Origin: Pecten maximus
Lineage: Eukaryota
Length of the DNA stretch: 64,000 nt
Reading direction: 5' to 3'
Assembly: GCF_902652985.1 (NCBI RefSeq)
Contig: NC_047018.1
Coordinates: 9,920,001-9,984,000 of the forward strand
This document shows, in pieces, positions 1-64,000 of this stretch. The first letter of the stretch is position 1, and each line of letters starts with the position of its first letter. The notes below the pieces were generated by a model. It ran no database searches. It was not told the DNA's origin and saw nothing but the letters and a program-made list of their open reading frames with translations. The position numbers and the translations under genes are program-made.

Positions 1-504
1 AAGCAATGGATAACATGGGCACCAGATTCCTAATAAGAAATGTTGACAAATAGTTATAATAGCTTGAGTTTATGTACTATTTGTATGGCTATTTTTCCAT
101 GTATGGTATTTTAGAAGTGAACAACAGACTATAATCTTATTCATTATCACATTAACCACTAAACATTATCATTAAATTTCAGCTTTATTTGACATCCGTT
201 CATAATTTACTTCAAACCTATGTCCAGATTAAACAAAGTATTTTCAATATGTTTAAATTCTCAGATGGAACGGTTTTTGACGACTGTGTTGTCACAAGAT
301 GAAATAGAATCTGAACTAAGGGAATATGTTCATTAAAGAATTATGTTCAGACTGTTATGACAGAGCGTCCATTTTATATTTTGAAGTGAAGTTGCTTACC
401 AAATTGTTTATAAGTTTGTAGATTATATTCGGGAATTGATGAAAAATAGAAGCGACCAATGTAAATAATCCCCAATTCTTTACAACTTATTATAATTAAA
501 ATCA

Positions 505-1570
505 AAATGGACAAACGTAACATCTGGAGTGCCCCAAGGATCAGTACTAGGACCAACATTGTTTGTGATATATATAAACGATCTCCCGGATATAGTACAG
601 TCGGATGCATACCTTTTCGCAGATGATACCAAAGTTTTCAAAAGTATACGTGGTAAAGCTGATGTTGATATCCTACAGGAAGATATAACAAACTTTCAAA
701 TTGGAGCAATGAATGGCTCTTAATATTTCATCCCTTAAAGTGAAAATCTATGCACATAGGCCGAGCATGTGGAGAAAGATCATACCACATAGAGGGCCAA
801 CCTTTAAAAGAAGTGGAAAAGGACATAGGAGTAATGGTAGACAGATTTCTGGCATTTGAAGATCAAATTAGTAGCCAAGTAAAGAAAGCAAACTCTATGT
901 TTGCAGTCATAAGGCGATCTTTTCAATTTCTAAACGAACATATTTTTTCACTGTTATACAAAACGCTAGTACGAGTTCATCTTGAATATTTAAATATTGT
1001 ATGGCATCCCTTCAAACTTAAACATATCGATATGATTGAGGCAGTGCAAAGGAGGGCTACGAAACAGATACCTGGATTTCGCGAGTTATCGTATCCGGAT
1101 CGATTAAAGAAGCTCTAATTGCCAACTCTTAGTTACAGAACACAAAGAGGCGACATGATTTAAGTATACAAGATAACACACAGTATTTACGATGATTGTG
1201 CAACGGATTTTGTCAAGATGTGGAAAGACCACTCACAAAGACGGAGAATAAGAGGTCACACGTTGAAATTGTTTCCACAACATTCTAGAATAGATGTTCG
1301 CAAGAACGTCTTCGCCTTGCGCATTGTAAACATATGGAACAATCTTCCTGAAAATGTAGTTTTAGCGCCAAATGTAAATACATTTAAAAATAGACTGGAT
1401 TAGCACTGGGAGAACCAGGAACTCCTATACAATTATAGATCTGAGATACATTAATAATACAAGTAATGTCATAATTATCTATATTTCAAATATTTAAATT
1501 TCATGTTTTTGAGACCGATGAAGAGGATCTTGTTTGATCCTGTATCGGAAAATAAACTTAACTTAACTTA
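505..1570 (+). mobile_element. 5'-truncated, decayed CR1-clade LINE (RT C-terminal half plus 3' tail)
   Basis: Motifs VTSGVPQGSVLGPTLF..YINDLP and LFADDTK, then EKDIGV, LYKTLVR.HLEY, IEAVQRRATK, RGH..KL and WNNLP..VV.A..VNTFKNRLD, broken by stops and frameshifts. Ends in AATAAA followed by an (ACTTA)n tail at about 1551-1570. Confidence 0.9.
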
Positions 1571-1599
1571 ATAATTAACCACCCAACCAAACTCATGTT

Positions 1600-2400
1600 C
1601 CTTTTCCCAATAATACCAGCCAACCAGAATCGCGAAAGGTCTTCTCACAATGATGTTAGCAAGCCAGAATCATGGAAAGACATTTCCCAACAATGTCAGT
1701 AGGACATTTCCCAATAACGCCAGCCAGTCAAAATCGTAGAAGTTTTTTTCCAGTGACATTAGCGAGTAAGAATGTTCAAATGTCTTTTTTTCGAATGATG
1801 CCCGTTAGTCAGAATTGCGAAAGGTCTTTTTCCAATGATGCCAGCCACTCAGAATCTTAAAATGACATTTTCTAATGTTACCCGCCAGTCAGAATCGTGA
1901 AAATACATTTCCCAATAATGCTGGTCAGTCAGATGCCAGCAGATGCAAGTCAGAATCACGAAAAGGCATTTACCAATAATGCCAGTCAGCCAGAATCATG
2001 AAAGGACATTTCCCAATAATGCCAGGCAGTCAGAATTGTGAAAGGACTTTCCCAATGATGACAGCCAGTCAGAATCGTGAAAGGACTTTCCCAATAATGT
2101 CTGCCAGTCAGAATCATGAAAGGACATTTCCCAATAATGCCAGGCAGTCAGAATCGTGAAAGGACTTTCCCAATGATGACAGCCAGTCAGAATCGTGAAA
2201 GGACATTCCCCAATAATGCCAGGCAGCCAGAATCATGAAAGGTCTTTTTCAAATTAAGCCAGCACATCAGGATGTCAAAGGACTGACATTTTCGAATGAT
2301 GACAGCCAGTGAGAATCGCAAAAATAATTTCCCCATCGATGACAGCTAATCAGTATCGAGAATGTCCGCGTTTCTACATGATGGCAGCCAATTAGAATTA
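1600..2400. repeat. Minisatellite, about 39-40 bp unit (ttcccaataatgccagccagtcagaatcgtgaaaggaca), about 20 degenerate copies
   Basis: Tandem periodicity is visible; it is most homogeneous at 1960-2250. Confidence 0.9.
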
Positions 2401-2943
2401 AGCTATTTCCACATTTTTCTAATCAGTTCAAGGATATGAATTTTTTAATTTCGTTCTTCTTTTAAGAGTGACTTTCTTTCCACAGTGTAATTCTATACCG
2501 TTTCTTTCAACAGTGTAATTCTATACTGTTTCTTTTCACAGTGTAATTCTATACAACAATGATTTCAAATAAAGCCAACTCCAAAAGTATGTTTGTTGAA
2601 AGTGTTTAGTGAACAAATTCATTAATTGTGAATCGTAAACATAATATTTCATTACGTGGATTCTCAGAAACAAAGTAAAGCTATGTAAGGATAAAGACAA
2701 CCCCACCACACATGATGTATAAGATAGAGTACACCCAAGGATAGGAGCACCTCCTCACACACTCTTACTATATATAAATACATGTAGGCATATCACTATA
2801 TTTACCATTGTATGGTACTGCCACTATATAACCCTACCAATTCAGTTGCGAGTTCACCAGCTTATGAACTGCCAACTGAAATTTGAGTTTGAAAATTTCA
2901 AAAAAAAATCGCACGACAAATAAAAAATCGCAGATGGTAAATA

Positions 2944-3056
2944 TAAGCATTGAACGGCTTTCAGTTGGCATTCATAGTGCGCTTCATGGAATTTGCCTCT
3001 GTCCAGTTGGCATTCATATTGACTATGAATGCCAACTGAAAGCCGTTCAATGCTTA
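2944..3056. mobile_element. Small hairpin MITE-like element with 35-bp perfect inverted repeats
   Basis: taagcattgaacggctttcagttggcattcatagt (2944-2978) is the exact reverse complement of 3022-3056; both ends are TA. Confidence 0.7.
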
Positions 3057-3751
3057 AATGTCCCGAAATCTCATATATATATTACACATATAATATTAAC
3101 ATTTAAAGAATTCACATTTTTCATGTAATCAGTAACTATGTATAGACTTGTGATGCTTACTTGTGATGTTAATATGGTCTGTAATAAAACATGTGTTAAC
3201 ATTTACATTACCAGTAGTCAAAGTGTCCATAGTATGTATTCAAGCTTATGTACAGATCCGAGAAGCTGTAGACAGCTATGAAATATTATACACTATTTAC
3301 ATTTTAATAGTCACAGCACAATAACTTTCCTCTTAAGGAAAGTTCAAATACCTATGACGACACCTGACTCTAATGACCCTTGTATTGTTATAGAATACAT
3401 ACTCTGTAGCAAGTAAAGGACTATCTCCGGATCATTTCAGGAAAGTTAGAGCTGGTGGAACTTGAGAAGAAATTTGAAAAAAACACATGCACGGTAGATG
3501 CGCACACTTATGGTCAGATGACTGAATCAGTTAAAGGTAGATCTCATCTGATGTGAAGTAGTGGCATTCACTGTAAATATACCAAATCTTAGAGAAAACC
3601 CTCTTAAATATTTACTTACAATGATCAATCTATATTCTATAAAAAGAAAACACACACACACACACCCTTATACACACAAAGTTTCTATTAGCAGATATAA
3701 TATTAGAACTCTCACATGTGGAAAAAAAATGTGAAAATACTACCCTCTAGT

Positions 3752-7823
<4,072 letters not shown>

Positions 7824-7831
<8 letters not shown>

Positions 7832-7872
7832 GTTTTGAAAACAAAATTATCTCCCCTGGTACCGGAAATGCA
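7824..7872 (-). promoter_or_regulatory. Putative YIPF1 proximal promoter elements (YY1-like AACATGGCGG over the start codon; ETS-like CCGGAAAT)
   Basis: aaaacATGgcgg surrounds the ATG and accggaaatg lies at 7861-7870. Both motifs are typical of housekeeping promoters; this is a motif match only. Confidence 0.35.
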
Positions 7873-7904
7873 ATAAAGGTGTGTTCGAGTAAAACTTTGG
7901 TTAA

Positions 7905-8220
7905 TAATATGATAATAATATTTATTCAGGCAACGCATTCAGTACAGTACAGTACATAGTATCACATATAAAAACACAAGTGTTTCAATATTTTCTGAGT
8001 AAAAATTGATAAATAATTAATAAATACTATCACATAAATGTTGTTGTGTTATCACAATTGGTAGTTTGCCATATGATACTGACAGTATGTACAAAGCACT
8101 TTATTTTTTTACCAGAACATTTTATTTTGGCTTTACCTAGGATTGCCCATGAAAGCTGGAGTGCAGCTTATTTCCAATGGGGTCCTCGATTTAAAGAATC
8201 TTAATTAAAAATATTTATTC
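7905..8220 (-). mobile_element. 3' terminal fragment of an L2/CR1-group LINE or derived SINE
   Basis: The minus strand reads ggaccccattggaaataagctg...agctttcatgggcaatcc (a 3' stem-loop), then AATAAA and an (ATT)n-like tail near 7905-7925. Confidence 0.45.
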
Positions 8221-9474
8221 GAAAATTTAGCAAAATATAACCACGAATTGTCAAGGTTCAGTATCTGATAATGGTGTCGATATGACGGTAAAACTCTTAC
8301 ACTTTCTTACAAACTAAAAATTACAAATGGAGTGAAAGTATCAAGTACACTTCAAATATAAGATGGTAACAGCAGTGCAGGTTGAGTTTTTCAAGGGTTG
8401 GGGATCCCCCTACCAGCGAGGTCCTCTCAACATGCACCACGTGCACAGAATCACAGAGAAAACAACATTGCGATGACTTCATTATAAAATTCATAATCAT
8501 TAGATGTTAAAAAATGTTGTGTACAGAATATATTTAAAATAGATGATTCCATTCATTGATCATAGTTAAAATTTTGACTCATCACAGAAAAAATTGAATC
8601 ATCATAGATATCTTGGTCGCAAAGTGCATCCATACGTGTTTGGAAATTTGTGCATGCACAGAACAACTTATTATTGCAAAATGTGTGATAAAAAAACAAA
8701 AACAACAACAACAACAACAAAAACAACAACAAAAAACACAAAAATGAACTTTACATGTAGAGAGTAATTTGTCGTATGTATAAAGTGTTTAACACTGTCT
8801 AGTCACGCTTTAGAGATGACTTTTGTGGACAGGAGTGCAAGACGAGAATAAATTGTTTTATAGTGATCAGATACTTAATTTTAAAATCGTATATTATTTT
8901 ATATATTATCATTTTGAGTTTTTAAAATAAAAACGTAGAATGTCTAGCTTTTAGTATAAACAGAGACATATATCACATATTTTCCGTACTATACTATCAG
9001 TATGATATTGTAATTTTTGTTTTTTTTGTAAAGGGTACGATTATTTTTCTAATTGACCGGTATTACTGCATAATTATATATGTACATGTTTCAACCCGAC
9101 TGTTTTGTATATTTTAATGGCACCACAGATATTAACTATGTGTATTTACCCTTGATAACACATTCCGCCTGGACAAGCACATGTCCACCTAGCCTATATC
9201 TATCTCCTTTTACGAATTCGTTATGTGATAACTTGCTCAATACTTGGCCTATTTATTCGCGTGAACACTCATTCGAAAGATCAAACTATAAAAACTACAA
9301 TCTTAAAAAAAACCTGTCCTTTGACATCATAACAGTGCGTGGTATATATATATATATAGATTGGGACTCCGTGTCCTTTTGGAAAACACGGTTGCGGACA
9401 CTTAATTTTTGTAATTGAGGGAAAGTGTTAGTTTCACCAGAGACCTATATAACTCTAATGTCTATTATACTTGA

Positions 9475-11622
9475 TATTTTTATTCAGATTTTATACACAT
9501 AAAGTAATTACATGATACAGTAAGAAACAAAGACAACTTTCACACACACTTGCATACACAGACTGTATATATAACTTGAATACAGAGTATGTGGCTTAGC
9601 TATAACTATAATAGGTGAATAATACACGGAGAAAAAAACCTTTCATAGAAGGCAGCATCTGGTATAAAATAATATGATAGAGGTGATGACAAAATGCATG
9701 AATCAATTCTTTCTGTCTATTGATAAAAAATATTACGAAAAATCCTCCGTTTGTGAGTGAATAAAGTGTACCTACCATTTATGGTTGATGTATATTTCCC
9801 CATATTGTAATAGTCCACAAGTATTCTCTTTACACTTTCAAACATGAGTTGTTCCCCTTTAACACGATGTTTATAGATATATTGTTTAACAATGAGTATA
9901 ATAAGGTTATGTATGTCATATTGTTTACCTATTTTTCCAAACAATATTTTTTTTTTTTTTTTGACAGATTTAAATATATAGAAGTTTTTTTCAAATATCC
10001 CATTTTCAAGTAATATCCACAGCCTCTCAACGTGTTCACATTCATAAAACATAGGTAAAAGTGTTTTAACTTCTTCTTTACAAAATGTTCAAGACGGATC
10101 GTCATATATATTTATCTTAGTAAGGTAGTCATTTGTTGCCCATATTCTATGTATAAGCCTGTATTGGAGCCATCTCAACGAGACATCATTCGTTGTTTCA
10201 ACACTGTTATTTGATTTTTTTTAGTTCAATTTCACTAGTTTCTAATATATTGGACCATTTTTCAATGTACTTTGTATTAAACTTGAGTCTAGAAATAAAA
10301 ATGCCGTACATGTCTCTACAGCCTTTCATGTATTTTATAATAGCTTCCACATAAATTGGAATAAAAGGATGTGCAAAGTCGACTATGGTGTGGTTTTGAC
10401 TAAACTCAGACCATATATTTCTAATAGATTGTCTCAGCCCGTTAAAGAGTGTATGAGGTGGGGGAAAATCATATATTCTGCAAAAATCTTCATAAGAATA
10501 TACACAGTTATTATTTTTTCAAATCAAGTCCGACAGATATCTTATTCCTTTATCAAATCAAGTTTGATAACAAAAACCTGGGGTATTATTCACTTTGATA
10601 CTGGTAATATATCAGATTGGCATTTTGATTAGGTCATGTGGCTTAATCTCAATGTTTCTAATATACTCCACATAGGTTGAAAAGACTTCTTTCCAGAATG
10701 GATTTTTGTATTTCCGTGAAAGGTTTATATAATATTTGTCTCCCAACACTAACAACTTGTTAATATTTGTGCCACATACATCTAACAGCAATGTTTTCCA
10801 TCTGGCATCCGAGTTGACGATTCTACGTATCCAAGTTAATTTCAAGGATTTTATAAATGAAGAAATATGTGTCATTCTACAGCCACCATCTTTGTAGTCC
10901 TGTACAGTTTGACTCCTGGCAACTCTATCTCCAGAATTCCATACAAATTTAAAGCAAATATTCTCCAATTCTTTCAAAAATTTATCGTCAGGTTTTGGAA
11001 TGCTTGTAAATAAATGTGTTAGTTTGGGAATGATAAGTGACTTTATCACAGTAATTTTACCTGATACACTTATTCTTCTTTTATGCCAGTGTTTTAGAGA
11101 ATTATTAATTTCATTAAGTTTGGCTCTGCAGTTTAGTTCAGGCATTGCCACCAGGTTGATACTAAAAATAATTCCTAGTACATTGAAAGGCTGGTTTGTC
11201 CAATCAAGATTCCAATCATCACAGAATCTGTTCAAAGAGTTTTTAGTTGAACATTTCCAAACTGCCTTAGTTTTATCAAAGTTAGGAGTTAAACCAGAGT
11301 ATTTAGAGAATTGGTCAAGAAGGTCCAAAGTTTTCTTTAAAGCTTTTTCACTACCATTTAAAAAAAATTCCAGTGTCATCAGCATACTGAAATAATTTGT
11401 ACTCTTTGTTAAATATCTTGATACCTTTCACATCTCTATTTGATCTAATTAGGATACCCATACTTTCTACACACAAAACAAAAATATATGGTGAGATAGG
11501 ATCACCTTGTGAGCAACCCCTTCCTATATTGAAGACGCTTGAAAAAATACCATTTTGCAGTACACAAAGCTTAGCATCATGATATAAAACTTTTATCCAA
11601 TAGATAAATTCAGGACCAAAGT
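9475..11622 (-). mobile_element. 5'-truncated, decayed L1/Tx1-clade LINE (ORF2 RT to C-terminal Cys/His region)
   Basis: Minus strand: FGPEFIYWIK, GKGCSQGDPISPYIFVLCVE, LFQYADD, SGL.PN.DKT, W..R.IS..GKITVIKSL.IPKL.H, F.FVW, GG...I..F..SLK.TW..R, LRWLQYR.IHRI, and C..EC.HV..LW. Frameshifts and stops are present. Confidence 0.9.
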
Positions 11623-13325
11623 TTCCACTCGGCTATTTTTGACCATTTGTAGAGACTCTGACATGTCTCGGCCATGGGACAGAACCTGATGCATGAGTCT
11701 TCATCACAGATGTGAACACTAAAGTGAGGCAGTGTCAATTGAGACATTCGAACAAAGAAAGTTGTACTGCAAGATCTACAAGGTTTTTATTAGCACTCTT
11801 GTTGGTACACTTTTATGTGCGACAAGAGGTCAGCAAAAATTACAACAACATAATACAATACATAATTTTGTACAGAATAGCGAAACACATATTTCTCATA
11901 CATTTAGACAAAGTTTGTAGCACACACTGCAAGAAGAGAAAAGAGATGAGGATTAAAATTCCATCATCACTCCGATTTCTTTCAGACATTAATTTCCAAA
12001 GCTGCTGGGAAAAAAAAGTAAAAGGGATCTGTAACTCACCTTTTTACCATAGCTCTTGTTAGGCGATCCATAGACCCTTAATTGTTTCAAACTTTAAACA
12101 TACATGTATATCTAACTTATGTTAAAGAATCGGACCGATTAGATCTACTCTATTCTTTATTTTGCAACTATTTATCATGATGCTTGCTTATTAGGTTGAC
12201 CGCAAATTGAATTTTAAGCCAAAAAGTCAGTCTTTTAAATAGAAAAAAAATCTTGTTTTGAGTTCATTATGATGAATGTCTACGCTTTTAAATAACAGTT
12301 TTATGACTGTCAATCTTTACCAATATACATACATACATACATACACACACACACCCACACTGTATCATAAACAAGGAGCAGAGAGGCTGTGCTGGCGGGA
12401 TATTGTTGAACTCTCGATACCGTACATGAATTTTAATTAGGATGATTGATTTATCAGACTTATATCTCATACGTATATTAAATACGACAATAAAATCTAT
12501 CAAGTTCCTCGTCCTATAATTGTCCGACTATACATGTGATAGCAACAGCGAGATAGAGATCCTGTAAGAATGCTAGGATTATTAGGAATTCCATCATACC
12601 GAGTCACAGAACAGCAGACTATTTGAGAAAATAATTGATATTTTAAGCTTCTTTATAATGACGTTAATGACAAATATCTTATCCATGTACAGTGTTGTCT
12701 CATTAGATAATACTGTATCCTTTACATCATGCTGAACCTGATGCGCTGAACGATATATATTATTTCTTTGGAAACAACCCCATCTATGACTTGTAAAGAA
12801 ATAAACAAGGAAACATCACGACAGATAGGGATTAATATGGTATATATCAACTGATACATTTGATGGATGATTTTTGAAAAAAATGTTGATGGAAAATTGA
12901 CAAATGACTTATTTTACTGGGTTCGTGTCCTAATCTGTAATACAATAGTTTCGCCAAGGAGATAATAAACTATTGACTTTGAAATAACAAGTATTTCCAA
13001 ATGCGATAATCCACGTTTAATTGCTTGCTTTCTATACTGTCATGTGTGACACCGGTCCGCTCCTCCCTCCGGTGAAACTGTATCAATATTGATATCCATG
13101 CTAGTTAATACACACGAGAGATGGGCTAGTGGATTGTACTGTATTTCTACCTATTGCTCACATGTTGGTGTAAGTAGGGAAATAGCAACAGCATTTTATT
13201 TTGTGGACATCCGATGACATTTCTTTTGTGTAAACGTGATTTAATTCTGTGAAATAATCGCTTTCAAAATTGCGTAAGGAGAATTGCTTCAGACACTGGT
13301 GCAGATTCCGATTACAAGTATCAGG

Positions 13326-16300
13326 ATGGGAAAGATAAATCCTTCGAAAAGTTTTGGAAAGCAAAATATTGTCGATGTTTGGCAGCGGGCAACCAATAAA
13401 CATGACACGAAGTCATCAATAAACAAAAACACTGAAGAACGTTGGCAGTCTTCAACTAAACAGTTGATCAGTAAGTTCCATGCCAGCACCACATTCCATG
13501 GTATGCGGTTTGCATTCGGTGCTGATATCTCCATTAAACGAAGGTGAGTGTTGTTTTATTTTGTTTTCATCCATTAGTTATTCAATCATAGAAAAGTACG
13601 TAAAAATGGTTTCAATGGTGAATTGATATACTGTAAATCTTCAGTATCACTGGTAGGGTTTAACAATAGTTAAATAAATGTCATTACAGTAATTGGTTAG
13701 CACTGTAAATCTTCATTATCACTGGTAAGGTATAGATAATTAAATGTCGTTACAGTAATTGGTTAACACTGTAAATCTTCAATATCACTGGTAAGGTATA
13801 GATAATTAAATGTCGTTACAGTAATTGGTTAACACTGTAAATCTTCATTATCACTGGTAAGGTATAGATAATTAAATGTCGTTACAGTAATTGGTTAACA
13901 TTGTAAATCTTCATTATCACTGGTAAGGTATAGATAATTAAATGTCGTTACAGTAATTGGTTAACACTGTAAATCTTCGTTATCACTGGTAGGATATAAC
14001 AATAGATGGTTAACTGTCGTTACTGTAATTGGTTGCAACGCATATATAGAGCATCAGTGTAAGGTTAGGTGCTTATTGGTCAAAGTATCTTAGAGAAGAA
14101 ATCGCGGTGAAAAGGCATACAAAATTAATGTGAAACTGGTAATGTAATATTTTAACTTGCTTGATAATAAAATACTTACAAATTTCTAAATTTTTGACAA
14201 TCTTGACTCTTAAAAAAATACTTAATCTTATTTAACATCACCTGTGCGTATGGTTTTGTAAAGAATAAGTTCAAAGTAAATATGATGACAAAATCAAAGT
14301 ATAAAAGAAAAAAAATGGATGTGATATGTGTGCTATATAATTTAATTTTGTATTAAGACATTTTTTCAAGGTTGTGACGATGAAAACATTCAAAGACAAT
14401 CTTGCATATTAAGGAAGTATAAACAAGTTAGAATGCTTAATCGTAAAGTAAAAAAGCCCTTATCAACATTAACAGTAGACTAGACCCAGAAACTTCATTA
14501 TCAACATTAATCGCAGTTTCATAAACACCATTGTCAACATGAATCGTAGATTCATAAACACCCTTGTCACATTAATCGCAGATTCAGAAACCTCCTTATC
14601 AACATTAATCGTAGACCCAGAAACCCAATTATCAACATTTATCGTAGACTCAGAAACCTCCTAATCAACATTAATCGTAGACTCAGAAACCTTCATTATC
14701 AACATTAATCGTAGATTCAGAAACCTCCTTATCAACATTAATCGTAGATTCAGAAACTTCATTATCAACATTAATCGTAGACTAAGAAACCTCCTTATCA
14801 ACATTAATCGTAGATTCAGAAACCTCCTTATCAACATTAATCGTAGATTCAGAAACTTCATTATCAACATTAATCGTAGATTCAGAAACCTCCTTATCAA
14901 CATTAATCGTAGACTCAGAAACCTTCTTATCAACATTAATCGTAGATTCAGAAACCCCCTTATCAACATTAATCGTAGACTCAGAAACCTCCTTATCAAC
15001 ATTAATCGTAGATTCAGAAACCTCCTTATCAACATTAATCGTAGACTCAGAAACCTCCTTATCAATATTAATCGTAGATTCAGAAACCTCCTTATCAACA
15101 TTAATCGTAGACCCAGAAACCTCCTTATCAGCATTAATCGTAGATTCAGAAACCCCCTTATCAACATTAATCGTAGACCCAGAAACCTCCTTATCAGCAT
15201 TAATCGTAGATTCAGAAACCTCCTTATCAACATTAATCGTAGACTCAGAAACCTCCTTATCAATATTAATCGTAGACTCAGAAACCTCCTTATCAACATT
15301 AATCGTAGACCCAGAAACCTCCTTATCAGCATTAATCGTAGATTCAGAAACCTCCTTATCAACATTAATCGTAGACTCAGAAACCTCCTTATCAATATTA
15401 ATCGTAGACTCAGAAACCTCCTAATCAACATTAATCGTAGACTCAGAAACCCCCTTATCAACATTAATCGTAGACTCAGAAACCTCCTTATCAATATTAA
15501 TCGTAGACTCAGAAACCTCCTTATCAATATTAATCGTAGACTAAGAAACCTCCTTATCAATATTAATCGTAGACTCAGAAACCTCCTTATCAACATTAAT
15601 CGTAGACTCAGAAACCTCCTTATCAATATTAATCGTAGACTCAGAAACCTTCTTATCAGCATTAATCGTAGACTCAGAAACCTCCTTATCAATATTAATC
15701 GTAGATTCAGAAACCTCCTTATCAACATTAATCGTAGACTCAGAAACCTCCTAATCAACATTAATCGTAGACTCAGAAACCTCCTTATCAACATTAATCG
15801 TAGACTTAGAAACTTCATTATCAACATTAATCGTAGACTAAGAAACCTCCTTATCAACAGTAATCGTAGACTCAGAAACCTCCTTATCAACATTAATCGT
15901 AGACTCAGAAACACCCTTATCAACATTAATCGTAGACTCAGAAACCTCCTAATCAACATTAATCGTAGACTCAGAAACTTCATTATCAACATTAATCGTA
16001 GATTCAGAAACCTCCTTATCAACATTAATCGTAGACTCAGAAACCCTCTTATCAACATTAATCGTAGACTCAGAAACCTCCTTATCAACATTAATCGTAG
16101 ACTCAGAAACCTCCTTATCAACATTAATCGTAGACTAAGAAACCCTCTTATCAACATTAATCGTAGACTCAGAAACCTCCTTATCAACATTAATCGTAGA
16201 CTCAGAAACCTCCTTATCAACATCAATCGTAGACTCAGAAACCTCCTTATCAACATTAATCGTAGACTCAGAAACCTCCTTATCAACATTAATCGTAGAC

Positions 16301-19300
16301 TAAGAAACCTCCTTATCAATATTAATCGTAGACTCGGAAACCTCCTTATCAACATTAATCGTAGACTCGGAAACCTCCTAATCAACATTAATCGTAGACT
16401 CAGAAACCCTCTTATCAACATTAATCGTAGACTAAGAAACCTCCTTATCAATATTAATCGTAGACTCAGAAATCCCCTTATCAACATTAATCGTAGACTC
16501 AGAAACCTCCTTATCAACATTAATCGTAGACTAAGAAACCTCCTTATCAATATTAATCGTAGACTCAGAAATCCCCTTATCAACATTAATCGTAGACTCA
16601 GAAACCTCCTTATCAACATTAATCGTAGACTCAGAAACCCTCTTATCAACATTAATCGTAGACTCAGAAACCTCCTAATCAACATTAATCGTAGACTCAG
16701 AAACCCTCTTATCAACATTAATCGTAGACTCAGAAACCTCCTAATCAACATTAATCGTAGACTCAGAAACCCTCTTATCAACATTAATCGTAGACTCAGA
16801 AACCTCCTTATCAACATTAATCGTAGACTCAGAAACCTCCTAATCAACATTAATCGTAGACTCAGAAACCCCGTTATCAACATTAATCGTAGACTCAGAA
16901 ACCTCCTAATCAACATTAATCGTAGACTCAGAAACCTCCTTATCAACATTAATCGTAGACTCAGAAACCTCCTAATCAACATTAATCGTAGACTCAGAAA
17001 CCTCCTTATCAACATTAATCGTAGACTCAGAAACCCTCTTATCAACATTAATCGTAGACTCAGAAACCCCTAATCAACATTAATCGTAGACTCAGAAACC
17101 TCCTTATCAACATTAATCGTAGACTCAGAAACCCTCTTATCAACATTAATCGTAGACTCAGAAACCTCCTTATCAACATGAATCGTAGACTCAGAAACCC
17201 CTTATCAACATTAATTGTAGACTCAGAAACTTCATTATCAACATTAATCGTAGACTCAGAAACCTCCATATCAACATTAATCGTTGACTAACGTATTCTT
17301 CAACGTTTTAAGTGATTGAACTCAGTTTTGTGTCTCCTTACATTAAAAGTAATTATAAAGAGCGATTTTCCGGCAATGGTTAGACGTGCATGATGCAGAT
17401 ATATCCCTTTAAATGACGGAGAGGTAAAGGAAATGATCACAATAGTTGATATCGGACTAGTATATATCATCATGATGAATCCCCATACAATAGATTAAAG
17501 CTGATTATTTTTGTACGGACTGCAACTCATCTGAGCACCATACTGAACTATTTCCACGAATATCAATTTGAAATTCAATTACGTTGAAGGGAATAACTTT
17601 TAAACATCTGTCACCAGCAATTAAGTGATGTTTTGTTTCACAGGGGCTTGGCACGATTTTCCAAATGATAGTCCATATATATATGTATATAGTACATATA
17701 TATATTTAGACTATCATTTGGAAAATCGTGCCAAGCCCCTGTGTTTTGTTTCGTACATTTGCACCTTGATAAAACGGGCACGTACCTTAAAAGTAACAGA
17801 TCAGCCAAATTTCAACACGTCATCGTGAATCGGTCTCTAAATAGTTTTCGCCACATTTCAAAACAATAGTTTTATGCATTTAGGTTGATAAAGGTGTAGT
17901 TTTGTAGGTTCACCTGCTATTCAATATAACTCATTTGCTGATTTCTGTATTACGTTTCCATTAATAACATTTACAATATTTACAATATTAAGCGCTGGAA
18001 TAGTTATTTGTCATTTAGGGAAAAAAACTTTCTACAATATATTGCATGAATGTTTAACACAGCTAATTTTAAGATAAGGAATATTTTAAAACTAACGCAT
18101 GTCACGGGTATACATACTGTATTCACGCAGGTACATATCCTAATATTTCGGTGTTAGTTATAGTACTTAATGCTTATCATCTATTAAATCTCTATGCCGA
18201 CAGATCAGCATAACTGCTAAAGGCAGAAATATGATTATTTCATGTGGCGATATAGATCATCTATTAAATATTGGATTTCTATATCTAATGAATCCCCGTG
18301 AGACAACAATGATTGCATGGATGTAAACAGATTTAATGCGTTATTGAGAACTAACGAGTAACGATATTCCGTACTAAACCTTGACCTGAATTTCTTAATT
18401 ATACGAGGTGGATAGGCTGTAATGAACGGCTACAAATCCAAAGTACTATTGTTTATAACACAAGTTATGTTTCTGTAAGAGTTCACACACATCATTATCT
18501 TACTGAATTGTCTTCGAATTTCCTCGCTCCAACGTCTCTCGGGTCATTGTTGTTAATAACTGCTACATGTATTAAAAGAATGTCTTCCTTCATTATGCAA
18601 TCTTCTCTCCTTCCCCTTTGACCTCAATTGTCTTTCGTTGAAACGCCGTCCTGCCTCATGTAGTCTTACTTACTAAACAGTCCTCTTTTACGGTTTAGTT
18701 CAGTTTTGCCCTTATCCTAATCGTCGCCTTTCTTTACACTCTAGCCTTTCTTCTCGGCATTATTGTTGTTATCTCCTCCTAGCATCGTCATTCATGACAT
18801 GTTTTCTCTACCTCATACGCCATCCCTTTTCCTCCATTCGCATTCACTTTTCATTGATTTTTTGACATCATCGTCGTTGTTCATGGAACCGTATACCCTA
18901 AGAATAAGGCGGGACTGATACATAGTAAAACGTGGGAATTGTGTCTGTATAGACATACTTTAGCTTGATTCCAAACTTAACACCTGCGGGCATTACATAC
19001 TATTAGTTTGTGACTTACAGAGTGATATGGATTTCCCTGTGCGTTCTCAGCACGTGCCTTCTAGCCATAGATATTACAGAGAGGATACAGCATTACATAT
19101 CGTATCCGGTATCTGTGAACCTCCAGGTAAAATATACAGAAAACATGGAGTTTCCCGCCGTCACTATTTGCAACCAAAATAGTTTCAGGTAAGTTATTCA
19201 GCCTACAGTGTAGAAAGCAAACTTCTTACTATATTGGAAAATCTAGAAAGAAATAATAGTTCGAAAGCAATTTACAATAAATAAATACATTTTTTGGGTA

Positions 19301-22300
19301 TTTGTCATTTATGATACACAAACTTGCAAAATATGATGTCTGTTAAATATGAAACTATACTAAAAACCAGGACTCATGTTTACTACGATCCTATCTAAGT
19401 TAAATTATCTCGTGGTTGAAGGAGGACGCTGTCGTTGAAAAACGGACATTACGAGATATTGAAGGCGTTATATGAGAAGGAGGACTCGTCAAGGGGTAGG
19501 GATGTTTTACTGGAGAGGTCGATCAACGTTACAATGGAGACATTGTACACAAACAATTCTCACCGTGCAGAGGACCTCATTGTGACGTAAGAACGTCTCT
19601 ATTGACACTCGGAACAGTGATAATATCTAAAAACCTCACTATATGTTACATATTTGAAAGATAGCAGACATGTTTTGTACTGTAAAACTTATTAATAAAA
19701 CTTCCAATGATGTAAAGTTGATTTATAAGTCTAAATAGCAATACTACATAAGCTGTAGATCAAAGATGGTATTATTTTTATGTTTTATAGTTGCAAATGG
19801 AAAGGAGAAGCTTGTAACTGGTCTGACTTCAAACCTGTGTTGACCCAACATGGACAATGTTTCACTTTCCTTGGTAACACGACCACCGAGGACGGTCGTA
19901 TCGTCGACTCGCCAGGTAAGGTTCATATCCTAGGTAACCCGTCCACAGGACGGGACTGTCAGAACGTTGACTCTCCATGTAAGCCTCATATCCTCGGTAA
20001 CCCGTCCACTGGGCAGGAACTGTCAGAGCGTTGACTCGCCAGGTAAATATCGTATCCTGGGTTACATGTCCACTGAGTGGGAAATGTCAGAGCGTTGACG
20101 CGCCAGGTAAGTCTCATATCCTAGGTTACCCGTCCACTGCGTGGAAACTGTCAGAGCGTTGACTCGCAAGGTAAGTCTCATATCCTGGGTTACCCGTCCA
20201 CTGAGTGGGAACTGTCAGAGCGTTGACGCGCCAGGTAAGTCTCATATCCTAGGTTACCCGTCCACTGCGTGGAAACTGTCAGAGCGTTGACTCGCAAGGT
20301 AAGTCTCATATCCTGGGTTACCCGTCCACTGAGTGGGAACTGTCAGAGCGTTGACGCGCCATGTTTGTCTCATATCCCAGGTTACCCGACCTCAGGATGG
20401 GAGCTGTCAGAGCGTCGACTCGATAGATAAAGCTTATACTCTAAGCATTTGACATGAACGACCAAAGGTTCGACCAAAGGAAAATTTGGGTCTGTAAATT
20501 GATATTTTATGAATGCTTGATGAAACATGTTTCTTTCCAATTTTTCGAGGAGGTCACAATAAATTTAGAATCTAACAAATTAGATATTTGTTTCTGTATA
20601 ATAATGATAATAAGAATAATTTGTTTTTGATTGATTATTGTTACTTAGGATCAAATCTATCTATCTTAAATAGCGTTGTTAATCACAAAACATTGTGATT
20701 TTTCGTTGTTAAACATAGGAGTGGATAACGGTTTAGAACTGGTGTTGAATGTGGAAGACTATGACAGTATGGTGGGACCACACAGCAGCAGCGGGGTGAA
20801 GGTCGTCCTCCACCACGACACCGAAGTCCCCATGCCCGAATTCGGTAACGAGCTCCCCACGGGTCGACACGGCTTCATGGACGTTCAGGTCTCTAAGGTA
20901 TGGACGAGTTTAGCATTATATGTTACGCAATGTACATCATTCTTTGATAAAAACAACAACAATAATGGTGTAAGTTTTGTTCTTTTATTTAACAACTCTT
21001 TCGCTTCAATTCGTTAGTAATGTAGAACAAATGAATAACTAACAAACAAAATGAATAAATAAATACACGTAAAGCATAATTTGCTAATATACAAATATGG
21101 TTAGAATTCAAGGCTACATTGTGTGACAGTCCAGTTAGTTGAGATATGTTTGTCACAGACAATTGTTGTTATTACTTCTGTAGAATAGCTATGGCGTCCA
21201 AAATCCCGAAACTCAAAAACAGAAAATTGCTTAATGTAAACGTTTCATTCTTATAATACAGCAAAAAGAAAAAAGAAAAAGAAAACAAAATGCTTCTCTC
21301 GAACCATTTATAGAGTGCTTTGTTATAATAAGAGTGTCATTCGGTTAAGGCGCAGAACGTTCCTCCTCCCCACGGAAACTGTGTGGACCGTACTCTGATG
21401 TATATGGGAACTTACTCCTACACAGTTGGAGCCTGCCAAATGGAATGTGAGATGCAGTATGTGTCAGCTCTGTGTCATTGTCGACCGATACACATGCCTC
21501 GGGGAATGAGTAAGTGTGTTTCTATGAATAGAAAATATATATTATAATGTCGCTGAGATAAAAACTCAAAGAAGAAGATTTCATAAAAAAAAATGGGTAT
21601 TATGGAACCTTCAAGTAATCAGGAAGAGGCTGAAAGTACCACTTTTAATTTCCGAATGTTTGTATCGCATGCGTACCTGACTTTATTCCTTAAACGTTTC
21701 AGGTTCTCTCCCGTCTTGCAACGTTGTGCAATACAACAGATGTTTGGTGGAATCGAAAGGTATCAACATCTTTCTTTTCTTAATAGTTCGGCAAGCACTC
21801 TCATATCAAATTGTATCTTTTCTTAATAGTTCGGCAAGCATTCTCATATCAAATTGTATCATTTCTTAACAGTTCGGCAAGCATTCTCATATCAAATTGA
21901 ATCATTTATTTATAATTTGGCAAGCATTCTCATATCAAATTGTATCATTTCTTAACAGTTCGGCAAGCATTCTCATATCAAAATTTTTAAAAGGATATTA
22001 AAAGTATTGGATTTTTTACAGTGAAATACCGCCGACTCCATGACGATACGTGCAGCTGTCCCGTGCCATGTGCTCAGACCTGGTACCAACCTGATCTCTC
22101 CTATGGTGCACTATCTAGATTTTCTTCTAATAAAAGGAAAATTTTTCAAAATCTTAATCTCAGAAATCGATTGAGGCATTCACGTGAGATGGCTTTCCGA
22201 GAAGAAATGGACTTTTATAAATTAAATAAGCAACATTTGCATCTTGACAAAGTAAGTTTACCAAGCTTTTACCGTGTATTGAATAATCTGGAGACTGTCG

Positions 22301-25300
22301 ATTCGACACTTAATAGGTCTAGCAATATAATACGGCGTTTCAACTTCGACATTCAACGTACACGGAAGTACCTAGAAAAAGGCCACGAGGTGTACCATAG
22401 GTACCGAACATATTCATATTTACTTGACAAAACGCGTTTGGGTATTGACTTCTTGGAACTAACGTCTTACCTTGATAGTCAGGTTCGCTTTATGGAATCA
22501 ACCGACAGGCCTGACAAATGGAAAGCATATTATGACATGATGCTATCTAAAGCTAAATCTAGCCGACAAGCTATAAAAACAGTGTTGAAGGAGGAGGATT
22601 TCTTACCCTGGCTCTCGCAGCAGTATCCAAACATTTGGTTTAATGAAAATGACTTACAAACGGACTCTACATCACATGTGTTTACTGTCGACGCCGATCT
22701 GCAATGGATGACAATCCATAAAACTATGGTTAACAGCAGGGATACAATCAATCGTTACATTGAATTGGCCAAGTCTTACATGGAAGGTGGAAACAGTAAT
22801 TTGAGGCAACTGCAGAAACTTAACTCAACTTCAGTTAGGTTGGCAAACGACTTTCAGCAACAACGGGAAAGCATGGACATGTTTTATAAAGAAAAAGTTG
22901 TCAGCAACCTAAACCATCTCAGTCACGTGTTGAACCTACGATCAGAACCGATGACTTCCGTGATATCTACATTCGATAAAAAATGCACCACAATGTACAT
23001 CACTAAGGGTATACGAAAGGCCAGCATGTATCTCAATATGACTGTTGATTATCTTTCACAATATTTTAAGAGAAGACGAATACTCCAGACGATTGCTATA
23101 CATTTTGACTCGAATGAAATGAAATATTTCATGGAAGAGGTGAGAACATATGCGTCGGGAACATTTCATAACAAGGAATTCAGTATGGAGTCAGTGGATT
23201 GTCTGGAAATGCTGCTGGATGAGTATTATGCCATGCTGACGGTATACGTATTAATCAAACCAGCTTTCACGGAATTTAAATATCAGTTCGATTATAAACA
23301 TTTCAGTAATATCATGCCATCACTACGTGAAATAAAGAACTTTAACTTCGAAAAAGTTGAGCTCCTGGAGGTGGTATTGGTGTTGGACGAGGTCAGGATG
23401 ATCACGGGCGAGTTTAAACAATCTCTCCTCATGAATCAACAATTTTACAGGTAAACCATGAAACACATCGTCTACTGAAAGAAAATAATTATCTACTAAT
23501 CAATATATCATACCAAACCCTGACGGTAAATACAGCAAATTAATATAGCATACCAAACCCTATCGGTAAATACAGCGAATCAATTTAGCATACTGAACCC
23601 TTAACGATTTATTGATTTATTTATTTTAAAAAATCATTGTAAAAAGTCAGTAGCATACTTCAGAAACTTATATTGTATTCAGTTTTTAAAAGGTATAATG
23701 TTAATATTTTTCGGAACTAAACTGAGAATTAGGTAGATGCGATGATAATTTATACATTTTTTTTTAGTTAAGGAAGGAAAAGGAAAACAAATGGCATTAA
23801 CTAATTAAACTGTACTGTTTTATTACCTAGAGATAACTTCCTTCACCTGAATGTCTTGTTCCATGAACTGAGATACGATCAGCTCACCCAACAAATCGAC
23901 TACACGATTTTCGCTCTCATGGGTATGTACAATATATATTGGTAAGATGCACTGACAAGAAATCCATGCGTTTGTGTATATGGCCTTGTACCATGGTTGC
24001 GGTTATTTTTCTTTGAAGATGACTGTTGCATAAAGTCGATAGTCTGAGAATGGGCGGAGCTTAGGAATACAATAACTACCCTAATACATTGTTTGGGGTG
24101 GAGCCTAGGTGTGCAGTAACTTCCTAGTTATTTTTCACTGTTAGACCGAGATAATGTTCGTGTATCAATTTACAGTCATTTCCAGAGAAAAATAGCTACA
24201 GCACTGTTCACTACAAAACAACATCAGTTCTGTGGTTCTTAACACCTTCTTTACGTCAAAATCATTATAAAAAAAACGATTCAAGGTTATTTTGTCCATG
24301 AATACTATTATGAAAGACTATCTGATGTCTTCTTCAAACATTTTATATCTGCTTGAATTAGAATGTCACTAGTTCCCGACATTGTAAGGTATTACGATAA
24401 CAGGAAACGCGTAATAAACACTATTTGTGAGTTATTTGCGGATTCCATTGTACGTATTTCTACATTCGTCGCAGGTATTTCCGAACGCAATATGAATATG
24501 CTCTGTTAGACATATGAAAACAACAAAAAAAGACATCCTTAACTCGATGTGACCAACGAAAGTGTGCCTAAACTGTCAAAAATCGAACTTGTGTGCTTCT
24601 TACACTATTATCCACAAATGATTTACAAAATATAGTGTTGATATTGTGTTTCCTGTCATCTGTACACCTTAAAAATGTAAGATAGGAGATATATTAATTG
24701 ATTATGTACCAAATTCGAGCGCGATACCAGTTTTGACGGTCAAAATACGATCTCGTATGATGGGTATTTTGGACGATAAAAACGGTAAATTTGCTGTCAA
24801 ACCAAGTGTGTATTATGAAGCATTGCATGTCTGTTGGAATCCGTATAGAACATCACGTGGTCGTCTCCACACACGAGTTCTAGGAATTGGTATTAAATCG
24901 AGTTTCATCTGATTAGACGACTTGACCCAAATGTTTGTTGTAAGAATAGTACTGATCGCGCTAATACTTGATGTTTTAATAAGGCGGCGTAAACACTGTT
25001 AAATCATGATTACCATTTAGTGTAGTAAAACTTTATCATAAAGCTGCTCTATAACTTATCAATAGATTCCACGTGAACTGTATTCGTACGCGTGAGAAAT
25101 GACTTCTTATAACTACGGAATGGAAATCAATCCCTAAACAGTAGTTGGAACACCATGTTTGGTGGAACCATATTTTGATGGAGTGTTCCTATCATCAATA
25201 TTTGCGATTACGAAAAAATATCTCTCCGATGGTCAAAAAGCGACGTCCGTCTATCGTACATTACAATAGAACTGAACCTAATCAGGCCACATCACATAAT

Positions 25301-25731
25301 GATAGTCGCTCAACAATTAAAAACTGTTATTATTTTGTAAGTGAATTCAGAATTCTAAATAATTTAAAAAGTAATAAATGAAAAATCATAAAGACTGTAT
25401 TCATGACAGACACTTCTATGTATTTCTAATTGAGAAAACTGATCTCTCGCAAAAATAACACTACCTTTGTTATAACCTATTTTCTGGTGGGTTTTTTTCC
25501 TCAGGCGATATAGGTGGAGCAATGGGTCTGTGCATCGGAGCCAGTGCGCTAAGCGTTTTCGAGATCATTGACTTCGTCACCGTGTTGATGGGGTTTCTCA
25601 TGGTTAAAAAGACACTTCCATCCAAACCACGGTCCAAAATCATCCACGTCGAACCTAAGGATGAGTCCAAAGGGAAAACGACACCTCTACCATCTGTTAA
25701 CACCAAACAAAATCAGACCCTTGACAACTAA
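13326..25731 (+). CDS. DEG/ENaC (ASIC-like, amiloride-sensitive) cation channel subunit with a very large knuckle insertion, 10 coding exons, 939 aa
   Basis: Exons 13326-13543, 19021-19188, 19422-19586, 19791-19915, 20719-20897, 21350-21509, 21703-21759, 22022-23450, 23831-23922 and 25505-25731 are GT-AG and phase-consistent (2820 nt). The exon 3 and exon 6 acceptors could shift by 1-2 codons. Motifs: STTFHG (HG), TM1, FPAVTICNQN, C.W....C...DF....T.HG.CFTF, G..NGLEL.LNVE, GVKVVLH, a 10-Cys thumb ending CSCPVPC, NFLHLNVLFHEL, and TM2 GDIGGAMGLCIGAS with the GAS filter. Confidence 0.92.
13625..14035. repeat. Minisatellite, 66-bp unit, about 6 copies (channel intron 1)
   Basis: cactgtaaatcttcattatcactggtaaggtatagataattaaatgtcgttacagtaattggttaa recurs at 13701, 13767 and onward. 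Confidence 0.92.
14455..17290. repeat. Minisatellite, 33-bp unit (ttatcaacattaatcgtagactcagaaacctcc), about 85 copies (channel intron 1)
   Basis: Highly homogeneous tandem array; it produces the spurious 795-aa (MLIRRFLSLRL)n ORF. Confidence 0.97.
17640..17742. mobile_element. 103-bp hairpin MITE with 34-bp perfect TIRs and a 10-bp target-site duplication
   Basis: acaggggcttggcacgattttccaaatgatagtc pairs with gactatcatttggaaaatcgtgccaagcccctgt. The element is flanked by gttttgtttc at 17630-17639 and 17743-17752. Confidence 0.8.
19868..20430. repeat. Minisatellite of about 63-64 bp, about 9 copies, spanning the exon 4/intron 4 boundary of the channel gene
   Basis: Unit tcctaggttacccgtccactg..gggaactgtcagagcgttgactcgccagGTAAGtctcata. 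The first copy is the 3' end of exon 4 plus its donor site. Confidence 0.88.
21770..21982. repeat. Minisatellite, about 43-44 bp, about 5 copies (channel intron 7)
   Basis: tttcttaa(t/c)agttcggcaagcattctcatatcaaattgtatc is repeated. Confidence 0.85.
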
Positions 25732-26002
25732 GATACTCAGGATGCCAGAAAATGTGAAGGTTCGGGCGTTGTTTAAGCTGGAAAAGAGAGAAATGTTTCC
25801 AAATCAAACATTATATCGAAAGGATATTTATCAATCTCGGTAAAATAGCAACGTGTGTAGATTTCAGGGTTGGAACTCTACCGGGAGAAACTATATCCTA
25901 GTTGATGTATCAACCCTACCCACTTAAGTAGCGAACAATATGTACTAGTAACTTAATTCGAAGTTGTGAAAACAGTAAATTATAGTCAGGTAATAAAGGT
26001 TT

Positions 26003-27590
26003 CATACCTTGTGTGACCTCTTGACCTACCACACTTACTTTAATATACAATACATTCCATACCTTGTGTGACCTCTTGACCTACTTCACGTACTTTATAG
26101 TACAATACATTCCATACCTTGTGTGACCTCTTGACCTACTTCACGTACTTTATAGTACAATACATTCCATACCTTGTGTGACCTCTTGACCTGCTACACG
26201 TACTTTATAGTTCAATACATTTAATACCTTGTGTGACCTCTTGACCTGCTACACGTACTTTATAGTTCAATACATTCCATACCTTGTTTGACCTTTTGAC
26301 TTACCTCATCTACTTTATAGTACAATATAGTCCATACCTTGTGTGACCTCTTCACCTACCATACACGTACTTTATAGTTAGTTATATTCCATATCTTGTG
26401 TGACCTCTTGGCCATCTACACGTACTTTATAGTACAATACATTCCATACATTGTGTGACCTCTTGACCTAGCATAATTACTTTATTATACAATACATTCC
26501 ATACCTTGTGTGACCTCCTGACCTACTATACACGTTCTTTATAGTACAAAACATTCCATACCTTGTGTGACCTCTTGACCCACTTCACGTACTTTATAGT
26601 ACAATACATTCCATACCTTGTGTGACCTCTTGACCCACTATACACGTACTTTATAGTACAATAAATTCCATATCTTGTGTGACCTCTTGACCTTCTACAC
26701 GTACTTTATAGTACAATACATTCCATACCTTGTGTGACCTCTTGACCCACTATACACGTACTTTATAGTGCAATATATTCCATACCTTGTGTGACCTCTT
26801 GAACTACTATACACGTACTTTATAGTACAACACATTCCATACCTTGTGTGACCTCTTGACCCACTTCACGTACTTTATAGTACAATATATTCCATACCTT
26901 GTGTGACCTTTTGACCCACTTTACGTACTTTAAGGTACAAAACATTCCATATCTTGTGTGACCTCTTGACCTACTTCACTTACTTTATAGTACAATATAT
27001 TCCATATCTTGTTTGACCTCTTGATCTACTATACACGTACGTTATAGTACAATACATTCCATACCTTGTGTGACCTCTTGACCCACTTCACGTCCTTTAT
27101 AGTACAACACATTCCATATCTTGCGTGACCTCTTGACCCAGTTCACGTACTTTATAGTACAATACATTCCATACCTTGTGTGACTTCTTCACCCAGTTCA
27201 TGTACTTTATAGTACCATACATTCCATACCTTGTGTGACATATTGACCTACTATACACGTACTTTATAGTACAATAAATTCCATATCTTGTGTGACCTCT
27301 TGACCTACTACAGTACTTTATAGTACAATACATTCCATACCTTGTGTGACCTATTGACCTACTATACACGTACTTTATAGTACAATAAATTCCATATCTT
27401 GTGTGACCTCTTGACCTACTACAGTACTTTATAGTACAATACATTCCATATCTTGTGTGACCTTTTGACCTACTTCACGTACTTTATAGTACAATACATT
27501 CCATATCTTGTGTGACCTTTTGACCTACTTCACGTACTTTATAGTACAATACATTCCATATCTTGTGTGACCTCTTGACCTACTTCACAG
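26003..27590. repeat. Minisatellite, 55-57 bp unit (ccataccttgtgtgacctcttgacctacttcacgtactttatagtacaatacatt), about 28 copies
   Basis: The tandem array begins just after the AATAAA at 25992, downstream of the channel stop codon. Confidence 0.95.
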
Positions 27591-27767
27591 CCTAGTACAT
27601 TCAAAAATTTCAAATATATTTGGTTTTTCTATCAATAAATTTTGATTGCATTGTCTGGTGACATGTCGAGCTAATTTGCATTATCAACCAATGGACAGGT
27701 CAGAGACGAGAACTGAATATAGCAAGGAGTACTGTGGTTTGTACATATCAAACAATGTTATGTGTGA

Positions 27768-28295
27768 AATGTATTGTTATGTATGTGTAGTAGTGTTACG
27801 TGCGTTGTTTTGTATGTGTAGTAGTGTTAAATGTGTTGTTTTGTATGTGTATTAGTGTTAAGTGTATTGTTTTGTATGTGTAGTAGTGTTAAGTGTATTG
27901 TTTTGTATGTGTATTAGTGTTAAGGGTATTGTTTTGTATGTGTAGTAGTGTTAAGTGTATTGTTATGTATGTGTAGTAGTGTTAAGTGTATTGTTATGTA
28001 TGTGTAGTAGTGTTAAGTGTATTGTTTTGTATGTGTACGTACGTGTTCACGTGTCTTGTTATGTCTTGTCGTCGTGTTCCGTGTCTTGTTTTGTCTGTGT
28101 CGTCGTGTTCCGTGTTTGTTCTGTCTGTGTCGTCGTGTTCCGTGTGGTTGTTTGTATGTGTAGTAGTGTTAAGTGCGTTGTTTTGTATGTGTAGTAGTGT
28201 TAAGTGTATTGTTTTGTATGTGTAGTAGTGTTAAGTGTATTGTTTTGTATGTGTAGTAGTGTTAAGTGTATTGTTTTGTATGTGTAGTAGTGTTA
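27768..28295. repeat. Minisatellite, 31-bp unit (taagtgtattgttttgtatgtgtagtagtgt)
   Basis: Period 31; it contains an internal block at 28037-28146 where A is replaced by C. Confidence 0.92.
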
Positions 28296-28439
28296 ATATT
28301 GTTTGTCAGTTCAGGACAACGCATCGACCAGTGCAGAAGGATTTTGCTTTGTGTGTTACATGTATCAAATTTGATGATTAAATGGCATCACTGGCACAGA
28401 GGCCGATGCGTTGTGAACAGCCTTTAGGTGTTTTAGAAT

Positions 28440-29870
28440 GTTTTTTTTTTAGAAGTTGGAATATAACTGACCTTTTGAAGAAGTTTCTAGATCTGCAAAT
28501 CATTTTTGTATAAATGTGTCACGTAGACGCTGTCTGACTTTCATTCATGTGTAATTTATTGACAAATATGTATGTATATCCAGTATCATTAAAAATCTGT
28601 TTCACATTATCTAACCACTTATACCTCATTTGTTCATTACGATTCAAAAATCGACATTAGCCTTTATGATATATTGTCAAAAGTTGATTTCAAAAATTGA
28701 ATATTTTTATCTTGACTTTCAGTTCTACTAGGTATCTTCCCAACTCTCCGTAAATCACAGTTTGGCGTATTAGATCTAACAGTTCTAGAGATTTCAGATC
28801 TTCATATCCCCAGAAATTTCAGCTCCATATAACAAACATGATTCTACTAGCGAATCGAATAACTTAAGTTGTAAAACATCAGGGATTGCATGATTTCGTA
28901 TTTTTCTAAAAAATGAGAATATATATGGACTTTGTGCTTGTTCGATAAGCTTACGTCTAGCATTTACAAAGTTTCCGTTGGATTTAAAAGTAACACTGAT
29001 ATACGCGAAGCAGTCTCATCAGTGTACAATAAATACCTCTATCAGAGTGTGGAGTTCTCTGGTTATCTTATCACTTAAATTTTCAAGGGAGACACTTCCT
29101 ATTGACATCGGGGAGAGATTTTCCACTTGCCGGACCCCGACCGGACAGGGCAAAAGTACGAGGTTTCCGAATGGAAGTTTACACACAATTTAATATAATG
29201 GTAGATGATATATATCATTTTAATATTTAAAAGATTTACCTTTTATTCCGCTTTTATTCATTTTCTAACACAGGCCAGTACTCCAAATTGTATCATACGC
29301 CTTTCGGAAATCAGTAAACGTGCAATAAAGTTTTTACCAGCTGATACTTAAAGAGAAATCAACGAATGCATAATAAAATGTTATTATTGTAGACTGTTTA
29401 TTAAGCCTGCCTGATTTTTAGATATCAGATCAACTGAATCGGAATACTTCTTAAGTTTGTTATTGATTACACTTGTAAATAGTTTTCCTAGACACCTTAT
29501 CAAAGCAAAAGCGCTGCAGTTGTTACATGTAGGGTCATCAGGATTTCCTTTATTTTTTATTATAGTTTTGATCATACCAAATGTCCTATTTTCCGGTATA
29601 AGACCGGTATCAAACACAATATCAAATACATGTAGTTTACAATTTATTGATATTATATCGGGTGACGACTTTTTAATGTATGCATTTAAAAGTTTGTCTT
29701 TACCGGGCGCCTGACTATTTTTCAATTGTTCCGACATTGTACTATCAAGTATATCGTCACTTTCGTCATGGGTTGTGTTATTATCTTCAATTATTATCTC
29801 AAGATCGTTACTATCGTCGCCATCTTGATTTCCATTTTGATTTAGTAAACACAGGACCGACACGACAGTG
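28440..29870 (-). mobile_element. Highly decayed RTE-X-like LINE ORF2 remnant
   Basis: Minus strand: GLIPE....G.I..I.KNKG, CLGKLFTSVIN, NQAG, FTDFRKAYD, GVRQ.ENLSP and LKLFDSLVES.LLYGAEI. Many deletions and stops. Confidence 0.78.
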
Positions 29871-30419
29871 TCGTCCTGCTGTTGACCAGTTCCCTAAGGA
29901 GCTGCGACATGCGGCCTCCCCATGAAATATTCAAGTTTCCAATGGGAATTCGCTGTATAAACTTCACTTAGTCTATCATTATCGTCCCTTGGTAAAAATA
30001 ATTCAGATATGTAGTGATTCGTAACAGGAGTGTCCACGCGGAATATAGTTCTTGTAAACCATGTCTTTCTGTATCAACTATGATCTACAGAAACTGTTCT
30101 GAAACGATCATTTACGTATTGTATTCTTAAGGTTTTGAAATGTAAATGATACACGAGTTACGACAAGGAAAAGACATCCAAGTTTACGCATCAATAATGT
30201 AGAACGTCACGTCTACGGGGAATACTATGAGAGTATGAGTACGGCGTGATACAACGCGACCAACATGTCGACCCCTCAATTAAAGTCAATCTCTCTAGAT
30301 AAGTATGTTATAGGAACAACGGATAGGCCAATCGGTTGTGATCAATACAGAGGTGGGGTAAACCACAGATGAGCAGTCGTTATTTGATTGTTTCTGGTAT
30401 ATATTTCAAAATAAAGAAT

Positions 30420-31215
30420 GTCCCGTTTATTATACCGGGGTTACAATAGTTAACTTCTCCGTTTCCCGTTTGTTATCGGGGTTACAATAGTTAACATCTA
30501 AATTACTTTTTATAATCTCGGGGTTACAATAGTTAACTTCTTCATTTTCCGTTTATTAAGGATTGAATAAAGTTATGTTGAGGTGTATGGGGAGATAAAT
30601 CTCAATAGGTCTTGAGACAAATTTATTACAAACTGCGAACCTCAAGAACTATTGATGTTTATACTCCCATACACCTTTACATAACTTTATTCAATCCTCA
30701 TATTAATATTTTTCTGATATTTTTGTATAATACTTTGTCCTTGACGAAAAGGGACTTGTGCAATTCTACCACGGAACTTACCGAAATGTACGTCATCACT
30801 CTTCGTCTACATATGGTTATTACTTTCAGGATTTCTTTTGTGAACAAACTTATAAACGAATTAAAACCAATATTATTTTTAATGGAATTTATTTCATATA
30901 AATATGATCACTTTTGAAAAGGAATTAAAAAATATAGTCCCCTGCTTTTAGAATGAAAAATGTATTCCTCCGCCGGAGTTGATATAGTTCATTGAAAAAT
31001 GACTTGAATTAACTGTGGTAGGTTAATTGAGTCTGAATTAAGTGAAAATAAAAATATTATACCATGGTTACAATAGTTAACTTCTCCATTTCCCGCTTAT
31101 AATACCGGGGTTACAATAGTTAACTTTCCCGTTTATTATATCATGGTTACAATAATTAACTTCTCCATTTCCCGTTTATTATACTGGGATTACAAAAGTT
31201 AAACTTCTCCATTTT
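30420..31215. repeat. Two clusters (30420-30560 and 31060-31215) of a degenerate repeat of about 40 bp (ggggttacaatagttaacttctccatttcccgtttattatacc), separated by about 500 bp of unrelated DNA
   Basis: ggttacaatagttaac recurs 3 times in the first cluster and about 4 times in the second. Confidence 0.7.
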
Positions 31216-32134
31216 TATCAGCATATTGTAATTCGATTTGAATTGCATTTGTATCTCACGAAGTCTTTAACTGTTAAATTCAAAGATATCCTTACTAACT
31301 CAAGCATACAAGCACACGATGTAAATGTTGAAACTGGTAGAATTGAATTATTTGCAAGTAAAACTGTGAAAACTTTGAGAAGTTTTTGTAAATACATATT
31401 TCATGCTCCGTCCAATATCTCTACTGAATAACTGAATTGGGTTAGGCAGCATTTGTTCTGTTTCTTTATTTTGTTTGCCTAAGATAGTGTGTTATATACA
31501 TTTTTGGTATGAATTATAAGTATCTCGGTTTTTATTCTCCGCCATCTTGTCCAAATAAATTGTAATGTACGTTTATGTATCATATAATTCATATATGTTG
31601 TGTAATATTCGGAAATAAACTGAATTGAATTGTTCTTTTGTATTTTACCAATGTATACTTAAACCGTTACGTTCCGAAACTCGTGCGCTCTTGTTCACAT
31701 CTCCTTCCCATTCTGAGATTTACAAAGCATATTTATAATAGAAACCAACATTTCTGTATCGTGGGTACATAAATCTAAGTACATTTCCCAGTGTGTATTT
31801 CATGTTACCTTCGAAATGAATAAAGGAGTTTTTAAAAAGTCAAATGTTTTGAGCACACAACTTTTGTAATAAAACAGTTTATAATATAGTTTGGACTTTG
31901 TTCTTCTGCTCTCGTTACACATGTTAGGATAAAACAAAAGTCACTTATTAACTTACACAGTTGCAAACCTTGTTCGGGAGGTCTAGTGTTACCAACTTAG
32001 TGTTTAGTAAGTAGGTAAAAACCTATTGTGCTTCACCATGACCGGCATTTAACTTAACGGAGATATCCGCTACATCAACACAGAGTTAAAAGGATTTGAT
32101 ATGGAAGTCGCGATATCTTTATGAATACTAGTGT

Positions 32135-33565
32135 ATGGGAACGAGCGAAGTCGTAAAGATGAGAAAACTAAAACTCCATTTTTCGACTGTTATTTTACTT
32201 CTGCGAGATCCAAAAATTTGTCTTCTATTGTTTCTTATAGGAGCAGGAATTGTGTTACATTTGCGTACACGACACGAAAGCGTCAGAATAGATGAACGTG
32301 CTGCCAACTTTCGACAACGTCTCCTGCATCAAGACTTAAGCGATGAAAGAGAAAATGATAGAGGATACATGGAAACAGAAAATCAGGGAATTAAGGAGGA
32401 GAAAAGGGAAAAATCATTGTTACAGAGTCAGCGACAGGAATATGCTCGAGCTGCTAGTAACCTAAAGCTTATACCGGACTTACACCACCAACATCGGGTG
32501 AACATTGACCAGCACAGGGATCAAGAGAAGACACCAAGTGAAACACTTTCAAAGTTTTCTCCTAAACTGTATCCACTTGATTTCAATTTAACCAGAATTC
32601 TGCACCAGTACAAAAGGAAAGAAAATGCTGATTTACAACCAATCAATGTGTTAAATTATCGCTATTTAATCAATCCAGGTCACACCTGTAGTGGGTCAGA
32701 TCTCATACGGGTTTTATTCATTGTTAAAAGCTCCCCACACCATTTTTCACAACGAGAAATCATTCGCGATACTTGGGCTGACAGAAAACGGTTCCCGTGG
32801 GCTCGGACAATCTTTTCCTTTGGAATACCAAACAAAAACAACGTGACGTTAGCAGATCTACACGAGGAATCCGTTAGACACCAAGACATTTTCCTTGTTA
32901 GTTACCTGGATAGCTATTTAAACCTAACCTTGAAGACAATGAGTGGGTTGAAGTGGGCGGTAAGCAACTGTCACCGTGCTATGCATGTCGTTTCTGTAGA
33001 CGATGATGTATACGTCGCACCCGATTTATTACTCAGCTTTCTGGACAATCTTCCTCGGTGGAAAGCAGAAACATTATTCTCTGGCCATCGTCTTACAGGC
33101 ACGAAACCAATACGGGTCTCTTCATCCAAATGGTACACACCAAAGACTGAGTACCCTTTCAAAAATTACCCGCCTTATATTTTCGGAGGATTTGTTATTA
33201 TGTCTATGTCAACAGTGAGGAACTTCACGATAGCAGCTATGTATACCAAACTATTTAAATTTGAGGATGTGTATTTAGGAATTCTAGCGTCCAAACTTGG
33301 AATAAAGATCCGAGATAATATATTCGTTAACTCAGGACGGGCATTCACCGTATCATCCGCATTCAAAACCACAATTGCTTCTCATTATTACGGTAATCCA
33401 AAAGATTTAAGAAAAGCGTGGGACTGCCATTTGAGTATCCTAGACCAGCACGAAGATAAGGCAGTGTTTTGTGACTATATAGGCAAGCGACTAAAGCAGC
33501 TGAAATCTGAAATAAATAGTATAGCCGACTGGATGGAATTCGTACAGAAAAGGTCAAGCACTTGA
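32135..33565 (+). CDS. GT31 beta-1,3-glycosyltransferase, brainiac-like, copy 1 (type II Golgi protein, intronless CDS, 476 aa)
   Basis: N-terminal TM and stem, then LFIVKS.P.H...R..IR.TW, DI....Y.DSY.NLTLKT, VSVDDDVYV (DxD), KWY....EYP...YPPY, FEDVYLGI and IASH.YGNP..L..AW. The true start may be the second Met at 32159. Confidence 0.93.
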   Translation: MGTSEVVKMRKLKLHFSTVILLLRDPKICLLLFLIGAGIVLHLRTRHESVRIDERAANFRQRLLHQDLSDERENDRGYMETENQGIKEEKREKSLLQSQRQEYARAASNLKLIPDLHHQHRVNIDQHRDQEKTPSETLSKFSPKLYPLDFNLTRILHQYKRKENADLQPINVLNYRYLINPGHTCSGSDLIRVLFIVKSSPHHFSQREIIRDTWADRKRFPWARTIFSFGIPNKNNVTLADLHEESVRHQDIFLVSYLDSYLNLTLKTMSGLKWAVSNCHRAMHVVSVDDDVYVAPDLLLSFLDNLPRWKAETLFSGHRLTGTKPIRVSSSKWYTPKTEYPFKNYPPYIFGGFVIMSMSTVRNFTIAAMYTKLFKFEDVYLGILASKLGIKIRDNIFVNSGRAFTVSSAFKTTIASHYYGNPKDLRKAWDCHLSILDQHEDKAVFCDYIGKRLKQLKSEINSIADWMEFVQKRSST

Positions 33566-34939
33566 AGTTGGTATCCAGTAATGAGTGGTGTTCCTACTTT
33601 TTATTTTAGATAGGGTTTGGACAACCTTCCATACCAATGTAAACATGATGTAACCGATTTAAATTTTCAGTTTTCAAGAATAATTAAAGACGTGAAGGAA
33701 AAATACTAACACCTCGCCTTTCACAAGGCCAGGATAACAAGATGTAGGAGGCGTTTGAAAATAACCCCGTGTATTTAGTTAATTTATCAGATATGTTTTA
33801 TTTCCCTATCATATCTCGACGAATAAAAGGTGAACTACAAAATGGTTGATGTTTTGAGGCAGTGAGAGAGTTTAGTTAGTTTCAGTAGATACATTATTTT
33901 ACAAATATTTTATATATTACTATCATTTTTAAAAAGGTAATTTACCTACGTGGTGGATACACATTTCTTTGATTTATCCGATACTAAAAAAGACGTCTGT
34001 TGGTGCCTTTACCCATGATCGCTAGATGTTTTATCATAGCTTGGTTATCATGTTAAATAACGCGGAAACCATTTGTGCTGTTGAAGAGAGGACAGGTTTT
34101 TATTGGAGATAGGTCCCCAGTGGGAAATAAGGTTAGTTATTCAACACCTGTATGAGGGACGGGTTTGTACGGTGACGTCCTAAAGGAGAGATCGTTCTTT
34201 GTACAATGAAGTTTTATTATATACTTACCTGTTACATACCACAGGCCTAGGTGGACGGTACAACGATTGACAACGTGTGAAGGAGCGATTTACCATATTC
34301 CATTATCCCCTGAATAACAATGCATAGCCAGCCTTAATGTATTCTTGTAGTCCAACGGACCAGAACTGTAGAGAGTGGTGTTGTTAATCTCTTAACCAGG
34401 GACCACTTGGTAATGTTTACATAAGTACTCTGGACAATACTTAAAATCGATCTGTTCCGTTATATGTACGAACCCTATTTAACTTCCTTACAATCAGCGA
34501 TTACACAATACAAATACAGCTTTAACCACGTTGTTCACTTCTTTAGCCTGGGGTAGAATATGTAACTTTAATCTTGTCTTTTAAGAGGGGTAGTCATCAC
34601 TCTGTTTTCGCTAGACATGTCAAATACATTACTTAGCGTACGGCACTGGTATGTTGTGTTTTTGTTTATCCAACTTGAATGGTTTATAAACAGCTTACAA
34701 CTCATTTTAGGAATGCGCAAAATTCTTCAATTGATGTTAATTAAGAGCCTTCCTAGTTTTTTTTATAACATAAAAACTCAACCAAGTTAAGCTTCGTGAT
34801 CCCCTATGGGTACATCTTCATTAGATTTTCTTCAAATCTGCTCAGTTACATCAACAATTCGTAAGTGAAATATGTAATAAACTTCTAAAATCAAGTAACA
34901 TCCGCGGACAATGACAGAAAAGCATGGGCTTGTTTATCA

Positions 34940-37430
34940 TATGGAGAACTTCCGATTTTTCAGGTAAACATTAGAAGTTTTCGCAATAAGTTAGATTATA
35001 TAGAGAATATAGCTAATGAATATAACATTTTATGTTTGACTGAGACACGCTTGGACGATAAAGTAAATACTGACAAACTACTTATAGCCGGTTTTTATGA
35101 ACCCTTACGACTTGACCGAAACTCTGCTGGGGGTGGTTTATTAGTCTATGTCAATCATTTACTGAAAGTATGTCGCTTACAAGCTTTAGAACACCCTGGT
35201 GATGAAGTGATTTGGATACAGATTGCTCTGCCTAGTTCAAATCTATTAATTGGTTAATGTTAAATGTTAAATGACCTTATTAATGAATATTACTGGACTG
35301 TTTTGTTTTCTGAAAGTGACTCGATTGATACAGCGTGTTACAGTTTTATTCTATTCTTTTAGAATTCATAAAAAAGATGCATACCTTCCAAATTAGTTAC
35401 AGTTCGACCTAACGACAAGCCCTGGATGACATCCGATATTAGAAAACATTTGAGAATCCAAGGCAACACTACAACCTTCAGACATTAACAAATTTAAATC
35501 TCAACGAAATAAAGTAAACAGTTTGAAGAAAAATATCCGACTTCTATTTTTACGAGAACGCTAATGAACTGGTAGACGAATATGGAACTTCTGACCCAAA
35601 ATCTTATTGGAAACTTGTAAAACGACTCATGAAATCAGGTGGACACTACCTTCAATGACGGACCTTTCGACTAACAGTACCTAATACAGCCCGCTTATTC
35701 AATGACTATTTTTGTAGTATAATCTGTGTTTATAGTGGCTATATTCCAGTTCCGTTGGTTGAATCTAAAAGTGATAAATGTTTTGTATCTTTGGGGTTAA
35801 ATCATTCAAAAATTAAAGAGAAGTTTTAAAGCTAGGGAAAGCATTGGGTTGGGATAAGTCATCATGTGCTGAAACATATTGCTAATTCTATCTGCAAACC
35901 ACTTGAAATACTTTTCAACATGTCCCTATCTTCATGTATATATATCAAGCCAAGTGGAAACTTGTAACTGTAATGCCGCTTTACAAAAAGGGAGATTGAC
36001 CTTGGCCGTGTAGTCATACTTATTATCTACCGTTGGTAAAGTGTTCGAGCGGGTAATATATAAATGCATATACAACTAATTTTTGGAAAATTGCTTGCTC
36101 CGTCGATACCAATCAGGTTCTATGTCTTCTCGATCTCTTGTTTATCAACTTATTGAAATACCATAAAATAGGTATTGCCTTAGAAGAAATAAAACATACT
36201 TGCATTATTTTCTGTGATATATCTAAAGCTTTTGGTCGTGTTTGGCACAGGGGCGTAACAGCGAAATTAGATAGGTAATAGGTAATATTGATGCAGGTGT
36301 ACCACAAGGTTCTGTACTCGGGCCGCTTCTCTTCTTGATATCTATTAATGATATTACTGATGTAATTGATTCCGTCTCTAGATTATTTGCAGATGATGCA
36401 TCTTTACTTTTTTCTGCATTTTCATGCCACGAAATAGAAAATACTCTCAACAAGGACATATAATCTTTGGTTAGTTTCTTTTAATCCTCAATTCTATAGA
36501 TATTGATAAAGATTTGAACCTTATATTTGATGGGAAATACTTAAATTTTACAAACATACATAGACATTTAGTTGTAATCTTTAATTCAAGTGGAAAATGG
36601 GGAAGTCATGTTGAGAATATCTTAAGTAAACTTAAATACATGATGAAAAGAGATCACTCAAAGATGTATAAATCTTTTATTTTACCAGGTATGTACGTGA
36701 ATTGTGGGATGGTTGCACTTCTTATGAATATGAGAAATTTAAAAAGCCGAGAGAGGCGGCTCGAGTTATATCTGGGCTCGAGTTATATCTGGGCTCGAGT
36801 TATATCTGGGCTATCTTTGTATGCAAGTCACGATTCATTATATTTAAAAAAAAAAAGGCGCAAATCGAATGTTTTATATAAAATGAAAAATAATTTAACC
36901 CCCCAGCTATTTATCAGCCATTTTGCCAAACTCCGTGGGTGACAGCAATCGTTACAACTTACGAAATCAACCTAATTATTATATTCCTTCTTTCAGACTT
37001 TCGTTAAGTAATTTCTCCCATAGAGTTTACGTCTTTGGAATTCGTTAGTTAATGAAATAAAAGCAGCACTATCTTCTTTAAATATTTTAAAATTTGCTTT
37101 ATCCGATGGAGCTAACTCGCCTCCACCATCTTATTTTAATTTTGGCGACTGCAATGTAAATAGTTTACTCGGGCATCAGTGTAGCTCCTAGGAATATGAT
37201 TTTTTTTCCGTGTTAAGATTGTTGAAAACCCTTCATGTAACTGTGGACATTCCCGCGAGGATGTAACACATTTGTTCTGAGAATGTTAGCTTTATTATGC
37301 AGCACGAACAACACTAGGTCATTAGATACATATCCAGTCAATCTAGACTTATTTTTATTTGGAAATAAAAATCTGTCCGTAGAGATTTTCAGACACGTGC
37401 ACATTTTCATTAAATCTAGCAACAGGTTAA
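34940..37430 (+). mobile_element. Decayed near-full-length CR1-group LINE ORF2 (APE endonuclease plus RT)
   Basis: NIRS, CLTETRL, R.DR...GGGLLVYV, DKPWMT, FCDISKAF.RVWH, AGVPQGSVLGPLLFLI.IND, LFADDA and a C-terminal C.CG..ED..H region. Numerous frameshifts. Confidence 0.88.
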
Positions 37431-37788
37431 AACGTCCTTCCCTCAAACACGCTGACAATAAAGTATTCCTAGTTAAAACAACCTTCCCTAAAACACTATT
37501 TTACGAACCAGAACACCTACATACCTACGTACATTTCGACTAATTCCTTAAATAACTACCAAAAGACCAATACAAAGACCGAAAATGTTTGAATGGAATG
37601 CCTGCGTCAACACTATTTACGATAAACCGTTAGGTTTATACTACCATTACCTAGCCGAGAACGTCTAAGAAGAAAAAATAACATTAACTATCGTGTGGTA
37701 CATTTCCATTGGTAGACATTATAGGCGTTCTAGATTTGATTTCTAACATTATATTCGTCATTCCTTGTCAATGTGTTAAGGATTTAAA

Positions 37789-39159
37789 ATGCGAAGGCCG
37801 AAAATAACAGTTGCAAGGTTCCTTTGGCAGTATGTCTTTAAATTCCGTTTCCTATTTCCTGTGGTAGGGATTTTTATCTTGTATTCCTTATACAATGGTG
37901 AAACAAACAACAAGAGAATCCTACATGTGGAGAAGCGTCCCGTACAACAGTATGGCATTACAGAAGAAACACGATATCGCTTTGAAATGGAACAAGAAGA
38001 TAGTGTTTTTTCCGAGGAAAAGGATGGTCCAAAGCAACATGCTAACCGGAAGGAGTCTGGAAACATTTCTCAAAGGGAATTGAAACTGATAGCCGATGTG
38101 AAAAAATTCGCTGCACTGGAAAACAGTGTAGATGTACAAGTTGAAAAGGGGACGTTTTCGCCTAATACATATCCATGTAGTGTGAATCTATCTAGGATTT
38201 TACGTCAATATGACACAGAAGGTTTTGCGGAAGAGCAGCCAATTAACAACATCAATTATAGCTACACTGTCAATCCCTACAACACGTGTAAAGTATCTGA
38301 TAACATAAAGGTTCTCTTTATAGTGAAAAGTCGACCAGACCATACGCTACCTCGAACAGTCATTCGGGAGACTTGGGCTAACACTAAAAGATTTCCATCA
38401 ATTCGTGTCATTTTCTCTTTCGGGATGCCAAAATACTCCTCACGACTGCAAGCCTTACTGGGCGAATCGTCTACACACGGCGATATTCTCATCGTTAAAG
38501 ATTACATAGATGACTATTACAACCTAACCCAGAAGACCATTGGTGGTTTTAAGTGGGCGGTAACACACTGCAAACATGCGGCATATGTAGTGTCTGTCGA
38601 CGACGACGTGTACGTCGCACCTGATTTGCTCCTCAGAATTCTGGACAGACCCCATATTCGGAAAGTAGAGAGACTTTTCTCAGGCCATTTGATGATCGAT
38701 ACAAAACCAATCAGGAATCCTAAAGATAAATGGCTCGTTTCTATGTCCGAATACCCTTTTACGAACTATCCTAACTACATTTTCGGAGGATTTGTTATAA
38801 TGTCTATGTCAACAGTGAGGGACTTCACAATAGCAGCTATGTATACCAAACTATTTAAATTTGAGGATGTGTATTTGGGAATATTAGCTGCTAAAATCGG
38901 AATAGAGGCGACTAATAATGGGTATGTTAATTCTAAGAAAACATTCACTGTTTCAGAGTCATTTAAAACACTCATCGCCTCCCATTTTTATGACAATCCA
39001 AAAGATTTACAAAGAGCATGGGATTGTCATTTAAGTATACTTGACCAAAATAATGACAAATCTATTTTTTGTGACTATATAGGTAAGCGTCTTCAAAAAC
39101 TTAAATCTGAAATAGACAGTATTATAAGCTGGATGGAGATCGTAAAATTCAACTCTTAA
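37789..39159 (+). CDS. GT31 beta-1,3-glycosyltransferase, brainiac-like, copy 2 (456 aa)
   Basis: Same motif set as copy 1 (LFIVKS, YNLT.KT, VSVDDDVYV, FEDVYLGI, IASH); intact ORF with an N-terminal TM. Confidence 0.93.
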   Translation: MRRPKITVARFLWQYVFKFRFLFPVVGIFILYSLYNGETNNKRILHVEKRPVQQYGITEETRYRFEMEQEDSVFSEEKDGPKQHANRKESGNISQRELKLIADVKKFAALENSVDVQVEKGTFSPNTYPCSVNLSRILRQYDTEGFAEEQPINNINYSYTVNPYNTCKVSDNIKVLFIVKSRPDHTLPRTVIRETWANTKRFPSIRVIFSFGMPKYSSRLQALLGESSTHGDILIVKDYIDDYYNLTQKTIGGFKWAVTHCKHAAYVVSVDDDVYVAPDLLLRILDRPHIRKVERLFSGHLMIDTKPIRNPKDKWLVSMSEYPFTNYPNYIFGGFVIMSMSTVRDFTIAAMYTKLFKFEDVYLGILAAKIGIEATNNGYVNSKKTFTVSESFKTLIASHFYDNPKDLQRAWDCHLSILDQNNDKSIFCDYIGKRLQKLKSEIDSIISWMEIVKFNS

Positions 39160-39764
39160 ATACTTATTTCAATATACATTTAACTACAATTTTTTTTTTT
39201 TTTTATGTATAGGCAGAAATTGCACACTGGTGCTATATATTCCAGTCAATCGGATCACCTATTCTAACATACTTCACAGGGTATTCCTGCGGTTGCTATA
39301 GTGAGATAAATAGAGGTGACCCAACGAGTGGTTGTTGTTTATGGTATTGCTTTCACCCGAGCTAGTTATTTAATTATTTACGAAAGTGAAAAAAAAATTA
39401 CCAAACACAACACCCAAGGGTTTGTGTGACTTGTTTCTAACACAGTAGAAAATGTTTGTTTTTTTTTTTGTTTTTTTTTTGTTTTTTTGTGTGTGTCAAA
39501 AACAACTGCGAACTACTAATCAAAACAGTTGATTATGTCATGCTTTGGGAGTAGCAAAATTCACCAGGAGTAAGGAAAGGCAACTGGCGCGCGTTATAAG
39601 GTAACACACAATAGCGATACATTATAATTTTATGTTGTCTAACCACGTTTCAAATTGATTACATCACCTATTTCGTCACGTATTTTATTGGACATTGATG
39701 ATGGCGTGATAAAAGTTTTCACATCACATTATAATTTGTCACTTGTGTCAATTTTGCTAGAAAA

Positions 39765-40078
39765 ATTATCAAATATGAGCGTGTACTGTGAACAAAGATA
39801 TTTCAACCCTCGTATAAGAGTTTGGCTGGCCCTACAACGAGGGTTGAAATATCCCTGTCCACAACTCAGCTCCATTACTGACCAGCCAAACCCTAACACG
39901 AGGGTTGAAATGCTCCTGTCCACAGAACAGGCTCATTACTGACCAGCCAAACCTTACACCAGGGTTGAGATATCCCTGTCTACGATACAGGCCCATTACT
40001 GACCAGCCAAACCCTTACACCAGGGTTGACATATCCTTCTCCACAGTACAGGTCCATGTAAGATTCGTCTACTCTTTG
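39765..40078. mobile_element. Non-autonomous hairpin element with imperfect long inverted repeats and internal tandem units of about 62 bp
   Basis: The left arm tgtactgtgaacaaagatatttcaaccctcgtataagagtttggctgg is an imperfect reverse complement of the repeated ccagccaaacccttacac.agggttga.atatccctgtccacag units. Confidence 0.6.
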
Positions 40079-41558
40079 TTAGACATATATCAAATGTCTA
40101 CAATTCAACTAAAGCTATTGTGATATTTATACATATATATTTTTTTTCTATTGTTTTCTATTTTCCTTTCTCTTATTATTCAATCAATTTTGTTGAACGT
40201 GTTTGTAAATTAATACTGATAACCAAGTTTTAAAATAATATTCGAAATGTCTAATCGCTATATATTACCAATAAGTTTTGTTTGGGACAAATAGCAGTTA
40301 GAAAGGAACGATTGTTTGAATGCTGCTTCCAACAGGAAAAAATGGGCACAGAACATTGTTACGTCATTGCTCCCATCTAGATACCTTTGTGACGTCTTTA
40401 GGCCAATCCACATACTATATCAGGCGAGCTAAATACTATTGGTGACGTCATCAGGTGAGCTAAATACTATTTGTGACGTCATCAGGCGAGCTAAATACTA
40501 CTTAATGTCAACAGAAAGGACTACAAAGCCTTGTTGTCTGTCAAGTCGTTCTCCCACCATTACCGGAACAATTAACAATTATATCTAAACAATGGTTATA
40601 CAGCAATAGAAATAGTAAACTTTTTGTCAAATGAATTCATTTTAAATAATACATATTGTATACATTGAGTATCGTTTCCTGTGCATTTCGGTAATATGCT
40701 TATGATTAGGATTATCGATTGTATTTCTTGTAGCCCATGTTGCTATTCATGGATATTTATCTAATTTACAGAAGGGAGAAAAAAATTGTTATATAACGTT
40801 TTGTTACATTATAAATATATGGGGAGCAGAAAACTAGGGTGTAGAGTCCAGAGTTTAGAACTCAGAACCAGAAACTTTTGTTTTCATTTTAATTTTTCAC
40901 CGTCCAGTAAGAAATAGCTATCCTCCATACTTACATATCACAAACTATAAACCTCACCTGGATGATTCGCATAGGACAGGTGTAACATTTACAGGTAGAT
41001 GAGTACTATACCTGTACCAACAGCACACCAATAAGTTACGTAACGACATTCTATTCTCTGTATCAACAATCAACAGTCCTTCGTCTTCGATCCGTCAACT
41101 CTCAATACAATTAATGAATATTCGGCGCTACCTTTGATTTTTGTTCAATAGTGTTCAGGTTTTGTGAGATGCACCATATATTAAGAAATACAAATATACA
41201 TTTTAACATAGGAGGAGAGCTCCCAAACAACACATGATCGAACATATTTTTCTTGAGTTCTAACTAAATACGCTGTTCTCGGTGTCGGTCGTTGTTGTCC
41301 CTTACAATATAATCAAACTCATGTGGGAGCTTATGTACACTGGTAAACAGTGTAAGATATTTGAACTCGAAGGTTTGTCTTTGTGACACGATTATTGTCT
41401 ACAACGACTCGTGATGCGGTCTATAGAAAGTATTCGCCTGGGGATTCCTATTTATAGTCATTAATATGGCGGCCATATTTAAAGAACTATAGACAGTTTG
41501 AATACTTATTACACGCTATACGCAGTACAGACCAGAGTCGTAGATCAGAGCCTCAGCC

Positions 41559-43053
41559 ATGCGAAGACGTAGACATAATTTCAGACCAGTTATGTTGGTC
41601 TGGAAACATCCTGGGAAAATATGTTCAGTGTTAATACTGGCTGTAGTGTTTGTAGTGATTTACCTTTCTACCAGAGACATTGACACGATCGACAATACTG
41701 CCAGCATCAATTTTCAGAGGAGGTTCATAAAACTATTTGATGCAGATCAACGAACAAACAATATCAATAGTATAAAACGAACCAGACCAACACGCCTTCC
41801 CATAGAGAAACCTGGCCACAACGGAGGCAAACGAGTAAAGCAAGAAATACAACATCACGATCAAGCTATATAACCAGGTGGGAGACACATACAGTCAGCA
41901 AGATCGTGATTCAAACCGGCAAAGAGGTCAACATAAAGATAGTGTTCAACAGAATCAACATCAAGAAGTTCAACGTAAAAATATAACCACACAGGATCAC
42001 GTCGACCAGGATCACAGCGGCCTAGACGACGATCCAAAGAAAGGGGTCATTTTTACACCTAAAAGGTATCCAATGCCTGTGAATATGACCGATATCTTAA
42101 GACAATATCATATGAAAGGCTCTGCTGATGAACAGCCAACAAATTCGTTTGATTATCGCTATATTATCAGCCCTGATCAAACGTGTAACCAACCGGATGC
42201 TGCAAGAGTGTTGTTTATAGTAAAGAGTAGCCCTGAACACCATTTACGACGAGTGACTATCCGTGAAACTTGGGGAAACAGTAAACGATTTCCGTCGATA
42301 AGAACCATTTTTTTGTTTGGGATTCCAAAAAATGGTAAATTGTTACTAAATCTACAGGACGAGTCAGTGACATATAACGATATAGTTCTTGTGGATTATA
42401 CTGACAGTTATTATAACCTTACCCTAAAAACCATTACTGGATTGAAATGGGCGGTTACCCATTGTGCGCGTGCAAAATACGTAATATCCATTGACGATGA
42501 TGTGTACGTCGCCCCTGACTTGCTACTTAGGTTTCTTGACAGGCCTAATATAAAGAAAGAAGAAACTGTTTTCTCCGGCCATCTCTTGGTCAACACGGAG
42601 CCCATTCGGGACGTGCATTCAAAATGGCAAGTGCTAAAATCTGAATACCCTTTTAAGAACTATCCTAATTATATTTTCGGAGGATTCGTCATCATGTCGA
42701 TGTCAACAGCGAGGGACTTCACAATAGCAGCGATGTATACCAAATTGTTTAAATTTGAAGATGTGTATTTAGGAATTCTAGCTGCTAAAATCGGAATAGA
42801 GGCGACTAATAATGGGTATGTTAATTCTTGGAAAACGGTCACTGTTTCAGAGTCATTTAAAACACTCATCGCCTCCCATTATTACACTGACCCAAAAGAT
42901 TTACAAAGAGCATGGGATTGTCATTTAAGTATACTAGACCAGGACGATGAAAAGGCTATTTTCTGTGATTATATCGGTGATCGTCTACGTAAGATACAAT
43001 CGGAAATAAACAGTGTCATTGGATGGATGGCAGCCGTTAAAAGTTGGACATGA
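41559..43053 (+). pseudogene. GT31 brainiac-like copy 3, frameshifted in the stem (recent null allele, assembly error or micro-intron)
   Basis: The TM-containing ORF 41559-41873 and the catalytic ORF 41878-43053 are in different frames. The catalytic domain is fully intact. Confidence 0.75.
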
Positions 43054-43639
43054 ATGGACATGAACGGACACAATGGTTCCGATATTATTGAATTCCGGAT
43101 CATCTATCTTGTCTTCGTTCCTATTTATGTTGTTGATGTTTTACCTAACACTTAACCAAATGACCATGACGGCTACGAGGGAGTTAAACCCTGCAAAAAA
43201 TCAAGTGAAATGTTCATCGTTCACCGCGTTGTAGTTCAAATAGAAAAAAAATTTATTTAATAATTAATAAATGCTTACCTTAATTACATGTTTTCGTAGC
43301 TATTCTGAACGATATATCAAATATATATTTATTATGGTGTCCTGATTAACAACCCTAAGGCTAAGAACATTCATTTGTGATATGTGAGTGTGTTATGATA
43401 TGTGAGTGTGTTATGATAGGACCCGAATTTAAGAGTTTGACGTGGTCAGCACAAGGAAAAGATGTTATAGTTATAAATTTTCGATGTTACGTCATTGCAT
43501 TGTTATCTTGACGTTATATAAATGAGATGAATTTGGAATCCCCAGCCTCAAGTGTTTTGGGTATTAGCAGACGAATTGCATCGATGTTTGTTCCAAGTGG
43601 AATGTGTCAATATAATTGTGTATGAGTGAGGCTGACTTG

Positions 43640-44210
43640 GCAAGCCGATTACTGACCAGCCAAATTCTTACACTCGACAAGCCAAATGCTGACCAGCCAA
43701 ATTCTTATACTCGGCAAGCCGAATGCTGACCAGCCAAATTCTTATACTCGACAAGCCGAAGGTTGACCAGCTAAACTCTTATACTCGACAAGCCGAATGC
43801 TGATCAGCTAAACTCTTATACTCGGCAAGCCGAATGCTGACCAGCTAAACTCTTATACTCGACAAGCCGAATGCTGACCAGCTAAACTCTTATACTCGAC
43901 AAGCCGAATGCTGACCAGCTAAGCTCTTATACTCGGCAAGCCGAATGCTGACCAGCTAAACTCTTATACTCGACAAGCCGAATGCTGACCAGCTAAACTC
44001 TTATACTCGGCAAGCCGAATGCTGACCAGCTAAACTCTTATAGTCGGCAAGCCGAATGCTGACCAGCTAAACTCTTATAGTCGGCAAGCCGAATGCTGAC
44101 CAGCTAAACTCTTATACTCGACAAGCCGAATGCTGACCAGCTAAACTCTTATACTCGGTTTAGATATCCCTAACAACATAACAGACCCATGTAAGATTAT
44201 ATTATTCTGT
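43640..44210. repeat. Minisatellite, 37-bp unit (gctgaccagctaaactcttatactcgacaagccgaat), about 14 copies, ending in a transposon-like terminus
   Basis: Period 37. The array ends in agatatccct...cccatgtaagatt, which resembles the end of the 39.8-40.1 kb element. Confidence 0.92.
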
Positions 44211-44642
44211 AGGTGAGAGAATCGTGTCTGTACGGATGAAAGTGTGTGTAAAATGACACGTATACCAGTAAGTAAACAAAGTCAAACACCTAACGCAATG
44301 GAATATAGTCATAATGTCATCTTTATTTTACAGCTTAGAGGGTATTTATTATTAAATATGATTCTATGAATATGATTTTCTGTTTTTACGTTGACATATG
44401 GGAGTACTTACGAAAGTGTGAGCTTTCTGTTGAGAACATTTCATTTAAACATTTTGATATAAATATTTGTTTGATATTTTATAACTTACATGTATACAGT
44501 GTTAATAAACTGTTAATTGTTCAGTTTCGTTTTATATTTATGTTTGAATTTGACGAGGAGGTTAGTTACACGCTTTCCATCGAAATTTTGGTGAGGCCAT
44601 CATGTTGATAAATCGAAGAGCTTTGCCGAATGACTGTAGACT

Positions 44643-45505
44643 TAACATAATAGTTCACTTTATTACTGATGTTGGCTATATAACATAATAGTTCCCTCTA
44701 TTACTGATGCTGGCTACATAACATAATAGTTCACTTTATTACTGATGTTGGCTATATAACATAATAGTTCACTTTATTACTGATGTTGGCTATATAACAT
44801 AATAGTTCCCTCTATTACTGATGTTGGCTATATAACATAATAGTTCACTTTATTACTGATGTTGGCTACATAAGATAATAGTTCCCTCTATTACTGATGT
44901 TGGCTATATAACATAATAGTTCACTTTATTACTGATGTTGGCTACATAATATAATAGTTCACTTTATTACTGATGTTGGCTATATAACATAATAGTTCCT
45001 TTTATTACTGATGTTGGCTACATAACATAATAGTTCCCTTTGATACTGATGTTGGCTATATAACATAATAGTTCCCTTTATTACTTATGTTGGCTACATA
45101 ACATAATAGTTCCCTTTGATACTGATACTGGCTACATAACATAATAGTTCCCTTTATTACTGATGTTGGCTATATAACATAATAGTTCACTTTATTACTG
45201 ATGTTGGCTATATAACATAATAGTTCACTTTATTACTGATGTTGGCTATATAACATAATACATGTAGTTCCCTTTATTACTGATGTTGGCTATATAACAT
45301 AATAGTTCCCTTTATTACTGATGTTGGCTATATGAAATAATAGTTCACTTTATTACTGATGTTGGCTACATAACATAATAGTTCACTTTAATACTGATGT
45401 TGGCTATATAACATAATAGTTCCCTTTATTACTGATGTTGGCTATATAACATAATAGTTCCCTTTGATACTGATGTTGGCTACATAACGCAATAGTTCCC
45501 TTTAT
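44643..45505. repeat. Minisatellite, 38-bp unit (taacataatagttcactttattactgatgttggctata), about 22 copies
   Basis: Period 38 starting at 44643. Confidence 0.95.
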
Positions 45506-48500
45506 AATGCTTCTACATATTGCTTTAGTTATTAATGTTTGAAATATTGTATTGTTATATTTACATGAATGAGTTTGACATCATGACATGTATTATTTTT
45601 GAACAGAGCAATAACACATGTTATTTTTTAACTAAATGTGCGTTCAATACAGAAATAATATTTTGAGGTTTTATGTTGATTATTGAAGTAAAATGCGTTT
45701 TGAATGCTAAGACTTGTTTAAATGTATCCACACAAAACGCCCTTTTATATACATTCTAAAAGGAAACACAAACAAACGTATCGGCGCCTCAGTTTCACTT
45801 CTCAATGAATTTGTACCAGGCGTACACATCCCTTCTGTATACCTAGTATTCCCCTCCTTTGGCAGTATAGAATCAATCACCCCTCTACTCAGCGGTATGT
45901 TTTATAGTCGAGTAGAACACCACATGATATACGATATCGTGCCTAACGTGTATTATTTAGAACCGATACCTTTTTACATTGATTAGTAACTTTACAATAT
46001 TGGAAGACTTGTCCTACATTGTGACACACTGTAATTTATATAACTTTCTAGTTTCTGACCCGACTTTAGGTAAATCAGGAATAGAAAAGTGACTACATTG
46101 ATAGGATATGACGAACAGCACGAGAAATTAGTATCAAACTAGAACTAAGCCAATGGCGAACTTTTACGACCATAGCAACCAAGTGAATATATTATTCTGA
46201 AAAATGGCCCCGTTGTATTGACTGACGTTTTGAATAATATGAATCAATAAGTTAAACCATTTGACCAAGTTTACATAATTTTATCCAAGACTGATAAGCT
46301 AATGGTCATTACATAAAAAATTGTATACTGACTCGATTACCATGGCAACCAAAATGTATGACAAAAAGTAATGTATGCACATCCACAGATTGTCCCTCAC
46401 ATTCCTGTATAGTTTCTTTGAAATCAGCTAGGCCTAACAGATTCGGAGGACTCAGGCCAAGGTATGTCTCGTCTTTTTTTTTACCACGACAACCAAATGA
46501 CATCTTTTGTTCTTGAAAATAAAATCATCACTATTCTATGCCGCAAAACCCCAATATTCAAATTAGGATAATTATGGGCGACGGAAAGGACAAATACACG
46601 ATTGAAACCAAATCAATGTAAAAATCAAAACTAATAGACATCTTTTCCAAATCAACATATGTTGTGGAATAATTAATGTTCAAAACCAAGCCAAAAGACA
46701 CGAAAACAAAACCGAATCAATTGACAAATATAAATCAAAAGACACGGTTGCAGTACAATCAAGAGATCTGAACCAATAAACTCACAAACTGACGCGAGAT
46801 GGCGTTACGGTTCATTCTACGTCATTGCTATGTGTGCACAGCAATATTCCCGCGCTAATACGTAGCATTGATTTTGCATAACAACAACAACCATGGTTTA
46901 TGACCACTTACGATTTTTGAGCTTAGCGTATCCTTTATCACTGTGTACAGATAACAATAACTGTTATAAGTATATTATCTGAACACAGTAAAGTAGGATA
47001 GGCCTAGCTTAAAAGTCACAGAATTTCAGGTTCCTATGATAGATATTACAACCTTGGATGCACTCAGAATTACTGCAGTTGATATTCTCGGGATCATACT
47101 CTAATGTCACAGCCATTACCAGGGCTACCTTATTCCCAGTCATTGAATTCATTTTCTGGATAGACAATGCTTAAACTTGAGGTGCATTTTCAAAGAGTTG
47201 ACAACCAAAAAGCACAAGTTGACGACAAGAAATTAACCGAGTTGACAAGGAAAATACGAAGCTGATTGGAACTTAGGTTCTGATTTGACCAACATCCATG
47301 TTGACCGTTATGTTTGATGTTAGACCACGTGACTTGTGAAGTTTTCCAGAAATGTGGCTTACAGCTATTCCTACAATTCTCCAATGAATACATGTATACA
47401 AAGTATCAACTGTTTCCGAGATTGTTAGTCATTAAGACAAAGCCTGTTTCCCTTAGTGGTATAAATGTTTACGGGTATTAAATATCTCATTTATCCGTAT
47501 ATATTTACATTATAAATTTTGATTATATCAACATACCAATTGAAAACAACAAACAATTGACCATGAAAACATAATGAGTACAGAATGAAAGTATCGTTTC
47601 AAGTGCTGATTTTCTATAGAACACATCAGCTGAATATTAATAAGCCAGAAAAATAGACCCCGTTTCATTTCCGTCAGTTGTGTTTTCGTTCTTTCACATA
47701 AAACAAATCGAATTAAACAAATATTATTATATTTAGTGGATACTTTGATATGTTTCTGGAAACAACGGAAGGACATGGTAAACGACGGCGCTGAGTATTG
47801 GCGGGATCACCGGCTGTTCCATTAATTTTGCATCTATTCGTAAATGGCTATTAAAAACTTAAACTTTAAAAATGACTTTGGTATTATGTTTTTTATTCGA
47901 AGGCTATGTTTTTATTCCAATCACCCTGGTATAAAATATCTGAATTAAATGGATTTTTGTTTTCATTTCCATTGCGGCTATATATAGCAGTATAGCTATC
48001 TACATATCTTCCGAGGTTAACGCCACCACGGTGTAGTAGTGCGCTCTGACCCTACATAGACATGGTGTCAGGCCCAGAGGAAACTCAATCTATGCTCTAT
48101 TGTGTCGTTTTATATGCGATATCATCTATCACTTTTAGGGGTAAATATGAATGGAACTTTCCCAGCTATTTTACCTGCGTGTTTACTTTTCCTGACATAA
48201 CGTCACGATATTTGGTCATGTATGCCAAGCCCGTACTTTGAAGACACTTGTAACAATGAAAACCTGAGATCGTTCGCTGGAGACGTATAGATAATTGAAC
48301 GATGGAAATTATAATAGTTATTTGCATTATGAAGAGAAACGTAATATTACCCAATTTAAATGGAAATATTCGCGTTGAGTCTATAAGAAAACTGATATAG
48401 TTCAATCATTTTTTTCTTTATTGAAATGAAATAAAGGACATGGTATTATTAAATATATAGTATAAAATCATATATGGCTCTCGTCTGTAAACAATATACC

Positions 48501-48801
48501 TTTGAAATGTTGATGTTAACATTGTCACGAAAGTTCCAGGTTTAACCCGGTAACTCCACTTAGGTGTGATCACTGCTTTTTAATATTTTAAAATTAGGAA
48601 CCGTTATCGATCATTCGTGGTGAATCTTAATGATATACCCTATTTAAATAACCACACTGTCAACAGATATATACAAATAAACCGGTACTACACGTATTAA
48701 CGAGTGGTACATAATACACACCGAACACATAGATGGCTGTAGTTTAAGACGTGGAACTGTTTGGTCTGACGTAGCAGTCAGTAACGATCAGACAGGCGAG
48801 C

Positions 48802-50397
48802 ATGCCGCGACCAACACACAGAAGCTTGACGATAATCTGGCGACATTCTTTGAGAATATGTTCATTGTCTTTACTGACATTTGTAGTTACCATGCTCTAC
48901 CTACATAACCGGGACGTCGACCACATCCACACAACATCTCGCATATCTAATGTCAATGACCGTCCTTTATACGACTGGCAAAGTGAGAGGAGTAATTCAT
49001 CGTCCAAGAACAACTTTCCTGTAGAGGAGGAATACGAGAATCAGAAAAATCGCATCGCTCAACGTCAAAATGAAAATACAGAGGAACATGGAGATGGTTT
49101 AAAATCAAGGGGTCGTGTCGATACAGTTCACGCAATTCGAAATCAATTAGTTGAACATAAAGATATAGCGCAGCAGGGTAACGACATTGATCGTCAAATG
49201 GTCCAGCACAAAGATTTAACTCAGGAGATCAGCAACAGTGATCGTCAAATTGTTGAGCACAAAGATATAGCTGGACAAATTAGCGACATTGATCGTCAAA
49301 TGGATCAACGTGAGGATATTATTAAACAGAATCGTGATGCTGTTCAAATCAGACATTTAAATGAAGTGAAAATGATTGAAAAAACATTTACACCTCATGA
49401 ATATCCATTTAACGTGAACTTGTCTGACATATTACGTCAGTATGATACAAGAGGCTACGCTGCCGAGAAACCAATAAATGTATTTGATCACCGCTACATC
49501 ATCCATCCCGACCAAACATGCATTGGAAGCGATACTATAAAAGTCTTGTTTATTGTGAAAAGCAGTCCCGACCATAACGTGAAAAGGGCAATCATTCGCG
49601 AGACGTGGGCAGACAGGAAACGATTTCCGTGGCTAAGGACTGTCTTCTCCTTTGGAATACCAAAAAATGGCAAGTCATTGTTAGATCTGCAAGAGGAATC
49701 TACAAAATTCAACGACATTCTTCTCGTGAACTACTCAGATGACTATTATAACCTAACATTGAAGACTATGAGCGGATTACGGTGGGCGGCAACCAATTGT
49801 GCTCATGCTTCGTATGTTGTATCTATAGATGACGACATTTACGTAGCACCCGATTTCCTGCTTAGTTTTCTCGACAAACTTCCGGTTCGGACAGCTGAGA
49901 ACCTTTATCACGGCCATTTGATTCATGAAACAGCTCCAGTGAGAGACAGAAATGGTCCTTTTCGTAAATGGTACGTTTCAATAAATGAGTATCCTTTCCA
50001 AACATATCCCAACTATATATTCGGAGGATTTGTCATCATGTCGATGTCGACAGTGAAAACATTTACAATAGCTGCCATGTATACCAAGCTGTTGAAATTT
50101 GAGGATGTTTATTTGGGGATTTTAGCAGCCAGGGTTGGAATAGACGCTACAGATAGCGGACATGTTAATGCTAAGAAAACACTAACTGTTTCCGAATCGT
50201 TTAAAACAGCCATTGCCTCTCATTTCTACCAGGATCCATACGATCTTAAAAGAGCTTGGGAATGCCATTTAAGTTTAATAAGTCATAATACTCCCAAGAG
50301 CATACTCTGTGACAATATAGGCACACGTTTGCACCATCTGAAGTCTGAAATTGACAGTATCGTGAACTGGATGGAATCTGCTAAGAAATCAATATGA
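48802..50397 (+). CDS. GT31 beta-1,3-glycosyltransferase, brainiac-like, copy 4 (531 aa, repeat-extended stem)
   Basis: TM, a long stem with 17-aa repeats, then LFIVKSSPDH...R..IRETW, YYNLTLKT, VSIDDDIYV, FEDVYLGI and IASH. Confidence 0.93.
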   Translation: MPRPTHRSLTIIWRHSLRICSLSLLTFVVTMLYLHNRDVDHIHTTSRISNVNDRPLYDWQSERSNSSSKNNFPVEEEYENQKNRIAQRQNENTEEHGDGLKSRGRVDTVHAIRNQLVEHKDIAQQGNDIDRQMVQHKDLTQEISNSDRQIVEHKDIAGQISDIDRQMDQREDIIKQNRDAVQIRHLNEVKMIEKTFTPHEYPFNVNLSDILRQYDTRGYAAEKPINVFDHRYIIHPDQTCIGSDTIKVLFIVKSSPDHNVKRAIIRETWADRKRFPWLRTVFSFGIPKNGKSLLDLQEESTKFNDILLVNYSDDYYNLTLKTMSGLRWAATNCAHASYVVSIDDDIYVAPDFLLSFLDKLPVRTAENLYHGHLIHETAPVRDRNGPFRKWYVSINEYPFQTYPNYIFGGFVIMSMSTVKTFTIAAMYTKLLKFEDVYLGILAARVGIDATDSGHVNAKKTLTVSESFKTAIASHFYQDPYDLKRAWECHLSLISHNTPKSILCDNIGTRLHHLKSEIDSIVNWMESAKKSI

Positions 50398-51742
50398 ATG
50401 TTTTCTGTATTTATATGAGTGTTTTCTTTATTACATGAGTGTTTTCTATTTTGTATGACAGCTTTCTTTTTTTATATGAGTGTCTTCTTTTTTAGTGAGT
50501 GTTTTCTTTTTTATATGAGTGCTTTCTTTTAAAGATGTATTTCTGATTGGCAAACAAATGACAACTATACGGGTAAGCATCTAGGAAACATCACATTATC
50601 ATGTTTATTTGTTATCATTTGGTTGTATTTTAATTCATTCATTCATTGATACATATACTATAACAAGCCTCAGATCCTACGTAGTTCATATCAACTAGTT
50701 TGATATCTAATTAATTAATATAATAAAGGACTGTCCCAACTGAAGGCTGAAGGCTGAAGCCAGAAGGACAGAGATCATTAACCTTCGAATGGCTTTTTAA
50801 TCAGAGGAAGTACACTGTTGGGAATAAATAAACTATGTATAGTGATTCATTATAATATATATCTGATGATTTTTATAAGCTTCCTGTACGGACTGTAACT
50901 ATATTATATTTCATTATTTTATTATATTTCATGGTAACTGGTTTTTATTATATTTCATTATTACATTTTTGTATATTACATTTTATTATTATATTTTCAC
51001 TAATTCATAAATTAATCATTTATTTGATTATGTTTGATTATGGACTTGTTTGTTTATTAGGAATAAACATTAGGATATTGATTTTTATACACGAGCTTCT
51101 CTGTGCTACTCTTGTGATTTGAATATATCCCGTTTTAACGTAACTCGTGACGTCATGTTTGCATTCACGAATCAACGAAAATGTATTGACGTCATACTAC
51201 ATGGTGAGTTGAGACTGAAAAAAACAACAAAAATTATTGTAAAATAAACCGTCTTAGACTACATGTTGTTGTGTTTATCAGTGTCTGTGTACAATTGTTT
51301 ATGTTTCAATTATCTTCCAACCACCTTAATTCTAGGGTATATGTTGATGCTGTATCTAATTTTAAATCAAGTATGCATCAAGTATGCATTTATACGATAT
51401 TTCGACATATTCACGTAACCTTTATATTACAGTGACATGTATTCCGTGTATTAGGTTTAACAAATTAAGTCGTTAGTTTAGAATACATAAGTGTAAGATA
51501 TAATGGAGAATCTCGTTCTATATATTCAACCTCAACAAAGTGCATACAAATCGTCTGTACACGTCCGTTCTTGTTCGGAACAATATAATATTGACGCATG
51601 TACCCTCCAAGCAGATTACATATTTTTAAATAACTTTCAGTCCATTCTCCTTTGTTCATTTCAATGATTGTATTAAAACACTAACTTGGCACCAGAAATC
51701 AATGCAAAAATCAATCGGCAAATAGATCTTTAGCTGTATATA

Positions 51743-51834
51743 CATCTTCGCTAGCCAAGGCTTCTGATTACGTTACACTCCACGAACCCGTTCGTGGAGT
51801 GTAACGTAATCAGAAGCCTTCGCTAGCGAAGATG
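51743..51834. mobile_element. 92-bp palindromic MITE with a 9-bp TSD (Mutator-like TSD length)
   Basis: The 45-bp arm catcttcgctagccaaggcttctgattacgttacactccacgaac pairs with its reverse complement (1 mismatch, 2-nt loop). ctgtatata is duplicated at 51734-51742 and 51835-51843. Confidence 0.85.
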
Positions 51835-52689
51835 CTGTATATAGTACTTCGCAATTCATTGAAATATACTGCATAATACATGCTCTAACTATACACGATC
51901 AGGTTTTCAAGGCTGCATGCCTGCAGATTTTCAAACATAAGATTGAGAACGTCAGCTAGAGACAGATGTTATACATTTATTTCAACATATTTTATTGGAA
52001 ATCAAATGGATTGAACATCAGGCTAAGCCTATATTAAAGTTCTCTCCATAACATATTACATTTATTTCAAATAATTAGTATCCGGTTATTAGTCAAGAAT
52101 GGAAAGTATAGAATATACATAGAAAGAGTATTTGTGAATAATATATAACGATAATCTTATGTATTTTCTTTTCTTTATGATATTTTACAAGTCATTGTTA
52201 AATATATATTAGAACTCGTTTACTACGCAGGAGAGGGACAGGTGCTTGACCAACAACAGAGTTCCCAACTATAATGACAGATGTTATACATAACTATTTA
52301 CTGAATAAAACCTAGTAAGGAATGCGATTCATCTACCTACTTTCGTGGAAAGGAATTATACACACCTAGCCTGATATCGGATTCCTTTGACATCAACAAA
52401 GTATCTGGAATTTGTTGAAATTAAAATAAATTCTGAATAAGTATTGTGATATGTCCTAAACTCTAATATAGGTGTTGTTAATGTTATGTCCTAAAATCTA
52501 AATAGATGTTGTTATTGTTATGTCCTAAAATATCATCAACTGGGTTAATAGACGAAAGTGCTATTTACCGAGAATGAACTAGTTAACCGACATTCAAATT
52601 TTCGCGGATTTTCTTGTTTCGTTCATTCGGATTGGACATTGCATTTGCCATATCTCTTCGGACCGGCTTAACCGACACCACTGGTAATA

Positions 52690-53440
52690 CGATGATGTCC
52701 AAAAGCGCTTTCGCAAACGTTAGACGAAGCAGTCAAAGTTTGTTTACTAAAATCGTTCGAGTGAAAGCTACAGGAACATGTCGAAAAATGGCTTCTACAA
52801 GGTTCGATAAACTGGATGAAGAAGCGTTTGAGAGAATTGTTGTCTGAAAAAGACAGCGCAAACGTAATGTTTTTGCTGATTTTGAATAAACATTGTTTGA
52901 TTACATAATCACTAAAACACACTTAGAAAGCCTAGAAGTGGCCATGAGTGTTGACATATGAGTGACTTATACGCTTGAAATGGTAGGACTAAATTCCGAA
53001 ACGTCACAGGTTTTTAATAGATAGCACGTGACCAAATTCCGAAACGTCACATGTGTTCAATAGTTCACACGTGATCGTGCAATAGTTATTTATAATACCT
53101 TTCCTTATGTTACACCATAAAAATGTAGACAATAGAAATGCTTTTTGAACCACATACCCCAGAAATGGTTATTACCTGGAATGAGCGCATTAATATTTTC
53201 GCGTGTTTTTTGCTTCTTTCATTCTGATTAGACAATGCATAAGCGTTTTCGAGACCAAGACGAAGCAGTCTCGGTGCGTTTACTGAAATCGTTCATGGGA
53301 ATGCTACAGGAATGATTTCGGTTTCGATAATCTGGATGAGAAGAAGTGCTGAAGAGGATTTTTTTCTGGAGAAAACAGCGCTAGCACACACAAGTTAGCA
53401 TGCGGAAAGACTATCTTCGGGAAAAAACAGTAGGAACAGT
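52690..53440 (+). mobile_element. Two diverged remnants (about 52700-52865 and 53240-53430) of a putative Crypton-like element 5' region
   Basis: The two segments are clearly homologous. They translate to MASTRFDKLDEE....L.EKDSAN and S..T....DYLREK, which resembles N-termini of Crypton-type YR proteins. This is recall of the family pattern, not an alignment. Confidence 0.4.
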
Positions 53441-53498
53441 GGAGGATATGAACATTGGGTCGAGAGAAAAAAAAATCGTCTTATTTAAATGCTGGTAT

Positions 53499-54752
53499 AT
53501 TAATAGTTCAATCGTCAGGCAGATGCAAGTAGAAAGTTTCTTGTACAAACTTTCTGCTTCCCACTAATGTTGTAAATGAATTAAAACTAGAAAGACCATC
53601 AGGTTTGGGTGATAGCTAAGGTTTATTACTGTATTGTCATTGTTACGTAATATTGCGTAAATTATCTGTCATTACATAATCTGACTAAGATTACATAATA
53701 TTGCATAAAGGAATACGTAACATATTCATAATTAATACAGATACATTTAGAGGAAAAACATGTAATAAACCATGTAGTTAATTGTCCTGGACAAAGGAAC
53801 CCTAGCTTGACTCTCTAAACTACTGATACAATCACAAAGTCAACTTCTACATAACACACATTAACCTACTCTACAGATACAAATAACTGACATTTTCTAA
53901 CATAAGAGAATTATAATAAAGGGTGGGTGGGAGAGGTAGAGTTTTGAAGCTGCCGACTTTCAAAGCAGCAACCTACGTGGTCTTTACAGTAACGCAGAAT
54001 TTTTGAAAGTGAACGGTTATCCGAGATTTCAATATACATACTAGAATTTTGGTTTGATTCAAAATGATTGGATGTTCCTTACCCTATCGAAAATTTGTTG
54101 TGTCCCAGGGGAAAACACAACTGGGCCACCATTTGTTTACATCGCTACGCAGTATGAAAGAGTCCGAGAGGATCGAAAGGATCGTAAATCGCGGGACTAC
54201 GAGACATAGAAAATGTTACTTATGTTCTAATAAAAACGATGTAAAAGGCTTACAAAATCACGAATATAGTAAATTTTAGTTCTGACAGATTAACAAACCA
54301 GAGGATAAGATTTTCTTGCGTGTAAAATTATAAAGATTTCCGATGCGCAATACCGGAAGTAAAACTTTGTATACACACAACCGGAGAAGAAACACGTGTG
54401 TAGCAGACCACGTAAGAGTGCTTCCTCTCACAATTAATAACATATTATCACAATAATACATACATTAATAGTTCAATCGTCAGGCAGATGCAAGTAGAAA
54501 GTTTCTTGTACAAACTTTCTGCTTCCCACTAATGTTGTAAATGAATTAAAACTAGAAAGACCATCAGGTTTGGGTGATAGCTAAGGTTTATTACTGTATT
54601 GTCATTGTTACGTAATATTGCGTAAATTATCTGTCATTACATAATCTGACTAAGATTACATAATATTGCATAAAGGAATACGTAACATATTCATAATTAA
54701 TACAGATACATTTAGAGGAAAAACATGTAATAAACCATGTAGTTAATTGTCC
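53499..54752 (-). repeat. Split direct repeats B1 (54752-54464), A2 (54463-53788) and B2 (53787-53499) of the Ngaro-type element
   Basis: Two apparently identical 289-bp copies (attaatagttcaatcgtcagg...gtagttaattgtcc) at offset 965. Confidence 0.88.
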
Positions 54753-55237
54753 AAACACCCAAACCTGTGTAGTGTAGTTATAATTATGTAGTGACTAGAT
54801 AAAAAGTGTCATAAATACAGATGAAAATAAAATATTGAGAAATATGTTCGGTGAAAAGTGCTGGGATCTCGTTCCATGATCAAATGCAGGCCCATTGTCT
54901 ATATAATGACACACTGCACAGGAGTACGAGATTATTCCTGATAAAGTCCACTGCATATATCCAACATATAAGGGTTCAATGTTCCTTTGAGGCAACCCTA
55001 AGTTGGGTCCTCAGCACGTATGGTTATAATCCACAGGTATCAGATACATGTACTTTCACATAATGTCCATAGAATATACACACAAGTAACACCACATGTC
55101 ACCGTCCAATATGAAAAGTATATAGTCACTGTCCAATATACATTTTACAGTTCACTGTTCATATATAGCACATGCATATGTATATATCAAGTGTAGGTAT
55201 TCATGGCAAGATTCAGGACATAGATACTTGATTTTCC

Positions 55238-56347
55238 TTAAAATTTTCTTTTAATAGCCTCCCCAAGGGAATTACTGAGACGCTGACGATGTGCCAAGGA
55301 AGGATCTATGTAGTTTTTATATGCATCACTTCTCCAATCACCTTGCGCCTGAATAAGTTCTGAGGGTAGTCCACATTCAAGCGCAAAGGATGCACCCCCG
55401 CGTCTAAAGCTATGGCCTGAATACTTAGTATGGTCTATTCCTATGTTCCTAAGGCATTGATGTAGGCGGGAGAGAAATGTGTTGTAATTTAGCAGCCTAG
55501 GACCCCCTGGGGTTGAAAACATAAAAACAGGTATCATCTTATCCTGGGTGGGACAAAGCCTGAATAAAAGCAGGATAGCTTGTGTTGGGCAAAGGGGGGA
55601 AGACATGATTAATGGTAGTGGGACGGAGAGTGTTCTTTCTCGAAACTGTATAGTTTTTGACCAATTGACATGAAGGACTACCCCCTTTGAGCTGAATAGT
55701 ACATTATGACGACTCAAGTGTTTCTCGGGACTAAATTCCTTTAAAGAAGGAGCGAGTAAGTTAGACTTCCTAAAGAAGGAGAAAAAGGCTACCAAACAAG
55801 CCGCCCAGAAACATATATCACGTGGTGCATGAAGGTCCAGTTGTGATAAAATTTGTAATAGTATGTTTGGTGTTATAGGAAGTTTTGGACAAGTAGAGTC
55901 ACCCAGGACTCTACGAGCTCCTCTTAAGAGACTGTTGGTGAAATAATTGTCAATAGGGTTGTTTAAGCCAACTTCCAGATGTAGAAGTCTTACAGCTGAC
56001 AGGTAATTCCTTATTGAGGAGAATTGTAGGCGGAATGATAGGAAGGCAATGTACCGTCCTAAATCCGCAGTAGAAATAGGCACTGGTTTTATAGCATGGT
56101 CCCCACAAAACTTGAGATATGTATCTAGATAGGTACAGTATGTGCGTCTTGTAGAAGAAGCCAAGGCGTTAGCCCTTAAGAGGGATACTTGCTCATCCAG
56201 CCTCTTGGTATTTAAAGTCGTGCCTAGATAAAAGAAGGGAAAGAGACTTGATAGACATATGGTATAACCAAGAGAAAATAGGGACTGGAGGTTGGAGTAA
56301 TGATAAAAATGTGTGAAACGCTTTCTGTTCATGTAATCGTGACACAC
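55238..56347 (-). CDS. Tyrosine recombinase of the Ngaro-type retrotransposon
   Basis: N-terminal A.ST...Y, SI.NYLSAVR.LH, catalytic R in FFSFFRKSNL, SKTIQF, LCP, HSFRRGGA (HxxR) and GDWRSDAY..Y. The start is uncertain: an ATG lies at 56332 and a splice acceptor at 56224. Confidence 0.92.
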   Translation of the reverse strand: MCHDYMNRKRFTHFYHYSNLQSLFSLGYTICLSSLFPFFYLGTTLNTKRLDEQVSLLRANALASSTRRTYCTYLDTYLKFCGDHAIKPVPISTADLGRYIAFLSFRLQFSSIRNYLSAVRLLHLEVGLNNPIDNYFTNSLLRGARRVLGDSTCPKLPITPNILLQILSQLDLHAPRDICFWAACLVAFFSFFRKSNLLAPSLKEFSPEKHLSRHNVLFSSKGVVLHVNWSKTIQFRERTLSVPLPLIMSSPLCPTQAILLLFRLCPTQDKMIPVFMFSTPGGPRLLNYNTFLSRLHQCLRNIGIDHTKYSGHSFRRGGASFALECGLPSELIQAQGDWRSDAYKNYIDPSLAHRQRLSNSLGEAIKRKF

Positions 56348-57710
56348 AATCTGCTAAACAATTATGTTTCCCCTTTATATGTCTGGATGACAAATGGAAA
56401 TTATGTGTGGCCGATAGCCAGAAAAGATATCTGAGAAACCGCATAACAATAGGATTTCGAGACGTGCATTTATTTATGCTTGATACAGTGACCATATTGT
56501 CCGAATAGACAATAATCCGCTTATTAGCCCAGGCCGGAGCCCAGTAATGTGCTGCAAGGCATACAGCTAAAACTTCCTTCTCATTTATGTGCATTTGTTT
56601 AGCACCAGGGATGTCAGATGACCAGTTGGAATAAAACCAGTCATTGCCCCAATGTCCACCTGCCCCTTCATTACAAGCATCTGTGTATATATTCGTAACA
56701 GGGACTTTGTTTAATAGGAGGGATTTACCGTTAAAGGTTTGAAGGAAGGTATGCCACCAAGCTAAGTCCCGGAGGACGTCTGCATTAAACCGGAGTTTAT
56801 GAGAATCTTTTTTGAGGGTGCAGATAGCATTTATCAGTCTGCGAAGGAAAACTCTCCCGCCATACACTACTGATGATGCCCAGTTTAATTTGCCTACTAA
56901 AGATTGCAGTTGCTTTTTGGTTGCACGACGACGAGAACTGAAAATGTCCAGATCTGACTTAAGTGCTTGAAGCTTCTCATTAGGAAGCCTTAGATGCATT
57001 TCATGGGAATCTATCTCAATACCCAGAAAAGTTAAAGTGCGGGATGGATCGACAACTTTGTTCCAGCTAATCATGAATCCCAACCTTCGTAAGAGGTATA
57101 ATAAGGTATTCAAGGTATACATGCATTGTTCCTTAGATAATTCACAGATAAAGAAGTCGTCCAAGTATGCTACTATGTTACGAAAACCCTTACGGTTCAT
57201 GATACGAATCACAGCCTGGGAAAGTCTATGAAAGATACTAGGTGCTAAACGAGAGCCAAATGGTAATTTTGTATCTATAAAGTAACGAGTACTATCTTTA
57301 AATTCCCAATGAATGCCAGTTACCATCTGACTTTTTTGACTAATTGGGACTACCCGGTAAGCACTTTTAAGGTCTACTTTTGCCATATAACAGTCTGGTG
57401 AGACCAGTCTTGCAGCAGAATCAACAGTACTAAACTTGTGCTTGGGAATGTCAGTAACATAATCATTTACTGCTGATCCTTCAGGTCTACTACAGTCATG
57501 TATCAACCTGACGCCCCCATCAGGTTTTGGTATGACCCCCAAAGGGCTTATGACCTTTGGTGGGTTAGGGACTTCAACATAGTTCCCATTTTCAATCTCT
57601 GTCAAAATTTGGTCTGTTGCTTTCTGATATAGTGGACCTGAAATTCTTGTAGAGGGGTGGTTTCTTAAAAGTACAGGGGTAGGGTTTGATGAAGGATCAA
57701 TTATGTCAAA
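56193..57710 (-). CDS. Reverse transcriptase-RNase H (pol) of the Ngaro-type retrotransposon, N-terminally truncated
   Basis: SPLGVIPK..G.VRLIHDCS, KVDLKSAYR, LPFG.R.AP.IF, YLDDF and FLGI.ID, then RNase H motifs YTDAC..G.G, HIN.KE, SDN and HI.G..N..AD..SR. The frame stays open upstream of 57605 to about 57710 (FDIIDP...NHPS). Confidence 0.93.
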   Translation of the reverse strand, partial: FDIIDPSSNPTPVLLRNHPSTRISGPLYQKATDQILTEIENGNYVEVPNPPKVISPLGVIPKPDGGVRLIHDCSRPEGSAVNDYVTDIPKHKFSTVDSAARLVSPDCYMAKVDLKSAYRVVPISQKSQMVTGIHWEFKDSTRYFIDTKLPFGSRLAPSIFHRLSQAVIRIMNRKGFRNIVAYLDDFFICELSKEQCMYTLNTLLYLLRRLGFMISWNKVVDPSRTLTFLGIEIDSHEMHLRLPNEKLQALKSDLDIFSSRRRATKKQLQSLVGKLNWASSVVYGGRVFLRRLINAICTLKKDSHKLRFNADVLRDLAWWHTFLQTFNGKSLLLNKVPVTNIYTDACNEGAGGHWGNDWFYSNWSSDIPGAKQMHINEKEVLAVCLAAHYWAPAWANKRIIVYSDNMVTVSSINKCTSRNPIVMRFLRYLFWLSATHNFHLSSRHIKGKHNCLADCVSRLHEQKAFHTFLSLLQPPVPIFSWLYHMSIKSLSLLLSRHDFKYQEAG

Positions 57711-57712
57711 AC

Positions 57713-58223
57713 GAGTTTATGAGAATCTTTTTTGAGGGTGCAGATAGCATTTATCAGTCTGCGAAGGAAAACTCTCCCGCCATACACTACTGATGATGCC
57801 CAGTTTAATTTGCCTACTAAAGATTGCAGTTGCTTTTTGGTTGCACGACGACGAGAACTGAAAATGTCCAGATCTGACTTAAGTGCTTGAAGCTTCTCAT
57901 TAGGAAGCCTTAGATGCATTTCATGGGAATCTATCTCAATACCCAGAAAAGTTAAAGTGCGGGATGGATCGACAACTTTGTTCCAGCTAATCATGAATCC
58001 CAACCTTCGTAAGAGGTATAATAAGGTATTCAAGGTATACATGCATTGTTCCTTAGATAATTCACAGATAAAGAAGTCGTCCAAGTATGCTACTATGTTA
58101 CGAAAACCCTTACGGTTCATGATACGAATCACAGCCTGGGAAAGTCTATGAAAGATACTAGGTGCTAAACGAGAGCCAAATGGTAATTTTGTATCTATAA
58201 AGTAACGAGTACTATCTTTAAAT
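57713..58223 (-). repeat. 511-bp exact duplication of the RT core (56793-57303) joined to the truncated 5' end of pol
   Basis: The sequence appears identical at offset 920, from gagtttatgagaatc to actatctttaaat. Confidence 0.93.
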
Positions 58224-59039
58224 AATTTATAGCGATAATAATACCATCGTCTCAGGAAATAGTTAAAGTCTCGAGGGACAATAAAAGTGCTATTTCCAGA
58301 AATACCCATACAATAATTGTTTTATCATATCCACATTAAATATGCTTCAAATATTTTTCAATATTACATGCAAGTAATAAAAGAAAAGTCTGTTTCAAAG
58401 ATAAAAAATTTGGCCTCCTGCAATAGAACATCGGTCGATTACCAGTACCTCGTGTCAAACATTCTGGACTTGTATAATAGTTAATTAATCATATTCGGTG
58501 AATTTCGGTATTTGGTCGAGACTAAGTATTCTATTCCACTCCTACGACCTATATTAGCCCAAATACAGGAGAAATGACATGGAATGAGTCACACTATTGC
58601 GAAATTAAGTTAAATGTATCAAACTAACTCTTTACACATGGATTATAATGTTTTTTTCTGATACGTTTTTTTTGCCTGATCAGAGTATATACAGTTACGT
58701 GCTACCTTGACTCGGTGTGTATTTAATCACGTTATTGACATTCCACTCAGCTGGTCTTTCATGTGTGGTGAAAAAACCAACTAAAACATTATGCTATAAT
58801 TATAACCCTACACCAGTGCTTATATATTCATTTCTAATTATGGTTATATAAATACTTTTTTCTTTACAAATAAATTAGGATATGTAACTGACAGCTTATA
58901 CACCCAAGTCAAATATAACAAAGAAAGACTTTAAATACACATCACGAAAACAATATTTAAATCACGCGTAATTGGCAGAGGACAATAGAAACTTGCAATA
59001 GGTTGGGAAATGTCAAAATCTGGATCTGGGAGATGTAAT

Positions 59040-59162
59040 GGCATACTATAAAATACGGTCTGGTCTGGTCTCATTATTCTGGTCTTGTTCCAAATTTTGG
59101 TCAAACCAGACCAAAATCTGAGAACAGACCAGGCAAAACCAGACCATGTATTACAGTATGCC
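59040..59162. mobile_element. Small MITE-like element with imperfect TIRs
   Basis: ggcatactataaaatacggtctgg pairs imperfectly with ccagaccatgtattacagtatgcc; internal tggtc/gacca subrepeats are present. Confidence 0.55.
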
Positions 59163-59794
59163 AGCTGACAGAATATCGCCCCCTGTATCCTACTGCATAT
59201 TGAACATGGGTGATTAAAATTGTCCCCTGAAAAATTGGAGATATTCTTTTGTGTCTTCTACTTACGGGGCATTTTAGAGACCAAAATAGATCTTCTGCGC
59301 TAATTGCAGCACTTGGTATCTTAAATATTTCCTCACTACTTTGTCTTTCTATGTTTTACCTCCTTCTATAGGTGTCTCCTTGACATCCGTCCTTATATGA
59401 CCCTGACTGTGGCAAGGACGTTAAAACCCTTAAAATAAAACAATTAAACAAACATCTCCATATATTCCACAAATATAATTAGATAAATAACACATCGTTG
59501 ATACCATATACCATACCCAAATATTGATTAGTGTTGGGAAACACAAAGTAAACAACAAATAATTGATCATTCAATTTGTTTTTAATTTCCACAATACATG
59601 TGATAAACACACGACATGCGGTTTATCGATTCCTTCCAATTAAAAACGCATTTCCTTTGTAAGTCAACATTAATAATCAATAACAGCATCATACACACTC
59701 CCTCTCATTCAAAACAATTATCCTCGCGTGGTCTAACTTGTGTAGTTATTCCGAGTAAATACGTCTATATAAAGTCACAGCCTGGTATAATACA

Positions 59795-62700
59795 ACAGAA
59801 ACATAACAAACCAGTATGGTACAGTAGTGTGTGTGACTGGTGTTAACATGACATAACAAACCAGTCTGGTACAGTAGTGTGTGTGACTGGTGTTAACATG
59901 ACATAACAAACCAGACTGGTACAGTAGTGTGTGTGACTGGTGTTAACATGACAGAACAAACCAGTCTGGTACAGTAGTGTGTGTGACTGGTGTTAACATG
60001 ACATAACAAACCAGTCTGGTACAGTAGTGTGTGTGACTGGTGTTAACATGACATAACAAACCAGACTGGTACAGTAGTGTGTGACTGGTGTTAACATGAC
60101 ATAACAAACCAGTCTGGTACAGTAGTGTGTGTGACTGGTGTTAACATGACATAACAAACCAGTCTGGTACAGTAGTGTGTGTGACTGGTGTTAACATGAC
60201 ATAACAAACCAGTCTGGTACAGTAGTGTGTGTGTGACTGGTGTTAACATGACATAACAAACCAGTCTGGTACAGTAGTGTGTGTGACTGGTGTTAACATG
60301 TCATAACAAACCAGACTGGTACAGTAGTGTGTGTGACTGGTGTTAACATGACATAACAAACCAGTATGGTACAGTAGTGTGTGTGACTGGTGTTAACATG
60401 ACAGAACAAACCAGTATGGTACAGTAGTGTGTGTGACTGGTGTTAACATGTCATAACAAACCAGTCTGGTACAGTAGTGTGTGTGACTGGTGTTAACATG
60501 ACATAACAAACCAGTCTGGTACAGTAGTGTGTGTGACTGGTGTTAACATGTCATAACAAACCAGTCTGGTACAGTAGTGTGTGTGACTGGTGTTAACATG
60601 ACAGAACAAACCAGTCTGGTACAGTAGTGTGTGTGACTGGTGTTAACATGACATAACAAACCAGTCTGGTACAGTAGTGTGTGTGACTGGTGTTAACATG
60701 ACATAACAAACCAGTCTGGTACAGTAGTGTGTGTGACTGGTGTTAACATGACAGAACAAACCAGTCTGGTACAGTAGTGTATGTGACTGGTGTTAACATG
60801 ACATAACAAACCAGTCTGGTACAGTAGTGTGTGTGACTGGTGTTAACATGACAGAACAAACCAGTCTGGTACAGTAGTGTGTGTGACTGGTGTTAACATG
60901 TCATAACAAACCAGTCTGGTACAGTAGTGTGTGTGACTGGTGTTAACATGACAGAACAAACCAGTCTGGTACAGTAGTGTGTGTGACTGGTGTTAACATG
61001 ACATAACAAACCAGTCTGGTACAGTAGTGTGTGTGACTGGTGTTAACATGACATAACAAACCAGTCTGGTACAGTAGTGTGTGTGACTGGTGTTAACATG
61101 ACATAACAAACCAGTCTGGTACAGTAGTGTGTGTGACTGGTGTTAACATGTCATAACAAACCAGTCTGGTACAGTAGTGTGTGTGACTGGTGTTAACATG
61201 ACAGAACAAACCAGTCTGGTACAGTAGTGTGTGTGACTGGTGTTAACATGACAGAACAAACCAGTCTGGTACAGTAGTGTGTGTGACTGGTGTTAACATG
61301 ACATAACAAACCAGTCTGGTACAGTAGTGTGTGTGACTGGTGTTAACATGACATAACAAACCAGTCTGGTACAGTAGCGTGTGTGACTGGTGTTAACATG
61401 ACATAACAAACCAGTCTGGTACAGTAGTGTATGTGACTGGTGTTAACATGACAGAACAAACCAGTCTGGTACAGTAGTGTGTGTGACTGGTGTTAACATG
61501 ACATAACAAACCAGTCTGGTACAGTAGTGTGTGTGACTGGTGTTAACATGACATAACAAACCAGTCTGGTACAGTAGTGTGTGTGACTGGTGTTAACATG
61601 ACATAACAAACCAGACTGGTACAGTAGTGTGTGTGACTGGTGTTAACATGACATAACAAACTAGTCTGGTACAGTAGTGTGTGTGACTGGTGTTAACATG
61701 ACAGAACAAACCAGTCTGGTACAGTAGTGTGTGTGTCTGGTGTTAACATGACAGAACAAACCAGTCTGGTACAGTAGTGTGTGTGTGACTGTTGTTAACA
61801 TGACAGAACAAACCAGACTGGTACAGTAGTGTGTGTGACTGGTGTTAACATGACAGAACAAACCAGTCTGGTACAGTAGTGTGTGACTGGTGTTAACATG
61901 ACAGAACAAACCAGTCTGGTACAGTAGTGTGTGTGTGACTGTTGTTAACATGACAGAACAAACCAGTCTGGTACAGTAGTGTGTGTGACTGGTGTTAACA
62001 TGACAGAACAAACCAGTCTGGTACAGTAGTGTGTGACTGGTGTTAACATGACAGAACAAACCAGACTGGTACAGTAGTGTGTGTGACTGGTGTTAACATG
62101 ACATAACAAACCAGTCTGGTACAGTAGTGTGTGTGACTGGTGTTAACATGACAGAACAAACCAGTCTGGTACAGTAGTGTGTGTGACTGGTGTTAACATG
62201 ACAGAACAAACCAGTCTGGTACAGTAGTGTGTGTGACTGGTGTTAACATGACAGAACAAACCAGTCTGGTACAGTAGTGTGTGTGACTGGTGTTAACATG
62301 ACATAACAAACCAGTCTGGTACAGTAGTGTGTGTGACTGGTGTTAACATGACAGAACAAACCAGTCTGGTACAGTAGTGTGTGTGACTGGTGTTAACATG
62401 ACATAACAAACCAGACTGGTACAGTAGTGTGTGACTGGTGTTAACATGACATAACAAACCAGTCTGGTACAGTAGTGTGTGTGACTGGTGTTAACATGAC
62501 ATAACAAACCAGTCTGGTACAGTAGTGTGTGTGACTGGTGTTAACATGACAGAACAAACCAGTCTGGTACAGTAGTGTGTGTGACTGGTGTTAACATGAC
62601 AGAACAAACCAGTATGGTACAGTAGTGTGTGTGACTGGTGTTAACATGACAGAACAAATCAGTCTGGTACAGTAGTGTGTGACTGGTGTTAACATGACAG

Positions 62701-64000
62701 AACAAACCAGTATGGTACAGTAGTGTGTGTGACTGGTGTTAACATGACAGAACAAACCAGTATGGTACAGTAGTGTGTGTGACTGGTGTTAACATGACAG
62801 AACAAACCAGTCTGGTACAGTAGTGTGTGACTGGTGTTAACATGACAGAACAAACCAGTCTGGTACAGTAGTGTGTGTGACTGGTGTTAACATGACAGAA
62901 CAAATCAGTCTGGTACAGTAGTGTGTGACTGGTGTTAACATGACAGAACAAACCAGTATGGTACAGTAGTGTGTGTGACTGGTGTTAACATGACATAACA
63001 AACCAGTCTGGTACAGTAGTGTGTGTGACTGGTGTTAACATGACAGAACAAACCAGTCTGGTACAGTAGTGTGTGTGACTGGTGTTAACATGACATAACA
63101 AACCAGTCTGGTACAGTAGTGTGTGTGACTGGTGTTAATATGACATAACAAACCAGTCTGGTACAGTAGTGTGTGTGACTGGTGTTAACATGACATAACA
63201 AACCAGTCTGGTACAGTAGTGTGTGACTGGTGTTAATATGACAGAACAAACCAGTATGGTACAGTAGTGTGTGTGACTGGTGTTAACATGTCATAACAAA
63301 CCAGTCTGGTACAGTAGTGTGTGTGACTGGTGTTAACATGACATAACAAACCAGTCTGGTACAGTAGTGTGTGACTGGTGTTAACATGACATAACAAACC
63401 AGTCTGGTACAGTAGTGTGTGTGACTGGTGTTAACATGACATAACAAACCAGTCTGGTACAGTAGTGTGTGACTGGTGTTAACATGACATAACAAACCAG
63501 ACTGGTACAGTAGTGTGTGTGACTGGTGTTAACATGACAGAACAAACCAGTCTGGTACAGTAGTGTGTGTGACTGGTGTTAACATGACAGAACAAACCAG
63601 TCTGGTACAGTAGTGTGTGTGTCTGGTGTTAACATGACATAACAAACCAGTATGGTACAGTAGTGTGTGTGACTGGTGTTAACATGACATAACAAACCAG
63701 TCTGGCACAGTAGTGTGTGTGACTGGTGTTAACATGACATAACAAACCAGTCTGGTACAGTAGTGTGTGTGACTGGTGTTAACATGACAGAACAAACCAG
63801 TCTGGTACAGTAGTGTGTGACTGGTGTTAACATGACAGAACAAACCAGTCTGGTACAGTAGTGTGTGACTGGTGTTAATATGACAGAACAAACCAGTATG
63901 GTACAGTAGTGTGTGTGACTGGTGTTAACATGTCATAACAAACCAGTCTGGTACAGTAGTGTGTGTGACTGGTGTTAACATGACAGAACAAACCAGTCTG
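59795..64000. repeat. Satellite, 50-bp unit (acataacaaaccagtctggtacagtagtgtgtgtgactggtgttaacatg), more than 80 copies, running off the window end
   Basis: Period 50, with 48-bp and 52-bp variants from GT slippage; very homogeneous. Confidence 0.98.

Follow-up and report, generated by a model that had tools for sequence, protein, structure and literature searches.

Within the stretch of Pecten maximus DNA analysed here (64,000 nucleotides, hereafter the window), we identified a ten-exon DEG/ENaC gene at positions 13326–25731 of the + strand (Table 1). Its exons sum to about 925 codons, rather than the 939 aa of the initial annotation. Apart from exon 8, the exons are 57–224 bp long, and AG/GT borders are found on all. 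Pfam ASC (PF00858) matches run colinearly from TM1 to TM2 through exons 2, 4, 5, 6, 8, 9 and 10, and the same family is carried by the Argopecten orthologue (P0008) and by a RefSeq fragment (P0007). The HG motif in exon 1 (TTFHGMRF), the ten thumb cysteines spread across exons 6–8, and GDIGG and the GAS filter in exon 10 (GDIGGAMGLCIGAS) are all intact, as first described. The best matches among solved structures were ASIC1, ASIC2 and ASIC5, ahead of FaNaC and ENaC (E values of 7e-25 to 7e-23 with the partial Argopecten orthologue as query, and 9e-45 with a protein of the annelid Dimorphilus gyrociliatus). Judged by its sequence, this is an intact channel gene of the DEG/ENaC superfamily, of the ASIC-like kind.

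Table 1. Features of the DEG/ENaC gene, in window coordinates.
Feature	Position	Strand	Content and evidence
Exon 1	13326..13543	+	Start codon, cytoplasmic N-terminus, HG motif TTFHGMRF; ATG and GT donor read; 61% aa identity to Argopecten L005 974-1219; no Pfam match alone
Exon 2	19021..19188	+	TM1 and post-TM1 strand ERIQHYISYPV...FPAVTICNQNSFR; Pfam ASC 24-78, E 1.8e-13; 82% aa identity to Argopecten
Exon 3	19422..19586	+	Finger region; AG/GT borders; 70% aa identity to Argopecten L005 8271-8438; no Pfam match alone
Exon 4	19791..19873	+	CKWKGEACNWSDFKPVLTQHGQCFTFLG; Pfam ASC 156-182; conserved in Argopecten
Exon 5	20719..20897	+	Beta-ball and palm, VDNGLELVLNVEDYD...; Pfam ASC 202-261; 91-93% aa identity to Argopecten
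Exon 6	21350..21509	+	Cys-rich thumb, first half; Pfam ASC 274-322; donor GA/GTAAGT
Exon 7	21703..21759	+	57 bp, SLPSCNVVQYNRCLVESK, thumb middle; AG/GT borders; residues 97-115 of Argopecten P0008
Exon 8 (giant)	22022..23450	+	1429 bp; open frame; tiled by RNA contigs without internal joint
Exon 8, start	22022..22119	+	Thumb end CSCPVPC and palm strand beta10 WYQPDLSYGALS; Pfam ASC 355-391
Exon 8, rest	22120..23450	+	Inserted domain of ~440 aa, predicted all-helical (AlphaFold2); outside any Pfam family
Exon 9	23831..23922	+	Palm strands beta11-beta12, DNFLHLNVLFHELRYDQLTQQIDYTIFALM; Pfam ASC 403-430
Exon 10	25505..25731	+	GDIGG, TM2 with GAS filter, C-terminal tail, stop; Pfam ASC 433-455

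Exon 8 is a single open exon, as first proposed. The reading frame at 22021–23454 (+) is stop-free for 477 aa and is framed by an acceptor AG at 22020-21 and a donor GT at 23451-52; its translation opens with (V)KYRRLHDDTCSCPVPCAQTWYQPDLSYGALS and closes with QQFYR, and exon 9 begins (R)DNFLHLNVLFHEL. The contigs that tile it come from three RNA runs (X1, X3 and X4), and in X3 the flanking introns are covered far less than the exon itself. Some of the coverage derives from unspliced RNA or DNA, since many contigs also extend into introns. The evidence for the junction between exons 8 and 9 is one X4 contig, whose match to exon 8 ends at 23450 and is followed by a 12-letter overhang identical to 23831–23842, the start of exon 9. 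The joint between exons 9 and 10 (23921/2 to 25504/5, GT..AG) was seen in both X3 and X4. No read spanning exons 7 and 8 was recovered in Pecten, and that junction is based on the Argopecten annotation together with frame and splice-site logic. The RNA check across exons 7-8-9 that had been suggested at the outset thus yielded the 8-9 overhang and no internal splicing, whereas the 7-8 joint was not seen in reads.

The insert lies at the knuckle, as the initial annotation had placed it, on the evidence of the ASIC2 and ASIC5 alignments and the colinear Pfam matches. Residues 8–145 of the Argopecten orthologue correspond to residues 244–379 of human ASIC2, and residues 583–650 to 393–460, leaving 437 residues where ASIC2 has 13. 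The first 32 residues of exon 8 are the thumb end and palm strand beta10, and the last ~10 residues of the insert (MNQQFYR) correspond to ASIC helix alpha7. Pfam ASC covers only aa 6–48 of exon 8 (profile 355–391) and resumes at profile position 403 in exon 9, and the alignment of P0008 with ASIC2 over the orthologous stretch runs to residue 379 of ASIC2. These alignments place the insertion between beta10 and the last knuckle helix with strand beta11. The composition is as originally described, poor in Pro and Gly (1.6% each), with three N-glycan sequons (NRS at aa 97, NST at aa 267 and NMT at aa 338) and two cysteines (aa 321 and 393). Conserved sequons and two invariant cysteines mark the insert as an extracellular domain.

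A six-frame search of the 918-Mb Pecten genome found the insert in single copy, the only additional match being 35 aa of thumb in a paralogue. The locus is syntenic between Pecten and Argopecten, where all ten exons, exons 1–7 included, follow one another as in Pecten and keep their splice sites and reading frames intact. Alignment by blastn between the two scallops is confined to exons (exon 8 block 22013–23455, 69.5% identity); the introns do not align, whereas exon 8 does. Across the insert, pN was 0.218 and pS 0.696 (pN/pS 0.31), with pN below pS in every 80-codon window; the corresponding dN of 0.26 and dS of about 2 give a dN/dS of about 0.13, which is not near 1. Relatives at only 21–26% identity can be aligned to the giant exon from end to end, with the same FYR/GT exon end and 29 invariant columns in the insert; both cysteines are invariant, and conservation is even along the length of the domain. 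Together, these data support the view that the insert is real, is transcribed and is kept by selection within a DEG/ENaC gene that is otherwise complete. The expectation that similar uncharacterised predictions might exist elsewhere was borne out in Argopecten, Ylistrum and Dimorphilus. A furin-type site was considered and rejected as a conserved feature: the Pecten KRRR is NQER in Argopecten, and the site is absent from P0002 too.

The AlphaFold2 model of the insert, which is built on an eight-row alignment, is all-helical, in keeping with the helical character first suggested (14 helices, pLDDT 70.8, rising to about 90 for residues 120–200 and 230–300). The insert is predicted to be rod-shaped and elongated, with two helical bundles stacked on each other and connected by two ~60-residue helices. 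Both ends of the rod are predicted at its base, and the domain bears the N-glycan sequons and a pair of invariant cysteines. In VIA-align, residues 116–300 fit one four-helix bundle, and residues 57–120 with 300–470 fit another. A wide VIA-align search returned generic helical bundles only, with Z at most 12.4 and designed bundles equal in rank, against a noise level for helical bundles that the tool itself states as about Z 13. Neighbours of residues 116–300, all within that range, were Adeh_2942 (Z 11.8), PcaY_PP (10.9), an MCP ligand-binding domain (10.2) and Tar/Tsr (9.4–9.9).

No already characterised domain was found for the insert by Pfam, phmmer, Foldseek or VIA-align. Foldseek against the PDB gave nothing at E of 0.001 or better, the top entry being the McpZ ligand-sensing domain (E 0.02, TM 0.17), and the ESM Atlas yielded no usable match. 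On exon 8, Pfam reported the ASC edge and otherwise only an insignificant DUF4494 match (E 0.037), with no mobile-element domain and no catalytic or binding motif in the insert. An exhaustive phmmer search of 1.84 billion representatives returned six matches, each of them in this gene context, and no family in which the insert stands alone; word-indexed protein searches matched only pectinids and Dimorphilus. Comparison of five segments of the insert against each other by hhalign detected no internal duplication. Membership of the bacterial 4HB_MCP-type sensor family was not supported, there being no Pfam match and the structural scores lying below the helical-bundle noise level.

Two uncharacterised DEG/ENaC proteins of the annelid Dimorphilus gyrociliatus, DgyrCDS14629 (922 aa) and DgyrCDS14464 (905 aa), carry an insert of ~490 residues. 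It interrupts an ASIC-like core at precisely the scallop site, and the end of the insert is marked by an intron whose position equals that in the scallops or differs from it by no more than a codon. Alignment with the scallop insert is possible for the first ~65 and the last ~20 residues. The Dimorphilus insert is likewise predicted to be helical, in a model (pLDDT 44) too poor for comparison. In Dimorphilus, however, one very large exon of an almost intron-free gene encodes the insert and most of the channel core, whereas scallop exon 8 joins the insert only to the thumb end and beta10. Profile-profile comparison of the two insert interiors by hhalign detected no similarity (probability 0.2), which leaves descent of the entire domain from one ancestor unproven. 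The ESM Atlas gave only generic helical neighbours for the Dimorphilus insert (query TM 0.34 or less).

Public annotations of this gene are truncated "uncharacterized" models of 425, 411 and 703 aa, as opposed to about 925. In RefSeq, the P. maximus model (425 aa) and the Ylistrum balloti model (411 aa) both start inside exon 8, and such truncation makes the architecture invisible in current protein sets. A full-text literature search, in which the term DEG/ENaC itself could not be matched, found no description of a knuckle insert. As far as we found, a DEG/ENaC architecture with a ~440-aa knuckle insert has not been previously described.

Our preferred reading, to which we assign a probability of roughly 40% and which builds on the predicted rod, is that each subunit carries a glycosylated mast above the channel that may engage an outside partner, as a built-in tether or gating arm. 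Each mast would project well above the channel and engage something extracellular, whether matrix, mucus, cilia or a partner protein, and its movement or occupancy would be transmitted to the palm strands through which gating is controlled. Such transmission would follow from the direct wiring of both mast ends into beta10 and beta11, and the knuckle as a tether site has a precedent in the knuckle and palm N-glycans of alpha-ENaC (PMC6955349). A wider generalisation, which we consider doubtful, is that some spiralian ASIC-like channels carry an extracellular gating tether for mechanotransduction, of the kind long sought in DEG/ENaC channels, within their own polypeptide, in the form of a glycosylated helical mast on the knuckle, probably of >10 nm, with both ends in palm strands. 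The generalisation would take in scallops and other species, and might extend to annelids should the Dimorphilus insert prove homologous.

Other readings account for parts of the same evidence. It is possible, if less so than a tether or gating arm, that the insert is a ligand-sensing module, in which the distal four-helix bundle would bind a small molecule, ion or peptide and the long helices would relay this to the palm strands, gating or modulating the channel. Ligand gating, by protons or peptides, is common in DEG/ENaC channels (ASIC, FaNaC); sensor domains are among the best structural neighbours of residues 116–300, including the top Foldseek entry, and the four-helix-bundle matches fit a sensor as well as they fit a tether. 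All of these Z scores nevertheless fall below the noise level, de novo designed bundles score as high, and neither Pfam nor phmmer found sequence similarity to any sensor family. We regard as unlikely a purely structural or organisational role, outside gating, in assembly, clustering, trafficking or spacing; the insert might, for instance, keep subunits together, choose partner subunits or fix the distance to a structure lying above the channel. Long helical bundles commonly mediate oligomerisation, even conservation is what would be expected of a scaffold, and the Pfam search showed no catalytic or binding motif, but direct wiring into beta10 and beta11 would make neutrality towards gating less likely.

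It is improbable that the main product is truncated, with transcripts starting in or just upstream of exon 8 and encoding the C-terminal part of the insert with TM2, or that the gene is a barely expressed relic. The internal Met start shared by the Pecten and Ylistrum RefSeq models (exon-8 aa 157) fits such a product, as do the missing 7-8 read and the contigs that begin 50–70 nt before the exon 8 acceptor in three runs. These contig starts, however, coincide with the end of a 43-bp tandem repeat, where de Bruijn contigs break, and RNA contigs cover exon 8 upstream of the Met at similar depth. The conservation of all ten exons in Argopecten also argues against truncation, as do the Argopecten model, which joins exons 5–10, and the Dimorphilus gene, which encodes the whole architecture almost without introns; a product lacking TM1 would, moreover, have no route to the membrane. 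The view that the insert is functionless, an exonised neutral or mobile-element sequence, gains from the lack of a known family or fold match, but is effectively refuted: the insert occurs once in the genome and in a syntenic position, pN lies well below pS, the exon aligns where introns do not, and the sequence remains alignable at 21–26% identity with its invariant columns. A transposon origin, raised at the outset, thus finds no backing in copy number or synteny.

A single conserved extracellular scaffold serves DEG/ENaC channels in sensing protons, peptides, shear and touch. The route by which force reaches their gate is still debated, and the tethers proposed are separate molecules or glycans. 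With its large, conserved rod-like domain between two palm strands relevant to gating, such a channel would offer a natural experiment on signal transmission from knuckle and palm to the pore. Deleting or swapping the rod would ask whether the knuckle and palm pass an external signal to the pore.

The gene shares its domain order, Cys-rich thumb, GDIGG and GAS filter with ASIC1, ASIC2 and ASIC5 (2QTS, 6L6P and 9MKZ), and differs in the span from beta10 to alpha7/beta11, which is 13 residues in ASIC2, about 6 in ASIC5 and about 440 in the scallop. The GRIP insertion of ENaC is a beta-rich module in the finger that is controlled by proteolysis, whereas the scallop insert has no conserved furin-type site. 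The nematode degenerins MEC-4 and MEC-10 also carry extra extracellular modules, and an extracellular tether has been proposed for their touch transduction; their Cys-rich additions lie elsewhere in the loop, however, and the tethers proposed for them are matrix proteins distinct from the channel chain. With Tar, Tsr, PcaY and McpZ, the predicted scallop fold shares an up-down four-helix bundle and long continuous helices leading to the membrane-proximal part. Those proteins are bacterial dimeric receptors without sequence kinship to the insert, and the scores lie in the noise range, whereas the scallop domain sits inside a trimeric animal channel type. For alpha-ENaC, N-glycans on the palm and knuckle reportedly tether the channel to the matrix in shear sensing (PMC6955349). 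ENaC has a short knuckle, but there, as in the scallop, a DEG/ENaC subunit is elaborated on its extracellular side, and in ENaC that elaboration regulates gating.

We show that the channel gene is intact and carries a constrained extracellular insert, predicted to be helical. Its exon 8 lies in a frame of 477 codons without a stop, at 22021-23454 (+). It is bounded by a polypyrimidine-AG acceptor, whose last base is 22021, and by the consensus donor CAG|GTAAAC at 23451, which makes the exon 1429 bp long, the extent that the initial annotation had proposed. All plus-strand open segments were compared with the syntenic locus, L005, of the bay scallop Argopecten irradians, and ten blocks proved conserved in identical order. 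AG/GT stands at the borders of all ten exons, and matches to Pfam ASC (PF00858) in an exon-by-exon profile search are colinear along the gene. The exons total 2775 nt, or 925 codons, against the 939 aa first given for the protein. Whole-protein statements here rest on single exons or natural database proteins.

Channel-gene exons and neighbouring features, in window positions
Feature	Position	Strand	Content
Exon 1	13326-13543	+	start codon, HG motif
Minisatellite	14481-17289		intron 1; 33 bp, 85 copies
Exon 2	19021-19188	+	TM1; Pfam ASC profile positions 24-78
Exon 3	19422-19586	+	finger region
Exon 4	19791-19873	+	Pfam ASC profile positions 156-182
Tandem repeat	19902-20422		intron 4, directly after exon 4; 64 bp, 8 copies
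Exon 5	20719-20897	+	Pfam ASC profile positions 202-261
Exon 6	21350-21509	+	thumb, first half; Pfam ASC profile positions 274-322
Exon 7	21703-21759	+	thumb, middle; 57 bp
Minisatellite	21776-21982		immediately upstream of exon 8; 43 bp x 4.8
Exon 8	22022-23450	+	giant exon; its residues 6-48 = Pfam ASC profile positions 355-391
Exon 9	23831-23922	+	beta11-beta12; Pfam ASC profile positions 403-430
Exon 10	25505-25728	+	TM2, then stop; Pfam ASC profile positions 433-455
Minisatellite	26003-27588		downstream of channel gene; 55 bp x 29
Minisatellite	27762-28296		downstream of channel gene; 31 bp x 17
Galactosyltransferase-like gene	32135-33565	+	beta-1,3-; single exon
Galactosyltransferase-like gene	37789-39159	+	beta-1,3-; single exon
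Galactosyltransferase-like gene	41878-43053	+	beta-1,3-; single exon
Galactosyltransferase-like gene	48802-50397	+	beta-1,3-; single exon
Retroelement remnant	55238-58309	-	looks DIRS-like; ORFs encoding reverse transcriptase and RNase H, protein with phage-integrase SAM-like domain
RT fragment	57701-58309		duplicated

The N-terminal anchor of the insert consists of the thumb's end (CSCPVPC) together with strand beta10. Its C-terminal anchor, MNQQFYRDNF, aligns with ASIC KSEQYIGENI, which in the chicken ASIC1 structure is the helix that closes the knuckle ahead of beta11. Anchored in this way, the insert replaces and extends the knuckle. The partial Argopecten orthologue P0008 (703 aa, beginning inside exon 5; 62% identity over exon 8) aligns with human ASIC2 on either side of the insert: residues 8-145 pair with 244-379, and residues 583-650 with 393-460. 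Together with both anchors, this bears out the knuckle location suggested from the first reading.

Nucleotide alignment between Pecten and Argopecten is confined to exons, except for one minisatellite in intron 4. Across exon 8 it covers 22013-23455 at 69.5% identity, and so stops no more than 9 bases from both splice sites. Nei-Gojobori counts gave pN 0.218 and pS 0.696 (dN 0.26, with dS saturated at about 2), with pN the lower of the two throughout the six windows compared; the dN/dS near 1 that the initial annotation had named as speaking against a functional insert was therefore not found. When 1.84 billion representatives were searched exhaustively with phmmer, six proteins matched. Two of the six, P0003 and P0004 (21-26% identity), align along the entire insert and, like P0002, were predicted as ORFs from genomic contigs. 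All three terminate in FYR at a GT, which shows the exon end to be conserved. The P0002 contig also contains exon 9, 380 bp downstream, and a relative of P0003 is located downstream of an ORF with an ASC hit. Across five sequences, 29 columns are invariant, two of them Cys. On the ENA ERZ26168041 contig, which carries P0010, the 491-aa giant-exon ORF is preceded at a distance of 1.4 kb by a same-strand ORF of 442 aa that matches no Pfam family, with an ASC-hit ORF further upstream; these ORFs may represent tandem genes or else alternative giant exons.

Assembled contigs from runs X1, X3 and X4, which carry the label "RNA?" only, tile exon 8 and contain no internal joint; the splicing out of most of the exon, named in the initial annotation as an outcome that would refute it, was not seen in them. 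Spliced molecules are present, as two runs contain a GT..AG joint that links exon 9, at 23921/2, with exon 10, at 25504/5, and in X3 coverage of the flanking introns is far below that of exon 8. The sole link between exons 8 and 9 is a single X4 contig, which spans 23003-23450 and then matches the first 12 letters of exon 9. No read in the RNA runs supports the exon 7-8 junction. A transcript that skipped exon 8 would be out of frame, given the phase 1 end of exon 7 and the phase 2 start of exon 9. Many contigs extend into introns, which indicates unspliced RNA or DNA in the runs, and contigs break at about 21950-21970 because of the 43-bp minisatellite there. One X7 contig (160 nt) joins 21494-21521 to 22020-22151, its shorter side being just 28 letters; the stretch left out is bordered by CT..AC on the plus strand, equivalent to GT..AG on the minus, which misfits the plus-strand gene model, and the joint may reflect either a spliced antisense transcript or a chimeric assembly.

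Around the channel gene, the four galactosyltransferase-like genes stand in tandem, with conserved C-terminal halves and variable N-terminal stalks. Both of the two scanned match Pfam Galactosyl_T (E 3e-44 and 2e-41), and in Argopecten a Galactosyl_T gene likewise follows the channel gene. A repeat related to that of intron 4 occurs in the Argopecten intron 4 (L005 about 8870-9066), the sole intronic DNA alignable between both scallops. Read on the minus strand, the 33-bp minisatellite yields an ORF of 795 aa, which is an artefact.

In keeping with the helical insert first envisaged, the AlphaFold2 model, built on an 8-row alignment, is entirely alpha-helical. Its mean pLDDT is 70.8, rising to about 90 at residues 120-200 and 230-300. 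Two helices run to about 60 residues (62-120 and 260-320), and the terminal helices lie at 44-60 and 444-474. In VIA-align, residues 116-300 map onto one four-helix bundle and residues 57-120 plus 300-470 onto a second; the resulting picture would be a rod in two tiers whose chain ends both lie at the base, beside the palm. Sequons occur at NRS 97, NST 267 and NMT 338; one at or beside the NMT site is kept in most bivalve-type relatives, and NST is kept too in the closer ones. The invariant Cys at aa 321 and aa 393 each stand at a helix start and would fit an extracellular disulfide. Foldseek gave no specific fold match with E <= 0.001, the best being the McpZ sensor domain (E 0.02). VIA-align Z reached at most 12.4, below the value that the tool itself gives as noise for helical proteins, with designed bundles ranking level with sensor domains. 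Segment comparison found no internal repeat within the insert, and we found no solved structure or Pfam family covering it.

ASIC palm strands at beta10 and beta11 move during gating. The insert is attached to beta10 on one side and to alpha7/beta11 on the other, and with both ends anchored at these moving strands the rod may be well placed to relay displacement or occupancy to them. Our preferred reading, at a rough probability of 0.4, is that the insert may act as a built-in tether or gating arm; we favor it because the prediction shows a long glycosylated rod instead of a compact pocket domain, and because the alpha-ENaC knuckle has already been implicated as a matrix-tether site (PMC6955349).

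A ligand-sensing bundle, the kind of domain found as best Foldseek match, is in our view a possible but less likely alternative. A purely organisational domain, set beside the helical bundles on one hand and the attachment to palm strands on the other, seems rather improbable. A truncated or relic product could draw on the database models. A protein identical to part of exon 8 is filed as "uncharacterized protein LOC117325184 [Pecten maximus]", and all three models, of Pecten, Argopecten and Ylistrum balloti, are truncated and "uncharacterized". The RefSeq Pecten model (425 aa) and that of Ylistrum balloti, a further pectinid orthologue (411 aa), share their start at an internal exon-8 Met (aa 157, window 22492), so the full-length channel is absent from public protein sets. 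Next to the ten conserved blocks, we consider such a product quite improbable. Neutral exonised sequence hardly merits credence: a six-frame search of the whole 918-Mb assembly, in which the window is contig 4:9920001-9984000, finds this locus only, apart from 35 thumb residues matched in a paralogue, and the excess of pS over pN extends along the exon.

The DEG/ENaC family is well known, and its loops elsewhere carry large extra domains; in the literature that we searched, no paper reports a large insert at the knuckle. Sequence comparison indicates that the architecture is common to a mollusc lineage and an annelid, Dimorphilus gyrociliatus, which has two full-length proteins, P0006 (922 aa) and P0009 (905 aa), with inserts 32% identical to each other. 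In both genes a single exon holds most of the gene, and an intron lies at the insert end, at or within one codon of the scallop position. The scallop-annelid BLASTP alignment enters the insert by about 65 residues from the N-side and about 20 from the C-side; profile-profile comparison found no similarity in the interior. The Dimorphilus insert model is likewise all-helical, but its pLDDT of 44 is too poor for comparison. Where Argopecten P0008 has 437 residues, human ASIC2 has 13, and where Dimorphilus P0006 has 487, ASIC5 has about 6.
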